A stretch of 64,000 nucleotides of DNA from Candidatus Heimdallarchaeum aukensis (GTDB lineage: Archaea > Asgardarchaeota > Heimdallarchaeia > Heimdallarchaeales > Heimdallarchaeaceae), in the NCBI GenBank assembly GCA_021513695.1, contig CP084166.1, forward strand, positions 64,001 through 128,000. Reading direction: 5' to 3'. Positions 1 to 64,000 of this stretch are shown here, piece after piece. Both the position numbers and the translations under genes were made by a program. The notes under the pieces are model-generated. The model made no database searches. It was not told the DNA's origin and saw only the letters and a program-made list of their open reading frames with translations. Positions within the stretch are counted from its first letter, which is position 1, and the number at the start of each line of letters is the position of its first letter.

Positions 1-931
1 AAATATTAATAAGATTACTTTGTTTCATCATAGGGCAAATCATATTACTGTCTACAAACTTCAGATGGGGATATTCTACTTTCATTCGATCAATGAAACC
101 TTGTTCAGTAACAAACAACACTTCTTTCGATGTCTTACTTGATTTAGAAAATCTGTGCATATCTCCTGTTCCCCCTACTAAATCAGAAATCTCAACAACT
201 TCAGGTTTACACTCAAAATGAGAAAAAACTAAAGTGTCTTCATTTTTCTTTAGTTGCTCTAGTTTTTCTTTTGTAATTCTATCATGTGTTCTGCAATGTC
301 CTCTGTAAGTGATAATCTTCTTTCCTGTAACTTTAGCTAAGTTTACTCCCATATTGTAATCAGGGACGAAAATAATTGTATCACTATCTAATTTCTCAAT
401 AATTTTTCTTGCATTTGCAGAGGTACAACAGACATCAGCTTCAGCTTTTACATCAGCAGTTGTATTGACATAGCAAACAACAGGAGCTCCAGGATATTTC
501 TTTTTTAATTTTCTAACATCCTCCCCAGTTATTGAATCTGCTAAAGTGCAACCTATTCCTCTTTTTGGAACTAAAACAGTTTTTTCAGGATTAAGAATTT
601 TGGCTGTCTCAGCCATGAATTCTACACCACAAAAGAGAATAATGTCTTCTTTAACTTCAGTTGCTTTCTTGGATAATCCTAAACTATCTCCTACATTATC
701 TGCAATACCAAAAATAATATCTGGAGTCTGGTAAGAATGAGCTAGAATATGTACTCCTTTTTTCTTCTTGAGTTTGTTAATTCTTAAAGTTAAAGGAGCG
801 ATATCTAAACAGTCATTTAACGTCCATCCTAAATGACCTAGCTTTGAATATAGTCTCTGTACTTCATTTTCTATTTCATCTTGTGTAAAGCCAAATGTAA
901 TCTGTTCAATCTGATTTTCAATAACTACCAT
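1..931 (-). CDS. nadA: Quinolinate synthase A (NadA). Partial: the C-terminal end runs off the window start.
   Basis: Reverse-complement translation from the ATG at 931-929 gives MVVIENQIEQ...HILAHSYQTPDI...GVEFMAETAKIL...GCTLADS...YVNTTADVKAEADVCCTSANA...FVPDYNMGVN...ICPMMKQ. It contains the three Cys-containing blocks and the HxYQ, FMAETAK and CTSxNA signatures of NadA. The six-frame track omits it because it is truncated by the window edge. Confidence 0.8.
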   Translation of the reverse strand, partial: MVVIENQIEQITFGFTQDEIENEVQRLYSKLGHLGWTLNDCLDIAPLTLRINKLKKKKGVHILAHSYQTPDIIFGIADNVGDSLGLSKKATEVKEDIILFCGVEFMAETAKILNPEKTVLVPKRGIGCTLADSITGEDVRKLKKKYPGAPVVCYVNTTADVKAEADVCCTSANARKIIEKLDSDTIIFVPDYNMGVNLAKVTGKKIITYRGHCRTHDRITKEKLEQLKKNEDTLVFSHFECKPEVVEISDLVGGTGDMHRFSKSSKTSKEVLFVTEQGFIDRMKVEYPHLKFVDSNMICPMMKQSNLINI

Positions 932-961
932 TTTTTAGACCAAGTAACGCTTCAATGAAGG

Positions 962-969
962 TATATAAA
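962..969 (-). promoter_or_regulatory. Candidate archaeal TATA box (TTTATATA on the minus strand) for nadA.
   Basis: Plus-strand GTATATAAAG at 961-970 reads TTTATATA on the minus strand, about 30-35 nt upstream of the nadA ATG (931). Confidence 0.35.
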
Positions 970-1345
970 GGAAATATGCTTTAGGAAAATATTACAAGAT
1001 TTTTTTGAAAAGAACTAATGTAACATAGAAAATAAATGCATTTTTAGAAAAATACAAGCAAAAATTGCCTAAATATAATAAAAAGGTGTTTTTTATTTTA
1101 AGGCATATCTAAAGAACTCTTGAGAATACTACTAATCGTTAAATTATTTAAAAATTATATACTCCCATTAGTATAAATTATAATCTTTTATTATAGGGTT
1201 ACAATTCTATAGATTTGAAGCATTGTTATTTTTTGTTATTTCTAGCTATCATTCTATTAATAATTAAACACAAGATAAATAAATAAAATTACAAACAATA
1301 AAATGATTAACTAACATAATTGTAAGTAGATTATTTGGTGTGAAA

Positions 1346-2392
1346 ATGAACATATTAATGGTTATAGCTGAAGAAGAAGTTTTTAGAAACTTTGCTGATA
1401 CAATTAAAGAACAATTAACAAGTAATTCAGATAATATCTCCTTTTCAGAAATTACAGAAAGTGAACTCGACACAACTCTACAAAACTCTACCTATACAAG
1501 AAATATTAAAACAACAGATCTTGTCATTTCTGTTGGAGATACAGGGACATTCTTAAAATCTATCTTTTTGTCAAATGGAGAAAAACCCGTTATTGCAGCT
1601 TCTTCAGAAAAGATTAGTTTCTTTACTGAAATGACACCCAACAATCTTGAGGAAGCTGTAGCTTCAATATTATCTAAAAGTTACACAATAGATGAATATA
1701 ATAGAGTAGTTCTACAAGATGCAGTGTCAAATGAATACTTGCCCGCATTAAACGAAATAGCTATTTTTCCAAATCGGTCAGCACAGCTAATGAGCTATAC
1801 ACTAACATTAGATAATAATTATATATATAGAGGAAGAGCTGATGGTATTATTGTTTCAACTCCCTTAGGTTCTACAGGCTATGCACTCTCTGCCAATGGT
1901 CCAATTGCTTATGGAAATCCAGACATTACTCTAATTGTACCTGTAAATCCTTTGAATAAAGATCACCATCCTGTTGTTGCCCCTGCGGAGTCTATCATAT
2001 CAATAACTAATTTAAAAGCGAAAACCCAAATAGAAGTTATAATAGATGGTCAAATTAGGAAGAAAATAGATGGACAAACAATTAAAATATTGAAAGCTAG
2101 AAAGAAAGCAAAAATAGTAAGAATTAGCAAAAATATAAATATTGTATCTAGATTAAGAAATAGGTTAGTAGAACTTGACCTACAATCATTAGAAGGTGTT
2201 CCTCCTTCAGCAAAATACATTTTTAAGTTACTACATACAGAGGGAGAAATGACACAAAGTGAAATAATACAAAGTACAGGTTTACCTTCAAGAACAGTTA
2301 GAAATGCACTCAAAATACTTAGTGAAAAAGGGTTAATTGGAAAAAGGAGATATCTACATGATGCAAGACAATCTATTTACTTTTTAATATGA
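1346..2392 (+). CDS. NAD(+)-kinase-like domain with degenerate catalytic motifs, fused to a C-terminal winged helix-turn-helix domain.
   Basis: DGIIVSTPLGSTGYALSANGPI matches the NadK C-terminal signature DGxxxSTPTGSTAYSLSAGGP. The GGDGT motif is altered to VGDTGT and the NE/GxLGFL block is not canonical. The C-terminal ~90 aa (VSRLRNRLVELDLQSLEGVPPSAKYIFKLLHTEGEMTQSEIIQSTGLPSRTVRNALKILSEKGLIGKRR) looks like a MarR/TrmB-type wHTH. The track start at 1340 is GTG; the first ATG is at 1346. Confidence 0.65.
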   Translation: MNILMVIAEEEVFRNFADTIKEQLTSNSDNISFSEITESELDTTLQNSTYTRNIKTTDLVISVGDTGTFLKSIFLSNGEKPVIAASSEKISFFTEMTPNNLEEAVASILSKSYTIDEYNRVVLQDAVSNEYLPALNEIAIFPNRSAQLMSYTLTLDNNYIYRGRADGIIVSTPLGSTGYALSANGPIAYGNPDITLIVPVNPLNKDHHPVVAPAESIISITNLKAKTQIEVIIDGQIRKKIDGQTIKILKARKKAKIVRISKNINIVSRLRNRLVELDLQSLEGVPPSAKYIFKLLHTEGEMTQSEIIQSTGLPSRTVRNALKILSEKGLIGKRRYLHDARQSIYFLI

Positions 2393-2520
2393 CAAGCATA
2401 TTTATTATAAGACACCTCTCTAGAACAACATACTTTTTATTGGTTTTTAAAAATATTGTTTGTATTACTATTATTACAAAAATTATTATTTGTTTATATA
2501 CTAACAATATACCTCGAAGA

Positions 2521-2543
2521 AAGGCAAAAGACTGTTTTGCCTT
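2521..2543 (+). terminator. Perfect 9-bp stem hairpin (AAGGCAAAA-gactg-TTTTGCCTT) followed by a T-rich tract.
   Basis: Seen directly in the sequence. It lies downstream of the NAD-kinase-like gene and upstream of the promoter region of the giant gene. Confidence 0.35.
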
Positions 2544-2606
2544 ACATGATTTTTAAACTTTAAATTTGACTGCTAAAAATGCAACTTTTCAAGGCTTGTA
2601 GTACAT

Positions 2607-2614
2607 TTTATATA
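2607..2614 (+). promoter_or_regulatory. Candidate TATA box (TTTATATA) upstream of the giant-protein operon.
   Basis: The consensus archaeal TATA octamer sits about 95 nt upstream of the ATG at 2710. This implies a 5' UTR of about 70 nt. Confidence 0.3.
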
Positions 2615-2709
2615 TTAATTATCGTATAGTACTCTTTAGAGTTCTGGGATTGGAATTGGGGCTATTATTTCCTGGAGTAAGTAATTGAAAATTGAAAAGA
2701 AGTGTAAAA

Positions 2710-5700
2710 ATGAAAAAAAGTAAAATTAAAGTTATTTCTATTATCGCTATTTTTCTTCTCATCTTGAACGTCTCGACGATATACGTTCAAGGTCAGATGG
2801 TAGGTAATGAAACTAAATTAATGATGACTGGAAATCCTACAGAAGTTTATGAAGATCAGATAGCGATTCTGTATGATCCATTTAATGATATGACAAGAGA
2901 ACTAGCAAATTCGATTTATGAGACTGTTCATATGTTTTATTCTAACGTGAAAATGGTCAAAGTTTTCAATTTAGATTCATTTAACAGAGCTTTTTATGAT
3001 GATGATTGGATTAAAATCTATGTTTTCGACTCTGACTTAAAAGGAATAAAATTTGCTGGTTGGACAATGTCATGGAGAAAACTAACTGGATACTACAATG
3101 TTTTCAAAGATACAAGGCACATTGGAGTTTATGGAAACTCATACAAGATGGGTCCATATCTTAAGACTGAAAACTGTTATATAGAAAATACAGAGATTCT
3201 AGATTATCGTATTGCTTACATTCATGTATTGTGGTCATTATATGATATTTTTACAGAAAAAGAAGATGAAATTCTTCAACAAATAGGAGAAAATTTCAAA
3301 TTAATAGCAATTAAATATTTTGGAGATTCATTTGAAGAAATAATGTCTGCCGAGTTTGATCCACAAGGATTAGGTGTTGTTGACCCAAAAAAGGCAGAAG
3401 AAAGATTACAAGATTCAATGGACCAATATCCAAAGAGATTAAATAAAGTTAATCCATATACGGGTGAGTTAGTTGATCCAACAGCAGAGATTGAAGGATT
3501 TAATCCTGTAATGGATATTAAACCCAAAGCAGCGATAGATGAAGATGACATTGTTTTAGGTGAGTTTCCGTTCTTATCTTCGATTCCTGGAGCTGCAGGT
3601 GACGTTATTAAAATAATTTTAGAGTTTATAGGTGTCGAGATACCAGAAGGTTTATTGACTGTAGGTAAAGAATATGGGGGGCAGATCGTCGCAATAATTA
3701 AAGAGATACCTAAAATTATTGGTTTCTTTAAGGATCCAAGTGCAAGTAGTGCTATTGAACTATTTTTTGATGTAGCAAAAGAAATGTTTCCCAGTATAGA
3801 AGAATATAAGCCCTACTTCGATATAGTAGTGAAAGCCCTATTTTCGATAAAAGATATTGCTTCAGGGGATCTTACTCCTTTAATTGATATATCAATGGAA
3901 CTTCTACGATTTATAATTCCTGATAGTGTAGGAGATTTTGTTGACGATGTTTTTGATGCTTTAAACATATCAAGTGCCCTTTCTGATATTATTAGTGGAG
4001 TTACTAATGTTGGTGATTATCTTAAGAGTTTTCTCAATAGGCAACTAATTACAAATTTAATGAAGAAATTTATTGAACAGACTTTAGATCTAGGGGGAGA
4101 ATCCCAAAAATGGATAGATACCATTTCAGAGATTATTATGATTGCTTATGAAATTGCCAGCACTCGAGATATGGATCACATAATAGCGGATGTCTTTCCA
4201 CGATTAGGAAAATTAGTTTACAAGAACATCTTAGATATGACCTATGATGAAAATGTAGAAAATACCTTCAAAGGAATTGCTGTTGCAATTAAGATGGGTT
4301 TTGGAGCTGCTGGAATCATTGATGTTAATCTTAAGGATTCATTTATGGATTTAATAGGCTTCTTCTTCCCTGACCTCGTTGAGACAGTTAATGATGTTAA
4401 ATTCTTTGTTTCAAGTATTAGGTCTCAAATTGATTCCTTTATGGATCTTGTTAAAGATGTTTCAGAAGGTAAAAATCTAGATGTAAACAACGTTCATGAC
4501 CAAATTATATCTTTAATTACTGAGCTTAGTTCATTATCAGGTCATTCTCTCGATGCAAATAAGATAAATGTACTCTCTCAAGCTGTTTTGATGGCTTTAG
4601 CTCTAATAAATGGTGATTTTGAAGCTTTAAGTGATACTAGCTGCCTAACAAGTCTAGTTGATGGATTTCTAGAACATTTTATTGGACTAGAAGAAGGTCC
4701 TAGAGAAATTGTACAAAAGGCAATAGAAGCTGGAGCAGCTATTTTACCTTTCATTACTGGGAAAAAGAGTTTGAAAAAATATATTATGGGAAGACTTGAA
4801 GATTTTGCTGACAAATTCAAGAATCCTGGAGAAATAATTGAAAAGGTTCTTTATTATTTCCTAAGCAAGTACAACGCAAGTACTCAACTTTACCAACTTA
4901 TTGGAAAAATTGTAGGAATAGTCATTGACATCTTTTCTGGAGGATTTGACTTTTCTGTTCAAAATGTTATTCAGACAATAATCTCAATGGCAGTTGTAGT
5001 TTTGAACATGTTAGATGTCAATATTCCGTTAGAAGCAATGTACAAGAGTTTTCAACTTCTATGGGAAGAGGGGCCAGAATTTTCCAATGTTGTAAAAGTA
5101 GTTCAAGATATTATGGGATTACTTGGAGGAAGCATTGACCCAACAATTAAAACTACTGTAGAAACAGTTCTTACTTTTCTAGGAGGAGCAAAGAATATCT
5201 TCAAAGATGGAATAAAATGGATAATGAACCAACTTGTAGGTTGGGCAGCAGGGCAGATTGCTAATTTATTAAATATGCTTACTGATAAATTAAATGAACT
5301 GTTCCAATCTCTTGGTGATTTGGTAAGTTATGATTCTGAATTCCCAATTGGTTTCGGAAGTTTTACTGCCTTCCAGATGCGAGTATTCTTCTCTTTAAGT
5401 CCTGGATTCGAAATTAACCCTGAACCAATTCAAGAGCTCATTATGAGTATGATTTTTGATGGGTCAAAGGTTTTTGATCTCGATAATATCGGAGAATTGT
5501 TTAAGCTTATCTTAAAATCAATTTCAATTATTCCTATTTTCAAAGCTGGACTTGAAATCAAAGCAGGAACGTCTGGAAAGAACGACTTAATGAAGATGCT
5601 CCTTGATTCTCTTGGTCTGGAACTTTCATTCTCTGGCTCTGCAGGACTAACACTGCAATTAATGAAGATTTCTAATGGTAAAATAAGTACTAGTGATTTC

Positions 5701-8700
5701 TTCAAAGTAATAGAATTCTTCTTTAAATTCCAGATATCAATAGCTAAAACATTCCCATTAGCAGAATTTCTAGGTCCAGGAGGAGCAGTTTTAGCTAAAG
5801 TTGCAGAATTCTTAGGTTTAGGTGGAATTTACCTAAAGATAGAGTTCTTTATAGCAATAGAAATTGTTAAACGATGTGAGACACCTACTCAGAAGGCTGC
5901 AGATATTTTAACAATTGTAATAGGAATAGGTGTTTCTGTAATTATTGATATCGACTTGGTAATTGTTGGAATAAAAATAACTATAGGTTTTGTAGTGACG
6001 CTGACGTTTATCCAGGACTTCTTGGCGGACGCACCGCTGCAAGTGATACTCGAGATAGAGTTCACTGTAGCGGTGAAACTGACGTTCTTGTTCGTCGACT
6101 GGACAGGAACAGCGTCATGGGGTCCAGATCCAATTTATCTGGCAGGAGGACCGGATGATGAAAGCACAAAAGACGAAATGAGCGGCTTGGACGCAGATGG
6201 GGATGGGTTACCTGATTCATATGAGTTAGGAGTTCCAGGAATGAAAGTAGACAGCGATGACAGTGATGGAGACGGTTTATCAGACCAATTCGAAGTGAAA
6301 ACGAGTAAAACAGACCCTATCACTGCAGATTCTGACGATGATGGTCTAGATGATTACATGGAATATGAAGTCTTAAAGACCAATCCTCTACAAGTAGATA
6401 GTGACTATGATGGTTTAACTGACTATGAAGAAGTTGTTATCTATGGAACTGATCCTAATGCACAAGATACAGATGGTGATCAATTAGATGACTATTACGA
6501 AGTAAATACTGCATGGAATATCACTGGAATAACTCCAAGTGTAAGATTTGTTACAATTGGGGGAGTAGAGTATAAAGATCATACTGATCCTCTTAATCCT
6601 GATACTGATGGTGATGGACTTCTAGATGGACAAGAAGGAGAATTTGGGGCTTATTATGGACCAGAATTGTATAACACTTCAGACCCAAGTTGGGATCCCT
6701 ATCCAATATTCTACAATCAAGGATATACTCATCCATTAGATAATGATACCGATGATGATTCTTATAAACAATTAGCAAATGGAACTATAGCTCCAGATCG
6801 TCAGTTCTTAATCTATATGTCTGATAAGGTAGAAATAGATGGACAATGGGTTATTTTCATTGAAGATGATGAATTAATGGGTAGAGTAGTTAGAACTAAC
6901 CCAATTAACCCTGATACTGATGGTGATTCAGCAGTAATGGATAAATCTTGGAGAGGTGATGGGGCTCCTCTTGACTTTTTCCTGAAGTCTGATGGTTACG
7001 AACTCTGGTTAGATCCGCCGACAGACCCGAATGACGCGGATATGGACGATGATGGATTAATTGACGGTTTAGAGGGTTGGGGTAATAAGATCAGTAATCA
7101 TACTGATCCTCGTAATCCTGATACTGATGGTGATGGACTTGGAGACCTGCAAGATATTCTACTCGGTTCGGATCCTTTGAACCCTGATAGTGATATGGAT
7201 GGAATTCTAGATGGTGAGGAGTTCTTCAAGTATGGAACTAACCCCGCTTATGAAGATACAGATCATGATGGGCTTTTGGATGGTGAGGAAGTTTATCTAT
7301 TCCACACAAACCCTCTGGCGGTAGATAGCGATGGAGATGGGATAGATGATGGAATGGAGGTATTAGTTTATGGTTCAGACCCGATGGATGAAGATATGGA
7401 TAACGACGGTCTAACAGACTGGGAAGAGATTTTCTACTACTTTACCAATCCTAGAGATTACGACTCAGATGATGATGGTCTAAGTGATGCTATGGAGGTT
7501 TTAGATGAATATGCTATATACACTGACCCATTGAATTGGGACTCTGATAATGATTCAATCACATATCCTAATGAAAACGGAAATTATACTTTCCCACTTT
7601 CTGATGGAGATGAAGTACTAATTTACGGAACTGACCCATTGACAAGCGATACTGATGGAGATGGATTGCACGATTCGTTTGAACTATATCTTGGTTCAGG
7701 TTTAATTTACAACTTTACTCCTGTACCTTTGGATCCGTTATCTAACGATACTGATGGAGATGGAATATATGATGCAAATGAATACCACATTGCAAATGTC
7801 TCTAACATCATTTATCCTTATGTTAGTTTTATCATCACCCAACCTTACAATACTTCTCCAGTAGATCCAGACTCTGATGATGACGGGATTATCGATGGAG
7901 ACGAAGTCTATGTATATGGAACTATGCCAGATATGAAAGATACAGATGGAGATGGACTAGACGATTGGAGTGAACTTAATATTATGTATACTAACCCTCT
8001 GAGTTCGGATACGGACAATGACTATCTGACAGATTGGGAAGAATGGTATGCGGGTTTTGAACATCCAGGATATCTACTTGATCCTAACGACCCTGATTAT
8101 GATAATGATATGCTGCCAGATGGGCCAGAGTTACTACTTTACGGTTCTAATCCTAATAATGCCTATGAGATTGATCCAAGTTCAGGAAAAGTCGATGGTC
8201 TGTTGATGGATTGGGACCATGATGGTCTAGAAGATGGTTTAGAGTTCTTTGTATACAACACTAGTTATGTAGCAGGAGGAGGAGTCACCCAGCCAGATAG
8301 TGATAGAGATGGTTTGATGGATGGTGCAGAAGTATATGTTCATGGTACAGTCCCCACGAATTGGGATACTGACAATGATACATATAGTGATGGATTAGAA
8401 GTGATGTTAGGACTAGATCCTCTTACATATACAACAGAAGAGGAATTTATAGCAGCTCTATCTGCAAATCAAGATATGCTAGAAGCAGGAGTACTAGTTA
8501 TCTCACCAATAGAAGGTGGAATTTACTCTCCTTCTAACTATACTTTCATCCTCTATAACGTGACAGAACTACTGGGCGTACAATATCAAATGAAGAAGAA
8601 CAAACAAGATTTCGGAGACAACATGAGTATGTACTATGATGATGTTTCAAGGACGTGGATAACTCAAGGAGATTATATTGGACCTGGAGATTATATCGTC

Positions 8701-8913
8701 AGATTTTATGTGACAAAACCTGATGGAAATGTTTCGTTTATAGAACGGACGTTTTATGTCGAAGGAAGTCCAGTTGTCTCTCTACCTTGGGTCTTTGCGG
8801 GAATAGGTGGGGGAGTAGCTATTGGTGTTGCTTCAACTTTGACCGTTTATGCAGGAAGAGCAGGAAAACTGCGATTCTTAAAGAATATCTTTAAAAGAGG
8901 AGGTGCTTCATAA
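2710..8913 (+). CDS. Giant (about 2068 aa) cell-surface protein with three parts. An N-terminal signal/anchor is followed by about 1100 aa of helical region of unknown function. About 25 thrombospondin-type-3-like calcium-binding repeats (DxDxDGxxDxxE) follow, ending in a C-terminal TM helix.
   Basis: The N-terminus MKKSKIKVISIIAIFLLILNVSTIYVQG is hydrophobic. Residues ~1150-1900 contain many repeats such as DADGDGLPDSYE, DSDGDGLSDQFE, DTDGDGLLDGQE, NPDTDGDGLGDLQD, DSDGDGIDDGME, DTDGDGLHDSFE and DTDGDGLDDWSE. The C-terminus VFAGIGGGVAIGVASTLTVYAG is hydrophobic and followed by basic residues. The track start at 2692 is TTG; the ATG at 2710 is more plausible. Confidence 0.8.
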   Translation: MKKSKIKVISIIAIFLLILNVSTIYVQGQMVGNETKLMMTGNPTEVYEDQIAILYDPFNDMTRELANSIYETVHMFYSNVKMVKVFNLDSFNRAFYDDDWIKIYVFDSDLKGIKFAGWTMSWRKLTGYYNVFKDTRHIGVYGNSYKMGPYLKTENCYIENTEILDYRIAYIHVLWSLYDIFTEKEDEILQQIGENFKLIAIKYFGDSFEEIMSAEFDPQGLGVVDPKKAEERLQDSMDQYPKRLNKVNPYTGELVDPTAEIEGFNPVMDIKPKAAIDEDDIVLGEFPFLSSIPGAAGDVIKIILEFIGVEIPEGLLTVGKEYGGQIVAIIKEIPKIIGFFKDPSASSAIELFFDVAKEMFPSIEEYKPYFDIVVKALFSIKDIASGDLTPLIDISMELLRFIIPDSVGDFVDDVFDALNISSALSDIISGVTNVGDYLKSFLNRQLITNLMKKFIEQTLDLGGESQKWIDTISEIIMIAYEIASTRDMDHIIADVFPRLGKLVYKNILDMTYDENVENTFKGIAVAIKMGFGAAGIIDVNLKDSFMDLIGFFFPDLVETVNDVKFFVSSIRSQIDSFMDLVKDVSEGKNLDVNNVHDQIISLITELSSLSGHSLDANKINVLSQAVLMALALINGDFEALSDTSCLTSLVDGFLEHFIGLEEGPREIVQKAIEAGAAILPFITGKKSLKKYIMGRLEDFADKFKNPGEIIEKVLYYFLSKYNASTQLYQLIGKIVGIVIDIFSGGFDFSVQNVIQTIISMAVVVLNMLDVNIPLEAMYKSFQLLWEEGPEFSNVVKVVQDIMGLLGGSIDPTIKTTVETVLTFLGGAKNIFKDGIKWIMNQLVGWAAGQIANLLNMLTDKLNELFQSLGDLVSYDSEFPIGFGSFTAFQMRVFFSLSPGFEINPEPIQELIMSMIFDGSKVFDLDNIGELFKLILKSISIIPIFKAGLEIKAGTSGKNDLMKMLLDSLGLELSFSGSAGLTLQLMKISNGKISTSDFFKVIEFFFKFQISIAKTFPLAEFLGPGGAVLAKVAEFLGLGGIYLKIEFFIAIEIVKRCETPTQKAADILTIVIGIGVSVIIDIDLVIVGIKITIGFVVTLTFIQDFLADAPLQVILEIEFTVAVKLTFLFVDWTGTASWGPDPIYLAGGPDDESTKDEMSGLDADGDGLPDSYELGVPGMKVDSDDSDGDGLSDQFEVKTSKTDPITADSDDDGLDDYMEYEVLKTNPLQVDSDYDGLTDYEEVVIYGTDPNAQDTDGDQLDDYYEVNTAWNITGITPSVRFVTIGGVEYKDHTDPLNPDTDGDGLLDGQEGEFGAYYGPELYNTSDPSWDPYPIFYNQGYTHPLDNDTDDDSYKQLANGTIAPDRQFLIYMSDKVEIDGQWVIFIEDDELMGRVVRTNPINPDTDGDSAVMDKSWRGDGAPLDFFLKSDGYELWLDPPTDPNDADMDDDGLIDGLEGWGNKISNHTDPRNPDTDGDGLGDLQDILLGSDPLNPDSDMDGILDGEEFFKYGTNPAYEDTDHDGLLDGEEVYLFHTNPLAVDSDGDGIDDGMEVLVYGSDPMDEDMDNDGLTDWEEIFYYFTNPRDYDSDDDGLSDAMEVLDEYAIYTDPLNWDSDNDSITYPNENGNYTFPLSDGDEVLIYGTDPLTSDTDGDGLHDSFELYLGSGLIYNFTPVPLDPLSNDTDGDGIYDANEYHIANVSNIIYPYVSFIITQPYNTSPVDPDSDDDGIIDGDEVYVYGTMPDMKDTDGDGLDDWSELNIMYTNPLSSDTDNDYLTDWEEWYAGFEHPGYLLDPNDPDYDNDMLPDGPELLLYGSNPNNAYEIDPSSGKVDGLLMDWDHDGLEDGLEFFVYNTSYVAGGGVTQPDSDRDGLMDGAEVYVHGTVPTNWDTDNDTYSDGLEVMLGLDPLTYTTEEEFIAALSANQDMLEAGVLVISPIEGGIYSPSNYTFILYNVTELLGVQYQMKKNKQDFGDNMSMYYDDVSRTWITQGDYIGPGDYIVRFYVTKPDGNVSFIERTFYVEGSPVVSLPWVFAGIGGGVAIGVASTLTVYAGRAGKLRFLKNIFKRGGAS

Positions 8914-11900
8914 TGCACGTAAAAAATAATTTAATTTGGAAGAAAGTATTAATCCTTTCTTTATTAGCTATAATGATTAGTTCACTAGTAGTAGGAATGC
9001 CCAATGCTCCGTTTGTTAATGCAGAAACTAATTCTGCACAATCTTTGCCTGATACAATAAGTTTAGAGGAAGCTAAACAACTAATGCAACAAATAAATGA
9101 AGGCAATGGTGGGGGCAACTTTGCTTCTGTTGAGCAACAAATCATTGATCCTGATTTAGATTTAAGTAGGTTATTAGCTGATAATCCTAATGAATATCAA
9201 CAAACATATCAACCTTGGAAATCTCAAGCTGCTGTTAGAAGTATAACCATCTCTGATGATTATGAATTTATGGCAGTAGGGGGAGGATATCTCTTTGACA
9301 ACGAAGTACAAGTATATCGATGGAACCCTGATATTAATCAATATGCTAAAGTTTGGGTGAGTGGAGATTCAGTTATTAAAGGCGATGTAATAGATGTCGA
9401 TTTTGGAGATACTGATAATAATGATTTCTTAGAAATTATTGCCACATCTTCTGACGGGTATTTCTACGTCTTTGAACAAGAACATATTTTTGACCCTGTA
9501 ACAAATACAGAAAATAGATTTGATCTTGTTTACACTAGTCCTTATTTAGGTCAAGTGTGGGGTGTAGAAGTTAATGATACAGATTTAGATCATCTAGACG
9601 ATATAATTGTCGTAAGTTGGGATCACAAAGTACATGTTTATGAATATTGGTTACACTCTGGTTATCCATTCAATTCAGAACATTGGATTACATATAGAGA
9701 AAAATGGCAAAGTCATGATACAGGTTATCATTTGTCTTCTTTAGTTGTTGGAGATACAAACTATAATGGTCTTCCAGACTTTGTTGTGGGAACGAGAGAA
9801 GGAGCTATTCTAGTTTTCGAAAATAATGGAACTATTTTAGATATCCAAGGACAACCTTATCCTCTTGCCCAAGATAATAGTTACAAATTAATTTATGCTG
9901 ATAATGAGTCAATTTGGAGACCAATTTACTCTATGGATATAGGTAATCTAGATAACTCTCCAGGAGATGAAGTAGTAATAGCTTCCTTTGCTTTTAATGG
10001 ATACATTCTAAGGTATGATGATTATAAAGGATATTACTTACAGAAGCTGATAAAAGACTTTGAATCTTGGACTTTGAAAGACTTTTATCCTGCAGATCAT
10101 TATGTAGATAATGGAACAGCAGGACAAAATGTATATTTCCAAGATCCAAATTATACAGGAACAACAGTTGAAGAGCCTATTTTGCAAAGTAATCCTGCAT
10201 TTATAAAAGGAAACTATCCCTATAATACTGGAGCTGCGCAAAATAATGATACATGTTATACTCATTTCGAATCTAATAGTACTCATGCTGCATGGGAAGT
10301 ATATGATTTTGGAGCAGATGAAGAGGGAACAGGAAATGGGAATGATGCTGCAGACATATTATTAAAATTCAAAACTTTACTATTTGATTACATATATAGA
10401 GATGATTTTATTATTTCTATCTCTCCAGACTATGAACATTGGGTAACTGTTGATCCTTCTCTTATTAATACATTTAATGTTGCCGCATCAACAAAATATC
10501 TCAGAATTAATGTAGATCCAATTTTAATTGAAAATAAATGGAATTACTTCAGATACATCAATGTAACAGTAATTTCTAATTCTACCAAAGATTATAACTT
10601 GTTATCTATAGAATTGCCTTATGTTTACCAAACTGTTTCAACAGCTTTAAGTGCTGAAGTGGGAACTTTAATGACCAGTACAGATACTAATGAAGAAGTT
10701 ATCCATGCAATTTTAGGAACAGTTGATGGCCGTCTTGTAGCTTTTAAATATGATGCCACTTCAGACTCGTTTGTTTTATCTTGGGATAGCTGGGTAGATG
10801 ATAGATTTACTGTTGGAATAAACATATGGGATATAGAACAAGTTAAGAATCTAGGCTCTATGCCTATGATATACGGAGTTACTGATTTGGAAACAGGTTA
10901 TCAACTTAGGATAAGTCCCTCTCCAGGAAGCCAAATTTCACAAGTGATTTTTGATTATACATTGTTCAATATTGATGGAGATTCTCCAGTTACAGGCGAA
11001 TTTGCAATTGTGGGTGGTAATGGAGATGTGTATTACTTTGATAATGGATTTGATTATGATGCTGCACAAACAACCCAATACTTCTCTTCGATCAACGATT
11101 ATGCAACTTATACAGGAAATATATCAATAGGTGCAGTAGAAATTGATACAGACTATTCCCAAGAAGAATTACTTATCGGTCATTACGATCCAAGTCTTTC
11201 TAATCAATACGATGACTTTGAAGATGATTCTTCAGATGTACTTCCAGCAGATATAAAAATATGGACACAAGTATCTTCAAAATATGAGTTAAATATATCA
11301 CTTTATAGTTTGGAAACAACTGGTCAACTTCGTGAAATATTAAAAAGTGCTCAATCAATTCCTTCAGCAGAAGGAGAGGATATTGATGGGGACGGAGATG
11401 TTGATATTGTTGTTTGTATTGAGAATCTATATCTACTTTGGAACATAGGAACACCAAGTAATCCAGAATTTATTTTGGATTCTGATTACTTTAAAGATAT
11501 AAATGAAGTAAAAGGAAGAAGACAATTCCTACATCCTCAATTTGTGGAATTTGAAATGGATGGAATTTATGATCTATCGATTGGCTACTCAAATAGAGTG
11601 GGAGCAACATATTTTGATAATTATGGAACTGCTCTTGCTCCTAAATGGGAAGAAAGAAAAGAGTTAGTTAACAACTTTGATGAAGAAGCTACAATAAATG
11701 TCTATAACTTTACTAGACCTCTCTGGATAAAATATTCAGAATTTGATGAATATTCTACTTTGTTATTAGAACATAATACAGGAAAGAGCTACTATGACAA
11801 GTACTACATATATACAATGCTAGATGATAGAAATGGTGACATGGTTTACTTCATGATTTCAAATAAAATACAAACTAGCTTCATGGTAGCATCTAATCCT

Positions 11901-14900
11901 ACTGTATCTAGAATCGAAGTTAACACCTTCAAATCTGAAGAATATGGAGGGATCTATAAGTGGAGGAATTTTGGATTTAGGGCAATTATAAGCTGGACGA
12001 CAGCAATAGATCTCTATAATTGGACTTTGACTGTAGATTCTGGAGATTTAGACCAAGATGGGAAAGGAGAAATTATAGTAGGAGACTATGATAGTAATGT
12101 ATACATCTTTGAGCATATGACTAATAATACTTACAAACGTGCATTCAGGTCTCCTGATATGCTCCAGTATGTTCCAACTGATGAAACACCTTATAGTTGG
12201 GACAAATTTGGAGGATATGAAGGAGAGTTTAATCAGACAATTTGGAACCATGTGAGCTATTTGCTTGTGAATGCTGATAGTGATGGAGACGGTTATCTTG
12301 AGTTAGCTGCTCTTGCAGGAACAGTTCTGTATGTATTTGAAGACACGGGAATAGATGATACATACTCATACATGTATAGACTAGATGTTTTAAGGAGTTC
12401 AGCAGGAGAATACTTGAAAGAAAATGGTTTTCTTACACCTTCTGGTTTAACATGGGCTCAAGATTTAGATTTAGATGGTTATGGAGAGTTCATAATAGCC
12501 TTTGAAAAACAAGTATTTGTTTATGAACCTTATTCTGGAACACTCTATGAACTGTTTGGTAATGTTGCATCTGATGACCCTGAAACAGGACACTATAATA
12601 TTTTAGGAAATGCTAGGGTATTTGATAATATTACAATAAATGGAATGTTATGTTCTGACATTAATGAAAATGGAAGAGAAGAACTTTTCATTTATGGTTC
12701 TGTAGATGTTGATCTTCTTGATTATGAAGAAGGATTTATTGTAATGATTGAAAGCATCGATCTAGGCTATAAGATAATCTGGCAAGGACCAACAGAGTTA
12801 GTTAGTAGAAATATTATTACAGACCTTGAAATTGCTGACCAGGACTATGATGGTTTCAAAGAATTGATCATTGGTGGAAGTAAAGGTGTAAGTATTTACG
12901 AATTTGTTGGAGGAACAACTGCTAGCTTTACTCAAGAGGGACTAATTACAGGACACATGAATTATCCCCAAATGGCAGCTCATTCACTATTTGGAAAATA
13001 TAGTTACAATGATGATTATGACTATAGAAAACAGAGGTCTCATGATATAAGACAGATAGTTTACAGTGGAGGTTCAAATAATCATTCATATATTTCTGCT
13101 TTTAGTGAGTATAACGATACAATGGGTGCATATGCTATATATCAAAAAGTAAGTCATGACGGAGTAAATTGGTTATCGAGCAAACTTATAGCTTATTGGT
13201 ATTCTGGTGGTTACATAAGTTTATACTTCCCCTCACTTACACAGACAAGTAATTACTCTCTCTGGTTAGCAGTTACTTGTAAATTTTATAGCGTAGGTTT
13301 AGGTTCCGTATATGGCGTTCTTCTATATCGTTCAGATGATTATGGGGCAAATTGGGTATTCGTAGATGGATTGGCTTCAGAATATATAGAAGAAGGTTCA
13401 ACAAATCCGATATATTCACCCACAATATTCCCAACAGGACCTAATTCAATAGGTTTAGTGTATATTTTCAGACCAAATAACACTTATTCAGAATTATACT
13501 ATGGAGGGTTATTTGATAATGGAACAGTAATACCTCAAACAAAAATCGAGGGTTTTGATGATTTCATGTTCAACGGTGTTGATGTTGATTCAAAACCTGA
13601 TAATAGTGGAGTATATGCTGCTGCTTTTAGTGCTAAAAAGTATATTGAAGAAAAAGATGATTACGATATCTGGTACTGTGAATTTAATTCAACCTATGGA
13701 TTAATACTTGAACCAAGAAGACTATTTACTTCATTCTCTGTTGAGCATACTCCTAGTATTACTTATGTCCACAATGATGCCTATTCTAGACTTCTAACAT
13801 TTGATTCTTCTGGATTACAAAAGGCGATGACTTTATCATATGGAATGGTTTCTGATGATGGAATACATTGGTCTGACCCAGATATACTTGCTGAATATCC
13901 AGAGTATATTATTCCTCCAACTAAGTCAAACCCCTATCCAAAGATATCTGGTTTCTCTAACAGTTGGAGTATATATGATCTAGGTTTCAGAGCTCCAAAA
14001 GTTGCTCCAACCTACGATGGTAAATTCATATTACTTACAAAATTTGATGCAACTATTGTCTACTTCTCATTCCCAATCTTCTATATATATTATTATAATG
14101 ACTACGTAAGCCAAATTTATCCATTGAACTTTACAAGTTTTGTAGGGTTAAACACTGTAACAGATCTTGCTGTTGGAGACTCGGATAGAGATGGTAGAAA
14201 AGAGATAATGATAGCTGATGGATATCGAGCAGAAATGTTTGAGTTACTTAACACAAAAAATAGGAAGCAACTTTATACAAGCAAATGGTATAGTCCTGAG
14301 CATGATAATCCTGTTTCCGATGTAACTATGTTTGACACAAATGGTAACGGTTTTCCTGAACTAATTTACAGCGTTCAAGGCGAAGACATTTATGTATATG
14401 ATGTTGTAAATATTCATTTACCAAAGGCAGATTTACATAAATTACAATCAACTACTTTAGACTTATCTGGTGCTGGAAAGGTTATAACTAGAATTAAATC
14501 AGATCTAAATGATGACGGAATAAATGACATGGTGGTTTATTGCGAAGGAGGAAAAATGTATGGAATCTTAGGTAATAACCTGTCAATTTTATGGACTTTG
14601 GAAGATTCATTAGTTTCTCCAAATTGGTTCCTCGAAGAATCAATTTATCATGGTAATAGTGCTCTAATTTTTGTAAATAGTAATGGAACAACTTTGTGGA
14701 TAGACAAGAAAACAGGACAAGTTATAACCTCTCTTGATTTAGGTGAAGGAAGTTATACCTTAAATCCAATAGCAACAATGCTTAACTATACAAAGGATAA
14801 CACCATGGACATTGCCATTAAAGGTGATGCTCCTGGACATATTTATCTCTTTGACGGGAATAATGGTTCGCTTCTAAAGGATCTCACTTTCGACACTGAA

Positions 14901-16922
14901 AGATATGTGCAAGAAATTGAAGTAGCACATGAGCAAGGAGAGGATTATCTCATAGTTTCTTATTATTGGATAGAATATAAAGACCTAGGTGGCGGTATTA
15001 TTGTATGGATATTCCATGGAAAGATTACTGCTTACAACTTATCTTCGTCCTCACTAGATCAAATATGGGAAGTTAACTCTTACTATGCTGGAGGATTTAG
15101 AGGGGCAAATTTAATAGTAGATGATATTAATGGAGATGGAGATTCAGAAATATATGCATTTGGTGGTGGAATAAAATTACTTGATGCTAATGGTACTGAA
15201 TATTGGCGGGCTTACAACTATTTCTACTCTTATGATGCTGTTATATTTGATATAAATGATGATGGAATTAAAGATATAATTACTTCTTCAGGACAGAATA
15301 GTAAAGTTACAGCTCTTGATGGAAAAGATGGAAATGTTACTTGGAGTAATATACCCACCCAGAATATCTATGACTTAGAGATTAGTGACCCAGAAGGAGA
15401 AGATCCAATCCTTTATCTAGCTAACTCTAGAACAGATTATCAAGGAATAATTTTCTTAAACATTAGGAATGGTGGGTTCTTAGGTTACTATTACGACACA
15501 AGTAGTGATTTTCTAAATGATAACGCATTGGTACCAACCACTGTGGATTCAAAACCTGCAGTCTTAGCAGTTGATTATGACGCAGAGAAAATTTATCAAG
15601 TTCAAATAAATGAAACAGAACAAGTTTATGAGCATGATATTATACCTAAACTCTCCTTTGATCAAATACTTAAAACTGGAAAGAATGTTAACCCCGATAC
15701 TGTTATTTATGACAATCTAAACGACGATGAGTATGTAGAAATTTTCTATATACAAAATGGAAATGAGTCATTCATCTATAATCCAATCAAAGGTGAGTAT
15801 ATTGAAGAATATACTATCCCTACAAATGGGAGTGTTCTTTATGCTTTCAAAGCTAATTTATCTGACACTTCATTCTATGATTCTATTTTTATAATTACCT
15901 CTGAATACAAGGTAGGTGTTTTAGATCTCACTTCAATGAGTTATAAAAAGATATTGGACTTATCAGGTTATGTAGATGAAATTGCTTCATATGCTTACTT
16001 GGATATTACTGAAGATGTATTTATTTTAGGTTTCTTTGACTATACAAAGAAAGCATGGTACGTAGGCGCATGGAATATTAAAGGAGAAGAGGTATTCTCA
16101 CCTATTTACCAAGGTTCTCATAAACCAGATCAAATAAATGCAGGTAAATTACTTGATAAAGCCACGTATGAAGAAGGAGCAGCTTTTGTAATAACAAGCT
16201 TTGGTGCATACATATATGCTTATGATCTTAAGGGAACACAACTAGCTATGATTAAACAAGATGGACCTGCAGGTTTCACAGCTTTAGGAGAACTGAAAAA
16301 AGGATTAGGTTTTGAGTTTGTTTACTATAGGTTTGGAGATAAATTCTACTGTTATAACCTTAATACCATGACTGATGAATGGTCATCTACTTTAAGAAAT
16401 GACAATGAACTATTATCTATTGCTGTAGGATATATTGATAGCTCTACTAATCCTGATTATGCTAAAGTATTTGTTTCGCAGAGCGGTACAGGAATTTATG
16501 CATTTGATGATGTAGATAAAGAGTTATGGTATCACAGACATAATTCTTTTGTTGCTAAATTCCTTCATGTGATCAATGATGAAGCTTTAGGCAAGGTTCT
16601 TCAAGTTACAGATTATCATAGAACATTCTACATCAATGGAACAACTGCTGAAGTTTTATATGCTACAAGTACCTTGATGAAACAAGTTCTTTGGGTAGGA
16701 ACATGGTCTTCTCCAGACTCTGCATATGACTCAATAGCATTCTTTGATGGAAACTCATTCTATAGTCGAGGAATAGATGTTTCTTCTTCAGGAGCTTCAA
16801 CAGTGCAAGATCATATGGAAATCTCTGCAGAAAGGTTAACAAGACTTAGTACTCCAATAATTATAATGATGAGTGTAATGGTAACCATAATCACTCTTGT
16901 CTTCAGAAAAAATAAAAGTTAA
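8913..16922 (+). CDS. Giant (2669 aa) integrin-alpha-like surface protein. It has multiple FG-GAP/VCBS-type beta-propeller blades, BNR/Asp-box motifs, PQQ-like blades and a C-terminal TM anchor.
   Basis: N-terminal signal: LILSLLAIMISSLVVG. Repeated blade motifs at about 60-aa spacing include FGDTDNNDFLEIIA, DTDLDHLDDIIVVS, GDTNYNGLPDFVVGT, DIDGDGDVDIVVC, DLDQDGKGEIIVGDYD, DSDGDGYLELAAL, DLDLDGYGEFIIA, DINENGREELFIYG, DQDYDGFKELIIGG, DSDRDGRKEIMIADG, DTNGNGFPELIYS, DLNDDGINDMVVY, DINGDGDSEIYAFGG and DINDDGIKDIITS. BNR-like motifs are RSDDYGANW and VSDDGIHWSDP. The C-terminus is TPIIIMMSVMVTIITLVFRKNKS. Its start overlaps the upstream stop as TAATG, and it is preceded by a GGAGGTG Shine-Dalgarno-like sequence. 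Confidence 0.8.
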   Translation: MHVKNNLIWKKVLILSLLAIMISSLVVGMPNAPFVNAETNSAQSLPDTISLEEAKQLMQQINEGNGGGNFASVEQQIIDPDLDLSRLLADNPNEYQQTYQPWKSQAAVRSITISDDYEFMAVGGGYLFDNEVQVYRWNPDINQYAKVWVSGDSVIKGDVIDVDFGDTDNNDFLEIIATSSDGYFYVFEQEHIFDPVTNTENRFDLVYTSPYLGQVWGVEVNDTDLDHLDDIIVVSWDHKVHVYEYWLHSGYPFNSEHWITYREKWQSHDTGYHLSSLVVGDTNYNGLPDFVVGTREGAILVFENNGTILDIQGQPYPLAQDNSYKLIYADNESIWRPIYSMDIGNLDNSPGDEVVIASFAFNGYILRYDDYKGYYLQKLIKDFESWTLKDFYPADHYVDNGTAGQNVYFQDPNYTGTTVEEPILQSNPAFIKGNYPYNTGAAQNNDTCYTHFESNSTHAAWEVYDFGADEEGTGNGNDAADILLKFKTLLFDYIYRDDFIISISPDYEHWVTVDPSLINTFNVAASTKYLRINVDPILIENKWNYFRYINVTVISNSTKDYNLLSIELPYVYQTVSTALSAEVGTLMTSTDTNEEVIHAILGTVDGRLVAFKYDATSDSFVLSWDSWVDDRFTVGINIWDIEQVKNLGSMPMIYGVTDLETGYQLRISPSPGSQISQVIFDYTLFNIDGDSPVTGEFAIVGGNGDVYYFDNGFDYDAAQTTQYFSSINDYATYTGNISIGAVEIDTDYSQEELLIGHYDPSLSNQYDDFEDDSSDVLPADIKIWTQVSSKYELNISLYSLETTGQLREILKSAQSIPSAEGEDIDGDGDVDIVVCIENLYLLWNIGTPSNPEFILDSDYFKDINEVKGRRQFLHPQFVEFEMDGIYDLSIGYSNRVGATYFDNYGTALAPKWEERKELVNNFDEEATINVYNFTRPLWIKYSEFDEYSTLLLEHNTGKSYYDKYYIYTMLDDRNGDMVYFMISNKIQTSFMVASNPTVSRIEVNTFKSEEYGGIYKWRNFGFRAIISWTTAIDLYNWTLTVDSGDLDQDGKGEIIVGDYDSNVYIFEHMTNNTYKRAFRSPDMLQYVPTDETPYSWDKFGGYEGEFNQTIWNHVSYLLVNADSDGDGYLELAALAGTVLYVFEDTGIDDTYSYMYRLDVLRSSAGEYLKENGFLTPSGLTWAQDLDLDGYGEFIIAFEKQVFVYEPYSGTLYELFGNVASDDPETGHYNILGNARVFDNITINGMLCSDINENGREELFIYGSVDVDLLDYEEGFIVMIESIDLGYKIIWQGPTELVSRNIITDLEIADQDYDGFKELIIGGSKGVSIYEFVGGTTASFTQEGLITGHMNYPQMAAHSLFGKYSYNDDYDYRKQRSHDIRQIVYSGGSNNHSYISAFSEYNDTMGAYAIYQKVSHDGVNWLSSKLIAYWYSGGYISLYFPSLTQTSNYSLWLAVTCKFYSVGLGSVYGVLLYRSDDYGANWVFVDGLASEYIEEGSTNPIYSPTIFPTGPNSIGLVYIFRPNNTYSELYYGGLFDNGTVIPQTKIEGFDDFMFNGVDVDSKPDNSGVYAAAFSAKKYIEEKDDYDIWYCEFNSTYGLILEPRRLFTSFSVEHTPSITYVHNDAYSRLLTFDSSGLQKAMTLSYGMVSDDGIHWSDPDILAEYPEYIIPPTKSNPYPKISGFSNSWSIYDLGFRAPKVAPTYDGKFILLTKFDATIVYFSFPIFYIYYYNDYVSQIYPLNFTSFVGLNTVTDLAVGDSDRDGRKEIMIADGYRAEMFELLNTKNRKQLYTSKWYSPEHDNPVSDVTMFDTNGNGFPELIYSVQGEDIYVYDVVNIHLPKADLHKLQSTTLDLSGAGKVITRIKSDLNDDGINDMVVYCEGGKMYGILGNNLSILWTLEDSLVSPNWFLEESIYHGNSALIFVNSNGTTLWIDKKTGQVITSLDLGEGSYTLNPIATMLNYTKDNTMDIAIKGDAPGHIYLFDGNNGSLLKDLTFDTERYVQEIEVAHEQGEDYLIVSYYWIEYKDLGGGIIVWIFHGKITAYNLSSSSLDQIWEVNSYYAGGFRGANLIVDDINGDGDSEIYAFGGGIKLLDANGTEYWRAYNYFYSYDAVIFDINDDGIKDIITSSGQNSKVTALDGKDGNVTWSNIPTQNIYDLEISDPEGEDPILYLANSRTDYQGIIFLNIRNGGFLGYYYDTSSDFLNDNALVPTTVDSKPAVLAVDYDAEKIYQVQINETEQVYEHDIIPKLSFDQILKTGKNVNPDTVIYDNLNDDEYVEIFYIQNGNESFIYNPIKGEYIEEYTIPTNGSVLYAFKANLSDTSFYDSIFIITSEYKVGVLDLTSMSYKKILDLSGYVDEIASYAYLDITEDVFILGFFDYTKKAWYVGAWNIKGEEVFSPIYQGSHKPDQINAGKLLDKATYEEGAAFVITSFGAYIYAYDLKGTQLAMIKQDGPAGFTALGELKKGLGFEFVYYRFGDKFYCYNLNTMTDEWSSTLRNDNELLSIAVGYIDSSTNPDYAKVFVSQSGTGIYAFDDVDKELWYHRHNSFVAKFLHVINDEALGKVLQVTDYHRTFYINGTTAEVLYATSTLMKQVLWVGTWSSPDSAYDSIAFFDGNSFYSRGIDVSSSGASTVQDHMEISAERLTRLSTPIIIMMSVMVTIITLVFRKNKS

Positions 16923-16978
16923 ACATTTTTTTCCTTTTTTTATTTTTTAAAATAGTAAATTTAAAATTTTATAAATTC

Positions 16979-17028
16979 AATTTTCTTCATTTTTGTCGGC
17001 TAATTATTCATTTTCTTCATTTTTGCGG
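16979..17028 (+). promoter_or_regulatory. Two copies of the direct repeat ATTTTCTTCATTTTTG(T)CGG, spaced 30 bp apart, upstream of the GTPase gene.
   Basis: 16981-16999 is ttttcttcatttttgtcgg and 17011-17028 is ttttcttcatttttgcgg. A TTATAAAA TATA-like element sits at about 17046-17056. Confidence 0.3.
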
Positions 17029-17113
17029 ATAGAATTACCAATTATCTTATAAAAAGCCATGCGACAGTTAGAATGATAGACCACTAAAAGGTCATAAACT
17101 TGGGGGTTTAAGA

Positions 17114-17791
17114 ATGTTGATGGTACCTACTCAGATGAAAAAAATAACCATACTAGGGACAACTGGTAGTGGAAAGACCACCTTTTTAGAAGCTTTATTT
17201 GGTGATTTTGAAAAAAATGATGTTAAAAGAGATTTGAGTAAAGAAAAAAGTTCAAATTGTGATTTTATTCCTTTGAAAAATAATACATTCAAAGAAAGTA
17301 CAACAACAATAAGTTTGAATGTCATTAATTCATTGCTTTATTTGACTACATTTAATCGATTAGGTTTAGAAAAGTTCGAAAATAGAGACAATATTGACTT
17401 TGAAAATGTTGAAGAGATTTATCAAATAGTTTTCAATGATCCTGCAGGACAAGAAAGATTTGATTTCATGCAAGAGATAGCAGTAAGAGGAGCAAACCTA
17501 GTAATTATAATGGCTGATGGCACAAATATCTCGAGTTTAGAAAAAGTAGTTCATTATATTTCGTTGGTAAAAATTGAAGAAAATCTATCTAAAAAGAAAA
17601 TACCGACTATTATTTTCATCAACAAATCTGATTTAAAGGAAAAGGGTGTTTATTTAGGAAAAAATGTAGCTGAGCAGATTATTTATTCAAGCATTCTTGA
17701 TGAGAAATTACTTATTTATGAAACTTCTAACCTTAAGAGAGAAACATATGATGAACCTTTGAGGATTATTTTTAACTATCTTTCATACTAA
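17114..17791 (+). CDS. Ras-superfamily small GTPase (Rab/Ras-like G motifs) with an unusually long insertion between the P-loop and switch II.
   Basis: G1 is GTTGSGKTT, G3 is DPAGQERF (compare Rab WDTAGQERF) and G4 is NKSD. About 87 residues separate G1 from G3, against about 40 in canonical Ras/Rab. An alternative start at 17135 (MKKITILG) is possible. Confidence 0.75.
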   Translation: MLMVPTQMKKITILGTTGSGKTTFLEALFGDFEKNDVKRDLSKEKSSNCDFIPLKNNTFKESTTTISLNVINSLLYLTTFNRLGLEKFENRDNIDFENVEEIYQIVFNDPAGQERFDFMQEIAVRGANLVIIMADGTNISSLEKVVHYISLVKIEENLSKKKIPTIIFINKSDLKEKGVYLGKNVAEQIIYSSILDEKLLIYETSNLKRETYDEPLRIIFNYLSY

Positions 17792-17843
17792 ATATTTTTT
17801 GTTGATGAAAAAACCTTTTATTTTATAAATCTATTTCTAAGTT

Positions 17844-18818
17844 ATGAGCGTAAAAATAACCTCAGAATATATAGAGCTGCTGAATAAAGCAGTTGCAAGA
17901 GAATTACAAGTTTCTGTTCAATATTTTCTACAACACGCTAAAATTGAAAAAATAATGAGAAAAGTTAAAGCTGAAAATATTTTACTTGATTCCACAACTT
18001 ACGACCAGATAGGTCAGATTTTAAAGAAACTAGCAATAGAAGAAATGAAACATGCAGGATCAATCGTTGAGAGAATTTATTATTTGGGAGGCAAGGCAAC
18101 AACTAAAGCTTTTAAACCTAAAATAGGAGAAAATATGCAAGAATTTATGAAATATGGCTTTGAAGCTGAAGAAGAAGCTTTAGAATTATATCGTGAAATA
18201 ATCCGCGAGGCAGGTAAATTAGGAGATTATGATACTAAAGAACTCTTTAGGAAAATCTATAGAGAGGAAGAAGAACATCTTTATACGTTTCAAGAATATT
18301 TAACAATTAATATTAGTGAACCTGGAGAGACAGCACCAAAGTCCGAATGGAGAAAAGTTTTTGACGACGAATACTTTGCTCTATTAAACAAAGCCTTAGC
18401 TTCAGAACTGTCTGCTATTATTCAGTACATAACCCAACATGAAAAAGCGAGTGCAATCAATCTTAGGAAAAAAGAAACGCCTTTAGAAGTAATTACCAAT
18501 ACAAACAAAGCGCAAGTTATTAGTAACATGTTAAAGAAAATCTTTATGCAAGAAATGGAACATTACGAAAAGATTTCTGAAAGAATATACATGTTGGATG
18601 GAGAATGTACATTGGATCCTGATCCTTTGCCAAAAGTTGGTGAGAGCGTAGAAGATTTCTTGAAACTGGGTCATCAAGCTGAAGATGAAGCTATTGTTCT
18701 TTATCGTAAAATCATAGAAGAAGCTACTAAGAAGGGAGATATAACTACTAAGAAGATGTTTGAAGAAATATTGATGGAAGAAGAAGAACATTACTGGATG
18801 TTTGATGACTACTTGTAA
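17844..18818 (+). CDS. Tandem-duplicated bacterioferritin/ferritin-like diiron protein (two Bfr-like four-helix-bundle halves in one chain).
   Basis: Half 1 reads ELQVSVQYFLQHA...EEMKHAGSIVERIYYLGG. Half 2 reads ELSAIIQYITQHEKA...QEMEHYEKISERIYMLDG. Both match the Bfr motif ExxH ... EMKHAD.LIERIL.LEG. Confidence 0.7.
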   Translation: MSVKITSEYIELLNKAVARELQVSVQYFLQHAKIEKIMRKVKAENILLDSTTYDQIGQILKKLAIEEMKHAGSIVERIYYLGGKATTKAFKPKIGENMQEFMKYGFEAEEEALELYREIIREAGKLGDYDTKELFRKIYREEEEHLYTFQEYLTINISEPGETAPKSEWRKVFDDEYFALLNKALASELSAIIQYITQHEKASAINLRKKETPLEVITNTNKAQVISNMLKKIFMQEMEHYEKISERIYMLDGECTLDPDPLPKVGESVEDFLKLGHQAEDEAIVLYRKIIEEATKKGDITTKKMFEEILMEEEEHYWMFDDYL

Positions 18819-18888
18819 TCTAAAACTAAAATATTTTTTCTCTTTTTTGGAAAAGGATTATAAGCTGTAAGGTTGAAGTAATTTAAGA

Positions 18889-19254
18889 ATGAGTAATATA
18901 AAGAAACTCACTTTTTCTGTAAATCAAAGTAGAAGAGTGATTCGTGCAGCAGAAAACAAGAAAATTGAACCTAAAGAATTGCTTAAAGGTTATGAGCTTA
19001 TGGTAAATACCCTCTTTAAGCATTGGAAAGAAGAATATGCTGAAACTATGGAAATTGACTTTCAAACATTTTTTTATGAAATAATGAAATATGCTGAAGT
19101 TAAATATAGATTAGAAAAGACCAAGTCTGATCTAAAAAAAATAAAAGAAATGTCAGAGTTGTTAAACGAAGCCATTGAAGAATATAAAGAAGATTATACA
19201 ATTTTGAAGGCTATAGAAGATAGTTTGAGAAATATGGGTGTTGAGTGGGTTTAA
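18889..19254 (+). CDS. Hypothetical small, charged, helical protein (121 aa).
   Basis: The ORF contains no recognisable motifs. It directly abuts the next ORF (TAAATG) upstream of the serine recombinase. Confidence 0.45.
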   Translation: MSNIKKLTFSVNQSRRVIRAAENKKIEPKELLKGYELMVNTLFKHWKEEYAETMEIDFQTFFYEIMKYAEVKYRLEKTKSDLKKIKEMSELLNEAIEEYKEDYTILKAIEDSLRNMGVEWV

Positions 19255-19704
19255 ATGAAATTGAATATTACCCAATTTAAGATTAAATTCAAGGATAAAA
19301 TAGAAATTGAAAATGAAGAGAAATTTGCAGATAATATAATCTATTATTATCCGTTTTTTCAATCTTTAGATAAAAATGAGTTAGAGAAGTCTCTTCAATC
19401 AATAAGAGAAGAAAAAAAAGTCTTGGAGAAAAAATTCAAAAAAATAAAAGAAGAGTTCTCAGATATACTGGGAGAGATAGCAAAAATACGTTTCACAGCT
19501 AATGAATTATATAATCAAAATAGGGTTATAGCTCTGACTACAGGGTTATTAAGACATAAGCTGATAGATTTACATAATAATAATGTTGAACTTCCTTTTG
19601 ATTATGAGGAAACACTTAAGTTTGTAGAACATTTTATTTATAGATATTTAACTAAAAAAGAAGATAAAAGACTTGTTGCCCAGCTACCTTTTAAAGAGAT
19701 TTGA
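19255..19704 (+). CDS. Hypothetical coiled-coil protein (149 aa).
   Basis: The ORF has a K/E-rich predicted coiled-coil segment (EKSLQSIREEKKVLEKKFKKIKEEF). It forms an operon-like unit with the 18889 ORF and the recombinase. Confidence 0.45.
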   Translation: MKLNITQFKIKFKDKIEIENEEKFADNIIYYYPFFQSLDKNELEKSLQSIREEKKVLEKKFKKIKEEFSDILGEIAKIRFTANELYNQNRVIALTTGLLRHKLIDLHNNNVELPFDYEETLKFVEHFIYRYLTKKEDKRLVAQLPFKEI

Positions 19705-19745
19705 GAAAATTCACACTTTTTCTATTTGGAATAGTAATACTAAGT

Positions 19746-19753
19746 TTTATATT
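19746..19753 (+). promoter_or_regulatory. Candidate TATA box (TTTATATT) for the serine recombinase gene.
   Basis: It lies about 31-38 nt upstream of the ATG at 19784. Confidence 0.3.
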
Positions 19754-19783
19754 AAAAATAGAGAACCTTATTGCAAGGTCAAA

Positions 19784-20506
19784 ATGATTCGTTGTGTTAT
19801 TTATGCTCGTACATCTACAGCTGATCAAACTAGTGGGTTAGAAACACAGATTGAAGATGTAACGGCTAAGATATATCAAGCTGGAGATAGAGCAATAGTA
19901 AGAATAATTAAAGATCAAGATATTGCAGGCGATAGTGACCCTGAATATAGACCCGGATTTAAAGAAATCCTAGAAATGGCAAAGAATAATCAATTTGATG
20001 AGTTATGGTCTCAATCAAGAGACAGATTGTCAAGAGACGTTGATATTTTGGGTTATATTCGCATTCTTCTAAAAAAGAATAATGTTTCTATAGTTTGTTT
20101 AGATGATGAAGAAAACAAGGTTATTTCTAGAGTTAAAGACCTATTTGGTGAAATGGAACTTCAAAAATATAGAGAAAAAAGATACAAAGGAATGATGAGA
20201 AGACTAAAGGAACAAAAAGTAATGTCAAGACCTCCTTTTGGTTATAAAGTGAATGAGGAAGGAAAATTAGTTGTAGATGAGGAAAAAGCAGCAATAATTA
20301 GAAGGCTCTTTTCTGAATTTGACAACCCTTTGGCTTCTTTGAAAAGTTTAAGTTTGAAATATAATTTATCTGTCTCTACACTGCGAAATATTCGTTCAAA
20401 CCCAATTTATCGAACTGGTGAAGTACGTTGGGCAGGAAAAATTGCTTATTATGTTGATCCTATTGTCCCTGAAAATAAAGATCAAAAACTTAAGTTAGAC
20501 GACTAA
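19784..20506 (+). CDS. Serine recombinase: a resolvase/invertase-type catalytic domain plus a partial large-serine-recombinase-type 'recombinase' domain.
   Basis: MIRCVIYARTSTADQ contains the catalytic Ser in the Y-A-R-x-S-T-x-x-Q context, and the DRLSRD motif is present. The C-terminal region has the RPPFGYKV (PFGY) motif typical of the recombinase domain of large serine recombinases. The track ORF start (19673) is TTG; the ATG at 19784 gives a canonical N-terminus. Confidence 0.8.
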   Translation: MIRCVIYARTSTADQTSGLETQIEDVTAKIYQAGDRAIVRIIKDQDIAGDSDPEYRPGFKEILEMAKNNQFDELWSQSRDRLSRDVDILGYIRILLKKNNVSIVCLDDEENKVISRVKDLFGEMELQKYREKRYKGMMRRLKEQKVMSRPPFGYKVNEEGKLVVDEEKAAIIRRLFSEFDNPLASLKSLSLKYNLSVSTLRNIRSNPIYRTGEVRWAGKIAYYVDPIVPENKDQKLKLDD

Positions 20507-20520
20507 TTTTAGTATTTAGA

Positions 20521-21429
20521 TTAACTATACACCTTTTTTATGATATTTTCAGAAAGAGTATACTTTTCTCCTATAGGTTTTTTGTTAAGTCCTTTCTCAC
20601 TTATGTATCCACTTATTAGCTCTCGAGGGATTTTCTCAAAATGAACATCAACTACTTCCAAATTGGGATCATACTCTGTATTCCACAAATCAGTGCTTTC
20701 TGAAGGCATTATTTTGCCTATTACATCTATTTCTTTGAGCATAACCTTTTTCGCTGTTGCACCCACAATGAAAGGAATACTGTATTCTTCAGCTAACTTT
20801 GCCAAAATGTAACTCCCCGCCTTGTTAACTACTTCTCCTTGAGGAAAGATACTGTCTGCTCCAATAATTGCTAAAGTAGGTTTATATTTGTCAAACATAA
20901 CCTTCATTGCTGCATCAAAACTATAACGAACTTTATGTCCTATTTTCAGTAGTTCCTCTGCTAATGTTTTGCCTTCTTTCTTTGGACTAGATTCAAATAT
21001 AATAACTTCTAGTGGCTGTTTATAGAGTTCTTTTCCTACTCTTAACGATTCAAGTACAGTGCTTGCTCTGGAAAAAGTAATTATTGTCTTCTCTTCGAAG
21101 ATATGTTTAGAAATGTTTTGAGCGAGTATTTTCTTACTATTGTTTAATTTTTCAAGTTGTATAGACGGTATTTTCTCTAATTCTACTCCATTTTCCAGAA
21201 GTGACAAAAATTCTAGAACCAAATTTCGGAGGATAATCATATTTTTATTAATGTTAATGATCGGTAATAACTGATCAATTTTCTCATTTGTTGAATAATT
21301 ATCCCAAAGAGTAAAGTTTTTTTCAATTTCTTCTTTTAATATGAGTAAAACTTTTTCTGTTATTTCCATTGCTCCACTTGTTTTATCATCTCTTAAACTT
21401 TCAATCTCTTTGAAAAAGAATCCACTCAT
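20521..21429 (-). CDS. Protein of the eIF-2B alpha/beta/delta-like family. It could be a ribose-1,5-bisphosphate isomerase or a methylthioribose-1-phosphate isomerase.
   Basis: IIGADSIFPQGEVVNKAGSYILAKLAEEYSIPFIVGATAKK matches the family signature GADrI..nGdv.NKiGT..lA..A....iPfyV.ap. Confidence 0.7.
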   Translation of the reverse strand: MSGFFFKEIESLRDDKTSGAMEITEKVLLILKEEIEKNFTLWDNYSTNEKIDQLLPIININKNMIILRNLVLEFLSLLENGVELEKIPSIQLEKLNNSKKILAQNISKHIFEEKTIITFSRASTVLESLRVGKELYKQPLEVIIFESSPKKEGKTLAEELLKIGHKVRYSFDAAMKVMFDKYKPTLAIIGADSIFPQGEVVNKAGSYILAKLAEEYSIPFIVGATAKKVMLKEIDVIGKIMPSESTDLWNTEYDPNLEVVDVHFEKIPRELISGYISEKGLNKKPIGEKYTLSENIIKKVYS

Positions 21430-21562
21430 ATAAAGATTAGATTAAGATAAAATAAAAAAGGTTACTAATTTTTTTTCTTATTTTTTAAATTGTCCAGATT
21501 TTTTGAGTGAACGTTTTAAATAAAAATTTAAAAGTAAGCGTTAATGAACGAACTCTAGAAAA

Positions 21563-22327
21563 ATGAAACAAGAAAACTCTGTTCCTTTCTTCACTGTTGC
21601 TGCAGGATTTAGCAATTATACTCGAGAATATCCTGCATATGTTGAAAAATTTGGAAAAGAAAATGTAGAATGGGCTTGTTATGCTGATAAATATACAACT
21701 GAAGAGCATATTGAGGAAATAAAGACACATTTTCCAAATGGTCGTCCATTTATTTTAATTGGTCATTCCTTAGGTGGATCATTAATTATTGAGATGTTGG
21801 CTAGAGAAAAGATGCCATCTGAGTGTAAAGGTATTGTTTTAGTAGGTGCAAGTAGAAGATTGTATCCTCACCCTGCTTTGAATTTTGCCTTCAGGTTGCC
21901 TGTTCCTCTCATTTATGCTTTCTCAGCTTTTCTTATGTTGATTTTTCCAATATTTTTAGTTGCTTACAAGTTCAACTTGCATAAAGCTTTTCATGCATCT
22001 TTTGAGGGATTTTGGAGATTAGTTGAAAATGGAGCAAAAAGGATGAAGAAAGAGTTTAACTATTGTTTGAGAGATATAGGAAAAAATGTTAGCGATATTC
22101 TTGAAGAAAATAAACACATTCCTGTACTTTTCATCAGATTAAAAAAAGACATAATGATAAGAGAAGAGGACGTTGAAGAAACAAAAAGCTTTTTCCACAA
22201 GCACAAAGAAAGAATTATTCCAATTGACACTATACATCTAAACCACGAGTTTGATAGTGTTGTAGCTGACATAATCAATGAAGAATTACCCTTTTTTGGT
22301 TTTGAAAGTTTCCAAAAAGGGAACTAA
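21563..22327 (+). CDS. Alpha/beta-hydrolase fold protein.
   Basis: It has a nucleophile elbow (GHSLGG, i.e. G-x-S-x-G) and a central hydrophobic segment. Confidence 0.55.
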   Translation: MKQENSVPFFTVAAGFSNYTREYPAYVEKFGKENVEWACYADKYTTEEHIEEIKTHFPNGRPFILIGHSLGGSLIIEMLAREKMPSECKGIVLVGASRRLYPHPALNFAFRLPVPLIYAFSAFLMLIFPIFLVAYKFNLHKAFHASFEGFWRLVENGAKRMKKEFNYCLRDIGKNVSDILEENKHIPVLFIRLKKDIMIREEDVEETKSFFHKHKERIIPIDTIHLNHEFDSVVADIINEELPFFGFESFQKGN

Positions 22328-22480
22328 ATAATAATCAGGTTAAAAGAAACTCAACCCCTTAAATTGAAAATTAAATATAATTACAAATTCCATTTCTTTT
22401 TTTTAAATTTGAAAATCAATATTTAGTTACCGCTTTACTCTTTCAGAAAAAGTAAAAAAGCCCATCGAAATTTGAATTTA

Positions 22481-23401
22481 ATGGTTTCTATAACTTTCAT
22501 ACTTGCAATAATTTTTGGACTGATCTCTTATGCAGCTTATAACTTAGGTTTTGCATTGGAAAAAGAAGTTGTTGATAAAATAGATGAAAAAGATAAGAAA
22601 CCATTTTCAAAATACTTACTGCGTTTATTGAAAGAAAAAAGATGGCTAGCTGGCCTTTTCTTGACTTTCTTAAGTGTTCCATTTTATTATATTGCTTTGA
22701 TTTGGGTTCCTTTAGTAGCTATCTCCCCCTTATCTGGTTTTGGACTGGTTGTGTTAGCTATATATGCTCATGTTAAAGTTAAAGAAAAAATTAGTGTAGT
22801 TGAATTAAGTGCAATAGTTTCTGCTATAATAGGTATAAGCTTATCTTCTATTATTACAAGTAAGTATTCGATTACAATTACCCACGATGAATGGACAAAT
22901 TCTGTAATATCGCTTAAAGGTTTATTTTTAGGAATAAGCGTTTTAATATCTTTTCTGCTTTGCGCTCTTGTTTCGATATTTTCTAAAAAAAATAACTTAA
23001 AATTAATTTCTTTAGCACTGATTTCTGGATTATCTGCTGGAATTCAAGCAATAATTGTTAAAGGCATAGGTTCTTTAATTTATGATTATGGATTGACTAA
23101 TGTTTTTCTGTTATTTGTTTATTTAGCTCTATTAATTATTACTGCAGCTATTTCTACTTTAGTTCTTCAAATAGCTTTTAAATATGGAAAGGTTTCCACT
23201 TCTATGGCAATTTATAATGGACTAGTAACTATTTTACCAATCTGTTTTGCAGGTATTTTGTTAAACGAATGGCGACCAATTCCTTTGCTTTCTAAATTTA
23301 TTCTGGCTATTGCAATTTCTTTGACTGTCTTTGCTATCGTCTTATTAAGTTTAAGCCACTTAAAACACAATAATAGTGAAGAAAAAACCAAAAAAAAATG
23401 A
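22481..23401 (+). CDS. Polytopic integral membrane protein (about 10 TM helices), possibly DMT/EamA-like.
   Basis: Hydrophobic helices run throughout, with no soluble domain. The track start at 22472 is TTG; the ATG is at 22481. Confidence 0.5.
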   Translation: MVSITFILAIIFGLISYAAYNLGFALEKEVVDKIDEKDKKPFSKYLLRLLKEKRWLAGLFLTFLSVPFYYIALIWVPLVAISPLSGFGLVVLAIYAHVKVKEKISVVELSAIVSAIIGISLSSIITSKYSITITHDEWTNSVISLKGLFLGISVLISFLLCALVSIFSKKNNLKLISLALISGLSAGIQAIIVKGIGSLIYDYGLTNVFLLFVYLALLIITAAISTLVLQIAFKYGKVSTSMAIYNGLVTILPICFAGILLNEWRPIPLLSKFILAIAISLTVFAIVLLSLSHLKHNNSEEKTKKK

Positions 23402-23417
23402 TTGAATTAAAAAAGAA

Positions 23418-24776
23418 CTAGTCATCTTCTTTTTTTAGCAATCTTAATGTTTTTTTCTCTACCTCTTCTAGCACTTTTTCAATAATAATGGAATCAAAGT
23501 CATAATTCTTAATGACTATTTTTCCATTAACAATTACGTTTTTTATTTCTGAACCATTCATTGAATAAGCAAAATGACTCAATAATGAATCAGAAGAGAT
23601 AGCAGGAGTTAAATGTGGTTTTTTAAGATCAATTGTAACAATATCTGCGAGTGAATCTTGTTCTAAACTTCCTATACCCTTCCATCTTAAAGCTTTTGCT
23701 CCTCCAATCGTAGCTAACCAAAATGTATCCTTTGCTTTTATTACTTCTGGGTCAGAAAGTAATCCCTTATAAAATAAAGCTAAATACCTTACAGTATCAA
23801 AAATATTTAATGTATTGTTACTTGCTGGTCCATCAGTCCCTAATCCCAAATTTTCTATTTTTCTTATCATCTTATCCAATGGAGGCATATGATTTCCAAG
23901 TTTTGAGTTAGATAAAGGATTTACAATAACTCTAACTTTGTTTTTTCGAAGTTTAACGATATCTTCTCTTGAAACATGAATACAGTGGGCAGTTAACAGG
24001 TATTCATGTAATAATCCTATTTTTTCCATTAATTCTACTGAAGAATTGACATCAGGAAAATCTTCATTTTTATTGAGGTTAAACTTTTTAGCTTGAGTTA
24101 ATTCATCTTCTGGTTCTGCTAAATGGGTATGGATGAGTAATTTGTCTACATCTTCGCATTCTTGATTTCTGTTTAGTATATATTCATTTGCTTCAACAAA
24201 GTCAGAAATTGTTACTGTATAAGGAGAATGCAAAGATAAAGCAGCTCGGACTCTTCCTTTCTCTGAATTATGAAGTTTAGTTGCAAGAGAAAGAGAATTT
24301 TTCAGATTATTCATCCCAGAAATAACAGGAGGACCAACCATTCCTCTTATTAGAGTATCTTTAATTGCCTTTGCTTCTTCTTCAGGATACCAATACATTG
24401 AATTGATTGTAGTTACTCCAGCAAGTAAAGATTCTATAGCTCCTAATTTGGCACCATAATAAACATCTTCTGCTGTCAATTTTCTTTCCATTGGCCAAAT
24501 ATGATCTTGAAGCCAGATATTAAGAGGTAAGTCATCAGCTATTCCTCTAAACAAAGTCATTGCCAAATGGGTATGGCCATTAATTAACCCAGGGATAAGT
24601 AATTGATTTTCATCTCCTACTTTGTCATGTCCTACAACATCTTTTTTGACTTCAGAATATTTTCCTATATTTACAATCCTTTCTTGTTCAACCACTATTC
24701 CAGGATCTTCAATAAAATGGAGTTTTAAATCTGAAGAAAAGTAGAGAGCATATTTTCCTCTTATTACTAGTTCCAT
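23418..24776 (-). CDS. Amidohydrolase-superfamily deaminase (MtaD/SAH-deaminase/chlorohydrolase-like).
   Basis: It carries the GLINGHTHLAMTLFRG HxH metal-binding motif and the downstream His/Asp blocks (HTHLAE, HCIHVS, LGTDGPASNN). Confidence 0.7.
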   Translation of the reverse strand: MELVIRGKYALYFSSDLKLHFIEDPGIVVEQERIVNIGKYSEVKKDVVGHDKVGDENQLLIPGLINGHTHLAMTLFRGIADDLPLNIWLQDHIWPMERKLTAEDVYYGAKLGAIESLLAGVTTINSMYWYPEEEAKAIKDTLIRGMVGPPVISGMNNLKNSLSLATKLHNSEKGRVRAALSLHSPYTVTISDFVEANEYILNRNQECEDVDKLLIHTHLAEPEDELTQAKKFNLNKNEDFPDVNSSVELMEKIGLLHEYLLTAHCIHVSREDIVKLRKNKVRVIVNPLSNSKLGNHMPPLDKMIRKIENLGLGTDGPASNNTLNIFDTVRYLALFYKGLLSDPEVIKAKDTFWLATIGGAKALRWKGIGSLEQDSLADIVTIDLKKPHLTPAISSDSLLSHFAYSMNGSEIKNVIVNGKIVIKNYDFDSIIIEKVLEEVEKKTLRLLKKEDD

Positions 24777-24912
24777 AAATTCTATTTATTCTACTTTTTT
24801 CAAAAATTTTTGGGTAAAAAATATTTAAGTTGTATAACATTCGGTTGCCTTTGAACAAATAATTAAATATGTTTTAACTATAATACTATATAGAAATTTC
24901 AGAGATGATTTT

Positions 24913-26769
24913 ATGAATAAAATAAATATTATATTAACCTATTTAGTGGTTTCTAGTTTTCTTATCCTCTCTGGATCTGTTTATGCTGCCGATGTTTCTG
25001 GTTCAACAATTGAAGCTTCACCTTCTGATATTTATGAGTATCAGATAACTAGTATTACTGTTACTTCAAAGAATGGAGTAGGTACTGCACTTGGAGGAGT
25101 AACTGTAAATATCTCTGCTCAAGAAGGTTCCTTTGTTGAAAATGAGATGAAGTACATAATCTTAACTACAAATGACAATGGTATTGCTTCCGCTGATTGG
25201 AAAGCTCCTGAAGCTAAGAGTGCAGTAGAAGCTAAAGAAGTTACAATAACTGCTGTATTCACTTCTGGTAGTGATACAGCTACAAAAGAATTAAATGTAA
25301 CTGTTCATCCTCTTTCTTTTGATACAAGTACTATAACTATAAGCCCAGATCCAGTTTACGAGACACAGAATTCAACTATTGAGATAACTGCAAAAGGTAC
25401 ATACGGAACCATTGCAGAAGCAAATGTTCATCTAACTTGTGACGATGGAGTGTTTCCAGATTCTGATACTTTCGAGATAGATGTCCAAACAGATTCAGAT
25501 GGAAAAGTTCAAGTTATCTGGAATGCTGATTTAACTACATTAGTTTCTGAACTAAACTATGTTAACTTTACTGCTACAGTAACTTATAGCGGTTCTACAG
25601 CCACTAAAGACTTGACTGGAACTATTTATGTTAATGAACTAGATTTGAGTAGTTCAACAATGGTTGCGTCAAGTACGGATGTAGGAGGAGGGACACATGT
25701 TTCTATTGTTGTTACTGCAGAGGGAGCTTTAGGAGTGATTTCTAACGCAAGAGTAGAGTTAGACGCTCTTGATGGTAAATTCTCCAATAACGAACAAGAT
25801 ATTACAGGATATACTAACTCTTCAGGAATGTATGAGACAGAATGGATAGCTCCTGATGTTTCAAATGCTATTGACATTATAATCTCAGGAACAGTTTCTG
25901 TTGATAACACTCTCGCAACTAAGGATCTAGATGATATAACAATTACTGTTAATCCTATAGTTCACAACTTCACAATAAGTTTAGATGCAAATGCTACAGA
26001 AATAACAGCTGGAGAACCTGTAGAATTAACTGTAACTTTGACTAATGAATTAGGTTATACTGTAGAAGATGCAGAGATTACTTTCAATGCTATGGAAGGA
26101 GAATTTGTAGGTTTTGATGCTCTAACTGCTAAGATTAACAGTTCATCTGAAGGAATTGCTTCTGTAGTATGGAATACAACTGATTTATCTCCACCAATAC
26201 CTAATGGACAGGATTATCCTATAACTATTAATATAGTTAAAGAATTCTATAATTCTGAAGAAGATTCAATAGATATACATGTTAATCCTATTATCCTTAA
26301 ACTAAGCTCTAGCACTACTCCAGATAAGACAACTATAACTCAAGGAGAAAATGTTACATTTACTGTTTTTGTTAGTGCTGGAGAACAAGGAGTAGAAGGA
26401 GCAACTGTAACTATAACCGCTCTAGCAGGTACTTTTGCCAGCAGTGGGAATCAAATTACTTCACTAGAAACAAATTCCACTGGATATGTTACTTTTGTAT
26501 GGATAACAGAAGATATGACAGTAACAACTGCAAAGAACTATACATTTACTATCGATGCAGCCCTTCCAGGATATGATTCATCAGAACAAGAAACAGTTAC
26601 TATATTAGTTAATCCAGTTGATACAGGAGGAGCAGAACCTACACAAACTACTACTCCTACAGGAGGATTGTCTACAATGACTAAACTAGGTATCCTTCTT
26701 GGAGCACTTGGAGGAGTGGTTCTATTAGGAGGTTTAGGTTACTTCTTAATTAGTAGACGAGGTATATAA
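24913..26769 (+). CDS. Secreted cell-surface protein: about six Ig-like (Big_1/invasin-like) domains, a Thr-rich linker and a C-terminal TM anchor.
   Basis: The signal peptide is MNKINIILTYLVVSSFLILSGSVYA. Blocks of the form TxDxxGxAxxxWxAP recur (TNDNGIASADWKAPE, TDSDGKVQVIWNAD, TNSSGMYETEWIAPD, SSSEGIASVVWNTTD, TNSTGYVTFVWITED). The C-terminus is TQTTTPTGGLSTMTKLGILLGALGGVVLLGGLGYFLISRRGI. Confidence 0.6.
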   Translation: MNKINIILTYLVVSSFLILSGSVYAADVSGSTIEASPSDIYEYQITSITVTSKNGVGTALGGVTVNISAQEGSFVENEMKYIILTTNDNGIASADWKAPEAKSAVEAKEVTITAVFTSGSDTATKELNVTVHPLSFDTSTITISPDPVYETQNSTIEITAKGTYGTIAEANVHLTCDDGVFPDSDTFEIDVQTDSDGKVQVIWNADLTTLVSELNYVNFTATVTYSGSTATKDLTGTIYVNELDLSSSTMVASSTDVGGGTHVSIVVTAEGALGVISNARVELDALDGKFSNNEQDITGYTNSSGMYETEWIAPDVSNAIDIIISGTVSVDNTLATKDLDDITITVNPIVHNFTISLDANATEITAGEPVELTVTLTNELGYTVEDAEITFNAMEGEFVGFDALTAKINSSSEGIASVVWNTTDLSPPIPNGQDYPITINIVKEFYNSEEDSIDIHVNPIILKLSSSTTPDKTTITQGENVTFTVFVSAGEQGVEGATVTITALAGTFASSGNQITSLETNSTGYVTFVWITEDMTVTTAKNYTFTIDAALPGYDSSEQETVTILVNPVDTGGAEPTQTTTPTGGLSTMTKLGILLGALGGVVLLGGLGYFLISRRGI

Positions 26770-26770
26770 T

Positions 26771-29494
26771 ATGTTTAGGAAGAAGAGAGGAGTTTCTCCT
26801 GTAATTGCAGTTGTTCTGATACTTGGTCTTACCTTAGCTGCAACTGCAATTGTTTTTCTAGTTGTACTTCCAATGGTAAATCAAAGAAATGCTCCTGAGT
26901 TATACATTGATGAGACTTCAGCACCTTTGTTTATGGATTACGATAATGATGGAAAATGTGACTATATAACTGTCCAAGTTGGAAATATCGGTGGGAGTGC
27001 GTTTAATGTTACTAATATAACGATCGTAGCTTCCAAAGATAGTTCGTCCAACTTCTACACTTGGGAGTTAATGGATAATGTAAATGGGACAATAGGTGTA
27101 AATGATCGTGTTCTATTAAAGATGAGGGCTGCTGTAGATGATACTGATGAAATAGATGATGGTTCAAGTCTAATTTTAACACTAATAAATGACCAATATA
27201 TTGTAGGTCTAGAACTTGGGACAATTACTGTTGAACAAGGAGAACCACTATCTATTGAATTTACTGATTCTTCAGGAGATCCTGTTGTTGGTTCTAATAT
27301 TTATTTCTACTATTCCACAGGAGAATTTGCTTACACAGGGGAACCAACATCTGTTAGTGGTGTTTCAAACACTTATCTATTTCCAGGGACTTACTATGCA
27401 AAAGCTCAATCTGGAATGCAATTCTACACCACAGATGTTTTTATTCATCCAGGAACACCCCAATTACATTTAGAGATGTCTGGAGGAACTTTAACTGTTA
27501 AAGTTAAATCAGGTACAACACCTTTAAGTGGTGTAAGAACTTATTTGTATGATACCTATAGCCATTATTTGAATAAATACTCTGATACTAATGTTGATGG
27601 ACTAGCTACTTATTCTCTTGATGATGGAGTGTATAAGATCAGAGCAGATGTTTCTGGAATAGTCTATTATTCAGAAAATATAAACTTCCCAAATACAACT
27701 TATATAGAAATTGACACAGGAGGAGGTACTGTTTATGCTCACGTAATTGATGGAGGAAATAATCCAATAGTCAACACTCGTGTCTATCTTTTCACCTCAA
27801 GTGGAAGCTACACTGGTAAATACGGTAACACCAATGCTACAGGGTATGCTGAATTTGCTGCAGTTTCAGGAGGAACTAATTATAAGTTTAGAGTAGATTA
27901 CTTGGCTTATAGAATCTGGAGTCAAACCTTTGGAGCTTCAGATGGGGCAGTTATTGATGTTAATGTAGGAGGAGGAACAATATATGTCAATGTAACTGAT
28001 GGTGACGGCAATCCAATAAAGAACACTCGTACATATCTCTTTACTTCAAGCGGAAGTTATACTGGTAAATACTCGAATACAAATACAAGTGGAATAGCCA
28101 CTTACAGCTCTATAGCTGCTGGAGATTACAAGATTAGAATTGACTATCTTGCTCAAAGATTCTGGAGCCCAGTTTTCACTGCTTCAAATGGATTAATAGT
28201 TAATGCATCTATAGGAGGAGGAACACTTTATGGAAATATTACTGTGGCTGGAAATGCTTTAGTTAACACTCGTGTTTATCTTTTCACTTCAAGTGGAAGT
28301 TATACCGGTAAATATGGAAATACAAATGCTTCTGGAATAGTAACATTTGTTGGAATAGGCACTTCTAACTATAAGTTAAGGGTAGATTACCAAGCAGATC
28401 GTCATTGGTCAGATGTTTTCTATTTCAATGAAACAATGGTTTATCACTTTGAACTAGGTGGAGGAACAGTTTATGCCAATGTCACTGCTGGAGGGGTACC
28501 AGTTGTCAATACTAGAGTCTATGTATTCACTGATAGCGGAAGTTATACAGGAACTTATGCAAACACTAATGCTTCAGGAATAGCAACATTCAACACATTA
28601 AGCAGTGGAGACTACAAATTCAGAGTTGACTACCTCGCAAAAAGATTCTGGAGTGATGTATTCACTGCCAGTGATGGTTTAGTTGTAGATGTTGATTTAG
28701 GTGGAGGAACAATATATGTCCATTTGACTAATACCTATGGTGTAGATATTGCTAATGTACGTCTCTATCTCTTCACTTCAAGTGGAAGCTACACAGGTAA
28801 GTATACAAACACAAATGCTACGGGTTGGGGAGTTTTTGCAGGAATAGGAGAATCAGACTATAAAGTACGTGCAGACTATCTAGCAAAAAGATACTGGTCA
28901 AACGTATTTACTGCAACCGACGGATTAAATGTAGATTTCAATATAGGTGGAGGAATAGTTTGGTTACATGTGTTTGACGGAAGTGGGACAAATATAAGCG
29001 GACCAAGAGCTTATCTCTTTACTGAGAGCGGAAGTTATACTGGAATCTACAGAAACCTGGATGCTAATGGATATCTGAACTTTACTGGAATAGGTGATGG
29101 TAACTTCAAATGGAGAGTCGACTATCTTGCAAAAAGATTCTGGTCTGATGTTTTCTCTGCGACAAACGGTACAACTTTAGAATTCAACATCGGTGGAGGA
29201 ACAATATACGTTCATCTAACAGTTAATGGTGCTGATGTTAATAACGGAAGAATATACTTGTTTACAGATACTGGTAGTTATACTGGAAAATATGCAAATA
29301 CAAACTCTACAGGTTGGGCAGTGTTCTATGGAATTGGAGCAGGAGATTATAAGTTGAGATATGATTATGATGGAACACGTTATTGGAAGAATTTCTCCGC
29401 AGATGCAGATTTACAGGTAGGGTTTGCTATTGTAACCACAATGACCCTTTCTGTATTAACAGTTCAACCTTCTAAGTCAAAAGAAAATTATTAA
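26771..29494 (+). CDS. Archaeal class-III (type IV pilin-like) signal peptide protein, followed by about nine tandem ~82-aa CarboxypepD_reg/transthyretin-like repeats.
   Basis: N-terminus: MFRKKRGVSPVIAVVLILGLTLAATAIVFLVVLP. Repeats follow the pattern GGGTIYVxVTDGxGNPIxNTRVYLFTSSGSYTGKYxNTNATGxAxFxxIxxGDYKxRVDYLAKRFWSDVFTASDGLxVDVNx. The start lies 1 nt after the stop of the upstream Ig-like gene. Confidence 0.7.
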   Translation: MFRKKRGVSPVIAVVLILGLTLAATAIVFLVVLPMVNQRNAPELYIDETSAPLFMDYDNDGKCDYITVQVGNIGGSAFNVTNITIVASKDSSSNFYTWELMDNVNGTIGVNDRVLLKMRAAVDDTDEIDDGSSLILTLINDQYIVGLELGTITVEQGEPLSIEFTDSSGDPVVGSNIYFYYSTGEFAYTGEPTSVSGVSNTYLFPGTYYAKAQSGMQFYTTDVFIHPGTPQLHLEMSGGTLTVKVKSGTTPLSGVRTYLYDTYSHYLNKYSDTNVDGLATYSLDDGVYKIRADVSGIVYYSENINFPNTTYIEIDTGGGTVYAHVIDGGNNPIVNTRVYLFTSSGSYTGKYGNTNATGYAEFAAVSGGTNYKFRVDYLAYRIWSQTFGASDGAVIDVNVGGGTIYVNVTDGDGNPIKNTRTYLFTSSGSYTGKYSNTNTSGIATYSSIAAGDYKIRIDYLAQRFWSPVFTASNGLIVNASIGGGTLYGNITVAGNALVNTRVYLFTSSGSYTGKYGNTNASGIVTFVGIGTSNYKLRVDYQADRHWSDVFYFNETMVYHFELGGGTVYANVTAGGVPVVNTRVYVFTDSGSYTGTYANTNASGIATFNTLSSGDYKFRVDYLAKRFWSDVFTASDGLVVDVDLGGGTIYVHLTNTYGVDIANVRLYLFTSSGSYTGKYTNTNATGWGVFAGIGESDYKVRADYLAKRYWSNVFTATDGLNVDFNIGGGIVWLHVFDGSGTNISGPRAYLFTESGSYTGIYRNLDANGYLNFTGIGDGNFKWRVDYLAKRFWSDVFSATNGTTLEFNIGGGTIYVHLTVNGADVNNGRIYLFTDTGSYTGKYANTNSTGWAVFYGIGAGDYKLRYDYDGTRYWKNFSADADLQVGFAIVTTMTLSVLTVQPSKSKENY
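27476..29441 (+). repeat. Diverged coding tandem repeat of about 246 bp (about 9 units) within the 26771 gene.
   Basis: The GGGT...NTRVYLFTSSGSYTGKY...DYLAKRFWSDVF blocks are visible at both protein and nucleotide level (e.g. ggaggaggaacaatatatgt recurs). Confidence 0.7.
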
Positions 29495-29570
29495 TTATCT
29501 CTTTCTTTTTTCTTTTTTCCTTTTGCAATTCTATTTATAAGAAATTGTTTGTTATAAATTCTCTTAAAAA

Positions 29571-30638
29571 TTAATTTTTGTTTTTGATTTCGTTTACTCT
29601 TCTATAGGGGTAAATAGGTATTTCTTCTAAACAGTTAGGACATTTTAAATCTACTGTCATATTGGTATAAGTTACTGACATTAGATCTCTCTTTACTAAA
29701 AGTTCAGAGCAAATAGGACAAAAAGTATTCTGTAGAGGATGACCAGGAACATTTCCGAGATAAACATACTTCAATCCTTCATTTTTTGCAATAGAATGAA
29801 CTTTTTGAAGAGTATCTATTGGAGTTGCAGGTATTTCAAACAAATAATGTGGAAAATATCTAATAAAATGAACTGGTGTATAAATTGAAAGATTTTGTTT
29901 TATTTTTTCTACAAATTCTATAATTTGTTCTTCTTCATCGTTAAATTCTGGAATAACTAGATATACAATCTCTATATGGACGCCAGATTGATAGGCTGAT
30001 TTAACATTTTTCCAGATTTTTTCAAATTTAACATCAAGATTATGTTCTATTTTTTCACTAATTCCCTTAAAAGAGACCGTCATTCCGTTCATTCCAGCAT
30101 CTATGAGTAAATCTAAAGCATAAGGTGACATATATCCATTTGTCACATAGTGTTTGTAATAGGTAGGATCAATATTCTTGAAAACATCAACAGTATATTC
30201 TAATGAGAGCGTAGGCTCATTGAAAGAAAAAGAAATTCCTTGAATACTAGGGTTTGTTCTAATAGTTTCAATGACTCTCTCAATAGAAAGAAGACTAGAA
30301 TTAAGAAAATCTTGCGGAGGAGGACGTTTTGAAATTTCAAAATTCTGGCAAAATTCACAAGGAAAATTACATCCCCAAGAACCAAGAGTAAGAGCTGTGG
30401 ACGTTGGATAGTAATGATAAGCAGGTTTTTTTTCTATTGGATTTAAGTTATAGCTTGAAATATCTGAATATTCAATACTATATAGCTTTCCTTCATAATT
30501 TGCTCTTACCTTGCAGTAACCTAGTTCTCCTTTTTCTATAATGCAAAATCTGTTACAAGTTAGACACTGTACTTTAGAATCATCGAGTTTTTTGTATAAG
30601 TAAGCTTCTTTAATTCTTGGGTCAGTCATAGAGTTCAT
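29571..30638 (-). CDS. Radical SAM enzyme of the PflA-like / AmmeMemoRadiSam-system type.
   Basis: It has the CxxxCxxC cluster GCNFPCEFCQNFEIS, an extra N-terminal Cys cluster CLTCNRFCIIEKGELGYCKVR, and the IEKKPAYHYYP block characteristic of this family. Confidence 0.7.
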   Translation of the reverse strand: MNSMTDPRIKEAYLYKKLDDSKVQCLTCNRFCIIEKGELGYCKVRANYEGKLYSIEYSDISSYNLNPIEKKPAYHYYPTSTALTLGSWGCNFPCEFCQNFEISKRPPPQDFLNSSLLSIERVIETIRTNPSIQGISFSFNEPTLSLEYTVDVFKNIDPTYYKHYVTNGYMSPYALDLLIDAGMNGMTVSFKGISEKIEHNLDVKFEKIWKNVKSAYQSGVHIEIVYLVIPEFNDEEEQIIEFVEKIKQNLSIYTPVHFIRYFPHYLFEIPATPIDTLQKVHSIAKNEGLKYVYLGNVPGHPLQNTFCPICSELLVKRDLMSVTYTNMTVDLKCPNCLEEIPIYPYRRVNEIKNKN

Positions 30639-30786
30639 TCAAATAAACAGTAAAGAAAAATGATATTTAAATCAATTGTTCAACTTTGTTTTCTAAAAAA
30701 TCCATTAACTTTTTCTTTATAGAAAGAAGTAAAAACAGCAAGCTCTATTCTGAGTAACAAAAGAAAAAAAGTGTTAATTAGTAAGA

Positions 30787-31404
30787 TTATCTGGCTTTTC
30801 TAATCATTCCCCATACTTGAACATTTGAATTAGGAATCTTTTCAGAAATAGCAACCTCGAAACCAAAATGCTCGTAGAGTGAAATGTTTTCCTCGTTTTC
30901 TGTTTCTAAATAACAAATCTCCTTTTGGGAATCAAAGAAATCTAATGCAGGTCTTAGCAACTTTGAAGCGAATCCTTTGTTCTGGTGCGGAGGATCTACA
31001 GCAATTGAATTTAAATACCAGTGTGGACTATCTATTGCTCTTTCATGTATTTCATCAATAAACTTTTGCATTTTCATTGGTTTTCTCCAATTCATAATAA
31101 AAGGGATGATATATCCTTTACTCTTTAATAAAGCCAAAATGTTGTCTTTCTCTTTTTTTGGAGGAGTTAGAACCATTAAACCTTCAATTTTTTTGGATGT
31201 AGCCACAATATAACCATAATTCATCGCGTAATTTAAGCTGACGTAAAACATGTAGTACATTTTTTTTCTTTTTTTAATGTTAGGAAATAGGTACTTAAAT
31301 AAAGGATCTTCAAAAAAAGCCCTTGTTAGAACGGTACAAGCTTTTTTAATATCTTTTTTTTTGACCGTGTATAGAGAGTCAAAAAATAATGAATTATTTT
31401 TCAT
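30787..31404 (-). CDS. GNAT-family N-acetyltransferase.
   Basis: It has the acetyl-CoA binding motif IAVDPPHQNKGFASKLLRPALD (Q/RxxGxG/A). Confidence 0.75.
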   Translation of the reverse strand: MKNNSLFFDSLYTVKKKDIKKACTVLTRAFFEDPLFKYLFPNIKKRKKMYYMFYVSLNYAMNYGYIVATSKKIEGLMVLTPPKKEKDNILALLKSKGYIIPFIMNWRKPMKMQKFIDEIHERAIDSPHWYLNSIAVDPPHQNKGFASKLLRPALDFFDSQKEICYLETENEENISLYEHFGFEVAISEKIPNSNVQVWGMIRKAR

Positions 31405-31488
31405 TAATTTAATTTCTCTTCTTAAAATAATAAACTGTTCCTTGAAATGAAATTATTTAAATCAAAAATAAAAAAAAGAAAAGTGTTA

Positions 31489-32976
31489 TTAGTTCAGATA
31501 GAAGTAAGCACCTGTGTTTCCGTCAAATTGTTGGGGTGTGTCTCCACCGCTGTAAGGATAAGCGTTGAGGGCATAGTTGAATATTGTTTCTAATGCTGTA
31601 GAAGAAGATCCTCCGTAGTAGTTAATCCAGGAGTATTCCAAGAAGTAATATGTCCATGCTCCATTTTGATGTGTAGAATCATCATATCCATAACCGTTTT
31701 CTGTACAAGTTGTTGTTAAGTAAACGTTGCTTTTATTGGGCATGTTCATTAAGTTATCTCCAAAACCGCCACTGAAACAATGATCCAAGAAAACGAATAT
31801 TTTCTCAGCTACTGCATCATCTAGTATTACAGCTAGTTCGGTATCATAAAGGCTACCATCTTCTCCGTTTTCTCCAGAGTTGCAGTCCCACATGCATAAG
31901 TAAGAGCTTCCAGAACCATCTCCAGAACCATGTCCTGAGCTTATGTAAGCAATAACATCATCTGCATCAGCGGTGCCAACTAGCCAGTTTAGAGCTTGTT
32001 TGACATTGTATTCTGTAGCTAAACCTGTGTAAATTGGGTAGTTACCAGAATTTGTGTCTCCATAAATTCTTATGTTAGAAGATGACCAACCTAATGTTCC
32101 AGTAAGGAAGTTATACCAATCTGTTGCATCTTCGTCACAGTAGGAGAGGTCACTAATTACTTCATAATCACTAATTCCAACGATAACAGCATAGTAATTG
32201 GTTACACCATCACCAGTACTTCCTCCACTACTATATTCCACTGTAACGGTTAGATCGTAAGCACCTGAACCACTGTATGAATGGACCATTATGTACCATC
32301 TTCCTTCTCCTGGATCATCATAGGTTACATCTTCTCCTCCGTAAGTATATCCTCTCCAATCGTAAGTACTAGTAGTTGGTTCGGCGCCCAGTCTTCCATA
32401 TAGATCATAATCGGATGAACCACAAGTTAAAACTGAACGCATGCTAATTGCATTAGCCGCAACATCAATGTACCACATTTCACTGTCTCCAGTGGCACTT
32501 AAGCTGCTTGTAACAGTTTGTCCATTACTTAGAGCTCCGCCAGTACTTCCTCCGCTACCACCTTCATATTCAATAAGGTCAATCTTGAAACCCCATTTTG
32601 TAACAGAGTAATCTGTAACTAGCCTGATTTTAATTGTGTCACCATTAGAAGCTGCAGTCCATCCTCCACTTGAATAGGTTCCTGTTAATCTGTGTAAAGT
32701 ATTTCCAGCATAGTCATAGACGTACAAATAATCATAATTTGTCTCTACTTCTATGTACGTAAAATGAACTTTTATACTGGTTGCACCAGGTTTAGTAATA
32801 GTCCAAGTGTAATCGAAGTTATTGCTGTAGGGATGACTACTCTCAAGAATATAAGTTTCTTGAGTTGCCCTTGCATTGTTATCCATTAATTGATTTTCTG
32901 CATTTGTCACTGTAGGTAAAACCATTACCAATAGTGACACAATTATTGCTCCAATAACTAATTTTTTATTTATCAT
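31489..32976 (-). CDS. Secreted clan-CD cysteine peptidase (legumain/caspase-like, C13/C14-type His-Cys dyad) with an N-terminal CUB-like domain and a PPC-like domain.
   Basis: The signal peptide is MINKKLVIGAIIVSLLVMVLPTVTNA. The CUB-like block is SSHPYSNNFDYTWTITKPGATSIKVHFTYIEVETNYDYLYVYDYAGN...GFKIDLIEY. A PPC-like beta-sandwich follows. The catalytic region has YAVIVGISDY, AYISSGHGSG (His) and FVFLDHCFSGGF (Cys, compare the legumain D-A-C-E-S-G motif). Confidence 0.5.
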   Translation of the reverse strand: MINKKLVIGAIIVSLLVMVLPTVTNAENQLMDNNARATQETYILESSHPYSNNFDYTWTITKPGATSIKVHFTYIEVETNYDYLYVYDYAGNTLHRLTGTYSSGGWTAASNGDTIKIRLVTDYSVTKWGFKIDLIEYEGGSGGSTGGALSNGQTVTSSLSATGDSEMWYIDVAANAISMRSVLTCGSSDYDLYGRLGAEPTTSTYDWRGYTYGGEDVTYDDPGEGRWYIMVHSYSGSGAYDLTVTVEYSSGGSTGDGVTNYYAVIVGISDYEVISDLSYCDEDATDWYNFLTGTLGWSSSNIRIYGDTNSGNYPIYTGLATEYNVKQALNWLVGTADADDVIAYISSGHGSGDGSGSSYLCMWDCNSGENGEDGSLYDTELAVILDDAVAEKIFVFLDHCFSGGFGDNLMNMPNKSNVYLTTTCTENGYGYDDSTHQNGAWTYYFLEYSWINYYGGSSSTALETIFNYALNAYPYSGGDTPQQFDGNTGAYFYLN

Positions 32977-33000
32977 TTTAATCCATTTTCTCGCTTTCTA

Positions 33001-33024
33001 ACTGTTGAGTTTTCACTCAGCAGT
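33001..33024. promoter_or_regulatory. 10-bp inverted repeat ACTGTTGAGT-tttc-ACTCAGCAGT, followed by two copies of the direct repeat TTTTTTCACAT(A/T)T(T/A)AA, in the divergent intergenic region.
   Basis: The palindrome lies 25 bp upstream of the start of the minus-strand peptidase gene. The direct repeats lie at about 33042-33062 and 33080-33098. Confidence 0.3.
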
Positions 33025-33218
33025 CAATGCATTTTTTTTCACATATTTAAACTTATTTTGGAATTAATTGCATTAATCTTTTTTCACATTAAATTTGCGT
33101 TTTATGGCTTGAAATGATGATTCAAGTATCGTTTTCTTTTGCATTACATAAAGGAAGTAACGAAAAATGTTTTTTAAGAAAAAAATATAAACAAGCTACA
33201 TTTGAGTGAAATAGAAAA

Positions 33219-34013
33219 ATGAAAATTAAAGATAAAGTTGTTTTGATAACAGGAGGAACAAAAGGAATAGGTAAAGTAACCGCTGACTTACTTTCTTCTA
33301 AAGGGATGAAGGTTTATGTAACAACTAGAAAAGAGGAAAATGTTAAAGATAATATCCTTTTATTAGATGTTACAAATGAGGAGTTAGTAAATCAATGTGT
33401 TAATGAGGTTATTAAAAGAGAAGGAAGAATTGATGTTCTAGTTAATAATGCTGCATATGGTTTATGTGGCCCTATTGTTGATTCTACAACAGAAGAAATT
33501 AAGGAATTATTTGATACTAATTTCTTTGGTCCTCATCGTATGATAGAAGCAGTTTATCCTATAATGAAAAAACAAGGATATGGTAAAATAATTAATGTTA
33601 GCTCCTATGCTGGGCGATTAGCAGTACCTTTTCAAGGTGTTTATAGTGCAGCTAAAGCTGCTTTATCCATCTATTCAGATTCTTTACGTATGGAAATTGT
33701 AAGCGATGGAATAGATGTTTGTACAATAGAACCAGGGGATACAAAAACTGACTTTCATTCAAGTAGAACATACACAAAAGGTTTTGAAAATAATGAGAAT
33801 GCAAAACGCGCAATAGAGAAAATGCACAGAGATGAACAATCTGGGTCGAATCCTAAAGCTGTTGCAAAGAAAATACTAAAGGCAATTAAATCTCGGAGAT
33901 CTAATCCTAGATATATTGTAGGGTTACAAGTAATATTAGTAACAGTAGTTAGGCATATTTTTCCTAGAAAATTCCAACAATTTCTACTTCGGAAATATTA
34001 TGGTTTGAAGTAA
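33219..34013 (+). CDS. Short-chain dehydrogenase/reductase (SDR).
   Basis: TGGTKGIGK is the Rossmann TGxxxGIG motif. NNAAYG is present, and YSAAKAAL is the YxxxK catalytic motif. Confidence 0.85.
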   Translation: MKIKDKVVLITGGTKGIGKVTADLLSSKGMKVYVTTRKEENVKDNILLLDVTNEELVNQCVNEVIKREGRIDVLVNNAAYGLCGPIVDSTTEEIKELFDTNFFGPHRMIEAVYPIMKKQGYGKIINVSSYAGRLAVPFQGVYSAAKAALSIYSDSLRMEIVSDGIDVCTIEPGDTKTDFHSSRTYTKGFENNENAKRAIEKMHRDEQSGSNPKAVAKKILKAIKSRRSNPRYIVGLQVILVTVVRHIFPRKFQQFLLRKYYGLK

Positions 34014-34028
34014 AAAAAAGAAAAGTAG

Positions 34029-35993
34029 TTAATTTCTTATTTTTATTTCTCTCTTAAACATTAAAGGTAATATTTGAGAAGTTTTCTCTTTTTCTTCTTC
34101 TGCTTTCTTAATTTGATGTTCATAGAGCATTTCTTCATCGTATTTTTTGTAATGCATATTAATGTTAGATTCAGTTATAGAGAAATGATTTTTCATTTTT
34201 GTTGCAAATACTTCTTTAATTTCCTTATTTTTATCTTTCATAATTGAAAGATTTGGGTTAAAGGGAATTAATCTATCATAGTCGTAAGTGGGTAATATAG
34301 CTTTACTGTTAGCCATGAATATAGTGTTGTTTGCAACATAGGTTGTAGTATTCTTCCATAGGGGTTCTCCTGTATTAGGATTAGGCTCGAATTTTGGGTA
34401 ATTAGAACTTGAAATATCCAGTCTTATTTTATGACCTGGAGTAAAAACATATGCAGTAGAATCTAATGTAATGTTTAATATGTATCTTTTTCCTGGTTCA
34501 AGAAGATCCCATGTTGAGTATGAATCTCTATTTCTAGCTCTAATGATTGTATCAGTAATAAGCATAGAAGTGTTGTCAGGGAAAACATCCGTTAGTTTTA
34601 CTGAAAAATCTGTATCTGTACAATTTGAAGATATCTCCAACATTACTTTAATTTGTCCTATAACAGTAATAGGTTCAGTAAGAGTTTCTGAAGTAAAAGT
34701 GAGTACGTCATCTCTTTTTTCTAATTCACTTTGATCATAAGTTCCTGCTTTTAGAGCAAGATTCCCTCCTCCTTCTGTAGGAACGGGGTTTAATGGGTTG
34801 TATAAATATGAAATAGCACTGTCTATATTTACTTCCTGTGCTAGACTTAAACTCATATTACTGTTGAAAAACAATGTTTTCTCTTCTGTTTCTAAAGGCC
34901 AATGATTAGAAGAATACCAATTATTACCAAGTTTATTATTGTTATAAGGGAGAGAACTCATGAGATAAAAAATAACATTAGGTAAATTGTCCCACCTAGT
35001 GCCATTATCCTTGAGCCACTTCTCGAAAACTATATCTCCTAACTCAACTAACATTCCTGCATTCTGGTTAGGATAAATATATGGTATCCCCTTATATTCT
35101 CCAGAAGGTAAAGCTCCAAAACCGCCAACATGAGTCCATGGCCCCATAATTAATTTTGAATTACCTGCTGCTCCTTCTCCTCCTTGTGTTTGATATCCTA
35201 CAAAGGCGTCAATAGTGTTCTGTGTGAATATATCATACCAACCACCTATATGCATAGCTGGAACATGTATGTCTTTGTAATTGTTAACTATTCTAACAGG
35301 ATCCCATCTATCGTCTAGTTTTTCCATATCTACAAAACTGTTTATTTCTTCAATTGTATAACCTTGAGCTACCATCCAAGGAACCATTAATTCTGATCTT
35401 AATACTCCACCTCTGAAAGCTGCTTCATAGACATCTGGTGTTCCTACAATTGGTACTTGACATTTTAATTCTTCTGAAGCATTAGGAGCTAGAAGATATT
35501 GGGCAATAGCTAAAGCTGACGGACCCCAAGTTCCAATTTTTCCATTACACCAAGGTTGAGCACTGATCCATTCTAAACTTCTTTTTCCATCAACACTCTC
35601 GGTAAAAAAGGGCATAGATTTTTCTCCTTCAGAAGCAAAGTAACCTCTAAAATCCTGAATTACAATTGCATAACCTTCTTCAGTATAAGTACTAAAGATT
35701 TCAAGTTCGTTCTTATTATATGGTGTTCTGATGAAAATTACTGGTAGTGAAGAATTAATGTTCTTTGGAATATATAAATCAGTAGCAAGCTTTACTCCAT
35801 CATCCATTTTTACAAAATATGTTATCTTGTAGCTATTTCCATGAATACTTGCGTTTAAGGGTATAGTCCAATTAAATTCTCTTGAAATCCTGTTATTATT
35901 TAGTAAAATAACCGTATAAATTCCAGTTAGCAATGAAAATCCTATGATACCTATTAATATGAAAGAATGGATATATTTTTTCATTTTTTTCAC
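34029..35993 (-). CDS. CocE/NonD-family hydrolase (X-Pro dipeptidyl-peptidase S15-like) with an N-terminal TM anchor.
   Basis: MDDGVKLATDLYIPKNINSSLPVIFIRTPYNKN matches the family N-terminal block DGv.L.adiy.P...pvPvil.rtPY.k. The nucleophile region is GTWGPSALA, followed by a C-terminal beta-sandwich. Confidence 0.7.
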   Translation of the reverse strand: MKKMKKYIHSFILIGIIGFSLLTGIYTVILLNNNRISREFNWTIPLNASIHGNSYKITYFVKMDDGVKLATDLYIPKNINSSLPVIFIRTPYNKNELEIFSTYTEEGYAIVIQDFRGYFASEGEKSMPFFTESVDGKRSLEWISAQPWCNGKIGTWGPSALAIAQYLLAPNASEELKCQVPIVGTPDVYEAAFRGGVLRSELMVPWMVAQGYTIEEINSFVDMEKLDDRWDPVRIVNNYKDIHVPAMHIGGWYDIFTQNTIDAFVGYQTQGGEGAAGNSKLIMGPWTHVGGFGALPSGEYKGIPYIYPNQNAGMLVELGDIVFEKWLKDNGTRWDNLPNVIFYLMSSLPYNNNKLGNNWYSSNHWPLETEEKTLFFNSNMSLSLAQEVNIDSAISYLYNPLNPVPTEGGGNLALKAGTYDQSELEKRDDVLTFTSETLTEPITVIGQIKVMLEISSNCTDTDFSVKLTDVFPDNTSMLITDTIIRARNRDSYSTWDLLEPGKRYILNITLDSTAYVFTPGHKIRLDISSSNYPKFEPNPNTGEPLWKNTTTYVANNTIFMANSKAILPTYDYDRLIPFNPNLSIMKDKNKEIKEVFATKMKNHFSITESNINMHYKKYDEEMLYEHQIKKAEEEKEKTSQILPLMFKREIKIRN

Positions 35994-36163
35994 GTGATCT
36001 TGATTATAGTAGATAATTAAATTTTAATCTTAATTAGTTTTGTTGTTTGAATTTGCAGTTTAATGAAAATCTAAGTTAATAACAGCATTTATAACTTTCC
36101 TTCTTCTTGCTAATTATCGGATTCTCAATTTTTCGTTACAAAAAAAATATAAATGTATGAAGT

Positions 36164-39100
36164 TTGCCAATTCTGATAAGGTTGAAATTAAGAAGTTCTT
36201 TTCTGATTATTATTGTACTTGTAGTTTTATCGTTTAATTCTTTAATTCTGGGTGAAAATGAATCAGAATATACTCTTCTATATACAGAGAATATAGATGA
36301 TGGAGGAATTATCGAAACTTTTCCTGTAATCGATATGAATCAAAACATCCATGTTTTTGTCCATTTGCGAACTTCAGTTGAGGATAAATTGATAGTTCTT
36401 TATAATGATGGTTCAAAGTTAATTCAATCCAATTTACTGGAAGACGTATCAGTAATAACATTTTATGATAGTTTCATTTATGATGATCAATTGTTTGTGA
36501 TTTTTAGCGCGGTAAATCCTTTAGGTACTATAAGTTTTTATGAATACTCTTGGTCTCCTTCTTCCAACAAGACTATTCCTATTGTTTCCATCGCTTCTAG
36601 TGTTTTACCATACATTAATTACTTCAAAGTTACAATCGATAATGGTACAACACATTTATTTTTCAACAAATTCTATGGTGATAAAAACGAATTTATGAAC
36701 ATCACTCATTATTACGGAAGATCTGGTTCATTCAAAAAAGAATATTTTTCCATTACAAATCCATATTACAGAGTAGGTTTAGATTTTGTCGTAAATAATG
36801 GTACAATATATTACTTTTATCAAAAATGGGAAGATGAATATAACAAAGGTGAATTTACAGGAGACTTTGGTTTTGGAATTTTAGATAATCAAACTTTTTA
36901 TCCTCAAGTAACTAAAATTTTCTCAAAGAAAATTGTTGGCAAAGTAGGAAAATTTGATGCAGAAAAAGGGATTAATGATAAAATATTCACATTCGCATTT
37001 TTTGAACAAAAGAAGATGTATTATGGATGGTTCAATGGTACTCATGTTTTAAATATGACTCAAAATCTATTAACACAAGATAACTATTATGATTTCTCTC
37101 TTAATACTGAAAATGATACAGAACAAATGTTCTTAATCACTAGACCAGAAGGTTTCGATTATGTTTCTGTTTTCAGAGGGACCTATAACAATCTAACACT
37201 TCTCTGGGAATTTCAACCAATAACAACTTTAGAGAAGATTTCTCCATATGGTTATTCATTCACACTCTTCGATTCTAGCTACTTACTACTTTATAATTCA
37301 ACAGTAAGTACAAAAGAAATCCCACATCCAATAGGTTTACAATATAAGAATGAAACTGCAGTTTCTTTGATATTAGTAACTAATCTCCCAATTTCTCCAA
37401 TAGAACCAATTATAGACAATGGTTTACAATTGTATAATCCTATTACTTACTTCATTAAGAATAACATTCCAATAGTAATTGCACTATCTGTGCTACTATT
37501 AATTGTTATTGCTCTTCTTACAGTATTGTGGATAAGAAAAGCAAAAACCATTAAAGCCTTCCTTTATGACACTTCAGAGGTTGGAGAACATAAAAAGTTC
37601 ATATTATTTTTCTTGAATTTAAACAGATACATATCTAACTTCTTTAGTACAGTAAAAACAATTGGTTTTTCGAATAAAAAGCGAACGTTAATTACTCTTG
37701 CAGGTTTTATAATCACAGGATATCTCCTTGCTTCTGCTATCATTATTTCTCAAAGTGAGCAATCCTCCTTAGTTAAGTCTTACTACAATGCAAATAATAT
37801 TATTTCAGATGGAAAAGCAAGTGTAAGTCTAATAACAAATATAGTTAGAATCAATGAAGGTTCAGCTACAATTGCTAAAAATTATGATGCTCTTGCTAAA
37901 TCACAAATTAGTTCAATACTTAGCGATCTCACACTTTCCAAATATATAACTTCTATAGAATCAGTTTATTATAGTTTTGTCCGTGCTCAACATCCTACTG
38001 TAGATTTTAACAAAGAAGTTAAGATATCTGCTTTTCCTGATGATTCTGAACCTTACCTTTCTTCTGTTATAACAGAAGGTCGTGCTCCACAAGCTGATAA
38101 TGAAATTTTAATCCAAGGATCACTCTTTAGAGATTTTGATTTAACTCTTAATGACAATATTACTATAGTTCTTTCTCAAAAAGCTGTTTTATCTAATGAA
38201 ATTCAGGATTATCAAGTGAATCTTACAATAGTAGGAATCTTTGAACAAGTAACAACTTCAGAACTTTATAAAACTAGTCTATTTCTTGGTGAATCAAATG
38301 ACATTTTTGGTTTGCTCGAAACTTCTCAAATAGTCTTATACAATACCAACTTCTTTGAACTTCTTTCAAACAGTAATAAAATAAACATGCAACTTAGAGG
38401 AATCTATCAGTTTAATTTAGACTTTTCAAACTTCAGGATTGAAGAACGTACATTAATATCAAAAGAATATGAAAGACTTGTAGGACTTACTTATTCATTT
38501 AGTCATGATAGTGCTTCTGCAGTAGCATTCACACAGGAGATAATAGAGTTCTTTGAGAACTTCAATAGCTACTACTTGAATAACATGACTCGTTTGTTTA
38601 TCTTTGCATTTCCAGCAATTCTACTGTCAATCTTTATGATCTTTGAATCTTCAGAACTCTTTTCTTCAAGTTATCAGCAAGAAGTTTCTGTACTTAAAAA
38701 TAGAGGTATTAGAAGAAGAAGGATGGTCTCGATTTATATTTGGATCAGACTATTTGAAGTTATATTGGCTACAATTATAAGTTACGGAATTGCCATTCTT
38801 ACTTCGATTCCTTTAATTAGAGTAAATGGTTTCCTAACTTTCAATAATAGAGATACAGAACTAAGAATAGGAAATCTTCCTGTTGAAATGCTTTTAACTG
38901 CTCTAATTCTATTTACTATTTCGATTCCAAGAATTCTTTTGATTGTAAGAAGAGAAAGAAGGATTGAAAAAACACCTAGTAAACTTTCAAAACTATTCAA
39001 AAGAATCAGCTGGAGAGAAGTAAGTTTTCTACTTATAGGTATGCTGATTTTTGGAGTATTCTACTATTTGACCTTTGTAGCATATATTGAAGCAAGTACG

Positions 39101-40462
39101 AAAAACTTTCCACTATTCCTTAACTTAACAATTATAGGGGCATTGTTTACTCTAATAGGAGCTTTACCACTTTTGATGAAACTTCTATCTATTGTTTGGA
39201 AAGGAATAGGAACAGTAATTTGGAATTCAGAAAAGAAAAACAAGTTCAGGTTCGTATTTGCTGAGATATCTAAAGATATAAGATATTTCGAAAATATTAC
39301 TCTAATATTCTTGTTACTTATTGGTATTATCATTCCTTCTATAATTGTTCCATTTTCCAAAGAGAGAACGCTTACTAATCAAGCTTATTTCATGAACGGA
39401 TCAGAGTTAATGGTTCCAAATTGGCACAAATATTCAAACGGAATAACATTAGAAAATATCAGTGCAATTGAAGGAGTAGAATCAGCTTCTTATGTAAGAC
39501 TATATACGATGTACAGTGACTATAATTTAGGATATCATGGAACAAAAATAATGGTCATAAACACAACGAGTTTTATGGAAACCGTCCGGCAACCTCCTAC
39601 AACAGTTACAAAGTTCAATTGGCAACAGTTGGGTTCTCTTACTAAAGATACTGTTATAATTAGTAGAACTTTATCTGAAAAGTATAAAAAAGAAGTAGGA
39701 GATGAGATTTTTCTTATTCATCCTGATGCAACTTTTGATCCAAGATATGACAAATTTGTTCATAAATACAATCATACTATGACAGTAATATCAACATTTG
39801 ATCTCTTCCCGATTTTCTTCCTAGAAAAAGATAAACAAGAAGAAGAGCTAATGATGATTGTAACAGCTGAATGCTTTGACACGATATTGAAAAACGTAGT
39901 TACTAGACGATTACTCACTTCTTCGGCATTGTTGATTAAACCAACTAGTAAAGATGATATAGATCAAGTTGCTCAACAAGTATTTGATATTTCAGGAGGA
40001 GCTTATGTTCAAAGTTTCAGTAGTTTGAAGGATAACCTCAAAACTCCTCTCTATAATATTTTTGTTATTGAAATGATTCTTTCATTGTTCATTGCTGTTG
40101 TAGTTTTAATATTTTCAAGCTTTACCACAGCAACAAAGATATTAGAAAAGAGAGTAATCAAGCACGATATAATGAAGAAAATGGGAATAAATGTTACGAC
40201 AATAATCAACCTATCAGCTATAGAAAGTTTTATAGCTGCAATAATACCTTCCATGCTTCTGGGTTCGTTATTTGGATTTTTAGTGATAAATCCGATGTTG
40301 GGCCTTCTAAGTTATGGAGCAGAACCTTATCCTCTTACCATGCAGTATCCATTAATTCCGTTATTACTGAGTTTCTTGGCTTTACCTGTTATACTGTATA
40401 TTAGTTTGACATTTAATTTGCGTAGAGAATTTGCCAATTATTCTCCTACACAATTGGAGTGA
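36164..40462 (+). CDS. Giant (1432 aa) MacB/FtsX-type ABC transporter permease. It has an N-terminal ~430-aa extracytoplasmic domain and two FtsX 4-TM modules, each with a large extracytoplasmic domain.
   Basis: The signal/TM segment is LIIIVLVVLSFNSLILG. TM clusters lie around aa 435-455, 515-535, 800-900, 950-1010 and 1340-1420, with soluble domains of about 250-300 aa between them. It sits upstream of an ABC ATPase. The start is TTG (36164); an ATG at 36158 is in another frame and terminates after 26 codons. Confidence 0.7.
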   Translation: MPILIRLKLRSSFLIIIVLVVLSFNSLILGENESEYTLLYTENIDDGGIIETFPVIDMNQNIHVFVHLRTSVEDKLIVLYNDGSKLIQSNLLEDVSVITFYDSFIYDDQLFVIFSAVNPLGTISFYEYSWSPSSNKTIPIVSIASSVLPYINYFKVTIDNGTTHLFFNKFYGDKNEFMNITHYYGRSGSFKKEYFSITNPYYRVGLDFVVNNGTIYYFYQKWEDEYNKGEFTGDFGFGILDNQTFYPQVTKIFSKKIVGKVGKFDAEKGINDKIFTFAFFEQKKMYYGWFNGTHVLNMTQNLLTQDNYYDFSLNTENDTEQMFLITRPEGFDYVSVFRGTYNNLTLLWEFQPITTLEKISPYGYSFTLFDSSYLLLYNSTVSTKEIPHPIGLQYKNETAVSLILVTNLPISPIEPIIDNGLQLYNPITYFIKNNIPIVIALSVLLLIVIALLTVLWIRKAKTIKAFLYDTSEVGEHKKFILFFLNLNRYISNFFSTVKTIGFSNKKRTLITLAGFIITGYLLASAIIISQSEQSSLVKSYYNANNIISDGKASVSLITNIVRINEGSATIAKNYDALAKSQISSILSDLTLSKYITSIESVYYSFVRAQHPTVDFNKEVKISAFPDDSEPYLSSVITEGRAPQADNEILIQGSLFRDFDLTLNDNITIVLSQKAVLSNEIQDYQVNLTIVGIFEQVTTSELYKTSLFLGESNDIFGLLETSQIVLYNTNFFELLSNSNKINMQLRGIYQFNLDFSNFRIEERTLISKEYERLVGLTYSFSHDSASAVAFTQEIIEFFENFNSYYLNNMTRLFIFAFPAILLSIFMIFESSELFSSSYQQEVSVLKNRGIRRRRMVSIYIWIRLFEVILATIISYGIAILTSIPLIRVNGFLTFNNRDTELRIGNLPVEMLLTALILFTISIPRILLIVRRERRIEKTPSKLSKLFKRISWREVSFLLIGMLIFGVFYYLTFVAYIEASTKNFPLFLNLTIIGALFTLIGALPLLMKLLSIVWKGIGTVIWNSEKKNKFRFVFAEISKDIRYFENITLIFLLLIGIIIPSIIVPFSKERTLTNQAYFMNGSELMVPNWHKYSNGITLENISAIEGVESASYVRLYTMYSDYNLGYHGTKIMVINTTSFMETVRQPPTTVTKFNWQQLGSLTKDTVIISRTLSEKYKKEVGDEIFLIHPDATFDPRYDKFVHKYNHTMTVISTFDLFPIFFLEKDKQEEELMMIVTAECFDTILKNVVTRRLLTSSALLIKPTSKDDIDQVAQQVFDISGGAYVQSFSSLKDNLKTPLYNIFVIEMILSLFIAVVVLIFSSFTTATKILEKRVIKHDIMKKMGINVTTIINLSAIESFIAAIIPSMLLGSLFGFLVINPMLGLLSYGAEPYPLTMQYPLIPLLLSFLALPVILYISLTFNLRREFANYSPTQLE

Positions 40463-41340
40463 TGTAAATGAGTGGAATATATGTTAAAGATTTAATAAAA
40501 GTGTATCATGACCCAGAAACAGATGTAAGGGTCTCTGCTTTACGTGGGTTAGATCTATTTGTAAAAGAAGGGGAAGTTGCTTCAATAATAGGTCCATCGG
40601 GTGCAGGAAAAAGTACACTAATCAAAATTCTATGTGGTTTAGAAACAGCTTCTGGAGGATCAGTTTATATAGGTGATACAAATATAATTGAACTTTCAGA
40701 AAAGGAGATGCAAACGTTTAGATTCAAAAATATTGGTATAATAAACCAATTTGTTGCCCAGAATTTATTACCTAATTTAACTGTAGAGCAGAACATCCTT
40801 TTACCACTAAAAATGAGATATGCTAGTAAACAAAGAGCAAGAAAAGAACTAGAGGAATTGTTATCTGCTTTAAATATAGAAAGGATACGTTATAATCCTG
40901 TAACCAAAATCTCAGGAGGAGAAGCAGTAAGAACAAGCATTGGAGTTACACTAGCTAAAAAACCTAAAATCATACTCGCGGACGAACCTACAGGACAATT
41001 GGACACTGCTAACACAAACAATATTATTGAAACTTTTAAAGAACTGAATGAAGCTTTCAACACTACTATTCTAGTTGTGACACATGACTTGAGGTTTAGA
41101 AACGCTTTCAATAAAAGCTATATTATTCGTGATGGGAGACTAGTTGGTGTAAATGTTGAAATGGACCGTTCTGAACTTGATTTTCTTATTAAACCTCAAG
41201 AGTCTTCTCTCCAATCTGTAATTGACAGCAGCCAATTCGTAAGATTACCTGATGAAGTATACCAAACTGGAGAATTCAAGCATATTGTTGAATTTGATAT
41301 TCATCCTTCAAAGAAATTTTCAATTTTATTCAATCCTAAC
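37531..41340 (+). repeat. Copy A of a perfect 3810-bp tandem direct duplication.
   Basis: 37531-41340 is identical to 41341-45150. The embedded six-frame ORFs are identical in both copies (e.g. 38782..39000 = 42592..42810, and 39064..39360 = 42874..43170). The length is 3 x 1270, so the duplication is in-frame. Confidence 0.9.
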
Positions 41341-41364
41341 GATAAGAAAAGCAAAAACCATTAA
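40468..41364 (+). pseudogene. Duplication-generated truncated ABC ATPase copy. It contains NBD1 only and gains a chimeric 7-aa tail after the junction.
   Basis: The first 291 codons are identical to the 44278 ATPase. After the junction at 41341 the frame reads DKKSKNH and stops. Confidence 0.5.
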
Positions 41365-44272
41365 AGCCTTCCTTTATGACACTTCAGAGGTTGGAGAACA
41401 TAAAAAGTTCATATTATTTTTCTTGAATTTAAACAGATACATATCTAACTTCTTTAGTACAGTAAAAACAATTGGTTTTTCGAATAAAAAGCGAACGTTA
41501 ATTACTCTTGCAGGTTTTATAATCACAGGATATCTCCTTGCTTCTGCTATCATTATTTCTCAAAGTGAGCAATCCTCCTTAGTTAAGTCTTACTACAATG
41601 CAAATAATATTATTTCAGATGGAAAAGCAAGTGTAAGTCTAATAACAAATATAGTTAGAATCAATGAAGGTTCAGCTACAATTGCTAAAAATTATGATGC
41701 TCTTGCTAAATCACAAATTAGTTCAATACTTAGCGATCTCACACTTTCCAAATATATAACTTCTATAGAATCAGTTTATTATAGTTTTGTCCGTGCTCAA
41801 CATCCTACTGTAGATTTTAACAAAGAAGTTAAGATATCTGCTTTTCCTGATGATTCTGAACCTTACCTTTCTTCTGTTATAACAGAAGGTCGTGCTCCAC
41901 AAGCTGATAATGAAATTTTAATCCAAGGATCACTCTTTAGAGATTTTGATTTAACTCTTAATGACAATATTACTATAGTTCTTTCTCAAAAAGCTGTTTT
42001 ATCTAATGAAATTCAGGATTATCAAGTGAATCTTACAATAGTAGGAATCTTTGAACAAGTAACAACTTCAGAACTTTATAAAACTAGTCTATTTCTTGGT
42101 GAATCAAATGACATTTTTGGTTTGCTCGAAACTTCTCAAATAGTCTTATACAATACCAACTTCTTTGAACTTCTTTCAAACAGTAATAAAATAAACATGC
42201 AACTTAGAGGAATCTATCAGTTTAATTTAGACTTTTCAAACTTCAGGATTGAAGAACGTACATTAATATCAAAAGAATATGAAAGACTTGTAGGACTTAC
42301 TTATTCATTTAGTCATGATAGTGCTTCTGCAGTAGCATTCACACAGGAGATAATAGAGTTCTTTGAGAACTTCAATAGCTACTACTTGAATAACATGACT
42401 CGTTTGTTTATCTTTGCATTTCCAGCAATTCTACTGTCAATCTTTATGATCTTTGAATCTTCAGAACTCTTTTCTTCAAGTTATCAGCAAGAAGTTTCTG
42501 TACTTAAAAATAGAGGTATTAGAAGAAGAAGGATGGTCTCGATTTATATTTGGATCAGACTATTTGAAGTTATATTGGCTACAATTATAAGTTACGGAAT
42601 TGCCATTCTTACTTCGATTCCTTTAATTAGAGTAAATGGTTTCCTAACTTTCAATAATAGAGATACAGAACTAAGAATAGGAAATCTTCCTGTTGAAATG
42701 CTTTTAACTGCTCTAATTCTATTTACTATTTCGATTCCAAGAATTCTTTTGATTGTAAGAAGAGAAAGAAGGATTGAAAAAACACCTAGTAAACTTTCAA
42801 AACTATTCAAAAGAATCAGCTGGAGAGAAGTAAGTTTTCTACTTATAGGTATGCTGATTTTTGGAGTATTCTACTATTTGACCTTTGTAGCATATATTGA
42901 AGCAAGTACGAAAAACTTTCCACTATTCCTTAACTTAACAATTATAGGGGCATTGTTTACTCTAATAGGAGCTTTACCACTTTTGATGAAACTTCTATCT
43001 ATTGTTTGGAAAGGAATAGGAACAGTAATTTGGAATTCAGAAAAGAAAAACAAGTTCAGGTTCGTATTTGCTGAGATATCTAAAGATATAAGATATTTCG
43101 AAAATATTACTCTAATATTCTTGTTACTTATTGGTATTATCATTCCTTCTATAATTGTTCCATTTTCCAAAGAGAGAACGCTTACTAATCAAGCTTATTT
43201 CATGAACGGATCAGAGTTAATGGTTCCAAATTGGCACAAATATTCAAACGGAATAACATTAGAAAATATCAGTGCAATTGAAGGAGTAGAATCAGCTTCT
43301 TATGTAAGACTATATACGATGTACAGTGACTATAATTTAGGATATCATGGAACAAAAATAATGGTCATAAACACAACGAGTTTTATGGAAACCGTCCGGC
43401 AACCTCCTACAACAGTTACAAAGTTCAATTGGCAACAGTTGGGTTCTCTTACTAAAGATACTGTTATAATTAGTAGAACTTTATCTGAAAAGTATAAAAA
43501 AGAAGTAGGAGATGAGATTTTTCTTATTCATCCTGATGCAACTTTTGATCCAAGATATGACAAATTTGTTCATAAATACAATCATACTATGACAGTAATA
43601 TCAACATTTGATCTCTTCCCGATTTTCTTCCTAGAAAAAGATAAACAAGAAGAAGAGCTAATGATGATTGTAACAGCTGAATGCTTTGACACGATATTGA
43701 AAAACGTAGTTACTAGACGATTACTCACTTCTTCGGCATTGTTGATTAAACCAACTAGTAAAGATGATATAGATCAAGTTGCTCAACAAGTATTTGATAT
43801 TTCAGGAGGAGCTTATGTTCAAAGTTTCAGTAGTTTGAAGGATAACCTCAAAACTCCTCTCTATAATATTTTTGTTATTGAAATGATTCTTTCATTGTTC
43901 ATTGCTGTTGTAGTTTTAATATTTTCAAGCTTTACCACAGCAACAAAGATATTAGAAAAGAGAGTAATCAAGCACGATATAATGAAGAAAATGGGAATAA
44001 ATGTTACGACAATAATCAACCTATCAGCTATAGAAAGTTTTATAGCTGCAATAATACCTTCCATGCTTCTGGGTTCGTTATTTGGATTTTTAGTGATAAA
44101 TCCGATGTTGGGCCTTCTAAGTTATGGAGCAGAACCTTATCCTCTTACCATGCAGTATCCATTAATTCCGTTATTACTGAGTTTCTTGGCTTTACCTGTT
44201 ATACTGTATATTAGTTTGACATTTAATTTGCGTAGAGAATTTGCCAATTATTCTCCTACACAATTGGAGTGA
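41341..44272 (+). pseudogene. 5'-truncated second copy of the FtsX permease (equivalent to residues ~457-1432). It has no start codon of its own.
   Basis: From the junction to the stop, the sequence is identical to the C-terminal 976 aa of the 36164 ORF. The track ORF at 41252 begins with an out-of-frame ATG inside the truncated ATPase copy. Confidence 0.5.
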
Positions 44273-45150
44273 TGTAAATGAGTGGAATATATGTTAAAGA
44301 TTTAATAAAAGTGTATCATGACCCAGAAACAGATGTAAGGGTCTCTGCTTTACGTGGGTTAGATCTATTTGTAAAAGAAGGGGAAGTTGCTTCAATAATA
44401 GGTCCATCGGGTGCAGGAAAAAGTACACTAATCAAAATTCTATGTGGTTTAGAAACAGCTTCTGGAGGATCAGTTTATATAGGTGATACAAATATAATTG
44501 AACTTTCAGAAAAGGAGATGCAAACGTTTAGATTCAAAAATATTGGTATAATAAACCAATTTGTTGCCCAGAATTTATTACCTAATTTAACTGTAGAGCA
44601 GAACATCCTTTTACCACTAAAAATGAGATATGCTAGTAAACAAAGAGCAAGAAAAGAACTAGAGGAATTGTTATCTGCTTTAAATATAGAAAGGATACGT
44701 TATAATCCTGTAACCAAAATCTCAGGAGGAGAAGCAGTAAGAACAAGCATTGGAGTTACACTAGCTAAAAAACCTAAAATCATACTCGCGGACGAACCTA
44801 CAGGACAATTGGACACTGCTAACACAAACAATATTATTGAAACTTTTAAAGAACTGAATGAAGCTTTCAACACTACTATTCTAGTTGTGACACATGACTT
44901 GAGGTTTAGAAACGCTTTCAATAAAAGCTATATTATTCGTGATGGGAGACTAGTTGGTGTAAATGTTGAAATGGACCGTTCTGAACTTGATTTTCTTATT
45001 AAACCTCAAGAGTCTTCTCTCCAATCTGTAATTGACAGCAGCCAATTCGTAAGATTACCTGATGAAGTATACCAAACTGGAGAATTCAAGCATATTGTTG
45101 AATTTGATATTCATCCTTCAAAGAAATTTTCAATTTTATTCAATCCTAAC
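41341..45150 (+). repeat. Copy B of the 3810-bp tandem direct duplication.
   Basis: The junction is caatcctaac|gataagaaaagc at 41340/41341. The right end is caatcctaac|aacgttacaaag at 45150/45151. Confidence 0.9.
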
Positions 45151-46065
45151 AACGTTACAAAGAAAGAAATTTACGAAATTTTACCTAAAACACATGAATA
45201 CTCTGATATTGAAGAAAAGATTGAAGCAGAAGCAGAAGATCACAAAGTTTCATTTGACGAAGTAAGACCCATAATGGAGCAAGAATTTCTAGCAGATTTA
45301 TCTGACAGAAATATTATTGAAGTAAAAAACCTTGTAAAATCTTTTCCATTAGGCAAACGTACCCATGAAGTTCTAAAAGGAATAAGTTTCAACATTCGAA
45401 AAGGTGATTTTGTAGTTATTGCTGGAAAAAGTGGAGCAGGAAAAACTACTCTTATGAATGTTGTTTCTGGAGTCGAAAAACCCACTTCAGGTGAAATTAT
45501 CATCGATGGCATAAACATCACAGAAGAAAGCGGTTCAACAATATCAAACATGCGTTTCAAGGATATTGCCATGATTAGTCAAGTCAACAATCTATTCAGT
45601 CAATATACAGTAAAAGAAAATATGGAGATTCCCGAGATTTTCAACGGAATTAAAGACTTTTATTCACACATTGACTTTCAAGAGATAGCAGAAGAATGTA
45701 AAATTGATCATAGACTAAACCAGTATCCTCCAGAACTTTCAGCAGGAGAAAAACAACGTGCTGCGCTAGCTGTAGCTCTCTCTAGACATACCCCAATAAT
45801 CTTTGCAGATGAACCTACAGCCAATTTAGATTCAAGGTTAGCGAGAAATATTATCTCAATGCTCATGGAGACTGCAAGAGTTTACAACACCACAATTGTA
45901 ATGAGTACTCACGATTTGTCTCTAGTAAGACCTGGATTCAGATTAATAAGATTGCAAGATGGAAAAATAATTGAAGATGTAAGAGTTACAAAGAACAAGC
46001 TTAAAGGAATTTTGGAAGACTATTTAGATATTAAAATAGAAGAAAACGGTTCAGTTAGCTATTAA
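44278..46065 (+). CDS. ABC transporter ATP-binding protein with two nucleotide-binding domains (595 aa), the partner of the FtsX/MacB-type permease.
   Basis: NBD1 has Walker A GPSGAGKST, signature ISGGEAVRTS and Walker B IILADEPTGQLD. NBD2 has Walker A GKSGAGKTT, signature LSAGEKQRAALAVAL and Walker B IIFADEPTANLD. Confidence 0.85.
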   Translation: MSGIYVKDLIKVYHDPETDVRVSALRGLDLFVKEGEVASIIGPSGAGKSTLIKILCGLETASGGSVYIGDTNIIELSEKEMQTFRFKNIGIINQFVAQNLLPNLTVEQNILLPLKMRYASKQRARKELEELLSALNIERIRYNPVTKISGGEAVRTSIGVTLAKKPKIILADEPTGQLDTANTNNIIETFKELNEAFNTTILVVTHDLRFRNAFNKSYIIRDGRLVGVNVEMDRSELDFLIKPQESSLQSVIDSSQFVRLPDEVYQTGEFKHIVEFDIHPSKKFSILFNPNNVTKKEIYEILPKTHEYSDIEEKIEAEAEDHKVSFDEVRPIMEQEFLADLSDRNIIEVKNLVKSFPLGKRTHEVLKGISFNIRKGDFVVIAGKSGAGKTTLMNVVSGVEKPTSGEIIIDGINITEESGSTISNMRFKDIAMISQVNNLFSQYTVKENMEIPEIFNGIKDFYSHIDFQEIAEECKIDHRLNQYPPELSAGEKQRAALAVALSRHTPIIFADEPTANLDSRLARNIISMLMETARVYNTTIVMSTHDLSLVRPGFRLIRLQDGKIIEDVRVTKNKLKGILEDYLDIKIEENGSVSY

Positions 46066-46268
46066 TTTTCTTTCTTTTTTTTACAATTGATAACTTTAAC
46101 TTTTTTACCTAATTTTAGTTTGCTAGTTAAAATTAGTGACAGTTATTACTGCATCCATAATTAAAGCTAGAGTGATTTTTTTACTATTTCAGAGGTTTAA
46201 CTTAAAAACACGATGATTTTTTTTTCTGTTTGAGAAAGTTTTTTATTGAAATAAAAAAAATAACTCAC

Positions 46269-47012
46269 ATGGTAACTTTTCAAATTGAAAACAGTAAACT
46301 GAAAAACATTGAACTAGTCTGTATTGACAAAGATGGAACTGTCCTAACTTACGATATGTATTTTCCTGTGATGAAAAAACGTGCAGAAGAATTAGTAAAA
46401 AGGTATAATTTACCAAATGAAACAAAGAAAGATATACTAGAAATCATGGGTCTAGATTCGAATGAGCAAATTATAATGGGTGGGAGAATTCATATGCCTC
46501 GTTTGGAGAACATAAGAGCTACGATTGATTTTTTAAGAAAAAATTCAGTTAATGCAAGTTTTAAAGAGATTTCTGACCTCTTTAATGAAATTGATGAAAT
46601 TGTAGATTTATCAAAACATACTAAAGTATATCCTGGAATTGAAATGTTTCTTAAGACATTAAAAGAAAAGAATGTAAAAATTGTTATGACTACATTTGAT
46701 AGTACAGATGCAGCAAAAAGGCATCTTAAAAATAGTAAATTACTAGAATACTTTGATCTTGTTCTTGGAATAGATGAAGATTCTCCATATAATCCTAAAC
46801 CTGCTCCTGATATGCTGCAATACTCTTGTAAACTTCTAGAAGTAGACCCTCATAGGAGTGTTGTTATTGGAGATGACAATAACGATATGTTATTGGCAAA
46901 AAACGCTGGTGCATTAGCTGCTATTGGTGTTTTAACTGGAAGATCTAAAAGAGAGGATTTGAAAAACGCTGATTTTATCATAGATTCTATAAATGATATT
47001 AAAATAAAATAG
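46269..47012 (+). CDS. HAD-superfamily hydrolase (phosphatase-like).
   Basis: Motif I is VCIDKDGTVL (DxDGT). The motif IV region is VIGDDNNDM. The track start at 46230 is TTG; the ATG at 46269 places motif I about 20 aa from the N-terminus. Confidence 0.7.
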   Translation: MVTFQIENSKLKNIELVCIDKDGTVLTYDMYFPVMKKRAEELVKRYNLPNETKKDILEIMGLDSNEQIIMGGRIHMPRLENIRATIDFLRKNSVNASFKEISDLFNEIDEIVDLSKHTKVYPGIEMFLKTLKEKNVKIVMTTFDSTDAAKRHLKNSKLLEYFDLVLGIDEDSPYNPKPAPDMLQYSCKLLEVDPHRSVVIGDDNNDMLLAKNAGALAAIGVLTGRSKREDLKNADFIIDSINDIKIK

Positions 47013-47035
47013 AAATAAGAAATTAAGTGATTTTT

Positions 47036-48223
47036 ATGGGAAAGGCTAAAGTAGCAATAGTAAGAATTGAAAATGGAGACTTTTTTTCTGCAGTACAAAA
47101 AGCTATAGAACTAGCTGGAGGGCTTCCGGAAAAAATTGAGAAAGATATCTTAATTAAACCAAATATTCTCACTTTCAAAAAAACAGAAGAAGAGACTTCA
47201 CCTATAATTACTAATCCTGAAGTCGTTAAATCTATAATTAAAATAGTAAAAGAAAAAGACTACAACAAAAAAATTTATGTTGCAGATTCATCGGGTAGCG
47301 GTCTTGATACATCAAAAGTAATCGAGAAAACCGGTTTTACAAAATTAGAAGAAGAAGGAGTTACAGTATGCCAAATATCTTTGAATGGTTCGACTGAAAT
47401 AGAGCCAAAAAATCCTTTAAAACTTAAAAGAACTACTTTTTCTAATCTGTCTTTAAATTCTGCAATTATCAACGTTCCAAAAATGAAAACTCACACTTTA
47501 ACAAGAGTGACATTAGCGATAAAGAATCTTTTTGGAACTATTCCTGGGATGGAGAAATCTAGAATACACGCTGTAGGTAATACTGCTAAAGGATTTAGTA
47601 AGTGTTTAGTTGACATTTATTCTGTATTAAAAGATAATATCGTGATGAATGTAATGGATGCTTCTATAGCTATGGAAGGGCATGGGCCTTCTCACGGTTC
47701 TCCTGTTAAAATGGATCTTATCTTGGCAAGTAAAGATGCAGTTGCTTTAGATGCAGTAGCAACAAGTATAATGAGTGAGAAACCTTCTCGCGTTTTTACC
47801 ACTAGAATTGCTAGCGAAAATAATCTTGGTGTAGGAAATTTAAATGATATTGAAATAGTTGGTGAAAAGATAGAAAACATTCGACGCAAATTTAAAATGC
47901 CAGAAAAGTTTATCTCTTTCCTTCCGATAGGTATATTCTTTGAACTAGCTAAAAAACAACCTAAATACAAAGGTTCTGGATGTATAGCTTGTTTACGATG
48001 TCAAAAAATCTGTCCTGTACAAGCTATTGTAGTTGATAAAAAAGAAAAAAGACCTTATTTCGATTATAAGAAATGTATCTCATGCTTCAGCTGCAATGAA
48101 ATCTGTCCAGAAGGAGTAATTACGATTACTAGGCGTAAATATGGAAAACACATACTTTTCGGAGGTTTACTTAGTTCATTAATCATTGCTCTAATTGTTA
48201 TATTATCAATACTTCTCACTTAA
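47036..48223 (+). CDS. DUF362-domain protein with two C-terminal 4Fe-4S ferredoxin-type clusters and a C-terminal TM helix.
   Basis: CIACLRCQKICP and CISCFSCNEICP are CxxCxxCxxxCP motifs. The C-terminus HILFGGLLSSLIIALIVILSILL is hydrophobic. The track start at 47027 is GTG; the ATG is at 47036. Confidence 0.6.
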   Translation: MGKAKVAIVRIENGDFFSAVQKAIELAGGLPEKIEKDILIKPNILTFKKTEEETSPIITNPEVVKSIIKIVKEKDYNKKIYVADSSGSGLDTSKVIEKTGFTKLEEEGVTVCQISLNGSTEIEPKNPLKLKRTTFSNLSLNSAIINVPKMKTHTLTRVTLAIKNLFGTIPGMEKSRIHAVGNTAKGFSKCLVDIYSVLKDNIVMNVMDASIAMEGHGPSHGSPVKMDLILASKDAVALDAVATSIMSEKPSRVFTTRIASENNLGVGNLNDIEIVGEKIENIRRKFKMPEKFISFLPIGIFFELAKKQPKYKGSGCIACLRCQKICPVQAIVVDKKEKRPYFDYKKCISCFSCNEICPEGVITITRRKYGKHILFGGLLSSLIIALIVILSILLT

Positions 48224-48321
48224 CTCTTTTTTATTCAACTTTTTTCTATTTTTTTGATTGTCAATAAGCATACTTTTAAAATAAAGTTCTTCCCATTGTT
48301 TCTCTAGCGACGGTAGATAAT

Positions 48322-50154
48322 ATGTCGGAAGTCTTTGACAAAATTCTCTTATTATTAGATGAAATTTTTGAGATTGTAACAAATAAACGTTGGGCACATT
48401 ATTCTAAAAAAAGAACAGAAATATTATTATCACAAAAGATTTATGAACTAAAACATATCCTTTCCGAGATTCCTATTGACTTTAACATTAATAGCAAGGC
48501 TTCTTCTGAATATTTTGAAAAAATATTAAGTAAAATAACTGAAATTATGAATAATATGACTCCAGCAGATCTTCTATTTTCGTGGTATGAAATTGAAATT
48601 TTTAGATTAAACTTTGCAACCATTTATGCAAATATGTGGGGTCAGGCGGGAGACTTAAGTATAGCTGGGACAGCTAATGCACTAGCAAATGCTTTACTAG
48701 GAATACAAACCTTAGATGTTGATGATCTTTACGTTCCTTGGGGACACCACCAATTTCATAAAAGACGTGTAATTATTTTAAACTATCTCGATTCAGCTAT
48801 GAGTTTTTTCTTTACGCTTGTAAATACACTAGATATTGTCTACAAACATGATATAGAACATTGGTTGACAGAAGCTTTAAGGGCATGTGAGCAATATTTA
48901 TACTACTCTGATTTATTTTGGGATGTTCCTAAAAACGTTGCTTTAGAAAAGAAAAGAAGATTGGATACTTCCAAACCAAATTACTCTATGTATTACGCAT
49001 TATTTTTCGGAATAGATGAAATAATAAACAATTTTCTGATGAGTCAAAAGTTCTTTTTTGATAGTGAAATAAATGTGGAAAATGAAACTTTTGCAGTCAA
49101 AACTCCTGAAGATTTTTGGAAAACAGTCTACAAGATTATTGATAAGTTAGATTTTTACATTTCGGATTTGAAGGAGCATGTCGAGAAAAAAACATTTGGT
49201 TATAACGAATCTCCTCTTGAGGATGAAACAGTATTAGAATCTCTTTACCAAATCGATCTTACAAAAGTATATGTCAAAGGTTTTTATTCACTTTTTAAAT
49301 ACTTTAAAGAGAGCGCTGCTAATATTCTAAAATCTCTTAGAGATACTGTATTCATTAATTTCTTTAATTTTCTTCATAGATATGAAGAAATGATGAGCCA
49401 ACCTGACTTTATTAGTAGTCAAATGGCAGACGGTATATCTTTTCTGTTAGAAGAATTGTTACCTTGGAGCGGGTTAATAGCACTAAAATTAGATGATTAT
49501 TCTCTATTAGAAGAAGTAGAAAAAAAATTTGCTTATGTTTTTTCAAAAAAAGGAAAAGATCGATACCCTACTATGAATGGTTTAAGGATACTAGTAAGGC
49601 TTACACTTGATATTTCAAAAGATAAAACTGATAGATTTAAAGAATATGCAAAAGACTTAATTTATATCTCGAAAAAAGCTTCTTTTGAACCACGAAACTC
49701 TTTTGCTTTTGCATTGTTAGGTTATTTGTTAAGCTTAATAATAAAAACAATTTCCATTAAACAATTTAAACAGACAATTTCTGAAGTTTTTGAAAATATG
49801 TACGCTTCGTTTGGTCACCAATTGTCTGATGAAATTGAAATATATCTTCACAACTTGTTTTTGGCTCTCGATAATGAAAAACCCTCTTACAATATGAGTA
49901 GGTTATTAGCTCCAAAATATTATGATCCTTACACTTATTTTGTCCCAGATTTGAATAAAATTGCGAAAGATATTGAGAAAGATATAATCTATCTTCCATT
50001 TAATCTACAAAGCGATTCTATTATTCATGCTGAGCATTCAATGATAGAAGAACCTGAAACTTATTTAAAAAGAACGGAGCTAACAGAGTCACAAGGTAAA
50101 GAACAAGGAACAGAGATGTTGGCAGAACCTAAACTAGAAAAAGAAGAGGAATAG
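48322..50154 (+). CDS. Hypothetical alpha-helical protein (610 aa) with no recognisable motifs.
   Basis: It is a long ORF with an ATG start, coding-like composition and an acidic C-terminal tail. Confidence 0.5.
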   Translation: MSEVFDKILLLLDEIFEIVTNKRWAHYSKKRTEILLSQKIYELKHILSEIPIDFNINSKASSEYFEKILSKITEIMNNMTPADLLFSWYEIEIFRLNFATIYANMWGQAGDLSIAGTANALANALLGIQTLDVDDLYVPWGHHQFHKRRVIILNYLDSAMSFFFTLVNTLDIVYKHDIEHWLTEALRACEQYLYYSDLFWDVPKNVALEKKRRLDTSKPNYSMYYALFFGIDEIINNFLMSQKFFFDSEINVENETFAVKTPEDFWKTVYKIIDKLDFYISDLKEHVEKKTFGYNESPLEDETVLESLYQIDLTKVYVKGFYSLFKYFKESAANILKSLRDTVFINFFNFLHRYEEMMSQPDFISSQMADGISFLLEELLPWSGLIALKLDDYSLLEEVEKKFAYVFSKKGKDRYPTMNGLRILVRLTLDISKDKTDRFKEYAKDLIYISKKASFEPRNSFAFALLGYLLSLIIKTISIKQFKQTISEVFENMYASFGHQLSDEIEIYLHNLFLALDNEKPSYNMSRLLAPKYYDPYTYFVPDLNKIAKDIEKDIIYLPFNLQSDSIIHAEHSMIEEPETYLKRTELTESQGKEQGTEMLAEPKLEKEEE

Positions 50155-50168
50155 TTTAGATTTTTTTT

Positions 50169-50636
50169 CTACTCTTTTGGAAGTAAATATTTAATTTGTA
50201 ATTCATTCATTCTTTGAATGATAAGACTTTGATGCTCCTCTGGAATGTAAAAAACTCCTTTCTTGACCATCTCACTAAGTTCAATTGCTTTTAGATCTTC
50301 AGAAATGTCTTGAATCATTTTTTTAATATCTCTCTTCCAGACTTTTGGATGGAAACCTCCTACAATAAAGTATGTTTTAGAATCGTCAAAATAAAATTTA
50401 AATTGCTCCATTTGGATATTATAAAGTTTTGTTCCCAGTTCTCTTGCAAAAACAACTATTGCTGCACTAAAACCCGAAAAAAGTATTTCGTCAACATTTG
50501 TGTTGACATAAGATTTGTGGAAAAGAACCATTCCACTTTGTTCTATAACAGAAAGCTGAGTTATCGGATTCTTGATGTAAGGTCTTCCTCTTCTTTGATG
50601 TTTTTTAGCCTTCTGATTATCTTTCATCAAAATCAC
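50169..50636 (-). CDS. Small protein with a roadblock/LC7 (MglB-like) or longin-like fold, plus a basic N-terminal tail.
   Basis: LSVIEQSGMVLFHKSY...ILFSGFSAAIVVFARELG...EQFKFYFDDSKTYFIVGG follows the roadblock alpha-beta-beta-alpha-beta-beta pattern (compare LC7 GVQGIIVVNTEGIPI...). The N-terminal KAKKHQRRGRPYIK tail is basic. The fold assignment comes from pattern recognition only. Confidence 0.4.
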   Translation of the reverse strand: MILMKDNQKAKKHQRRGRPYIKNPITQLSVIEQSGMVLFHKSYVNTNVDEILFSGFSAAIVVFARELGTKLYNIQMEQFKFYFDDSKTYFIVGGFHPKVWKRDIKKMIQDISEDLKAIELSEMVKKGVFYIPEEHQSLIIQRMNELQIKYLLPKE

Positions 50637-50940
50637 AAGTTTATCTTGACAATTCTAAAAAAACAGTTGGCTTCTAACCTTTTATTTTTTGTGTTGGACA
50701 GATTGTTATTTATATTTAATTTATAAGTAGTAATTATCTAGATTTTATGTTTTGAAAAGAAACAAATATATATTGTCATTTCGATGAACTTTCAATTAAG
50801 AGGTGATTGTTTAGTATGAAAAAGGAATATTTTTGTAAGTTAGAAGATTATAAACAATCCCTCTTGAAGAAATAAACTTCTCATTGGATTGTCTTCTATT
50901 TGATACAAAACCTTCTATAACAATCATATAGCAAAAAGAG

Positions 50941-53900
50941 ATGAAAAAAATGAATAAAATTAAAAAAAATGTTATCTTTCCAGAACCAGTCTCTACTATT
51001 AAAATCAGACCATTGCAAAAAACAGAAAAAGATTACAAAGAAATAGCTCGATGCTTTAATTCTTTCAATGACTCGGATTCTTGGCCTGATGGATTTGGTG
51101 GTTCATTTGTTTTTACTGAAGAGTGGGCAGAGAATGAATATTCGTTAAAAGATCTTTCTTCTCACTTTGTTGCTTTAACAAAAGATGAAGATCAAAAAAT
51201 TGTAGGAGTATGTTATTGTAATAGAAGTTCTCATTTAAAAGATGCGTGGTATGTAGCTCTTTTAGGAGTAGATCCAGCTTTTCAAGGTAAAAAAATTGGT
51301 AAATCATTATTGCTTAATGCTACTAGATTTGCTTTGGAAAAACAAGCAAGATTAATTTCACTTCATACATGGGGAGGAAATTTGAAAGCTATGCCTCTTT
51401 ATAAACGACAAGGATACAAGTGGAGACCAGATACAGTAGTTTACATGGAAAATTATATTCCCCAAATTCTTAATTTTCCTCTCTTTACACCAATATTTAA
51501 GCAAATATCTTGGTACGATAGTTTTAAACCTCATATTACCCAAGAACAAGATAAAGAATTTATTGAAAAAATGAAAATATATGAATATAAATTCCAAAAT
51601 GAAAAAGATGATTTCGAATTAACCACGTGGATTGACAGAACAATTGGATACATTAGTGGTTTCCATTTAAAACATGAGAAAGAAGATATTTCTATAAAAG
51701 CTTATACTCCTAAATCTGAAGCTTTTATAGGAGTAGAAAAATTTCCTGTTTTCTTAGAGATTTCTAATAATACAGATAAAGAAAAAACTCTTAATATTTT
51801 TCTAATTAGCTCTTCATCAATTAAAATAGATGAATCAAAGACAGACGAACAAATCAAAATAAAACCAAATACAAAGATAAAATTGTCTTTTAAAGGTTCA
51901 TTTCTTCCATCTACTCCTGAATTTGATGATAAGAGATTCAAACAATCTCTAGTAGAACATTACGTTTCTTTTAAAATTCAATACAATGAAACTGAATTTC
52001 ATCTGTATGTCGGTAAGATTCCTAAATCACCTGTAAAAGTTGAGATTTCACCATATTACTTAAATGTTTTACCTAGTTCAAAGACCTCTATTCCTTTTAG
52101 TATCAGTAATTTTACAGGAGAAAAGCAAAATTGGACACTAAAAATTAAAAATGGAAATTATGTCTCTTTTCTCTCTAATACTATAGAAACAGAAGTTTCG
52201 ATATATGACAACTTGGTTGAAGTAGATGCAGAAGTAGAAAATACTTCCACCACAGTAGACTATATTCAAGCTAAAATCTATTCCAACGAGATCAACAAAG
52301 AGATTGGCTCATTTGATTTACCTATATTGATAGTTAATAAAGATAAAGCCATTCACTATAAGATAAACCAATTCCACTATATCGAAAATAAGTATGTTAG
52401 AGTAAAGTTCGATGAAACTCCTTTAAGTAGTAATATGATTTATATAGATGATAAAAAGAGAAAACTCAAAATAATGGGGAATTCAATCGTCTTAGGATTA
52501 CCATTTGACAATGAAGGTTCAGAGTTTTACACAAAAAAACTTAACCACGAAATAAAAGAGTTGGAAGATGGAATATTATTTATAAGTACGTGTCTTTCTG
52601 AAAACAAAAAGGGTATAAAAGTTGTAAGAAAACTCTTTATTCCACATGATGCATCTCCATTGAAGATTAGTTATGAGCTAGAAAATACCACAGATAACAA
52701 AATAGAGAACATGGGTGTTCATTATGGATATTGGTGGTGGTCTGGACATCAACCACAAAAATATAAGATAATTCCATTGAAAGAAGGAATTTACTACTCT
52801 AATCTATTCGAACTATCGCTTGAATTAGGAAAAGATCCTTCAAAACTAAAAGAAGGTTGGGTTGCTTGTAAATACGATAATGGTTTTGCAGGTTTTCTCT
52901 TTAATTTAGAAAAAACAGACAAAGTATATTTAGATAGCACACTTCCACATGTAGATTATATTCTCCCATTTATTGAGCCAAAAACTAAAATTGAGCTTCC
53001 AGCTGTATATTTCTATTTTGCTGATGACTGGAAGAGTGTAAGAGAAAAATGGTCTGAACTCTATTTAGGTAAATATTTAGTCGATGAAGAAGACGAACAA
53101 CCTTCACCAATGAGGATTTATGGTATTTCATTAGGAAAAGAAGCATCAATTGTTGATGGGTTATTTATTGAAAAAAATAACTCTAAATTCTACTTTAATT
53201 TTGACGCCTTTCTACCTACTGAGTTTAAAGGGAAAATTCTATTCAAAGAAGGTAAAATTTATCCCAATGAAATAAAACTAGAAGGCAAGAAGATTGCTAG
53301 GTTCTCACAAGATCTAAAAATTGACGTTCTTGATACCCTTGAAACTTTAAAAGAAAAATTAATTCTAGATACAGGCTCATATATTGATGAAAAAGATATT
53401 GCTCTATGTTTCTACAGCAACGAAAAACCAATTAAAAAAGAGATTAACGAAGAAAAAAACAAATATATCCAAGTTTCTAATGGATTGGTTACATTTCGTG
53501 CAAGTCATAACTTCAATGGTGTTGCTTACTTTCTATCCTATAAAGACCAGAAAAATATATTCAAAACTTTTTGGCCAGAGAGTCCACCCTTTCTATGGGA
53601 TAACCGCTTTTTTGGAGGAATTGCTCCGCACATTGTACAATATAACAGTTGGGATTTCCAAGATTATTTGGATCTAAAATTTGAACTATTACCTGATGTT
53701 CGAAAGGGAAAACTTGAAGGAGTAGGAATGAAAAGTGAGATAATAACTTATTCTCCTTATCTTAAAGGCTTGCAAGTTACTAATTACTATTTGACACTAC
53801 CTGCTTCACCTTTTCTTTTAGTACAACAGCAAATTTACAACCATTCAGGTGTTTCTAGATACTTTAATCCAGTGATAAGTATAAACCTCGAACCATCAGG

Positions 53901-54255
53901 AACAACAGAAGATAAATACTACATTGATAATGGTGAGACTTATTTAACCTTTAGAACTCAAGATTTCGAAAGCGACGCTTGGAAACGCAAGAAAGGAAAA
54001 ACAAGATGGGTTGCTTATAAAAATAGAGATGCTCCCTATTATTTAGGTGTTGTAATCAACTCTAAGAAATTTGGATATACTGTAGAACCTTACATACCTA
54101 ATTTAAACATTTCAAAAATAATTGTGCAATCTCCTATAGCGAAAATAAAACCTAAAGAAACGCTTACTTTTGAAACAATGATAATATTTACTGATGAACT
54201 TGAAAAAATCAAACCATTTACCAATAATAATATTAGAGAATTAATTGAAGAATAA
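50941..54255 (+). CDS. Large (1104 aa) protein: an N-terminal GNAT acetyltransferase domain fused to a ~930-aa domain of unknown function.
   Basis: The GNAT motif is YVALLGVDPAFQGKKIGKSLLLNATRFALE. The remainder is beta-rich with no recognised motifs. Confidence 0.55.
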   Translation: MKKMNKIKKNVIFPEPVSTIKIRPLQKTEKDYKEIARCFNSFNDSDSWPDGFGGSFVFTEEWAENEYSLKDLSSHFVALTKDEDQKIVGVCYCNRSSHLKDAWYVALLGVDPAFQGKKIGKSLLLNATRFALEKQARLISLHTWGGNLKAMPLYKRQGYKWRPDTVVYMENYIPQILNFPLFTPIFKQISWYDSFKPHITQEQDKEFIEKMKIYEYKFQNEKDDFELTTWIDRTIGYISGFHLKHEKEDISIKAYTPKSEAFIGVEKFPVFLEISNNTDKEKTLNIFLISSSSIKIDESKTDEQIKIKPNTKIKLSFKGSFLPSTPEFDDKRFKQSLVEHYVSFKIQYNETEFHLYVGKIPKSPVKVEISPYYLNVLPSSKTSIPFSISNFTGEKQNWTLKIKNGNYVSFLSNTIETEVSIYDNLVEVDAEVENTSTTVDYIQAKIYSNEINKEIGSFDLPILIVNKDKAIHYKINQFHYIENKYVRVKFDETPLSSNMIYIDDKKRKLKIMGNSIVLGLPFDNEGSEFYTKKLNHEIKELEDGILFISTCLSENKKGIKVVRKLFIPHDASPLKISYELENTTDNKIENMGVHYGYWWWSGHQPQKYKIIPLKEGIYYSNLFELSLELGKDPSKLKEGWVACKYDNGFAGFLFNLEKTDKVYLDSTLPHVDYILPFIEPKTKIELPAVYFYFADDWKSVREKWSELYLGKYLVDEEDEQPSPMRIYGISLGKEASIVDGLFIEKNNSKFYFNFDAFLPTEFKGKILFKEGKIYPNEIKLEGKKIARFSQDLKIDVLDTLETLKEKLILDTGSYIDEKDIALCFYSNEKPIKKEINEEKNKYIQVSNGLVTFRASHNFNGVAYFLSYKDQKNIFKTFWPESPPFLWDNRFFGGIAPHIVQYNSWDFQDYLDLKFELLPDVRKGKLEGVGMKSEIITYSPYLKGLQVTNYYLTLPASPFLLVQQQIYNHSGVSRYFNPVISINLEPSGTTEDKYYIDNGETYLTFRTQDFESDAWKRKKGKTRWVAYKNRDAPYYLGVVINSKKFGYTVEPYIPNLNISKIIVQSPIAKIKPKETLTFETMIIFTDELEKIKPFTNNNIRELIEE

Positions 54256-54285
54256 AACTCTATTTACTAGAGTAAATCTTCTTTT

Positions 54286-56304
54286 TTATTTATTAAATCC
54301 TGTATACTCCAGAATCTCTTTGATATTCTTTTCATAAAATTGTGGTTTTACTGGTGCTCTCGGTATTTCTTTTATTCTTTCAGCAAGAGAAAGTGTCCAA
54401 ATTCTTATTTCTGAACTCATTTCAGAAGCAATAACAGCAATAATTCCGTTTTTTATGGCTTGCAAACTAATTGTAAAGTCTTCATAGAAAACATCCTTTA
54501 ATCTACGAATTTCTTTATCTCCAGTGATACTTTCTGCAAGTTGATTAATGGCCATTAGTAATCCCGAAAGTAAAATGTCATTAGCCTTCAGCTTTTCTTT
54601 TAGGTTAGAATAAACAGGGACTCCACTTTCGCTAATGACAAGTACTCCTAAAATCTCTGTCTCATGGTTTTTTGAACTTTCGACTTTAAGTGATAGAAGA
54701 GACTTGAATTGAGGAAGAATATAGTCGATTACATTTTGTTTTTTTATTTGTAATGTACCTGTTTTTTCAGAAAGACGGATATTTTTTTCTACTTCATCTA
54801 TATCTTTCTTAAGCGCATCTAGTTCTATTTCTTCACCTATCTTTCTGGCTTCTAGCAATAAATTAAACGCTGTCTCTGTATCTCCGTCTATCGCAACCAA
54901 AACCGCATTCACAAGATAACTTACTGCTAAGAGCTGATTATGCTTATATTCTACAGCTAATTGTTTGACTGTTTCACAATAGTTAAGTGCTAAATTAAGG
55001 TTTTCTTGAGTTTCAAGTAGTCTATAATATATTAAATAAGCTACAGCTAACTGAATGTTAGAATAGAGTATCAATTCTGTATCGTTAATGAGAGAAGCGT
55101 TTTCAAGTGCTGAATGAAGAAAGGAAATTGCACTAGTTAAGTTGTGTTGAAGCATTTCTAAGAACCCTCTGAGATAATCAACTCTAATATTAATCGAAGG
55201 AACTTCAAGTTCTCTCGCTAGACTTTTTAGTTCTTTTAAATATCTCTTAGCTTCTGCTATTTTTTCCACTCTTAAATAGTAATGAACTAGTTCAAATAAA
55301 ATGAATGCTTTGTGCATCGATTTTTCATTTTTCTGTATTTCATATGCAGCCAAAAATGATTCTTCAGCTCTATTATCTCCCAAAAGAAAATAGAGATTTC
55401 CAATTTCAGTGAGATAAAGATAAGGCCATTTTCCTGTGCTCTTTTTGTAAAGATTTATAGCTTTTTCCATCATATCTTTAGCTTTTTTTATTTTTCCTTC
55501 AACTGCTAATACTTCTGCTAAATTTCCAGTTGCGATAGATAATCTATAGTTATCATTGAATTGGCTATGGATTTCAATGAGTTTCTCAAAACATTCTATA
55601 GCTTCTTTAGTTTTACCAAAATAACTGTAAATGCTTCCTTTTACATTTAGGAATGTTGTTTTGCTTTTATAGGATCCATACCTTTCTATATAAGGGCTGA
55701 TAAATGAAAACTCCTTTTCATAATTTATATCTACCCCAGCGTGAAGTAACCACCATATAATATTATGAAACGCTTCGTGAAGATGGTGGTGTTCAATTAT
55801 TTCTTCTGACTTTGTTATTCTCTCTTTAACTATTTTTAAAATAGGTTTAATTTTATCTATTTCACCTTGTTGTCCATGAACCCATGATTGTATGTTGTAA
55901 ATTGCTGCTTGTATCTCGTTTGTTATCTTTTTCTTTTTTCGAATCTCTTTTTCTTGAGCATCAATTTCTCTTACTATCTTTGAATAATTTTGGGGGTTCT
56001 CTTGAAAATAGAGACTAAATAAGGAAACAAAAGGGTCATCAACTTTTTCGAGTGTTTTGATAAGCTCTTCTGTAGCCCGCATTTTTTGGGTCAGATAGCA
56101 GGTAAGTGTAGCTAAAGTAACTATTTGCTGGTTGTTTGAAGGGATAGTTTTCTCTTTTTCCAAAAGAATTTTCAATGCAGAAAAAGATCCTCTTTGAAGT
56201 TTCTCATTAGGATTAGGTGAACTCTGCTTTTTTACTTCATTTACAACAAGTTCTCTACTTTCTTCATCTAACCTTTTGAGCATTTCTTCGTATATTAATT
56301 GCAT
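54286..56304 (-). CDS. TPR-repeat protein (672 aa) with a C-terminal roadblock/LC7-like domain.
   Basis: The central region has TPR-like helical repeats (e.g. AIECFEKLIEIHSQFNDNYRLSIATGNLAEVLAVEGKIKKAKDMMEKAINLYKK). The C-terminus ILGVLVISESGVPVYSNL...DILLSGLLMAINQLAESI...DFTISLQAIKNGIIAVIASE follows a roadblock-like pattern. Confidence 0.5.
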   Translation of the reverse strand: MQLIYEEMLKRLDEESRELVVNEVKKQSSPNPNEKLQRGSFSALKILLEKEKTIPSNNQQIVTLATLTCYLTQKMRATEELIKTLEKVDDPFVSLFSLYFQENPQNYSKIVREIDAQEKEIRKKKKITNEIQAAIYNIQSWVHGQQGEIDKIKPILKIVKERITKSEEIIEHHHLHEAFHNIIWWLLHAGVDINYEKEFSFISPYIERYGSYKSKTTFLNVKGSIYSYFGKTKEAIECFEKLIEIHSQFNDNYRLSIATGNLAEVLAVEGKIKKAKDMMEKAINLYKKSTGKWPYLYLTEIGNLYFLLGDNRAEESFLAAYEIQKNEKSMHKAFILFELVHYYLRVEKIAEAKRYLKELKSLARELEVPSINIRVDYLRGFLEMLQHNLTSAISFLHSALENASLINDTELILYSNIQLAVAYLIYYRLLETQENLNLALNYCETVKQLAVEYKHNQLLAVSYLVNAVLVAIDGDTETAFNLLLEARKIGEEIELDALKKDIDEVEKNIRLSEKTGTLQIKKQNVIDYILPQFKSLLSLKVESSKNHETEILGVLVISESGVPVYSNLKEKLKANDILLSGLLMAINQLAESITGDKEIRRLKDVFYEDFTISLQAIKNGIIAVIASEMSSEIRIWTLSLAERIKEIPRAPVKPQFYEKNIKEILEYTGFNK

Positions 56305-56451
56305 TGTGTTAATCCCTTCAGCTTATTAATTAAAATCTAGAATTTAAGTCTTTACTCTAACCGTGCAAATATTTACACTTAGACCATCGTGAAAGGAAAT
56401 TAAGGCTGGATGAAATACTAATATTTTTATTTGAACAGTGAAAAGATTAGT

Positions 56452-57237
56452 ATGAAATCTTTAATAGTTTTAACTCAACCAGAATGCAAAAGAATAATAG
56501 CAAAAGGAATTCTTAAGCATCCTCATTTTAAACATTCATATGAAAAAGGTAAAATTTTTCTTGCTAGAGGATCAACTAATGCTTATATTCTTGAAGAAAT
56601 AAAAAAGGAAGCAATCGAAAAACAATTTTATGTGGCAGGGCAGATTACAGGAGATAAAGAGATTATCAAAAGGTACGGTGGTGTTTCTTCTAATAAACGG
56701 ATGAAAGAAATAGTTTTAGAAAAAAAACAAATAAGAGAAATAGATGACTCAAAACAAGAATTAGAGAAATTTAGCTCCGAAGACTTGATAATAAAAGGAG
56801 GAAACATTTTAGATGATAATTATGTAGCTGGAGTTTATATGGCTCATCCAAATGGTGGAACTATTGGAAACATCCTCCCAATTGCTGTAGCAAGGGGAAT
56901 CCCTATACTTGTTCCTATTAGCTTAATTAAGAGAAGTTCTGAAGATGTATTTATTCTTGCTCAGTTAATGGGGAATGAAACATTTAAACCAGAACTTGTA
57001 ATGGGTCATCCTATTGGAATAATGCCTATTATCGGAGAAGTTTTTACTGAATTAGATGCTTTTGAACTTCTGTTTCCTGAAGTTGAATTTGTTCATATAG
57101 GTTCTGGAGGAGTAGGAAAAGCTGAAGGTTCTTTGCACTTTCTTATGATTGGAGAAGAAGATAAGGTGAAAAATGCTTTCAACGAAATTAAGAAATTAAT
57201 TGAAAATGAAAAGGATTACCAGCCTTTTATTGAGTAA
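56452..57237 (+). CDS. Hypothetical protein (about 261 aa) of unknown function.
   Basis: It is a coding-like ORF. The track start at 56431 is TTG; the ATG is at 56452. It lies immediately upstream of the lipid kinase gene, same strand. Confidence 0.5.
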   Translation: MKSLIVLTQPECKRIIAKGILKHPHFKHSYEKGKIFLARGSTNAYILEEIKKEAIEKQFYVAGQITGDKEIIKRYGGVSSNKRMKEIVLEKKQIREIDDSKQELEKFSSEDLIIKGGNILDDNYVAGVYMAHPNGGTIGNILPIAVARGIPILVPISLIKRSSEDVFILAQLMGNETFKPELVMGHPIGIMPIIGEVFTELDAFELLFPEVEFVHIGSGGVGKAEGSLHFLMIGEEDKVKNAFNEIKKLIENEKDYQPFIE

Positions 57238-57303
57238 ATAAAGGTCTTTTTTCTAACTTTTCTACCATATTTTTTTAAGTAAGCATATTATTTTTAAATA
57301 TCA

Positions 57304-58356
57304 ATGTCTTATAAATGGAAATTTATTATTAATCCAAATAGTGGATCTCAACAATGTGCAAAAAGATGGAAAGAAGCAGAGGAAGTTGTAAAAAAACAAG
57401 AAATTGATTATGATGTTTCTTTCACCAGCGGACCAAAGCAAGCAAATATCTTTGCTGAAGAAGCTGTAAAAAATGGTTTTAACAGAATTGTTGTAGCAAG
57501 CGGAGATGGAACTTTAAATGAAGTAGTTAATGGTTTAATGAACTTATCTCCAGAACAAAGGAAAGAAGTAGCTTTAGGAGTTTTGCCTTTTGGAACAGGA
57601 AATGATTATGCTACTACGCTAGGTTTCCCATGGAATCCAAAAAATGCAATTGATGTTCTTTTCAATAAATCAGAAATCTCACCCGCTTCTATAGGGAAAA
57701 TTCATTTGGTTGATACAGGATATGAAAGATATTTCATTAACTTACTAGATGCAGGTATTTCTTCTGAAGTAGGTTTAGGAAACAAAAAAGGAGAATTAAA
57801 GTTCATCAAAAGTGCAAGTAGATATACTCTGCTAGCTCTGAAAAAATTAGTTACTATGAAACAAAGAAAAGCTGTTGTAACGATTGATGATGAAAAAAAA
57901 TACAATGTTAGGCTTATGTTGTTAATTTTTGGTAATGGAATTTCATTAGGAGGAGGAATGATAGGCTGCCCAGATGCACATCCACAAAAAGAATTATTTG
58001 ATTTCTTTTTAACAGAAAATTTTACCAAACTTAGAACACTAAAAGGATTGATGAAAATCTTCAATGGAGAGCATCTTAAAATCAAAGGAGGAATCTATTC
58101 TACAGCAAAAAAAATAGAAGTAGAATTAGAAGATGCTATTCCATTTGTCTGTGACGGAGAGTTAGATATTCCTGAATCAATTTCTACTCACTTAATCGGA
58201 GAAATCATTCCCCATGCTATAAATGTACTTTATTACAGGGATCATAAATCTATAAAGTGGTTAAGTAGAGAAGAACTTGATAAAGGATTAAGACCCCTAA
58301 AAAATCAATATTTGGTTCCTCATTCAGAATTCCGTAAATGGCAAGAAAAGAATTAA
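57304..58356 (+). CDS. Diacylglycerol-kinase catalytic-domain family lipid kinase (YegS/BmrU/sphingosine-kinase-like).
   Basis: IVVASGDGTLNEVVNGL is the (G)GDGT motif. GVLPFGTGNDYATTLG is the GTGNDxA motif. Confidence 0.75.
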   Translation: MSYKWKFIINPNSGSQQCAKRWKEAEEVVKKQEIDYDVSFTSGPKQANIFAEEAVKNGFNRIVVASGDGTLNEVVNGLMNLSPEQRKEVALGVLPFGTGNDYATTLGFPWNPKNAIDVLFNKSEISPASIGKIHLVDTGYERYFINLLDAGISSEVGLGNKKGELKFIKSASRYTLLALKKLVTMKQRKAVVTIDDEKKYNVRLMLLIFGNGISLGGGMIGCPDAHPQKELFDFFLTENFTKLRTLKGLMKIFNGEHLKIKGGIYSTAKKIEVELEDAIPFVCDGELDIPESISTHLIGEIIPHAINVLYYRDHKSIKWLSREELDKGLRPLKNQYLVPHSEFRKWQEKN

Positions 58357-58381
58357 AAAATTATTAAGCTTTTCAAACTTA

Positions 58382-59290
58382 TTAACTTCTTATCTTTTCT
58401 TTCCCTAAATAAGTTTCACAACCTTCAGTTGTTCTAGCTAAAGCAAGAAGTTTAGGTATTTTTTCAGGAATAAAGACCAGTTTACATTTAATTATTTTTC
58501 CTATGCTTTTCTCAAAATTTTGAACTGTAACTTCTTCCTCAAAAGTAAGTTTCTTGATTCTATAAAAAATCACTTTTTTAGGAGAAATTTGCTCTAAATC
58601 CTTATTAGAAACAGATAGTTCTTTTATATCTCTTATAATTAAAGGAAAAGTTCTAGTTTCTCGCTCAATAATTCGTATGTATTCAAATATTTCAAAGGTA
58701 GGAAGATAAAAAGCTAAAGTTTCTGAGAATAGTTCTCCTGTAGTTTTTTCTTCTTCTTTACTTTTAGCCAAAAAAGCATCATATACTTCTTTAGATACCT
58801 TTCTAATTGTTATATCTTTAAGTTTTTCAGGATCAGACGGGTAGATGTAACTCCCTTTTTTAATTACAAGACCTAGTTCAACAAGTTTAGGAACATCTCC
58901 CTTGAATTTAACATTATTACATTTTCTAATAGCATGAATAGTTTCAGATAATAATTTCCCGTCAACATCTTCACTAAAAATAAGATTGTTTATTCTTGTA
59001 AAGAAAAAGGTTTTCTTTCCTTTAAGTACTTCTAAGTCTTTTCTTGTTATTGTTAGTTCTTCTATATCTGAAATAACTTCAGGTCTTTCATGTCTTTTTA
59101 TTGGGTGAAATCGTTTTCGCGCTAATCTAAAAGGAGAAATGTTCTGATCTATGAATCCTGCAAAGAGAATGTTAAATAGTTGTCCTGTTGTTAGACCTTC
59201 TTTTTTTGCATAAGTTGAAAATTGATCATATAATTCTGAGTCTACATTTCTTATTGTAACATCTTTTAATTCTTTTTCACTGATTTCCAT
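58382..59290 (-). CDS. Internally duplicated protein: two copies of (ribbon-helix-helix-like module + ~100-aa unknown domain). It is a putative transcription regulator.
   Basis: Half 1 (LKDVTIRNVDSELYDQFSTYAKKEGLTTGQLFNILFAGF ... ITRKDLEVLKGKKTFFFTRINNLIFSEDV) aligns with half 2 (LKDITIRKVSKEVYDAFLAKSKEEEKTTGELFSETLAFY ... VSNKDLEQISPKKVIFYRIKKLTFEEEV). The RHH assignment is inferred from the beta-alpha-alpha pattern. Confidence 0.4.
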   Translation of the reverse strand: MEISEKELKDVTIRNVDSELYDQFSTYAKKEGLTTGQLFNILFAGFIDQNISPFRLARKRFHPIKRHERPEVISDIEELTITRKDLEVLKGKKTFFFTRINNLIFSEDVDGKLLSETIHAIRKCNNVKFKGDVPKLVELGLVIKKGSYIYPSDPEKLKDITIRKVSKEVYDAFLAKSKEEEKTTGELFSETLAFYLPTFEIFEYIRIIERETRTFPLIIRDIKELSVSNKDLEQISPKKVIFYRIKKLTFEEEVTVQNFEKSIGKIIKCKLVFIPEKIPKLLALARTTEGCETYLGKEKIRS

Positions 59291-59305
59291 GTTATCATAT
59301 GAGTG

Positions 59306-59322
59306 GTATGATTTGTATGATA
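59306..59322. promoter_or_regulatory. Paired direct repeat GTATGATTTGTATGATA, the promoter-proximal site for the 58382-59290 gene.
   Basis: Two GTATGAT heptamers sit 9 nt apart, start to start. The same arrangement recurs at 59410-59426. Confidence 0.35.
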
Positions 59323-59409
59323 TAAATATTTCTATTGTTTTTAAAGTCTCATAACAACTCCAATATATCTATGTATTATGGATAAAGAAATATTTAAAAA
59401 GTATAACTT

Positions 59410-59426
59410 GTATGATGTGTATGATA
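59410..59426. promoter_or_regulatory. Paired direct repeat GTATGATGTGTATGATA, upstream of the ABC exporter operon.
   Basis: This is the second copy of the GTATGAT-N2-GTATGATA element, about 20-35 nt upstream of the ATG at 59446. Confidence 0.35.
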
Positions 59427-59445
59427 AGGTGTAAGGGTATTTAAT

Positions 59446-61284
59446 ATGTTTGTAAAAAAAACGAAATCAGTTTATCAAAAATCAATGTACATAGATAAAC
59501 AATCTCTTATAATTGAGAAATATAAAAACGCTAATAAATGGTTCTGGTCTGCACTTTTGCGCTATCCTTTTCATTATTTGATTGGCTTTCTTTTGCTTAT
59601 TGTAAGTACTTATTTAACTGTAAACACAACTGCTCTCATAGGGACAGCTCTGGACTACTTACATGAAGAAGGTTTTTCAACTAATTTTAATAAAACTATT
59701 ACTTTAATGCTTATTTTTGTTCTTTTCAGCTGGATTGCTCAATCTTTGAGTGTTTATGTCTGGGCAATAGCTTCTTTCAGAATTCAGAGAGATATGCGTC
59801 AAGAATTTTATGAAGTCATTCAACAACACTCAATGGCTTTTTTTGATATTAATGATAGTGGAATTATTCTTAGCATGGGTATGAACGAAATAAATAGTAT
59901 TAGACTGGCTTTTAATCCTGCTTTAAGAATGTTATTGAGTTCAGTTGTAGGAATTATTATTTCCATCTTTTTCTTGTGGAGAGCTGATTTTTATATAGGT
60001 ATATCAATCTCTATAGCTTTTATAATATATTTTGTAATTGCTTGGATTTATGCTGGAAAGGTAGGCCCTATAAGGAAAAAGTTAGCAACTGATCTAAGTG
60101 AGCTATCTTCATTAAGTCAAGAGATGTTTAAAGGTATAGATACAGTCAGATCTTTTGATAATGAGGAAAAAGAGATAGCTAAGTTTGAGCACGTAAGTTA
60201 TCGATATGCTGAAGATATGAAAAAAGAAGGATATTTAAGCGCCTTCTATTGGCCTGCACTTATTACTGTTGTTTTTACTGCAGGAGCTTTTGCTTATGGG
60301 TCATGGATGGTAGTTAATAATTATTTTACGATCGGGACATTAATTACGATTCTAGCTTTGTTAATGTCTTTAAATAGACAAAATTTCATGATTCCTGCAA
60401 GGTTAATAATGCTTCAAGGGGGGATACAAAACGCAAAAAGATTGTGGGCTAAAATTTCATTCCAAGACCCATTAATAGAACCTTCAGATCCACTCACCGG
60501 TAATTGGGATAAAGGTATTGAGTTTAGGAATGTTAATTTTGCCTACCCAGGAACAAGTAAGTATTCGCTCCGTGATGTTTCCTTTAAAATACCTGTTGGA
60601 GCTCGTGTTGCCTTAATTGGAGGGCCAGGTTCTGGAAAATCTACTATTCTAAAACTTCTTTTACGTTTATATGATCCCAATGAAGGGGCTATATTTGTTA
60701 ATGGTACTCCTTTAAACCAAATGCACACTAAATATATAAGACAACATGTAACTTTAGTTGAACAAGAAATTTTTCTTTTTTCTGATACCATAAGAGCTAA
60801 TATCTCTTTTTCTAAACCTGATGCGACAGATGAGGAGATAAGAATTGCTGCAGAACGAGCTCAAATTGCTCAATTTATTGAATCTTTACCTCAAAAATAT
60901 GATACTGTTATAGGTGAAAGAGGAGTAACTTTAAGTGGTGGTCAAAGACAAAGAATAGCTATTGCTCGAGCACTACTCTCTAATCCTAAACTTCTGCTTT
61001 TAGATGATAGTACAAGTGCTGTAGATATAAAAACCGAGTTAAGATTACGTTATGCTATGGAAGAACTAATGAAAGGAAGAACAAGTGTAGTCGTTACTCA
61101 AAGATTAACAACTTTAGTGGAAGCTGATATGATTATTTTGATGAAAAAAGGAAAAGTTGTAGACATAGGAACTCATGAAGAGCTCTTAAGTCGTTGTGAA
61201 GAGTACCAGTTTATGTGTAAACATTTACCAATCAACAACGGATTAGAGCCTTCAGTTGCTGAAAGTGTTGGAGGTGGAAGATAA
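59446..61284 (+). CDS. ABC type-I exporter half-transporter (TMD-NBD), the subunit with the degenerate catalytic site.
   Basis: It has six TM helices. Walker A is GGPGSGKST and the signature is LSGGQRQRIAIARAL. Walker B is LLLDDSTSAVD, with Asp replacing the catalytic Glu. Confidence 0.85.
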   Translation: MFVKKTKSVYQKSMYIDKQSLIIEKYKNANKWFWSALLRYPFHYLIGFLLLIVSTYLTVNTTALIGTALDYLHEEGFSTNFNKTITLMLIFVLFSWIAQSLSVYVWAIASFRIQRDMRQEFYEVIQQHSMAFFDINDSGIILSMGMNEINSIRLAFNPALRMLLSSVVGIIISIFFLWRADFYIGISISIAFIIYFVIAWIYAGKVGPIRKKLATDLSELSSLSQEMFKGIDTVRSFDNEEKEIAKFEHVSYRYAEDMKKEGYLSAFYWPALITVVFTAGAFAYGSWMVVNNYFTIGTLITILALLMSLNRQNFMIPARLIMLQGGIQNAKRLWAKISFQDPLIEPSDPLTGNWDKGIEFRNVNFAYPGTSKYSLRDVSFKIPVGARVALIGGPGSGKSTILKLLLRLYDPNEGAIFVNGTPLNQMHTKYIRQHVTLVEQEIFLFSDTIRANISFSKPDATDEEIRIAAERAQIAQFIESLPQKYDTVIGERGVTLSGGQRQRIAIARALLSNPKLLLLDDSTSAVDIKTELRLRYAMEELMKGRTSVVVTQRLTTLVEADMIILMKKGKVVDIGTHEELLSRCEEYQFMCKHLPINNGLEPSVAESVGGGR

Positions 61285-63200
61285 TGGGACATGGAACTCG
61301 AGGACCTGGAAGAGCTCTAGGATTAGAGAAACATAAGCGTGCACGTTCTACTAAAGTTTTATTAGCTAGTTTGTGGAAATACTTGAAAAACTATATCTGG
61401 TCAATTTTCTTTGCTGCTTCTTTAATTATTCTTTATTCTCTATTTTCATTGGTTACTCCTTTAATACTTAAAACGGGCATAGATAAAGTCACAGAAGAAG
61501 ATGCTTCAATGAAAATCTTAATGCCAGTGATTGTCTCTTTCTTTGTATTGGTTATTTTAGGTTGGATAATTAACAGTATATCAACTATTATACTTACTAA
61601 AATAAATTCAAAGATGCTTCATGAAGTAAGAACAGACCTTTACAGAAAATTAAGTTACTCTGACATGTCCTATATCAAAAATGAACAATCAGGAAATATA
61701 ACTGCAAGGGTAACTTCAGATACTGGAGAATTGGCAACAGGGATACAAATATCAACTTCAATAGTTGCGCAGCTATTGTTGATCATAGGTTCTTTTGTCA
61801 TATTACTGGTTACAAATTGGGTAATAGCTTTGATTTCTATAGCTGCTGTCCCTATAGCTTTTGGAATAAGTTCAATTCTGAGTTATTTTGGAAGAAAAAT
61901 AGTTTTAAGAGTGAGAAGAGCTTTTGGCTATGTTTCAGGAAAGATGGCAGAAGGCTTAAGTGGAATTGCAGTAGCAAAATCGTTTAACAGAGAAGAAGAA
62001 CTAGCTACTGAATTGAGAGAATTAAACCAACAACACTATAATTATTCAAAGCAATTCGGATTTCTTATGATGTTTGTTATGCCATCCATTAGTGCATTAA
62101 GCTATGCTCTATTCACCTTGATCATTTATATGAGTGGATGGTTAAATAAAACTACAAATGTCATTAGTCTAGGAGATATTTATTTATCTATTAATTTATC
62201 TCAACAATTTCTCTTTCCGATTGTGATGCTAGCTATGTCTTTTCCTCAATTAGAATCTGCTTTTGGTGCAATGGATAGAATAATAGATATTTTTGATGCC
62301 AAACCTGCTATTTCTGATGCTCCTGATGCAAAATCTCTTCAAGAAGAAGATGATAGTGTACATTTTAAGAATGTAAGCTTTGCTTATAAAGAAGGAAATT
62401 ATGTGTTAAAGAATATCAACTTTTCGGCTAAACCAGGAGAATTAATAGCTGTAGTAGGACATACTGGAGCTGGAAAAACTACTTTGTTTTCCTATTTACT
62501 TCCTCGGTTCTATGATGTGACAGAAGGTGAGATATACATAGGTAACCAAAACATTAAGGAAGTAACACAGTCTTCTTTAAGACAGGCAATAGGCCTTGTT
62601 ACTCAAGAACCATTTCTTTTTTCTGGTACTGTTTATGAAAATATCATTTATGGAAAACCTGATGCTACAGAAGAAGAAGTGCGTAGTATCTGTGAAAGAA
62701 TAAATGCAGACGAATTTATTGAAGCTTTACAACATGGTTACAATACAAAAATAGTAGAAGGAGGAAAGAGACTATCTTCTGGTCAAAAACAAATAATTAC
62801 CATCGCAAGAACAATGTTGGCTAATCCCAGAATACTTGTTTTAGATGAAGCAACAAGCAGGTTAGATGCATATACAGAATCTTTGGTTCAAGCTGCACAA
62901 ATGGAATTATTCAAGGGAAGAACAACTTTTGTAATTGCTCATAGGTTATCAACAATTAAAGATGCTGACAGAATAATTGTACTTGATCATGGAAGGCTTG
63001 TAGAAGTAGGAACACATGAAGAATTAATGGAAAAGAAGGGAATATACCAAGACCTTTATACAACTTATTATGCCTATCAAGGATTAGAAAAAGTAGATAT
63101 TGATATTGAAGAATTGGAGCCTGAAATAGTGGAAAAACCAATAAAACCAAAGAAAAAACCTGCTCAATTCAAGTTAGATTCTAAGAAAAAGAAACCTTGA
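61284..63200 (+). CDS. ABC type-I exporter half-transporter (TMD-NBD), the partner subunit with a canonical Walker B.
   Basis: Walker A is GHTGAGKTT. The signature is LSSGQKQIITIARTM, which is degenerate. Walker B is LVLDEATSRLD. Its start overlaps the upstream stop (ATAATG). Confidence 0.85.
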   Translation: MGHGTRGPGRALGLEKHKRARSTKVLLASLWKYLKNYIWSIFFAASLIILYSLFSLVTPLILKTGIDKVTEEDASMKILMPVIVSFFVLVILGWIINSISTIILTKINSKMLHEVRTDLYRKLSYSDMSYIKNEQSGNITARVTSDTGELATGIQISTSIVAQLLLIIGSFVILLVTNWVIALISIAAVPIAFGISSILSYFGRKIVLRVRRAFGYVSGKMAEGLSGIAVAKSFNREEELATELRELNQQHYNYSKQFGFLMMFVMPSISALSYALFTLIIYMSGWLNKTTNVISLGDIYLSINLSQQFLFPIVMLAMSFPQLESAFGAMDRIIDIFDAKPAISDAPDAKSLQEEDDSVHFKNVSFAYKEGNYVLKNINFSAKPGELIAVVGHTGAGKTTLFSYLLPRFYDVTEGEIYIGNQNIKEVTQSSLRQAIGLVTQEPFLFSGTVYENIIYGKPDATEEEVRSICERINADEFIEALQHGYNTKIVEGGKRLSSGQKQIITIARTMLANPRILVLDEATSRLDAYTESLVQAAQMELFKGRTTFVIAHRLSTIKDADRIIVLDHGRLVEVGTHEELMEKKGIYQDLYTTYYAYQGLEKVDIDIEELEPEIVEKPIKPKKKPAQFKLDSKKKKP

Positions 63201-63337
63201 TCTTCCCTTCTTCTTTTTCTTAAATTGATATTCAGAAAAAGTGTTTATGGAATTCAATTTGGATTTTGAAATTTTTTTAATACATCAAGGTTGCAATTGA
63301 GAAATAATCATATAAATATCTTAACAATTATCAAATT

Positions 63338-63778
63338 ATGACATTTGATCCACGTTCAACCCAAGAAAAATTAGAAGACTATGTTTTATTTGCTCTTTTG
63401 TCAATTATCTTTCTAATCTTGTATATTATTGGAGGAACATTTGTTAGATTCGTTCTCTTACTTTTTATCGGTGTTATTGTTTTCAGTTATGTAATCTCAA
63501 AAATAGTTAAGATATTTACAGAATCTAAAGTGGGATTATCAGTTTCTTATTGGGGTAACGAGATTCTTTATACTCTATTCGGTATTCCTCTTTTGGTTAT
63601 TGCTATTTTCTATTTACCAGTAGCTGTTTTTTTGATGTTTTTTGGAAATACTGAATTTCCAGTAACTGATTTAATTAAATGGGGTACTCTTGTAATAACT
63701 GTCACTCTACAAATTAGCTCACTTACTGTCTTTTTGATAAGAGTAAGAAAAGATAAAAAATCTAAAGAAGAGGAATAA
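63338..63778 (+). CDS. Small integral membrane protein (146 aa, about 4 TM helices).
   Basis: It has hydrophobic helices and a basic C-terminal tail (RVRKDKKSKEEE). Confidence 0.45.
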   Translation: MTFDPRSTQEKLEDYVLFALLSIIFLILYIIGGTFVRFVLLLFIGVIVFSYVISKIVKIFTESKVGLSVSYWGNEILYTLFGIPLLVIAIFYLPVAVFLMFFGNTEFPVTDLIKWGTLVITVTLQISSLTVFLIRVRKDKKSKEEE

Positions 63779-64000
63779 TTAGTTATTTTTATTATTTTCA
63801 GAAAGAATATCTTCTATAGTCAATATTCTACTTACTCTTTTTTGGTAATTTGCTCTTAATCTTTCTAAATTCTCATATAGATAGTTAATCCTTCTACTAT
63901 TTTGCAGTATTATTCGTTCTTTGTATTCTTTTTTATCATTACTAAACACATATCTAATGAATTTAAATATTGACATATTGTGTTCTTTAGCAATAATATT
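63779..64000 (-). CDS. 3' end of a minus-strand ORF that probably continues beyond the window end.
   Basis: The frame is open from 64000 down to the stop at 63779. The track ATG at 63976 may be internal. Confidence 0.2.
   Translation of the reverse strand, partial: NIIAKEHNMSIFKFIRYVFSNDKKEYKERIILQNSRRINYLYENLERLRANYQKRVSRILTIEDILSENNKNN

Follow-up and report, generated by a model that had tools for sequence, protein, structure and literature searches.

In bacteria, the genes nadA, nadB, and pncB are controlled by NadR and NiaR, which are restricted to this domain and respond to the pool of a pyridine nucleotide or precursor; NadR carries a helix-turn-helix (HTH) fused to enzyme domains of the NAD pathway. 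The NADH/NAD+-sensing repressor Rex combines a winged helix-turn-helix (wHTH) at its N terminus with a Rossmann fold and controls redox and fermentation genes. Among Archaea, the ThiN-domain regulator ThiR, which emerged from comparative genomics, couples a MarR-like wHTH with an enzyme domain of its pathway. We know of no transcriptional regulator of NAD metabolism that has been described in Archaea, as NadR, NiaR, and NrtR are all bacterial. For NrtR, the same regulatory logic that we propose below for an archaeal protein has been validated experimentally (PMC2330246).

The archaeal protein is related to NAD kinase (NadK). In this enzyme the Asp of the GGDG motif serves as the general base (Asp85 of Ppnk, Asp45 of LmNADK1), and Asn159, Glu160, Asp189, Thr200, and Tyr202 build the NAD site across the NadK dimer (PMC8553519). 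In NadKs, the AMP moiety of ATP binds in the same pocket as NAD, NADH, and NADP(H) (PMC8553519).

The window analyzed here, a stretch of 64,000 nucleotides from Ca. Heimdallarchaeum aukensis, opens with two divergently transcribed genes. On the minus strand lies the quinolinate synthase gene nadA (nucleotides 2 to 931), of which the portion encoding the N-terminal 310 amino acids is present and the 3′ end extends beyond the window. Its product matches Pfam NadA (5.5e-93) and exceeds the equivalog cutoff of NCBIfam NF006878 (313 bits, cutoff 294). On the plus strand, nucleotides 1346 to 2392 encode a protein of 348 amino acids plus stop that is 100% identical to K9W45_00310 of Ca. Heimdallarchaeum aukensis. 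The ATG at 1346 matches the starts of homologues and follows a GGTG Shine–Dalgarno sequence at 1336 to 1339; a GTG at 1340 is an alternative start. The intergenic region (932 to 1345) spans 414 bp with a GC content of 0.20 to 0.23, in agreement with the AT-rich gap of roughly 400 bp described in an earlier note on this DNA.

In the encoded protein, a MarR-type wHTH comes after a complete NadK fold. Pfam NAD_kinase_C (PF20143) matches at 3e-22, and the N-terminal domain NAD_kinase (PF01513) scores 24.2 bits, just under its cutoff of 25.5. Scores for all NCBIfam NadK equivalogs stay far below cutoff; the highest, for NF002984, is 150.8 bits where 326 would be required. An AlphaFold2 model (pLDDT 84.8) displays both the NadK fold and the wHTH, and a Foldseek search with this model retrieved two-domain NadKs at E values near 1e-23 with a TMt of about 0.8. 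The NadK body is joined to the wHTH by a helix (residues 266 to 278) and a low-confidence linker, together at nucleotides 2141 to 2194 of the plus strand (pLDDT 53 to 61 for residues 261 to 280).

The wHTH occupies residues 284 to 348 (nucleotides 2195 to 2389, plus strand) and carries a PPSAK...RTVRNAL recognition-helix signature, in which P287, A289, L313, R316, T317, and R319 are invariant. Pfam HTH_24 scores 21.9, at its cutoff; MarR_2 (residues 284 to 345, 3.5e-5) scores 24.3, below its cutoff of 27, and MarR scores 20.0, below its cutoff of 24.6. A model of the domain alone (pLDDT 94.4) has the topology α1-β1-α2-α3-β2-β3 and superposes on DNA-bound MarR domains, with Foldseek TMq values of 0.85 to 0.93 and rmsd values of 1.0 to 1.6 Å for the MarR-family DNA complexes 8ylg, 7el3, 4lll, and 1z9c. 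The C-terminal wHTH that had been noticed earlier is therefore borne out by MarR-type geometry. In the AlphaFold2 models, this 65-residue domain has none of the flanking helices through which MarR proteins dimerize.

We compared the NadK motifs of 129 fusion proteins with those of 98 canonical NadKs. The canonical set was drawn from the bacterial loci of a contig profile scan, which yielded 79 NadK loci from bacteria and one from Thorarchaeota; the scan, which used the whole-protein alignment, settled on the generic TPxGSTxY pattern. Pairwise alignment with solved NadKs sets G-D-T-G of the fusion protein opposite G-G-D-G, which places Thr where the catalytic Asp would be. This degenerate GGDG(T) motif (G64-D-T-G-T68, nucleotides 1535 to 1549, plus strand) lies within VGDTGT at residues 63 to 68 (nucleotides 1532 to 1549), exactly as the earlier note had read it. 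The GGDG motif is intact in 98 of 98 canonical NadKs. In the fusion proteins the second Gly is kept in 18 of 129, the catalytic Asp in 77, and the last Gly in 54, versus 97 to 98 of 98 canonical NadKs for each. None of the Heimdall-clade members in the census has Asp at the catalytic position; Thr, Ala, or Ser is found instead (GDTGT, GGTGT, GDAGT, GDSGT, GSTGT, and GHTGT), and the Asp adjoining this position likewise varies (G, S, H). The NxGxLGF(L) motif reads SSEKISFF (residues 86 to 93, nucleotides 1601 to 1624, plus strand). The GxLGFL block, previously called absent, is better described as degenerate; SSEKISFF keeps the Phe. Across the family, the Asn of NxGxLGF is present in 5 of 129 proteins, the first Gly in 36, and the second Gly in 41, versus 97 to 98 of 98 canonical NadKs. 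Only one fusion protein of the 129, P0052, keeps both kinase motifs in canonical form, and the 77 members that keep the Asp, all in other clades, may retain some kinase activity.

The NAD site is conserved in the same in silico census, making the retention of NadK motifs markedly asymmetric. Residues N136, D166, G167, T172, G175, S176, Y179, and D234 are present in 129 of 129 fusion proteins. The window protein has N136, E137, D166, G167, T172, G175, S176, T177, and Y179, most of which are invariant across the family. N136 and E137 form the NE motif of the NAD site (nucleotides 1751 to 1756, plus strand), whose role is known from canonical enzymes (PMC8553519). Conserved region II, the NAD-binding and dimer-interface motif (D166-G...T172-P-L-G-S-T-G-Y179...S182..G185-P-I, nucleotides 1841 to 1906, plus strand), includes the equivalents of Ppnk Asp189, Thr200, and Tyr202 (PMC8553519). 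It coincides with the NadK C-terminal signature at residues 166 to 187 (DGIIVSTPLGSTGYALSANGPI), which had been correctly recognized as kept. The alignment to NadK structures that the earlier note called for thus finds the NAD-site residues in place and the GGDG Asp missing. Within the Heimdall clade, conservation is also good throughout the N-terminal domain, GDTGTFLRAIF included, so this domain serves some function.

A search for NadK-wHTH fusions in other archaea recovered at least 100 full-length homologues. The fusions make up a conserved family spanning several archaeal phyla, with approximately 70 clusters at 50% identity among Asgard archaea and Thermoproteota. Nineteen loci place the fusion gene head-to-head with nadA(-nadC(-aspartate dehydrogenase)), nadC following nadA in relatives, and the nadA-linked loci include Thorarchaeota fusion proteins that are only 32% identical. 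In three loci (L005, L097, and L101) pncB lies directly downstream of the fusion gene. Two other lineages carry a separate NadK-like gene with an intact GGDG motif beside the fusion gene, and therefore the fusion is not always the sole NadK homologue. In roughly half of the family's loci, both the upstream site described below and nearby NAD genes are missing; these loci include Vulcanisaeta, one examined Nitrososphaerota locus, and the P0051 and P0063 groups.

A palindromic operator had been suggested as worth seeking between the two genes, and a conserved candidate is present. Inspection by eye of orthologous intergenic regions revealed a 13-bp palindrome with the consensus GGCAA-N3-TTGCC, which in the window reads AGCAAAAATTGCC (GCAA-N3-TTGC) at nucleotides 1057 to 1069. 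This strong candidate operator is the only match in the 64-kb window, where 0.22 would be expected. A generic inverted-repeat finder applied to nucleotides 925 to 1350 returned only AT-rich pairs of low complementarity and missed the palindrome. Matches at 8 or more of 10 positions occur in 16 of 17 nadA-regulator intergenic regions. Within 12 kb of upstream windows, 22 palindromes were observed versus 0.43 expected (P ~4e-30), a P value that is inflated because the five loci where the operator was first spotted were used again in the enrichment and several loci are close relatives. Palindromes also precede pncB (at 6995 in L005 and 4221 in L097), and one lies between the regulator gene and a downstream nadA (at 955 in L105). 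We also considered whether a stand-alone wHTH recognizes the same palindrome; enrichment was weak (7 sites versus 1.9 expected) and we make no such claim.

In a three-way alignment with relatives whose regulator proteins are 88% and 66% identical, the palindrome at 1057 to 1069 is an invariant island, and two further conserved islands lie closer to nadA. One is the candidate archaeal TATA box of nadA (TTTATATA, nucleotides 962 to 969, minus strand), situated about 30 bp upstream of the nadA ATG and probably part of its promoter. The other, just upstream of this box, is a possible proximal operator (GGAAAATATTACA, nucleotides 984 to 996) that matches GGCAA-N3-TTGCC at 7 of 10 positions and is weak on its own; L001 and L004 each have a similar site in the corresponding place, and a second, weaker palindrome approximately 30 bp closer to nadA occurs in many loci. 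On the side of the regulator gene, a putative TATA-like box (TAAATATAAT, nucleotides 1070 to 1079, plus strand) abuts the strong site about 270 bp from the regulator ATG, and a T-A-rich box of this kind follows the palindrome in most loci. Within the Heimdall clade the strong site is separated from the nadA ATG by 126 bp and from the regulator ATG by 277 bp, a position that is not classically promoter-occluding. In the Heimdall clade the two sites are 73, 83, and 94 bp apart, and elsewhere approximately 30 bp, spacings that resemble whole helical turns; this resemblance rests on the weak proximal sites and is not used as evidence here. Control by an NAD+ riboswitch was rejected, as Rfam has no match in the intergenic region.

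We consider it probable that the protein is a NadK-derived transcription factor, a catalytically disabled sensor that responds to NAD(P) and controls de novo NAD synthesis. It probably controls its own gene as well. The earlier note had offered this reading together with that of a bifunctional kinase-regulator, a proposal that finds support in the motifs, the family, the palindrome, and the wHTH. According to our model, the NadK body would keep the NAD(P) pocket, which in NadKs is built across the dimer interface, and would have lost kinase activity along with the catalytic Asp of GGDG and the phosphoryl-donor loop NxGxLGF. Because the fused wHTH lacks MarR's own dimerization helices, the NadK oligomer would pair two wHTH domains. 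This pair is predicted to bind GGCAA-N3-TTGCC between the divergent nadA(-nadC) and regulator promoters, which in the window would involve the strong site and the weaker site beside the nadA TATA box, perhaps with cooperativity between the two that is mediated by the oligomer. The pathway end product, most likely NAD+ and possibly NADH or NADP(H), would occupy the nucleotide pocket and stabilize the DNA-binding oligomer. When NAD is plentiful, de novo synthesis would be turned off, along with pncB salvage in other lineages, and low NAD would bring about release.

A bifunctional protein of the RbkR, BirA, or NadR type is possible but, in our judgment, unlikely. Here a rewired loop would phosphorylate NAD and the protein would bind the nadA operator, coupling NADP production to NAD synthesis. 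Retention of the whole NadK fold with an intact NAD site is consistent with such a protein, as are the conservation of the N-domain loop GDTGTFLR within the clade and the archaeal precedent of RbkR (PMC5397151). Moreover, the fully canonical motifs of P0052 and the catalytic Asp in 77 of 129 proteins suggest that the ancestor was probably an active fusion. However, the general base is missing in every Heimdall-clade member and the adjoining Asp varies, unlike what is seen in an essential catalytic loop. The Asn and Gly of NxGxLGF, nearly universal in real NadKs, are lost, and no NadK equivalog score reaches half of its cutoff. The GGDG-containing NadK-like neighbor in two lineages also differs from the situation of RbkR and RibK, which never co-occur. 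A bolder version holds that Heimdallarchaeum has no canonical NadK and that the fusion serves as both the NAD-regulon transcription factor and the cell's only NAD kinase, which would dispense with the universal GGDG Asp by means of substrate-assisted catalysis or a rewired GDTGT loop. In favor of either version, an HMM scan found no second NadK among the ORFs of the 64-kb window, and none appeared in the homologue searches run: a search seeded with the A. fulgidus NadK gave only Archaeoglobi among its best 120 matches, and the canonical NadK representatives closest to the fusion come from Altiarchaeota, Methanobacterium, and bacteria. There is likewise no NadK entry in the supplements of Wu et al. 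2022. NADP being essential, the fusion has to be active if the genome contains no other NadK homologue. We regard the bolder version as quite doubtful; if true, one polypeptide would link the production of NADP to the de novo synthesis of NAD, in the archaeal lineage closest to eukaryotes.

A transcription factor that senses something other than the NAD pool, such as the NADH/NAD+ or NADPH/NADP+ ratio (as in Rex), ATP, NaAD, or ADP-ribose, and that perhaps acts as an activator, seems distinctly improbable. The breadth of ligands accepted by the NadK pocket is compatible with this idea, loss of the GGDG loop could make room for a 2′-phosphate, and the effector of NrtR proved to be ADP-ribose rather than NAD (PMC2330246). 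All palindromes lie upstream of both TATA boxes, and thus activation is equally compatible with their placement. Such an operator position is typical of archaeal activators. The predicted targets, however, are genes for NAD biosynthesis and salvage and not redox or fermentation genes, which points to pool size rather than redox state as the signal. The sequence itself favors none of these ligands over the others. It is very improbable that the protein is a housekeeping NAD kinase of the ordinary kind whose C-terminal extension is inert, nadA being adjacent through pathway clustering and the palindrome being due to chance. Public annotations (NAD kinase, NAD(+)/NADH kinase, or sugar kinase) favor this view, but the catalytic motifs are degenerate, the palindrome is strongly enriched and conserved across phyla, and the gene arrangement is divergent across phyla, not co-directional. 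The wHTH that makes up the extension is of MarR type, is modeled with high confidence, and carries an invariant recognition-helix signature. An intact GGDG equivalent and an extension lacking HTH geometry, which the earlier note had said would count against its proposal, are replaced in this protein by GDTG and this wHTH.

On the preferred reading of a NadK-derived sensor, the fusion most likely represents an archaeal switch, not previously described, that responds to NAD and regulates its synthesis. We found no description of the family in the full-text literature searched, which was mostly outside subscription journals, and this agrees with the earlier view that it matches no described regulator class. 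The family would fill a gap in NAD regulation for Asgard archaea and much of Thermoproteota, with GGCAA-N3-TTGCC as the predicted operator and nadA-nadC-aspartate dehydrogenase, pncB, and the regulator's own gene as the predicted regulon. It would also be a clear case in which an essential, universally conserved kinase has become a ligand sensor, the catalytic loop decaying as the substrate pocket remained frozen. With one canonical member, the Asp in 77 of 129 proteins, and its absence from the Heimdall clade, the family apparently preserves stages of a transition from bifunctional enzyme to pure sensor. Fusion genes currently carry the annotations NAD kinase or sugar kinase, so that metabolism reconstructed from Asgard genomes may count a nonenzyme as the NADP source.

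Compared with the canonical NadK (EC 2.7.1.23; 1suw, 1y3h, and 7qvs), the fusion shares the two-domain fold (TM ~0.8), the NE motif, and conserved region II, and differs in having GDTG for GGDG, SSEKISFF for NxGxLGF, an added 65-residue wHTH, and equivalog scores below cutoff. The likeness to MarR repressors lies in wHTH geometry (within 1.0 to 1.6 Å) and a palindromic DNA target, which is predicted for the fusion. However, the N- and C-terminal dimerization helices and the ligand pocket of MarR are absent, and therefore dimerization and sensing must come from the NadK body. With Rex the fusion would share the pairing of a wHTH with a dinucleotide-binding domain and a predicted transcriptional response to pyridine nucleotide, whereas it uses a NadK fold and its targets are NAD biosynthesis genes. 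NadR and NiaR are built from unrelated domains, NMNAT and RNK in the former and a 3H domain in the latter.

Judged by sequence, the fusion would fit among the cofactor regulators that are fused to enzyme domains (NrtR, ThiR, RbkR, NadR, and BirA), given its fused architecture, its linkage to the pathway, and the shared upstream palindrome. Like RbkR, it unites an archaeal cofactor-pathway enzyme domain with a MarR-like wHTH and was found by comparative genomics (PMC5397151). The wHTH of RbkR is N-terminal, RbkR is catalytically active, and it never occurs alongside a stand-alone RibK (PMC5397151), whereas the wHTH of the fusion is C-terminal, its catalytic motifs are degenerate, and its pathway is that of NAD. 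The closest parallel appears to be NrtR, of which the fusion would be an archaeal analogue and not a member, as neither Pfam nor NCBIfam finds a Nudix domain on the protein. Both have an N-terminal effector domain resembling an enzyme of NAD metabolism with a degraded catalytic signature, a C-terminal wHTH, linkage to nadA, nadB, nadC, and pncB, palindromic operators (candidate ones for the fusion) upstream of NAD genes, and a history of misannotation as an enzyme (PMC2330246). They differ in that the effector domain of the fusion is NadK-like rather than Nudix, the two sensors having no sequence homology; in the likely ligand, which for NrtR is ADP-ribose and for the fusion would be a dinucleotide bound in the NadK pocket; and in the archaeal distribution of the fusion (Asgard, Thermoproteota), with an operator of unrelated sequence.

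The open reading frame at 1346-2392 (+) encodes a 348-aa protein, identical (100%) to K9W45_00310 from the 3.08-Mb contig of Ca. Heimdallarchaeum aukensis, in which a NadK-like body is fused to a winged helix-turn-helix (wHTH) module at the C-terminus. The start of all homologues aligns with the ATG at 1346, and a GGTG sequence is located 7 nt upstream (Shine-Dalgarno, 1336-1339). Nucleotides 2-931 (-) encode the first 310 residues of quinolinate synthase NadA (Pfam 5.5e-93, with a score exceeding the NCBIfam nadA cutoff), and the two genes are separated by a 414-bp region (932-1345; 20-23% GC) in which Rfam detects no riboswitch. Directly downstream of the regulator gene is a giant ORF (2692-8913, +; 2073 aa) that contains bacterial TSP3 repeats and keeps its synteny in relatives L001, L002, and L170; a second (8895-16919, +; 2675 aa), with FG-GAP repeats, follows it. 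Both products look like surface or adhesin-type proteins.

As described in the earlier note, the protein carries the C-terminal NadK signature DGIIVSTPLGSTGYALSANGPI (aa 166-187) and reads VGDTGT (aa 63-68) where NadK has GGDGT. The GxLGFL block, said there to be absent, is indeed altered but is better described as degenerate, because SSEKISFF occupies the NadK NxGxLGF position. An alignment was built of 129 fusion proteins and 98 canonical NadKs; of the latter, 79 came from diverse bacterial loci, and 19, including six from Archaeoglobi, were taken from the homologue searches. The second Gly, catalytic Asp, and last Gly of GGDG, each present in all 98 canonical proteins, are retained in 18, 77, and 54 of the 129 fusion proteins, respectively, and the Asp is otherwise replaced by Thr (36), Ser (9), or Ala (7). 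Likewise, the Asn, first Gly, and second Gly of NxGxLGF (97, 98, and 97 of 98 canonical proteins) persist in 5, 36, and 41 fusion proteins, and both GGDGT and NxGxLGF are intact in a single member (P0052). In the Heimdall clade, the motif reads GDTGT, GGTGT, GDAGT, GDSGT, GSTGT, or GHTGT; Asp never occupies the catalytic position, and the adjacent Asp is also variable. In NadK, the GGDG Asp acts as general base, deprotonating the 2′-OH (PMC8553519).

All 129 fusion proteins retain N136 (NE motif), D166, G167, T172, G175, S176, Y179 (conserved region II), and D234. The NAD site of NadK spans the dimer interface and includes Asn159, Glu160, Asp189 from the neighbouring subunit, Thr200, and Tyr202 (PMC8553519), whose equivalents in the window protein are N136, E137, D166, T177, and Y179. 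Thus, the pocket is under strict selection, whereas the phosphoryl-transfer machinery is not. Such a pattern is characteristic of a pseudoenzyme that binds a ligand, and the same conservation argument was made for NrtR and later validated (PMC2330246).

As the main alternative, the fusion protein could be a still-active kinase that doubles as a regulator, as the earlier note allowed and as is true of RbkR (PMC5397151). The decay of both GGDG and NxGxLGF argues against this arrangement, as does a separate NadK-like gene with an intact GGDG beside the fusion gene in two other lineages, whereas RbkR and RibK never co-occur. One such gene (P0413, 286 aa; locus L095, ~2234-3100, -) is divergent from the fusion gene, and the other (P0403, 255 aa; locus L101, 6855-7626, +) is next to it in a pairing that recurs, along with pncB, on at least four contigs. 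Both products lack NxGxLGF; they may serve as the true kinases of their lineages or represent additional divergent paralogues.

The AlphaFold2 model of the fusion protein (25-sequence alignment; pLDDT 84.8) divides into a NadK body (aa 1 to ~262) and a winged helix of order a1-b-a2-a3-b-b (aa 287-347), joined by a linker that is modelled at low confidence and contains one helix. Using Foldseek, the body matches the solved NadKs 7qvs, 1y3h, 1u0t, and 1suw (E ~1e-23, TM ~0.8). When the last 65 aa were modelled separately (pLDDT 94.4), they superposed on wHTH domains of the MarR family, including the DNA complexes 8ylg, 7el3, 4lll, and 1z9c, with TMq of 0.85-0.93 and rmsd of 1.0-1.6 Å. The predicted geometry is therefore that of the proposed MarR-type wHTH, not of an extension lacking HTH character.

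Fusions of this type, which the earlier note suggested seeking in other archaea, form a family. A word-indexed search yielded ~100 full-length proteins of 320-365 aa. When 1.84 billion representatives were searched exhaustively with HMMER, 69 clusters (50% identity) reached E<=1e-30, and in nearly all of them the match extended over the query to residue ~346. By source name, the carriers are Heimdallarchaeaceae, Thorarchaeota, Baldrarchaeia, Bathyarchaeota, Thermoproteales (three Vulcanisaeta species among them), other Thermoprotei, and Nitrososphaerota. Public labels disagree, ranging over 'NAD(+)/NADH kinase', 'ATP-NAD/AcoX kinase', 'sugar kinase', 'wHTH transcriptional regulator', and 'hypothetical'. 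The public call for P0010 (379 aa) has, at L004 6001-6093, a ~31-aa N-terminal extension absent from other family members; its start has probably been placed too far upstream, masking part of the intergenic promoter region, and P0009 and P0018 probably carry a like extension. Stand-alone proteins of 85-95 aa with the same PPSAK...LPxRTVR signature occur at ~40 metagenome loci (including L107, L117-L136, L140, L146, L160, and L165), some with two copies, and thus the DNA-binding module is also an independent small-protein family.

The regulator gene is head-to-head with nadA-nadC in the Heimdall relatives L004, L170 (88% identical), and L001, which also has an aspartate dehydrogenase gene nearby, and in two Thorarchaeota genomes, where protein identity is only 32%. 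Scanning metagenomes with an alignment of the wHTH alone raised the number of divergent nadA loci to 19. At one locus, nadA is downstream of the regulator gene, and at three a nicotinate phosphoribosyltransferase gene (NF006415, 458 bits versus a cutoff of 243) is immediately downstream. At about half of the loci, including Vulcanisaeta, the fetched Nitrososphaerota locus, and the P0051 group, the 4-6 kb retrieved to either side contain no NAD genes.

Comparison of orthologous intergenic regions revealed a 13-bp palindrome with the consensus GGCAA-N3-TTGCC, and so the palindromic operator sought in 932-1345 has a conserved candidate, AGCAAAAATTGCC (1057-1069). It is the sole match in the 64-kb window, where 0.22 exact copies of the core GCAA-N3-TTGCC are expected. 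When the window is aligned with relatives whose regulators are 88% and 66% identical, no invariant island beyond the nadA TATA region is longer than this site, and the surrounding intergenic DNA has diverged with indels. Matches of at least 8/10, mostly 9-10/10, are present in 16 of 17 nadA-regulator intergenic regions. In 300-bp windows upstream of the regulator at 39 loci, 22 sites of at least 9/10 were found versus an expectation of 0.43 derived from the remainder of these loci, although the Poisson P of ~4e-30 is inflated because five loci served discovery and some are close relatives. Sites also lie upstream of pncB (L005, L097) and between the regulator gene and a downstream nadA (L105). 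Upstream of stand-alone wHTH genes, the palindrome is weakly enriched (7 sites versus 1.9 expected). Perfect or near-perfect GGCAAATTTTGCC occurs ~700 nt into the nadA coding region of three related loci (L116 2371, L139 2366, L148 2388), and may be an internal operator or merely conserved coding sequence. A second operator-like site (9/10), AGCAATATTTGCC, inside the TSP3-repeat gene of a Heimdall relative (L001 8521 / L002 2786) is probably due to chance.

In compact loci, the strong site directly adjoins a TATA-like box that precedes the regulator ATG by 50-70 bp, and a weaker site ~30 bp away is beside the nadA TATA box. The window likewise has a weak candidate site, GGAAAATATTACA (984-996), immediately upstream of the putative nadA TATA box TTTATATA (962-969, minus strand). 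The Heimdallarchaeum intergenic region is 2-4 times as long as those of other clades (90-190 bp; L009, L010, L116, and others), and its strong site is 277 bp from the regulator ATG. An AT-rich, TATA-like block at ~1254-1290, shared with the 88% identical relative, together with the GGTG at 1336-1339 suggests a separate proximal regulator promoter.

The wHTH comprises only 65 aa and lacks the dimerisation helices of MarR, and therefore pairing of two recognition helices on a palindrome would have to come from the NadK body. Because the NadK pocket spans the subunit interface and the equivalent of the interface Asp (D166) is invariant in the fusion family, we propose a dinucleotide-stabilised oligomer. 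In the mechanism we infer, a regulator devoid of kinase activity would bind a dinucleotide, stabilising an oligomer that presents two wHTH domains to one operator or, as a tetramer, four wHTH domains cooperatively to two operators. DNA binding by this oligomer would place both divergent promoters under its control, with repression when NAD is abundant. Repression is favoured by analogy with NadR, NiaR, and NrtR; activation is also possible, since the candidate operators lie between the two TATA boxes and hence upstream of both.

Full-text literature searches turned up neither a NadK-wHTH regulator nor an archaeal NAD regulon. Enzyme-derived sensors fused to a wHTH to control their own cofactor pathway represent a well-known principle, exemplified by NrtR, ThiR, RbkR, NadR, and BirA, and the NadK-wHTH family is a solid, testable lead on this principle.

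Follow-up and report, generated by a model that had tools for sequence, protein, structure and literature searches.

Two giant genes, here called P1 and P2, and a gene for a small GTPase lie on the forward strand between positions 2710 and 17791 of the window, the 64,000-nucleotide stretch of Candidatus Heimdallarchaeum aukensis DNA that was analyzed. P1 (2710–8913) encodes 2067 residues from the ATG at 2710, with the reading frame open from 2692, and P2 (8913–16922) encodes 2669 residues. The junction between them (8897–8915, forward strand) consists of a Shine-Dalgarno-like GGAGGTG (8897–8904) followed by the TAATG stop/start overlap (8911–8915) that an earlier note on this DNA had placed at 8913. 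The GTPase gene (17114–17791; 225 residues) starts 191 bp after the P2 stop. Its product shows 100% identity with a protein of Candidatus Heimdallarchaeum aukensis, which bears out the Asgard-like host proposed in that note.

By hydropathy, both giant proteins are type-I membrane-anchored, with the C-terminal transmembrane (TM) anchors that the note had described. P1 has hydrophobic segments at residues 8–26 and 2022–2040. Its anchor (8773–8847, forward strand) is followed by a basic tail of ~20–27 residues, the length varying with where the end of the TM segment is placed. P2 starts with a hydrophobic signal and ends in a TM anchor (16836–16901, forward strand) and a tail of only six residues, FRKNKS. 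The overall layout of P1 is a signal peptide, a head of ~1100 residues, a TSP3_bac array of ~750 residues, an Ig-like domain, the TM anchor and the short basic tail.

The TSP3_bac array of P1 (6190–8409, forward strand; residues 1161–1900) was delimited by motif counts and Pfam PF18884. It contains 21 matches of the DxDxDGxxDxxE type and 27 separate DxDxD sites (31 overlapping matches), in line with the ~25 tandem repeats reported earlier. Many repeats are spaced by exactly 23 residues, with conserved non-repeat inserts between them. TSP3_bac (PF18884) matches the whole protein with an E-value of 3.4e-23 and the repeat segment, in nine stretches, with an E-value of 5e-25; the scores of 81.6–87.4 bits, compared to a Pfam gathering cutoff of 25, make P1 a member of this family. 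The array is the best-conserved part of P1 (47–66% identity across the family), and the number of repeats is fixed at 15–22. Thus, the assignment to the thrombospondin type-3 or OmpA-TSP3 kind stands for bacterial TSP3, as opposed to dockerin or a beta-roll, but not for the eukaryotic TSP_3 repeat.

An AlphaFold2 model of the P1 head, built on only 24 sequences, divides it into three parts. The first is an α/β domain (2857–3429, forward strand; residues 50–240) with a three-layer, flavodoxin-like fold, in which both a MIDAS motif and conserved cysteines are absent. An identity as a VWA or integrin beta-I domain was considered for this N-terminal domain and rejected, given the missing MIDAS, the lack of a VWA match and the flavodoxin-like fold. 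The second part is a helical repeat region (3667–5313, forward strand; residues 320–868), as seen from the predicted secondary structure (pLDDT ~75–89). The third is a β domain (5323–6144, forward strand; residues 872–1145), modeled with a pLDDT of 50–80 as a barrel-like arrangement of long strands; ~10 amphipathic strands of 7–19 residues each are predicted, nine of which have 11–19 residues. The head had been described as a helical domain of ~1100 residues, which is correct for residues 320–868 but not for the α/β and β domains on either side. No relative of the head was found by sequence in Pfam, NCBIfam or the PDB. The matches from a profile search against the PDB were limited to designed helical bundles and reflect composition, and a Foldseek search with the model gave no PDB match below an E-value of 1e-3. 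An exhaustive search of 1.84 billion proteins defined a P1 family of 84 representatives, whose named members are all from Asgard archaea and are all annotated as hypothetical proteins. As far as named relatives go, the ~1,100-residue head appears to be found only in this group.

P2 is made up of tandem FG-GAP-type β-propellers, an inserted β-sandwich region, one BNR-like region and PQQ-like C-terminal propellers. It is matched by Pfam FG-GAP_3 (E-value 2.3e-16) and FG-GAP (24 bits, cutoff 22.1), and contains 12 calcium-loop motifs of the type D-x-[DN]-x-[DN]-G-x-x-[DE]; the aspartates of these FG-GAP loops are invariant among 26–40 homologues. A model of 1150 residues (residues 80–1229; pLDDT 83) is all-β, with tandem propellers and an inserted β region. 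The best Foldseek matches of this model in the PDB are generic multi-propellers (SF3B130, DDB1 and Elp2) rather than integrins, and are no sign of homology. The FG-GAP blades and the several tandem propellers of the earlier description are thereby borne out, while its other elements fared less well: no VCBS match was obtained for P2 from the window, and BNR is represented by a single canonical SxDxGxxW motif and a weak match to Pfam BNR_6 (E-value 0.04).

The 83 full-length relatives of P2, from many Asgard lineages, are colinear over ~1900 residues and constitute one orthologous family with a fixed length of ~2,600–3,200 residues and a consensus C-terminus of KRK. Their source names are "VCBS repeat-containing" or "PQQ-like beta-propeller repeat protein". 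The best-conserved part of P2 (9363–10262, forward strand; residues 151–450) is the membrane-distal first propeller, with the signature YEYxNHSGYPF..EHWITY; a second signature, EPWKSKAAVH, lies just upstream (residues ~100–109; nucleotides ~9210–9240). Mean identity in residues 151–450 is 46–61%, compared to 19–27% in the membrane-proximal third (25 homologues).

The linkage of the two genes was followed across 72 loci of P2 relatives, which are labeled Heimdall, Hod, Kari, Loki/Prometh, Thor, Hermod and Njord; three further loci are labeled Nitrososphaerota/Bathyarchaeota. Enough upstream DNA is available at 52 of the 72 loci and is lacking at 20. P2 is directly preceded by a P1 homologue in 44 of the 52 informative loci, with the P2 start −8 to +20 nucleotides from the P1 stop, and in six others a single fused open reading frame of 4,300–4,900 codons keeps a TM-loop-TM hinge. 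The two genes are therefore adjacent or fused in 50 of 52 loci, the remaining two being different, and two metagenomic proteins are likewise P1–P2 fusions. The fusions P0134 (4355 residues) and P0135 (4348 residues) align to residues 47–2025 of P1 and 10–1999 of P2, and in both the TM segment of P1 is still present, joined by a short loop to the signal anchor of P2. Among the fusions from Thor and Prometh, the junction sequence is of at least two kinds, each consisting of a TM segment, a loop of 60–70 residues rich in K, S and E, and a second TM segment. Such a hinge would leave both ectodomains on the outside. No other conserved neighbor of P1–P2 was found across the loci, only subgroup-specific genes, so a wider conserved gene cluster was rejected. 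The cultured Lokiarchaeum ossiferum has the pair (P2 is NEF87_004126, and P1 is its upstream neighbor). The pattern-based locus search did not return loci from Odin, Baldr, Wukong or Sif and cannot prove presence for each Asgard class. These data uphold the earlier proposal that the two giant genes act as one unit, and the two-gene arrangement is kept in related genomes. P1–P2 appears to be an ancient gene pair, limited to Asgard archaea as far as named relatives show. Judged from the sequences, adjacency and fusion prove that the two proteins are co-produced, while complex formation is what we infer.

The third gene belongs to a different context. Its product matches Pfam Ras (E-value 3.8e-11; 43.3 bits vs. 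21.6) and TIGR00231 small_GTP (47.9 vs. 42.5), has more than 136 relatives, and carries the G1 (GTTGSGKT; GxxxxGK[ST]), G3 (DPAGQ; DxxG) and G4 (NKSD; [NT]KxD) motifs. A Ras-superfamily GTPase ~190 bp downstream on the same strand is thus present, as the note had stated, and so are the oligo-T tract after 16922 and the repeat element at 16979–17028. The oligo-T tracts (16923–16948, forward strand) lie directly 3′ of the P2 stop. T runs are the usual archaeal termination signal, and these tracts would likely mark the 3′ end of the P1–P2 transcript. No bacterial-type hairpin terminator was found within 16500–17900, where a scan for bacterial promoters and terminators is uninformative for an archaeon. 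A 16-nucleotide direct repeat (16980–16995 and 17010–17025) separates P2 from the GTPase gene. It is followed by a promoter-like element (17028–17056, forward strand), GATAGAATTACCA and then a TATA-like CTTATAAAAAG (17046–17056), ~60 nucleotides upstream of the ATG. The columns of this element are conserved between genomes with and without P1–P2 upstream. In other Heimdallarchaeaceae, orthologues of the GTPase gene immediately follow the NAD kinase gene, giant genes being absent, and are themselves always followed by genes for a 121-residue protein, a 149-residue protein and a resolvase-domain protein. The 121- and 149-residue proteins were considered as a Roadblock/MglB-like partner of the GTPase and rejected, since they are helical or coiled-coil and have no Pfam match. 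The GTPase gene belongs to this other conserved cluster, probably as a separate transcription unit, and its position beside P1–P2 is that of a chance neighbor in the Heimdallarchaeum clade only.

We think it rather probable that P1 and P2 form a 1:1, calcium-stabilized, membrane-anchored surface complex, encoded by an ancient Asgard gene pair from which the GTPase stands apart. Under this model, both proteins would be made from one mRNA with coupled translation, exported via the Sec pathway and N-glycosylated (21 sequons in P1 and 36 in P2), and would join 1:1 on the outer face of a single membrane as a calcium-stabilized heterocomplex. The membrane-proximal TSP3 array of P1 would form a stiff stalk of constant length, loaded with calcium, that would bear the α/β domain, the helical repeat and the barrel-like amphipathic β domain as a distal head. 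The propeller chain of P2, with its strictly conserved calcium loops, would end in the highly conserved distal propeller, which probably touches P1 or a shared conserved ligand. The peak of conservation in the distal parts, the fixed number of repeats and the retention of the pair by most lineages speak for a structure with a housekeeping role in the envelope, in contact or in adhesion, rather than for a fast-evolving adhesin.

Several other explanations have to be weighed against this complex. In one of them, the three genes form a single integrin- or thrombospondin-like adhesion or sensing module that signals to the Ras-like GTPase. The same strand and the distance of 191 bp fit this arrangement, and the three-gene order recurs within the Heimdallarchaeum clade (in the window and at loci L003/L004, L013, L014 and L017). 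A loose parallel exists in Myxococcus, where the adhesin CglB and CglD, a protein with TSP3 repeats, are controlled by the Ras-like MglA; the P1 repeats are matched by NCBIfam CglD with an E-value of 1.2e-45. That match, however, scores 155.8 bits, far under the cutoff of 400, and covers the repeats only. The orthologues that follow NAD kinase in the absence of P1–P2, while keeping the 121-residue, 149-residue and resolvase-domain genes, also speak against the module. The GTPase gene is present at only three of the 72 P2 loci, all from the Heimdallarchaeum clade, and is split into two open reading frames in one of them, while a fourth relative (L016) has the order P1–P2–121–149 without it. Elsewhere, only two other small GTPases were found near P1–P2 in other lineages, both unrelated, on the opposite strand and 5–9 kb away. 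The oligo-T tracts after P2 and the conserved promoter-like element before the GTPase gene likewise speak against the module, and the cytoplasmic tails (six residues in P2, ~20–27 in P1) have no known docking motif. The three-gene module is largely refuted by synteny, and we regard it as very improbable; with it falls the suggestion that the GTPase is an output of the complex. We consider a role of P1 and P2 as polymorphic toxins or in contact-dependent delivery just as remote; this reading derives from the generic annotation that arCOGs give to proteins combining such domains. Both C-termini are a TM anchor with a short basic tail instead of a toxin domain, and the KRK-type anchor is conserved in the family. 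There is neither a variable C-terminal cassette nor a small immunity-like gene conserved downstream. The proteins have a fixed length and a fixed number of repeats, and conservation peaks in their distal N-terminal parts.

The remaining explanations keep the two proteins on the surface and differ in what they do there. P1 and P2 could be co-expressed yet independent, for example as two coat proteins that replace an S-layer, with no specific heterocomplex. Co-transcription alone would account for their adjacency, and large glycoprotein-like ectodomains with C-terminal anchors are found in many archaeal envelope proteins. Nevertheless, the stop/start adjacency has outlived all other neighbors across several Asgard classes, and repeated independent fusions enforce 1:1 production. 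Lasting adjacency together with repeated fusions is a pattern typical of physically interacting subunits, and we find independent coats doubtful. A similarly low probability is given to a membrane-contact or exchange device, in which the barrel-like amphipathic β domain of P1 would insert into another membrane, such as that of a syntrophic partner, or would enclose lipids or hydrophobic ligands, with P2 providing adhesion. A little less unlikely, in our view, is the more ambitious proposal that P1–P2 is the ancestral major Asgard surface complex behind the protruding "complex surface proteins" of cryo-tomography, a calcium-dependent two-subunit contact machine whose barrel-like hydrophobic head engages partner cells or membranes. 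If true, the lineage that founded the eukaryotes would have built, independently and among prokaryotes, a counterpart of heterodimeric adhesion receptors.

For the calcium-stabilized complex that we favor, the cultured Asgard archaea offer a specific setting. L. ossiferum is without an S-layer and displays unidentified complex surface proteins (PMC9834061), for which P1–P2 is a candidate in Lokiarchaeum cells. An S-layer protein was not found in the proteome of P. syntrophicum, and the main text of that study does not mention such giant proteins (PMC11284389). In the literature searched on Asgard FG-GAP, thrombospondin, integrin, VCBS or giant proteins, we found no discussion of P1–P2. About 4,700 residues of surface protein, annotated merely as "hypothetical", are kept paired or fused in Heimdall, Hod, Kari, Loki, Thor, Hermod and Njord. 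The pair is a concrete and testable candidate for Asgard surface structures, all the more as cultured L. ossiferum carries it, and the tempting story of integrin-Ras signaling is removed, as the GTPase belongs elsewhere.

The thrombospondin/integrin/Ras analogy drawn in the earlier note extends to repeat types only. As with integrin α and β, P1 and P2 are two type-I proteins with large ectodomains and short tails, probably in a 1:1 ratio, and P2 resembles integrin α in its FG-GAP blades with D-x-D-x-D-G calcium loops. However, P2 has many propellers instead of a single seven-bladed one with thigh and calf domains, has no Pfam Integrin_alpha2 match, and ends in the six-residue FRKNKS without GFFKR. 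P1 differs from integrin β by the absence of VWA/beta-I, MIDAS (DxSxS) and EGF repeats. With thrombospondin and COMP, it shares type-3-like aspartate repeats of the calcium-binding kind, fixed in number and folded as a "wire", and it has weak profile matches to COMP (3fby; E-value 0.0064) and thrombospondin-2 (E-value 0.28). In contrast to them, it lacks EGF repeats and a coiled coil, has an Ig-like domain and a TM segment at its C-terminus, and carries repeats of the bacterial type; neither eukaryotic Pfam TSP_3 (PF02412) nor TSP_C matches P1 even at E-values up to 1. On these sequence comparisons, P1 is not a thrombospondin and P2 is not an integrin. The GTPase resembles other Asgard Ras-superfamily GTPases in its G1, G3 and G4 motifs and in its matches to Pfam Ras, Roc and Arf, with Ypt7, Arl8 and Ran as the nearest structures, but has an insertion of ~40 residues between G1 and G3 and no C-terminal lipidation motif.

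Closer counterparts are found among prokaryotic proteins. P1 shares the 22–23-residue calcium-binding repeat DxDxDGxxDxxE, and probably the extracellular location, with the bacterial TSP3 proteins (PF18884; Myxococcus CglD, MtsD, OmpA-family TSP3 and 7c7r). Besides the CglD match noted above, its repeats match NCBIfam MtsD (E-value 3.3e-13), and P1 matches the biofilm-associated surface protein 7c7r in the PDB (E-value 2.2e-7). It is not a member of the CglD (NF033765) or MtsD (NF047639) equivalogs, as the scores of 155.8 vs. 400 and 48.7 vs. 800 bits reflect the repeats only. Unlike the CglD/MtsD-type proteins, P1 is without VWA, and has instead an apparently Asgard-only head of 1100 residues, a C-terminal TM segment and an obligate propeller partner gene. 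The repeat families of P2 are common to the secreted prokaryotic FG-GAP/VCBS/PQQ multi-propellers (arCOG07561 and arCOG10338), from which P2 is set apart as an orthologous family of fixed length that ends in a TM anchor, not in a toxin domain, and is tied to a fixed partner gene.

The object of interest is the two-gene module formed by P1 and P2, two adjoining genes for giant surface proteins. ORF calling places P1 at 2710-8913 (2067 aa counted from the ATG, with an alternative in-frame TTG start at 2692), P2 at 8913-16922 (2669 aa) and a small GTPase gene at 17114-17791 (225 aa). The three ORFs are thus present as described in the earlier note, a first reading from sequence alone that proposed a thrombospondin/integrin/Ras-like three-gene module, and so is the TAATG overlap of the P1 stop and P2 start (8911-8915), which has GGAGGTG 9 nt upstream. 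P1 and P2 each begin with a signal-like segment and end, as the note had claimed, in a C-terminal TM helix, with tails of ~20–27 aa in P1 and 6 aa in P2. Its guess of an Asgard archaeon was correct, the GTPase being 100% identical to a Candidatus Heimdallarchaeum aukensis protein; P2 shares 88% identity with its Ca. H. endolithica counterpart. The window corresponds to a contig assembled in Logan from SRR15988954. The G+C content of 0.37–0.40 at 6001-10000, compared with ~0.30 in the remaining window, coincides with the Asp/Gly-rich TSP3 array of P1 and therefore probably reflects composition, not foreign origin.

The pairing of P1 with P2 was examined in 72 P2 loci (one genome per species), in which ORFs were called and then searched with the window proteins. 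A P1 homologue (2,025–2,300 aa) adjoins P2 in 44 of the 72 loci, its end and the beginning of P2 lying -8 to +20 nt apart, and a single ORF encodes both proteins in a further 6. The upstream DNA is too short in 20, several of which still show a P1 C-terminus at the contig edge, and 2 are different or truncated. No neighbour family other than the pair itself is conserved across the fetched P2 loci. The module is conserved far more widely than sequence alone could show the earlier note. Adjacency that outlives all other neighbours, together with repeated fusion, is the classical mark of subunits that are produced and act together. A third gene (~941 aa, same strand) follows P2 in most members of a subgroup of 12 loci (L036, L042, L058-L060, L064, L071-L075 and L080; 9 scored downstream of the pair), which carry Hod, Heimdall or Prometh labels and a P2 of ~3,150 aa. 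A second P2-like gene is also present downstream in L047, L059 and L071.

The fused ORFs (4,300–4,900 aa; L031, L037, L050, L056, L063 and L067, proteins P0134 and P0135) come mostly from Thorarchaeota-labelled MAGs and have at least two or three differing junction sequences. They retain the P1 TM helix, followed by a charged loop of 45–70 aa (Lys/Ser/Glu-rich, predicted to be cytoplasmic) and the P2 signal anchor. This arrangement would leave both ectodomains outside, and signal-peptidase cleavage at the retained anchor could still part the two products.

P1 contains, within aa 1161–1900, 21 DxDxDGxxDxxE-type motifs, many at an exact 23-aa spacing. The thrombospondin type-3 assignment holds in its bacterial form only: Pfam TSP3_bac is matched, while the eukaryotic TSP_3 and TSP_C models give no match to P1 even with E up to 1. 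The array is the best-conserved part of the P1 family (47–66% identity), and its repeat number is fixed, in contrast to the expandable stalks of typical adhesins. The head (aa 1–1150) has no sequence relative in Pfam, NCBIfam or PDB. Exhaustive screening of 1.84 billion representatives gave 84 relatives; every one with a name is a "hypothetical protein", and the MAGs of origin are Hod, Thor or Heimdall. AF2 modelling of the head (alignment of 24 sequences, mean pLDDT 73.9) predicts three parts, among them a helical repeat at aa 320–868 and a beta domain with long strands at aa 872–1145.

P2 contains 12 calcium-loop motifs and gives hits to FG-GAP_3 and FG-GAP, in agreement with the propellers proposed earlier; the BNR blades proposed alongside them are marginal (one canonical Asp-box; BNR_6, E 0.04). 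The model of aa 80–1229 (pLDDT 83) consists of a propeller series with an inserted beta region, and the structures closest to it are those of generic multi-propeller proteins. The 83 full-length relatives (2,600–3,300 aa) are colinear across the first ~1,900 residues, and their source names include Heimdall, Hod, Kari, Loki, Thor and Hermod. Conservation peaks membrane-distally (aa 151–450, 46–61% identity) and is lowest close to the membrane, and several calcium loops have invariant aspartates among homologues.

The GTPase is recognised by the Ras and small_GTP models, as expected from its earlier assignment, and contains the G1, G3 and G4 motifs. It has more than 136 relatives in Heimdall, Kari and Odin lineages. 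Homologues with 61–66% identity occur on four contigs of three other Heimdallarchaeaceae assemblies, in the order nadA, nadC, NAD kinase, GTPase, 121/122-aa, 149-aa, resolvase-domain, IF-2B, hydrolase, NIPA and amidohydrolase genes. The window has the same order except for P1-P2 (14.2 kb) between NAD kinase and GTPase, and a double-ferritin gene.

Membership of the GTPase in the module, as the earlier note had proposed, would agree with the order P1-P2-GTPase. This order is confined to the Heimdallarchaeum clade (the window, L003/L004, L013, L014 and L017); on the four contigs from other Heimdallarchaeaceae the GTPase follows NAD kinase without P1-P2. Even within these loci, the orthologue downstream of P2 in L014 (18038-18746) is broken into two ORFs of 75 and 96 aa, reflecting pseudogenisation or else an error in the assembly, and locus L016 has NAD kinase, P1, P2 and the 121-aa and 149-aa genes without a GTPase. 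The only small GTPases at other P2 loci are two unrelated ones, which lie several kilobases away in opposite orientation. A shared transcription unit is likewise disfavoured, since T runs follow the P2 stop and a block within the ~100 bp upstream of the GTPase, GATAGnACTAyCA then CTTATAAA, aligns across genomes both with and without P1-P2. These observations are of the kind that the earlier note itself had named as refuting its third gene: a lack of conserved synteny, and signs of a terminator and an independent promoter. Its observation is confirmed and its interpretation holds in part: the P1-P2 unit is deeply conserved, and the GTPase is joined to it only by a chance of gene order in one clade.

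The surroundings of the GTPase have features of their own. Directly upstream of its promoter-like element lies an exact 16-nt direct repeat, ATTTTCTTCATTTTTG (16980-16995 and 17010-17025, spacing 30 nt), which may be a regulator binding site; both copies are kept, altered, in H. endolithica and are not clearly found in more distant relatives. The 121/122-aa and 149-aa proteins are helical, with overlapping stop and start, and are followed by a ~240-aa protein whose N-terminal domain is of the serine-recombinase "Resolvase" type. The trio follows the GTPase across Heimdallarchaeaceae, whether P1-P2 is present or not (window 17114-20506; L005, L006, L007, L009, L013 and L014), an unusually fixed housekeeping synteny for a resolvase-domain gene. 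A gene for a double ferritin-like protein (324 aa, 17844-18818) separates the GTPase from the 121-aa gene only in the window, with its Logan contigs L001/L002, and in Ca. H. endolithica (L013). Considered with P1-P2, it gives the interval between NAD kinase and the resolvase-domain gene the appearance of a gene-insertion hotspot. Elsewhere in the window, another coupled surface-protein pair (24913-29494) encodes a 618-aa protein without a family match and, 1 nt later, a 907-aa protein whose N-terminal domain is of the archaeal type IV pilin kind and which also carries CarboxypepD_reg and Big_1 Ig-like domains. A cluster at 36164-46065 encodes two very large MacB-like permease proteins (1432 and 1006 aa; MacB_PCD sub-threshold), among which genes for ABC ATPases of 298 and 595 aa are interspersed.

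We propose that P1 and P2 are co-translated from one mRNA, exported by Sec and anchored C-terminally, and that they would assemble 1:1 into a calcium-stabilised ectodomain complex. That the distal parts are conserved and the architecture is fixed speaks for a housekeeping structure, of the envelope or for contact. A toxin function was also considered and does not fit the pair, given the conserved TM anchors that end both proteins.

None of the papers in the literature searched connects Asgard archaea with FG-GAP, VCBS or thrombospondin-type proteins; the sole trace of such proteins there is one supplementary table row, whose group may include P1 or P2 orthologues. PMC11284389 reports that S-layer proteins went undetected in P. 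syntrophicum, and PMC9834061 that L. ossiferum lacks an S-layer and has unidentified "complex surface proteins". Ca. Lokiarchaeum ossiferum NEF87_004126 is a Loki member of the P2 family. Among known systems, CglD, MtsD and OmpA-TSP3 proteins share with P1 only the bacterial-type TSP3 repeat, and P1 falls below their full-length cutoffs. P2 has FG-GAP blades in common with integrin alpha and lacks every other integrin feature tested; P1 lacks the beta-I/VWA domain of integrin beta. The likeness of P1-P2 to an integrin heterodimer, with two type-I subunits, a calcium-binding propeller and short tails, is one of general layout, not membership.

What the first reader, a model, noticed from the sequence alone, without database searches (positions are those of the whole stretch)
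16979..17791. Rab/Ras-like small GTPase with a ~45-aa insertion between the P-loop and switch II, preceded by a duplicated 19-bp element
G1 (GTTGSGKTT), G3 (DPAGQERF) and G4 (NKSD) are canonical. The G1-G3 spacing is about 87 aa, against about 40 in Ras/Rab, so the protein has an expanded switch-I/interswitch region. Upstream, ATTTTCTTCATTTTTG(T)CGG occurs twice, 30 bp apart (16981-16999 and 17011-17028). This is a candidate operator or promoter element. Small GTPases with eukaryote-like signatures fit an Asgard origin. The gene sits directly downstream of the integrin-like operon.
Basis: partly seen in the sequence, partly recalled or inferred. Interest (0 to 1): 0.5.

Follow-up and report, generated by a model that had tools for sequence, protein, structure and literature searches.

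The report
Rup3-type Heimdallarchaeial small GTPase gene
This gene encodes a small GTP-binding switch protein with two extra segments around its switch I region; it fits "Rup3", a group already described in Heimdall-type Asgard archaea whose function is unknown, and the short duplicated DNA upstream is a young, species-level tandem repeat with no evidence of a regulatory role.

Summary
ORF 17114-17791 (+, 225 aa) has canonical G1 (GTTGSGKTT), G3 (DPAGQERF) and G4 (NKSD), and also G2 (Thr65 in STTT) and G5 (ETSN). K21 to D109 is 88 residues, against 41 in H-Ras.

The "insertion" is two conserved expansions. About 27-30 aa lie between helix α1 and G2 and include an invariant Arg39; AlphaFold confidence there is low. 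About 20 aa lie between β2 and β3, modelled confidently as an extra strand plus a short helix.

The upstream repeat is real: period 30, 1.9 copies, 16975-17031, beyond chance. It occurs only in closely related strains, is absent from orthologues at 72% and 65% protein identity, and has no other copy in the window. A TATA-like box and a Shine-Dalgarno-like GGGGG lie downstream of it.

Verdict: a known family of unknown function; the operator claim is unsupported.

The parts
16926..16948 (+). Three oligo-T tracts (T7 16926-16932, T7 16935-16941, T6 16943-16948) directly after the stop codon (16920-16922) of the 2669-aa upstream gene. Likely archaeal terminator signals for that gene.
   Evidence: Read directly from the sequence. 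Termination at oligo-T tracts is established knowledge for archaea; the function here is inferred.
16975..17031 (+). Two-copy tandem repeat with a 30-bp unit. Exact 16-mer cores ATTTTCTTCATTTTTG lie at 16980-16995 and 17010-17025; with (T)CGG the copies run 16980-16999 and 17010-17028.
   Evidence: TRF score 93; beyond chance. Present in strains L002, L063, L064 and L065 with 0-3 changes in the 32 core bases. Missing in L001. Absent from the 72% and 65% orthologues.
17047..17055 (+). TATA-box-like TTATAAAAA, about 63 nt upstream of the ATG. Candidate core promoter of the GTPase gene.
   Evidence: Window 17025-17057 is invariant in all 7 strain sequences. A similar CTTATAAAGG lies at a comparable distance in the 65% orthologue L006, and TATA-like boxes lie 35-65 nt upstream in other orthologues. 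No transcript data; inferred.
17102..17106 (+). GGGGG, a Shine-Dalgarno-like element 7 nt upstream of the ATG at 17114.
   Evidence: TTGGGG is conserved in L004, and GGAG-type motifs occur in L007 and L008. Inferred.
17114..17791 (+). Rup3-type Ras-superfamily small GTPase, 225 aa. NCBI's UJG40919.1 starts at Met3 (17120).
17156..17182 (+). G1 / P-loop GTTGSGKTT (residues 15-23).
   Evidence: G15, G18, G20, K21 and T22 are invariant.
17201..17296 (+). Expansion 1 (residues 30-61) between helix α1 and G2. Contains invariant Arg39 and conserved Val37, Glu44, Phe51 and Phe59. Modelled with low confidence.
   Evidence: Alignments. AlphaFold pLDDT is about 50 over residues 30-67 with both the 31- and the 105-sequence alignment.
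17297..17308 (+). G2 region STTT (residues 62-65). Thr65 is invariant and is the likely Mg2+/γ-phosphate-sensing threonine.
   Evidence: Its position just before β2 (residues 69-78) comes. The assignment is inferred.
17348..17407 (+). Expansion 2 (residues 79-98) between β2 and β3: an extra β-strand (83-87) and a short helix (88-93).
   Evidence: pLDDT about 86-91. Asn81 is conserved.
17438..17461 (+). G3 / switch II DPAGQERF (residues 109-116), with the catalytic-type Gln113.
   Evidence: G112, Q113 and R115 are invariant; D109 is at least 90% conserved.
17621..17632 (+). G4 NKSD (residues 170-173), the guanine-specificity motif.
   Evidence: K171 and D173 are invariant.
17720..17731 (+). G5-like ETSN (residues 203-206), equivalent to Rab ETSAK.
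   Evidence: aligned with Rab11 ETSAL.

Best explanation
The ORF encodes a guanine-nucleotide-dependent molecular switch of the Ras superfamily. It fits Rup3, a group specific to Heimdallarchaeia.

Shown:
- All five G motifs are present and conserved.
- The core is a Rab-like G-domain fold.
- Two family-wide expansions flank the G2 threonine.
- The family is a small, sharply delimited set of proteins of about 230 aa, found almost only in Heimdallarchaeia.
- The protein has no cysteine-based C-terminal lipid anchor and only seven residues before β1, leaving no room for an N-terminal amphipathic helix.
- It has no gene partner conserved across the family.

Inferred:
- It binds and hydrolyses GTP.
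- The conserved but flexibly modelled α1-G2 expansion acts as an enlarged switch I, whose shape depends on the bound nucleotide. Together with the β2-β3 extension it would form a Rup3-specific surface for effectors or regulators.
- The invariant Arg39 may contribute to catalysis in cis.
- The gene is transcribed alone from a TATA-like box at 17047-17055 and translated from a Shine-Dalgarno-like GGGGG.
- The 30-bp tandem duplication upstream (16975-17031) is most likely a recent slippage product in the T-rich spacer, lying between the upstream gene's oligo-T terminators and this promoter. It is not an established control element.
For: Identity and family:
- The protein is 100% identical to UJG40919.1.
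- 136 homologues of about 230 aa carry the same expansions. Named ones are Heimdallarchaeaceae or Kariarchaeaceae.
- Conserved residues inside both expansions: V37, R39, E44, S62, T64, T65, N69 and N81 are invariant across 31 sequences, and R39 and T65 remain invariant across 105.
- An exhaustive HMM search of 1.84 billion representatives gives 12 full-length single-stretch hits (E 1e-53 to 1e-99). After a sharp gap, other GTPases align in two stretches broken at the expansion.

Structure:
- Two AlphaFold models (pLDDT 79 and 81.5, pTM 0.77 and 0.78) give the same topology.
- The PDB profile search puts Rab11, Ypt7 and Rab7 on top.

Context and promoter:
- Variable neighbours and a 59-350 nt upstream spacer occur in nine contexts.
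- TATA-like and Shine-Dalgarno-like elements are seen, and 17025-17057 is invariant among strains.
Against: - The link to Rup3 rests on matching the published description. The accession tables are truncated in the held supplement, so UJG40919.1 and OLS30588.1 could not be looked up.
- No biochemical data exist for any member.
- The α1-G2 expansion is modelled at pLDDT of about 50, so its fold and the location of Arg39 relative to the nucleotide are unknown. No coordinates were available for measuring distances.
- One hit is labelled Odinarchaeota and one Methanobacteriota. Either the MAGs are mislabelled or the family is slightly wider than Heimdallarchaeia.
- The repeat cores are about as conserved between strains (1/32 and 3/32 changes) as the promoter and 5' UTR stretch (4/89 and 8/89), so neutrality is not demonstrated.
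- Promoter and transcription-unit assignments have no transcript evidence.
Confidence: 0.8

Rival explanations
1. It is a genuine archaeal Rab/RasL-type GTPase, a direct relative of eukaryotic Rabs working at membranes, that merely acquired loops. The eukaryote-like reading would then be appropriate.
For: - G3 D-AGQERF, G4 NKxD and G5 ETS- resemble Rab motifs.
- Most of the nearest non-family hits retrieved from the 1.84-billion-protein library are eukaryotic-type Rabs (WDTAGQERF motif and C-terminal cysteines).
- P0138 combines a Rab-like N-terminal half lacking the expansions with a Rup3-like C-terminal half.
Against: - Only the C-terminal half (from about residue 99) aligns to Rabs.
- The published tree separates Rup3 from RasL/Rab and reports no eukaryotic relatives.
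- There are no C-terminal cysteines for prenylation (the protein ends NYLSY).
- By inspection, β3 lacks the Rab Trp (IVFND against QIWD) and the RabF-type motifs are not kept.
- A COG2229-type prokaryotic GTPase (P0158) scores as high as the Rabs (67 bits).
Confidence: 0.08
2. It is a derivative of the prokaryotic MglA / COG2229 (CvnD-like "ATP/GTP-binding protein") lineage. That would make it a polarity- or signalling-type GTPase with an intrinsic arginine finger and a roadblock-type GAP.
For: - The P-loop GxxGxGKTT and the switch II motif GQERFDFM(Q/W)E are shared with P0158, whose best Pfam hit is ATP_bind_1.
- Pfam ATP_bind_1 also hits the window protein weakly (29.6 bits), and NCBI names one member "ATP/GTP-binding protein".
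- Arg39, upstream of G2, is invariant. MglA uses an intrinsic Arg in switch I (Miertzschke et al. 2011, PMC3199381, listed; the detail is from my own knowledge).
- P0150 has a similar expansion with G3 GTPGQ, and its relatives are COG2229-like.
Against: - Asp109 of G3 is conserved in at least 90% of members (MglA1 has Thr there).
- No gene with a roadblock, MglB or longin Pfam hit was recorded next to the gene in the nine contexts examined.
- The published analysis treats Rup3 as distinct from MglA1 and MglA2-5.
Confidence: 0.1
3. The duplicated 16-20-mer is a functional cis-element. It could be two in-phase binding sites for a transcription factor, acting as an upstream activating or operator site that controls the GTPase gene. 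It could instead be a recombination hotspot or site.
For: - There are two exact 16-mers spaced 30 bp apart (about three helical turns), ending 18 bp upstream of the TATA-like box.
- The repeat is beyond chance.
- It is retained in three distinct strain sequences with 5-7% divergence, against 11-17% in the adjacent T-tract region.
- Two independent assemblies break exactly at 17025, the end of the second core: the L001 deletion of 16810-17024 and the start of contig L003.
- A serine recombinase gene lies 2.6 kb downstream.
Against: - No repeat or similar motif is found in the orthologous spacers of L004 (72% identity), L006 (65%) or more distant members.
- There is no further copy of the 11-mer core in 64 kb.
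- Copy 2 has already lost two C's in L065.
- Variant L001 keeps the promoter-proximal 89 bp but lacks both copies.
- T-rich two-copy tandem repeats are typical slippage products, and assemblers often break at repeats.
- The 19-mer gave only single matches in 49 unrelated, almost all bacterial, genomes in 596 Gb.
Confidence: 0.15

Closest known systems
[quoted passage not shown]
   Same: Heimdallarchaeia-restricted small GTPase of about 230 aa, with sequence expansions both between G1 and G2 and between G2 and G3. It stands apart from other Ras-superfamily groups, and its function is unknown (searches compared).
   Different: Nothing found to differ. The only gap is that the authors' accession list could not be read to confirm that UJG40919.1 or its orthologue OLS30588.1 is included. 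Two hits carry non-Heimdall labels.
Rab GTPases (eukaryotic Rab6, Rab11, Rab7/Ypt7; Thorarchaeota Rab, PDB 7EZB)
   Same: Closest solved folds and sequences. Shares G3 D-AGQERF with the catalytic Gln, G4 NKxD, G5 ETS-, and the arrangement of α2 to α5.
   Different: About 47 extra residues between the P-loop Lys and the G3 Asp, split into two conserved expansions. No prenylatable C-terminal Cys. P-loop GTTGSGKTT instead of GDSGVGKS/T. No Trp in β3. Published phylogeny places Rup3 outside the Rab/RasL clade.
MglA and COG2229/CvnD-like prokaryotic small GTPases
   Same: GKTT P-loop, a GQERFDFM-type switch II (P0158), weak PF03029 similarity, and a conserved Arg upstream of G2 that could act in cis.
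Heterotrimeric G-protein α subunits (insertion between G1 and G2)
   Same: Extra sequence is inserted between helix α1 and the G2 threonine, and it contains an invariant arginine.

Membership tests
Ras superfamily small GTPase | G1 GxxxxGK[ST], G2 Thr, G3 DxxG(Q), G4 NKxD and a G5 motif in the correct order | tested here: met
   Residues 15-22, T65, 109-113, 170-173 and 203-206. These are invariant or nearly invariant in 105 sequences. TIGR00231 small_GTP scores 47.9 bits against a cutoff of 42.5, and Pfam Ras scores 43.3 against a cutoff of 21.6.
Ras superfamily small GTPase | Six-stranded α/β G-domain fold | tested here: met
Rup3 | Sequence expansion between G1 and G2 | tested here: met
   39 residues lie between the end of α1 (residue 29) and the start of β2 (residue 69), against about 12 in Ras/Rab. 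The expansion is conserved family-wide.
Rup3 | Sequence expansion between G2 and G3 | tested here: met
   A 20-residue β2-β3 connection with an extra strand (83-87) and a helix (88-93), in place of a tight hairpin.
Rup3 | Restricted to Heimdallarchaeia | tested here: inconclusive
   Named hits are Heimdallarchaeaceae, Kariarchaeaceae, Heimdallarchaeota or "Asgard group". One is labelled Odinarchaeota and one Methanobacteriota, and MAG taxonomy could not be checked.
Rup3 | Monophyletic and separated from the other Ras-superfamily groups | tested here: inconclusive
   No tree was built. In support, there is a sharp score gap in the exhaustive HMM search: 12 representatives at E of 1e-53 or lower, then fragments, then other GTPases at E of about 1e-13 or weaker aligned in two pieces.
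Rup3 | Sequence listed as Rup3 by the authors (Tables S3/S5) | not testable with these tools
   The supplementary table is truncated as stored. Neither Rup3, UJG40919 nor OLS30588 was found in it.
Rab family | C-terminal Cys motif for geranylgeranylation | tested here: not met
   The C-terminus is ...IIFNYLSY, with no Cys. The family consensus also lacks one.
Rab family | Canonical G1-G3 spacing and Rab-specific (RabF) motifs such as IGVDF and KLQIWDTAGQE | tested here: not met
   Rab profiles align only from about residue 99 onward. β3 reads YQIVFNDPAGQE, without Trp. The RabF comparison was made by inspection.
MglA | G3 with Thr replacing Asp (TxxGQ, MglA1), and an adjacent mglB/roadblock gene | tested here: not met
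MglA | Intrinsic arginine finger in switch I | tested here: inconclusive
   Arg39 is invariant, but it lies in a region modelled at pLDDT below 50, so its proximity to the nucleotide is unknown.
Arf / ArfR | N-terminal amphipathic helix and an Arf-type G3 (WDxGGQ) | tested here: not met
GPN-loop GTPase (PF03029) | Gly-Pro-Asn loop between G2 and G3 | tested here: not met
   There is no GPN tripeptide in the protein. The PF03029 hit of 29.6 bits covers only residues 100-177.

The most novel reading that the evidence does not exclude
The conserved α1-G2 expansion of Rup3 could be a built-in regulatory module. Its invariant Arg39 would reach the nucleotide as a cis arginine finger, as in Gα or MglA. 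That would make Rup3 a self-timed, GAP-independent switch unique to Heimdallarchaeia. In Heimdallarchaeaceae it might act together with the syntenic pair of small proteins (121/122 aa and 149 aa) and the serine recombinase downstream. In the same speculative reading, the 30-bp repeat that ends at the recurrent 17025 breakpoint would be a recombination or regulator site rather than slippage debris.
Probability: 0.12. Interest if true: 0.55.

Novelty: already known. Interest (0 to 1): 0.28.

Why it matters
Heimdallarchaeia are the closest known archaeal relatives of eukaryotes, and their many small GTPases are read as precursors of eukaryotic trafficking switches. This gene is a clean, full-length example, from a closed genome, of the one prominent Heimdallarchaeia-specific GTPase group that eukaryotes did not inherit.

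The work here adds some detail to the published description:
- where the two expansions sit in the fold;
- which of their residues are invariant (Arg39, Thr65);
- that the family is tiny and sharply bounded in 1.84 billion proteins;
- that it has no gene partner conserved across the family.

It does not reveal the function. The upstream repeat has no demonstrated significance.

Tried and rejected
1. Genome-wide count of the 19-mer. The H. aukensis genome is therefore not in that collection and the test says nothing. Only the 64-kb window could be counted.

2. Confirming Rup3 membership by accession. The supplement tables are truncated as stored, and the journal version is not held.

3. The afdb50 fold library was unavailable.

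4. A deeper alignment (105 sequences) did not improve confidence in the α1-G2 expansion. No model coordinates were exposed, so the distance from Arg39 to the P-loop could not be measured.

5. Search for a GAP/GEF-like neighbour. No gene with a roadblock or longin Pfam hit is recorded next to the GTPase in the nine contexts examined. The 156-aa genes flanking P0100 and the 121/122- and 149-aa genes of Heimdallarchaeaceae have no significant Pfam, PDB or PHROG hits. My guess that the 121-aa protein is a ribbon-helix-helix protein is unsupported.

6. Rfam scan of 16800-17900 found only chance-level matches, with E above 0.5.

7. P0150, a distant hit with a similar expansion, turned out to be an orphan whose relatives lack the expansion. 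It does not extend the family.

8. GPN-loop and Gα-like readings were rejected on motif grounds.

9. The sigma-70 promoter and terminator scanner was not used, because it does not apply to archaea.

Full report
**1. What is in the sequence**

ORF 17114..17791 on the + strand encodes 225 aa.
- G1 GTTGSGKTT, residues 15-23.
- G3 DPAGQERF, residues 109-116.
- G4 NKSD, residues 170-173.

Lys21 to Asp109 is 88 residues, against 41 for K16 to D57 in H-Ras (textbook knowledge). The claim of about 45 extra residues is therefore correct. It is the only small GTPase in the 64-kb window.

**2. Source and family**

The protein is 100% identical to UJG40919.1, a "GTPase domain-containing protein" of Candidatus Heimdallarchaeum aukensis on a 3.08-Mb contig. 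NCBI starts it at Met3 (17120).

A search of 5.8 billion proteins found 136 homologues:
- Nearly all are 221-260 aa.
- Heimdallarchaeaceae members are 57-96% identical to the window protein.
- Kariarchaeaceae and other Heimdallarchaeota members are 40-47% identical.
- One hit is labelled Odinarchaeota and one Methanobacteriota.

The extra length is conserved in all of them. V37, R39, E44, S62, T64, T65, N69 and N81 are invariant across 31 diverse members. R39 and T65 remain invariant across 105 sequences. This is a family hallmark, not a private insertion.

An exhaustive HMM search of 1.84 billion cluster representatives shows how discrete the family is:
- Twelve representatives align full-length in one stretch, at E 1e-53 to 1e-99.
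- After a large gap come fragments.
- Then come other GTPases at E of about 1e-13 or weaker, aligned in two stretches broken at the expansion.

Most of those next-best hits are eukaryotic-type Rabs, with WDTAGQERF and C-terminal CC/CxC. One is a COG2229-type prokaryotic GTPase, P0158, which scores equally.

**3. Structure**

Two AlphaFold2 runs, with 31 and 105 sequences, gave mean pLDDT 79 and 81.5 and pTM 0.77 and 0.78. They have the same topology:
- β1 at 8-15 and α1 at 21-29.
- A poorly defined stretch at 30-67 (pLDDT about 50), with short helices near 41-47 and 58-61.
- β2 at 69-78.
- An extra strand at 83-87 and a helix at 88-93 (pLDDT about 86-91).
- β3 at 99-109, followed by a canonical α2-β4-α3-β5-α4-β6-α5.

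The "insertion" is therefore two expansions. About 27-30 aa lie between α1 and G2, and about 20 aa lie between β2 and β3.

Structure searches point to Rab and Ran:
- Foldseek gives Rab3B, Rab6B, Ran, Rab4 and Rab8.
- Sequence profiles against the PDB give Rab11, Ypt7 and Rab7, but only from about residue 99 onward.
- Pfam gives Ras (43 bits, residues 100-214), Roc, GTP_EFTU, and weak hits to ATP_bind_1 and Arf.

**4. What is already known**

Vargová et al. (bioRxiv 10.1101/2024.02.28.582541) describe "Rup3". [quoted passage not shown] Their Fig. [quoted passage not shown]

Every feature that could be tested here matches. The accession lists are truncated in the stored supplement, so membership is inferred from features and not confirmed by identifier. 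No other paper in the library mentions Rup3 or ascribes it a function.

**5. Rab-like or MglA-like?**

- Asp109 is retained in G3.
- MglA ranks low in the fold search.
- None of the nine gene neighbourhoods examined has a gene with a roadblock or MglB Pfam hit.

The family is not a Rab either:
- It has no prenylation cysteines.
- It has no Trp in β3.
- Only the C-terminal half aligns to Rabs.
- The published tree keeps it separate.

A few features do point toward the COG2229/MglA2-5-like prokaryotic lineage. These are the GKTT P-loop, the switch II motif GQERFDFM, weak PF03029 similarity, and an invariant Arg upstream of G2. The sister group therefore remains unresolved.

**6. Genomic context**

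The gene follows two abutting giant ORFs: 2692..8913 (2073 aa) and 8913..16922 (2669 aa, faint FG-GAP hits). That linkage holds only for the window and the 72%-identical orthologue (L004/L005).

In other Heimdallarchaeaceae (L006, L061) the upstream gene is NAD kinase. A downstream block is shared: GTPase, a 121/122-aa gene, a 149-aa gene, a serine recombinase, an IF-2B-like gene, a hydrolase and NIPA. In H. aukensis a fused double ferritin-like gene (17844-18818) has been inserted after the GTPase. In strain L065 the downstream genes are different and include a PIN-domain gene.

Kariarchaeaceae and other distant members have unrelated neighbours. The family therefore has no conserved partner, and the gene looks monocistronic. 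Supporting this, there is a spacer of 59-350 nt upstream in every context. TATA-like boxes lie 35-65 nt before the start codon, and Shine-Dalgarno-like purine runs lie 7-10 nt before it.

In the window the candidates are TTATAAAAA at 17047-17055 and GGGGG at 17102-17106. The stretch 17025-17057 is invariant in all seven strain-level sequences.

**7. The duplicated element**

The element is real. Exact 16-mers lie at 16980-16995 and 17010-17025. They are part of a two-copy 30-bp tandem repeat at 16975-17031 (TRF score 93). The repeat is unlikely by chance: 1 in 5000 mononucleotide shuffles and 37 in 5000 Markov simulations reach it.

It lies between the oligo-T tracts that follow the upstream stop codon (16926-16948) and the TATA-like box.

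Conservation across strains and orthologues:
- Identical in L063 and L064.
- One core change in L002 and three in L065.
- Missing from JGI contig L001, which lacks window 16810-17024. NCBI contig L003 begins exactly at 17025. This could be a real deletion or an assembly break at the repeat.
- Orthologous spacers at 72% and 65% protein identity have no such repeat.
- The 11-mer core occurs nowhere else in the window.

Its divergence between strains (5-7%) is similar to that of the promoter and 5' UTR stretch (4.5-9%) and lower than that of the T-tract region (11-17%). Selection can therefore be neither shown nor excluded from these few sequences.

The requested genome-wide count could not be done, because the source genome is not in the searchable collection. 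The most economical reading is a recent slippage duplication in a T-rich spacer. I give a regulator-binding or recombination role about 15%.

**8. Mechanism**

Shown:
- A complete, conserved GTPase active site.
- A Rab-like core.
- Two conserved expansions flanking G2.
- No lipid anchor and no N-terminal helix.
- No conserved operon partner.

Inferred:
- The protein is a GTP/GDP switch.
- Its enlarged switch I (residues 30-67: conserved, yet not confidently folded without nucleotide or partner), together with the β2-β3 extension, forms a nucleotide-dependent interaction surface specific to Rup3.
- The invariant Arg39 may assist catalysis in cis. This is speculative, because its position in the model is unreliable.

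**9. Verdict**

The protein fits the Rup3 group, which is already published and still of unknown function. The claim that the repeat is an operator or promoter is unsupported. Novelty: already known. Interest is modest.

Noticed in passing
window 16810-17025; L001 about 5912; L003 position 1: Two independent assemblies have a breakpoint exactly at window 17025, the last base of the second 16-mer core. JGI contig L001 lacks window 16810-17024, which covers the 3' end of the giant gene, the T-tracts and both repeat copies. NCBI contig L003 starts at 17025. This may be a real deletion polymorphism or an assembly break at the repeat.
   Followed up: partly
window 17114-20506; L006 6001-8366; L061 5001-7353: In Heimdallarchaeaceae the GTPase is followed, on the same strand, by a syntenic block. 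It comprises a 121/122-aa gene, a 149-aa coiled-coil-like gene (stop and start overlap or abut) and a serine recombinase carrying the catalytic-type motif YARTSTADQ. Next come IF-2B-like, hydrolase and NIPA genes. The two small proteins have no Pfam, PDB or PHROG match. The block is absent next to the more distant family members.
   Followed up: partly
window 17844-18818: A 324-aa protein made of two fused ferritin-like domains (Pfam Ferritin 6e-45, two stretches) sits between the GTPase and the 121-aa gene in H. aukensis-like strains. It is absent at this position in other Heimdallarchaeaceae, so it is a lineage-specific insertion into the syntenic block.
   Followed up: no
L065 2214-3678: A strain whose GTPase is 94% identical has a different downstream neighbourhood: a PIN-domain gene and two unknown genes on the opposite strand, in place of the ferritin gene. 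The rearrangement lies immediately 3' of the GTPase gene.
   Followed up: no
window 2692-16922: Two giant ORFs abut with overlapping stop and start at 8913: 2073 aa (TTG start) and 2669 aa. The second has only faint FG-GAP/β-propeller hits and a C-terminal hydrophobic segment. It diverges faster between strains (82-88% nucleotide identity, with indels) than the genes downstream (92%).
   Followed up: no
proteins P0138 and P0150 (metagenomic; not in the window): P0138 (179 aa) combines a Rab-like N-terminal half lacking the expansions with a C-terminal half close to Rup3. It may be an intermediate or a chimera. P0150 (228 aa, a singleton on a 2.5-kb contig) has a G1-G3 expansion of similar length, but its G3 is GTPGQ and its relatives are unexpanded COG2229-like GTPases.
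   Followed up: partly
L062 4531-5001 and 7287-7757: In a distant member's locus (P0100), an unannotated 156-aa gene ends where the GTPase gene starts, and a second 156-aa gene lies 1.6 kb downstream. Neither has a Pfam hit. They were not tested as possible partners.
   Followed up: no

Follow-up and report, generated by a model that had tools for sequence, protein, structure and literature searches.

Archaeal type IV pilins of the Pilin_N family (PF07790, formerly DUF1628), such as those of S. solfataricus (8fjs), the Aap pilin of S. acidocaldarius (8q30), and the Pyrobaculum pili (8fk7, 6w8u), are proteins of 130-140 residues built from a short basic leader, a cleavage context of the form [KR][GA]/hydrophobic (the slash marking the cut), a long helix, and a beta-sandwich head. 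Bacterial modular pilins, represented by PilB and PilC of Streptococcus sanguinis and by CofB/TcpB (Raynaud et al. 2021, PMC8179133), join an N-terminal pilin module to a grafted C-terminal non-pilin module. They are described as adhesins that probably sit at the tip of the pilus, and multi-repeat versions exist, for example a protein of 860 aa with 12 repeats (PMC8179133). In the sugar-binding proteins of the Sulfolobales, which make up the bindosome, a class III signal and helix are carried by a large extracellular protein that is encoded away from the assembly genes (10.64898/2026.04.22.720090). Finally, archaeal type-IV-filament loci also contain genes for Ig-fold, S-layer-like or adhesin-like proteins (arCOG05057, arCOG05616; 10.64898/2026.04.22.720090).

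Here we analyse a pair of adjacent genes from Candidatus Heimdallarchaeum aukensis in the light of these systems. The window, by which we mean the whole 64-kb stretch of DNA that was analysed (about 2% of the 3.08-Mb genome), carries gene 1 (24913-26769, 618 aa) and gene 2 (26771-29494, 907 aa) on its + strand, as it does every feature located below. Both open reading frames were confirmed, and the one-nucleotide gap between them proposed in an earlier note on this DNA is exact: the gene 1 stop codon TAA occupies 26767-26769 and is followed by one spacer base and then the ATG of gene 2. The reading that we favour, and that we consider an even call, is that the pair forms a cell-surface adhesion module whose centre is an archaeal "modular pilin" and whose second member is an anchored protein conserved alongside it. 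Within this reading we infer that the proteins are cleaved and glycosylated, that gene 2 enters a filament, that the module serves adhesion, and that the two proteins are in contact. The function suggested earlier, a pilus-tip or fibre adhesin or else an unusual filament subunit, is a plausible hypothesis.

The pilin module of gene 2

The open reading frame, profile matches, and homologues of gene 2 (UJG40929.1; 26771..29494) together describe a 907-aa modular type IV pilin-like protein, with a pilin module at aa 1-157 and nine CarboxypepD_reg repeats at aa 158-882, which is the architecture of a modular pilin. Its N-terminus reads MFRKKRG/VSPVIAVVLILGLTLAATAIVFLVVLPMV, a short charged leader followed by a hydrophobic stretch, and the motif and the TIGR02537 match place the predicted cut of the class III leader MFRKKRG (26771..26791) between G7 and V8. 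A prepilin-type peptidase would thus cut the protein after Gly7 (KKRG/VSPVIA). In the 64-kb window, gene 2 is the sole open reading frame that matches a FlaFind-like class III pattern together with a hydrophobic stretch. The mature protein is predicted to begin with a hydrophobic alpha-helix (aa 8-40, 26792..26890; modelled as helix from aa 10 to 40 with a pLDDT of about 96), which leads into a pilin head predicted to be an eight-strand beta-sandwich (aa 41-157, 26891..27241). Across residues 1-160 the predicted helix and beta-sandwich have a pLDDT of 92, and among solved structures the model comes closest to those of archaellins and of type IV pilins from archaea; a sequence search against PDB chains gave no match. 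The presence of this complete 117-aa head between helix and repeats corrects the earlier description, in which the repeats ran straight from the signal.

The evidence supports reading this front end as an archaeal type IV pilin with a class III signal and not as an ordinary Sec signal, as had been proposed from the letters of the DNA. This reading rests on the motif, on its conservation, on the profile scores, and on the predicted fold. All 26 full-length homologues from archaea carry the motif [KR][GA]/[VI]SP[VI][VI]A, and the scores exceed the cut-offs of two curated models, namely Pfam Pilin_N PF07790 (37.3 bits, cut-off 25.2) and NCBIfam TIGR02537 at aa 5-32 (21.4 bits, cut-off 20). The opposite view, that gene 2 is not pilin-like and has an ordinary Sec signal or signal-anchor whose prepilin resemblance is fortuitous, would fit with cleavage being a prediction and with the failure to find a peptidase gene in either the window or the related loci. 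Set against it are these same 26 motifs, the two profile scores, the fold shared with solved archaeal pilins and archaellins, and homology to short Asgard pilins, and we regard it as very improbable indeed. Examination of the N-terminus revealed no Sec signal or transmembrane anchor lacking a prepilin site. In the NCBI annotation, gene 2 already bears the name "type IV pilin".

The leader, cleavage context, long helix, and beta-sandwich head are those of the Pilin_N pilins introduced above. Gene 2 departs from these pilins through its roughly 750 additional residues of repeats, the conserved DxDxDG loop of its head, and the lack of assembly genes nearby. The loop, DYDNDGKCD (aa 56-64, 26936..26962), sits between modelled strands 53-56 and 65-74, and a set of 25 sequences shows no variation at D56, Y57, D58, D60, G61, and D64. 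From its motif, it is a candidate Ca2+ site. The conserved metal site of archaellins, formed in FlaB1 of M. jannaschii by D139/D141/S143/N150/D153, is part of a later insertion (PMC6500986), so that positional equivalence between this site and the gene 2 loop is not supported and the DxDxDG loop is a candidate at the level of the motif. The identification of gene 2 as an archaellin was also rejected, because the protein has no match to Arch_flagellin PF01917 at E <= 0.1 and the window has no arl genes. Its structural likeness to archaellins goes no further than the pilin fold that they have in common.

The transthyretin-like repeat array

Behind the pilin head, gene 2 continues into nine tandem CarboxypepD_reg (transthyretin-like) repeats (aa 158-882, 27242..29416), which match PF13620 at 56.8 bits against a cut-off of 32.3. 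The number of nine repeats given earlier was right, while their extent is about 725 aa and not the roughly 900 aa then proposed. The repeat unit is 75-83 aa long, and R3-R9 are mutually 39-67% identical, with R1 and R2 more divergent. The array ends in a tail at aa 883-907 (29417..29491) that is not conserved, with 13-29% identity among orthologues, and in whose sequence neither a transmembrane helix nor a sorting signal was found; nor is there a distinct terminal "effector" domain beyond the repeats, which counts against the favoured adhesive reading. The graft of gene 2 is a nine-domain transthyretin-like array without a recognisable ligand-binding end domain, which sets it apart from bacterial modular pilins. 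Gene 2 further differs from them in having a pilin module of the archaeal type and not IPR012902, in having a conserved partner gene, and in being known here from sequence and predicted structure. What it shares with them is the joining of pilin and non-pilin modules and, on our proposal, the adhesive role and the location at the tip. In the favoured reading, the mature protein would consist of the hydrophobic helix and the pilin head with its probable Ca2+ loop, carrying the nine domains as a rod that we estimate to be about 30 nm long from the number of domains and their typical size. Held at a distance from the cell, this rod would serve to attach it to partner cells or surfaces.

The same family of 80-aa repeats is found in bacterial CarboxypepD_reg/Cna-B-type repeat stalks and in the N-terminal arrays of YD/RHS proteins of Desulfobacterota, the latter aligning to about 80% of gene 2 at 30-35% identity. 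These bacterial proteins, however, have Sec signals and YD/RHS parts (some with a toxin core) and are without a pilin module. The repeats also differ in a T[DN]xxG loop with an N-x-S/T sequon, which is present in 84% of the archaeal repeats and in 9% of the bacterial ones. Most repeats of gene 2 bear a conserved candidate N-glycosylation site, and a sequon in each repeat that is rare in the bacterial versions suggests a shared building block that has been adapted to the archaeal surface.

The repeats are the best conserved part of gene 2 (62-73% identity, compared with 36% for the head), and most full-length orthologues have about nine of them and a length of about 900-930 aa. This conservation, and the recurrence of layout and length, would also suit a protein that itself polymerises through its pilin module and so makes up most of a filament, one that would be unusually thick, sheathed, or shaped like a bottle brush, with the nine-repeat arms packed around its core or radiating from it. 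Sheath-forming archaellins with extra outer domains are documented (PMC13357602), and cultured Hodarchaeales bear helical filaments that are 15-25 nm thick (10.1101/2025.02.26.640444). The load of about 750 extra residues per subunit, though, is far above that of archaellins with an additional outer domain (PMC13357602), and a 133-aa pilin from the same genome is a much more conventional candidate for a major subunit. We consider this architecture improbable. In our preferred reading of gene 2 as an adhesive modular pilin, its pilin module would instead let it join a type-IV-pilus-like filament at the tip or sparsely, with the 133-aa pilin encoded elsewhere in the genome providing most of the filament.

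The anchored partner and the gene pair

Gene 1 (identical to UJG40928.1, annotated as a hypothetical protein; 24913..26769) encodes a 618-aa type I membrane surface protein, to judge from its open reading frame and from homologues that stand beside gene 2 homologues. It begins with a predicted Sec-type signal peptide (aa 1-25, 24913..24987), recognised by its hydrophobic N-terminus and a modelled helix at aa 3-17. Cleavage is probable after VYA (VQA in orthologues), a site placed by rule from a -3/-1 V-x-A pattern that is kept in the ortholog alignment. The ectodomain (24991..26616) is predicted to be all-beta, with five tandem beta-sandwich domains of the macroglobulin/Ig-like kind, whose boundaries in the AlphaFold2 model are at approximately aa 27-133, 134-242, 243-348, 349-459, and 460-568. 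It is followed by a disordered Thr/Gly/Pro-rich linker, DTGGAEPTQTTTPTGGLST (aa 569-588, 26617..26676; pLDDT <50 at aa 572-587), and by a transmembrane helix, predicted by hydropathy and modelled as a helix (aa 589-613, 26677..26751), which precedes the basic tail SRRGI and is kept in orthologues. The whole model, comprising signal helix, ectodomain, linker, and transmembrane helix, has a pLDDT of 84.6. The earlier description of gene 1 as an Ig-like protein with a Thr-rich stalk and a C-terminal transmembrane segment thus stands, with five domains in the model where about six had been counted.

The top Foldseek matches of gene 1 are the MG-domain arrays of C3, C5, alpha-2-macroglobulin, and TEP1 (E ~1e-17), with a low global TM-score because the arrangement of the domains differs from that of the MG arrays. 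Pfam membership was not reached, the best family being MG4 (22.5 bits, cut-off 24.7), with Filamin and DUF4198 also below their cut-offs, and a profile search against PDB chains returned no match. We rejected the idea that gene 1 is an archaeosortase substrate, since NCBIfam models of PGF-CTERM and its relatives gave no match at E <= 0.1; its C-terminus is without a PGF-type motif. Like the Ig-fold proteins of archaeal filament loci (arCOG05057, arCOG05616), gene 1 has several Ig-like domains and is genetically linked with a pilin-like gene, a likeness of architecture and gene association, but it is tied to a single modular pilin and not to an assembly locus.

Seven nucleotides upstream of the gene 2 ATG, within the 3' end of gene 1, lies a Shine-Dalgarno-like GAGGT (26759..26763) as read from the sequence, and this arrangement suggests that translation of gene 2 may be coupled to that of gene 1. 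Directly after the gene 2 stop codon, a T-rich tract (29500..29524) is a candidate archaeal transcription terminator. Homologues of gene 1 adjoin homologues of gene 2 in 8 loci and on 2 further contigs, and across the Heimdallarchaeia the two genes stay neighbours despite changes in the flanking genes or in orientation. In distant relatives, the two are about 80-215 nt apart or divergently oriented, so that the "operon" of the earlier note holds for H. aukensis and its close relatives only. The gene 1 family was detected in Heimdallarchaeia only. The observed features of both genes are well beyond chance; 26 full-length homologues from archaea, some with as little as 32% identity, keep them. 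The evidence also supports the view that the pair acts as a single conserved surface module. Among the papers of the literature library searched, none dealt with the family of the modular pilin. In the favoured reading, gene 1 would be co-expressed with gene 2, exported by Sec, and anchored by its C-terminal helix, displaying the five Ig/macroglobulin-like domains on the flexible Thr-rich stalk and acting with gene 2 as a docking partner, a co-adhesin, or an envelope adaptor. The flanking genes in the H. aukensis window encode an amidohydrolase and a radical SAM enzyme. A link of the pair to nearby MacB-like ABC genes was considered and rejected, because that synteny is confined to close relatives.

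Assembly machinery, short pilins, and filaments

Searches of the 64-kb window and of 15 related loci turned up no prepilin peptidase, assembly ATPase (T2SSE/FlaI-like), or platform gene. More closely around the pair, none of the peptidase, TFF ATPase, or platform genes lies within 10 kb in 8 loci, and a scan for the T2SSE Walker A and A24 GxGDxK motifs across the window and the related loci yielded irrelevant matches only. Short pilins are in the same position, with no TFF ATPase, platform, or A24 peptidase gene within 10 kb in 6 loci. According to a 2026 survey (10.64898/2026.04.22.720090), type-IV-filament systems are a rarity among Asgard archaea, and a few Heimdallarchaeia have no more than minimal ones. 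The lack of peptidase, ATPase, and platform genes in the window and the related loci therefore makes a non-filament, membrane-anchored fate a serious rival, in which gene 2 stays in the membrane, its class III signal and helix being a mere N-terminal anchor (cleaved or not), and joins gene 1 as part of the glycoproteins that coat an Asgard cell without an S-layer, or in a short bindosome-like pseudopilus. Such a fate has a precedent in the class III signals of non-pilin surface proteins, the sugar-binding proteins of Sulfolobales (10.64898/2026.04.22.720090), and is consistent with lokiarchaeal cells that show numerous complex surface proteins and not an ordered S-layer (PMC9834061), as well as with the N-x-S/T sequons in which the proteins of both genes are rich. 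The bindosome proteins resemble gene 2 in combining signal, helix, and large extracellular part away from assembly genes, but gene 2 has no substrate-binding domain and no link to a transporter, its Pfam and NCBIfam scans gave no match to a bindosome-type SBP family, and it keeps a full pilin head beyond the signal and helix. A further point against retention in the membrane is that short pilins with a matching helix are kept in the genome and the lineage, which argues that some assembly system exists. On balance we take membrane retention to be possible but rather unlikely.

The short pilin of H. aukensis itself, UJG40477.1 (133 aa), is 36% identical to gene 2 (E 3e-15), and in the leader/helix region 26 of 33 residues (79%) are identical. 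A profile of the gene 2 head finds 89 proteins, mostly Pilin_N proteins of 130-157 aa from Heimdall/Asgard genomes, and UJG40477.1 is one of them. In favour of the preferred reading, the helices of large and short pilins co-vary: modular pilins of the Heimdallarchaeaceae type best match short pilins with ...AAAAIVFLVV[LI]PM, and more distant modular pilins best match those with ...AAAIVYFVVVP[LM]L. This similarity could come from common descent or from shared constraints of membrane and peptidase, and not from co-assembly.

Asgard archaea are thought to live in close physical association with partner microbes, and their surfaces have no regular S-layer and many uncharacterised proteins. The modular pilin and its anchored Ig-like partner, together with the short pilin, are concrete candidates for attachment molecules and also for the filaments seen on cultured relatives. 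Most likely, the pair belongs to a broadly familiar class of devices for surface adhesion, in a lineage whose machinery of this sort is little understood; if so, the "modular pilin" principle, described so far for bacteria, would extend to archaea. Cultured Hodarchaeales carry helical filaments of 15-25 nm with round tips of about 50 nm at the zone of contact with their syntrophic partners (10.1101/2025.02.26.640444). Such shapes of filament and tip could arise from several nine-repeat arms that cluster at the tip of a pilus or wrap around a core of pilins. By this analogy, the gene 2 family might form the Hodarchaeales filaments, either by itself or jointly with the short pilins and the partner encoded by gene 1, a speculation to which we attach little probability. 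Were it true, the closest known archaeal relatives of eukaryotes would have a lineage-specific organelle for attachment to partners, built without a canonical assembly locus nearby. As for the short pilins themselves, their conserved neighbours in 6 loci encode an S26-like membrane protein, an ORF11_beta-like protein, and a Zn-ribbon protein.

Two adjoining surface-protein genes

Both reading frames claimed in an earlier note were recovered on the + strand: gene 1 (24913-26769; 618 aa) matches UJG40928.1 exactly, a protein annotated as hypothetical, and gene 2 (26771-29494; 907 aa) matches UJG40929.1 exactly, whose record already calls it "type IV pilin". A single base separates the gene 1 stop from the gene 2 ATG, and, as read from the sequence, GAGGT stands 7 nt upstream of that ATG (+ strand) and a T-rich tract follows gene 2. 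The flanking genes, an amidohydrolase and a radical-SAM enzyme, lie on the opposite strand and are unrelated to the pair. G+C in the window is low (~31%), and the Candidatus Heimdallarchaeum aukensis genome is circular, with 3,081,793 bp.

A gene 1 homologue adjoins the gene 2 homologue in all eight relatives' loci (L001-L008; flanks are named here only if unlike the window's), and the two co-occur on further contigs. In L001 and L002, from Ca. H. endolithica, gene 2 is 93% identical, gene 1 is represented, by size and position, by a 618-aa gene directly upstream, and the downstream order is that of the window. L005 (gene 2 73%, gene 1 54%) keeps the window's gene order; L003 (58%, 45%) and L006 (60%, 41%) are flanked by urocanase and ATP-grasp genes; L004 (38%, 33%) has a four-domain gene 1 version of 505 aa; L008 (32%) has the same architecture with a weak gene 1 match (E 8e-4). 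In L007 (37%; gene 1 31%, E 8e-41) the pair is divergently oriented, a layout that recurs on a JGI contig whose 505-aa neighbour is known by length and position alone. The word "operon", used in the earlier note, holds for Ca. H. aukensis and its close relatives and fails as a strict term beyond them. Since adjacency has been kept through rearrangement and changed flanks, it argues for a functional link between the two genes.

Pfam and NCBIfam scans of gene 1 returned no family above cut-off and no archaeosortase signal. In the gene 1 structure predicted from ten aligned sequences (pLDDT 84.6), a signal helix is followed by five beta-sandwich domains, after which come a disordered, Thr-rich segment (572-587) and, at the C-terminus, a TM helix (589-613). 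Fold searching retrieved the macroglobulin-domain arrays of C3, C5, alpha-2-macroglobulin and TEP1 (E ~1e-17), with TM-scores that are low because the domain arrangement differs. The homologue search detected the family in Heimdallarchaeia only, and in matched genomes it diverges faster than gene 2 (88 vs 93%, 54 vs 73% and 45 vs 58%).

The pilin module and repeats of gene 2

Gene 2 begins MFRKKRG/VSPVIAVVLILGLTLAATAIVFLVVLPMV and is the sole ORF in the window to fit a FlaFind-like class III pattern with a strongly hydrophobic stretch; its N-terminal hydrophobic segment is its only one. It passes the cut-offs of Pfam Pilin_N (37.3 bits against 25.2) and NCBIfam TIGR02537 (21.4 against 20), and [KR][GA]/[VI]SP[VI][VI]A is present at residues 6-18 in 26 of 26 full-length archaeal homologues. 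The AlphaFold2 model of residues 1-160, built from an alignment of 25 N-terminal regions (pLDDT 92), consists of a helix (10-40) and an eight-strand beta-sandwich, the head. Its top Foldseek matches in the PDB are archaellins (E 2.6e-5 to 9e-4), and structure-match scores were 9.2 for the M. hungatei archaellin (5tfy), 8.8 for the P. calidifontis type IV pilus (8fk7), 8.7 for that of S. solfataricus, a Pilin_N protein (8fjs), 8.6 for S. acidocaldarius FlaF (4p94), 8.4 for the S. acidocaldarius Aap pilin (8q30) and 8.0 for the P. arsenaticum pilus (6w8u). The conserved motif, the HMM scores and the predicted archaellin/pilin fold bear out the class III signal proposed earlier, and therefore the N-terminus is not an ordinary Sec signal or anchor; that gene 2 is something other than a pilin is very improbable.

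Between two head strands lies a conserved loop, D56-Y-D-N-D-G-x-x-D64, whose DxDxDG form makes it a candidate calcium site. It does not coincide with the metal site that archaellins conserve (PMC6500986), so we propose metal binding from the motif only.

Residues 158-882 are divided into nine repeats (R1-R9) of 75-83 aa, and gene 2 scores above the Pfam CarboxypepD_reg cut-off. R1 and R2 are divergent; R3-R9 are 39-67% identical in protein and 51-66% in DNA, so these are old rather than recent duplications. The repeats are also the best-conserved part of gene 2 among orthologues: in the closer group they retain 62-73% identity, the head 36% and the tail (residues 883-907) 29%. Hydropathy and NCBIfam gave no C-terminal anchor or sorting signal.

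Bacterial YD/RHS proteins, several of them labelled Desulfobacterota, contain the repeat family too and are 30-35% identical to gene 2 across ~80% of its length; these have Sec signals and lack the pilin module, whereas gene 2 has a class III signal and a pilin module. Such a distribution is compatible with transfer of the array between archaea and bacteria. The repeat-sharing proteins P0019-P0060 come from sediment metagenomes. An N-x-S/T sequon in the T[DN]xxG repeat loop is present in 117 of 139 archaeal repeats (84%) and in 16 of 181 bacterial ones (9%), and the archaeal frequency suggests that most repeats of the archaeal proteins would carry an N-glycan.

Filament subunit or surface coat

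A profile search with the head recovered 89 proteins, mostly Pilin_N proteins of 130-157 aa from Heimdall and other Asgard genomes. Among them is P0161 (UJG40477.1; 133 aa), a short pilin encoded by Ca. H. aukensis itself, which shares KKRG/VSPVIA with gene 2, is identical to it at 26 of the 33 positions that make up leader and helix, and is 36% identical overall across 107 residues (E 3e-15). Helix sequences vary in concert between large and short pilins: Heimdallarchaeaceae-type modular pilins have their best short-pilin match in ...AAAAIVFLVV[LI]PM (56-84% over 32 aa), and more distant ones in ...AAAIVYFVVVP[LM]L (72-97%). Co-assembly would predict this pattern, yet common descent would explain it too.

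The best-supported reading, to which we give about even odds, is that gene 2, with gene 1 as anchored partner, is the archaeal equivalent of the modular pilins of bacteria, in which a pilin module carries a grafted extracellular module (PMC8179133). Once the class III leader had been processed, helix and head would allow entry into a short-pilin filament, probably at the tip or sparsely along it because of the bulk of gene 2, so that a rod of nine glycosylated domains would be displayed; gene 1 would co-function from its anchor. Counting against this filament model, no type-IV-filament ATPase, platform or A24 prepilin peptidase was found in the window (~2% of the genome) or in the relatives' loci around the pair and around short pilins; according to a recent survey (10.64898/2026.04.22.720090), few Asgard archaea have such systems, and in those Heimdallarchaeia that do they are minimal. 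The lack of machinery at the searched loci, like the S-layer-less Asgard envelope, fits retention of gene 2 in the membrane as part of a surface coat, as for other class III non-pilin proteins; this is the main competing reading, and we consider it less likely than the first. Self-polymerisation into a thick filament, with a partial precedent in sheathed archaella, is improbable. Equally doubtful is a link between the gene 2 family and the thick, knob-tipped filaments of cultured Hodarchaeales, whose composition is not known (10.1101/2025.02.26.640444).

Proteins with class III signals, modular pilins and surface arrays of Ig-like domains are known kinds, and gene 2 already had its name. What is new is that an archaeal pilin is built in this particular way, that it is strictly paired throughout Heimdallarchaeia with an Ig-like protein that is anchored, and that a repeat shared with bacteria has a sequon specific to its archaeal versions.

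Neighbouring genes

Around Heimdallarchaeaceae short pilin genes, conserved neighbours lie at L010 7864-9024 (-), 9106-9405 and 10494-11192, and have counterparts in L012 and L015. They encode a membrane protein of 386-421 aa whose SMWPT motif is like that of signal peptidase I (Peptidase_S26 E 1.2e-3, below cut-off), an ORF11_beta-like protein of 99-106 aa and a Zn-ribbon protein. Arf-like GTPases lie ~6 kb from the short pilin genes at all three loci; in two of them (L012 16052-20221; L015 15970-20163) an FtsX protein of 1389-1397 aa, with faint matches to CarboxypepD_reg, lies ~5 kb away.

In the window, two giant ORFs on the + strand abut and are probably another large surface-protein pair: the first (2692-8913; 2073 aa) has bacterial TSP3 (Ca-binding) repeats, the second (8913-16922; 2669 aa) FG-GAP repeats. 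A Ras/Arf/Roc-like small GTPase, a typical Asgard eukaryotic-signature protein, follows at 17114-17791 (+). The protein at 17844-18818 (+; 324 aa) matches Pfam Ferritin in two stretches (6e-45) and may be the orthologue of a dodecameric double-ferritin-fold protein that a 2026 preprint (10.64898/2026.08.25.747088) describes from Ca. H. endolithica, the sister species. At 18889-20506 (+), two small ORFs without Pfam matches precede a serine recombinase (Resolvase, 19673-20506). This trio, possibly a mobile element, is kept in L005 and was not seen in the 10 kb that precede the pair in L001, where synteny with the window breaks upstream of a NIPA gene.

Downstream, a secreted 495-aa protein (31489-32976, -) has an N-terminal CUB domain, and its C-terminal half contains SGHGSG and DHCFSGG, which, read by eye and without Pfam support, resemble a His/Cys dyad of caspase-like type. 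The stretch 36164-46065 (+) encodes MacB/FtsX-type ABC systems whose ectodomains are very large (1432 and 1006 aa); these systems are syntenic with the pilin genes among close relatives only. A 610-aa ORF at 48322-50154 (+), with a weak match to a Sec7-like HUS domain (E 1.3e-4, below cut-off), is a possible eukaryotic-signature protein.
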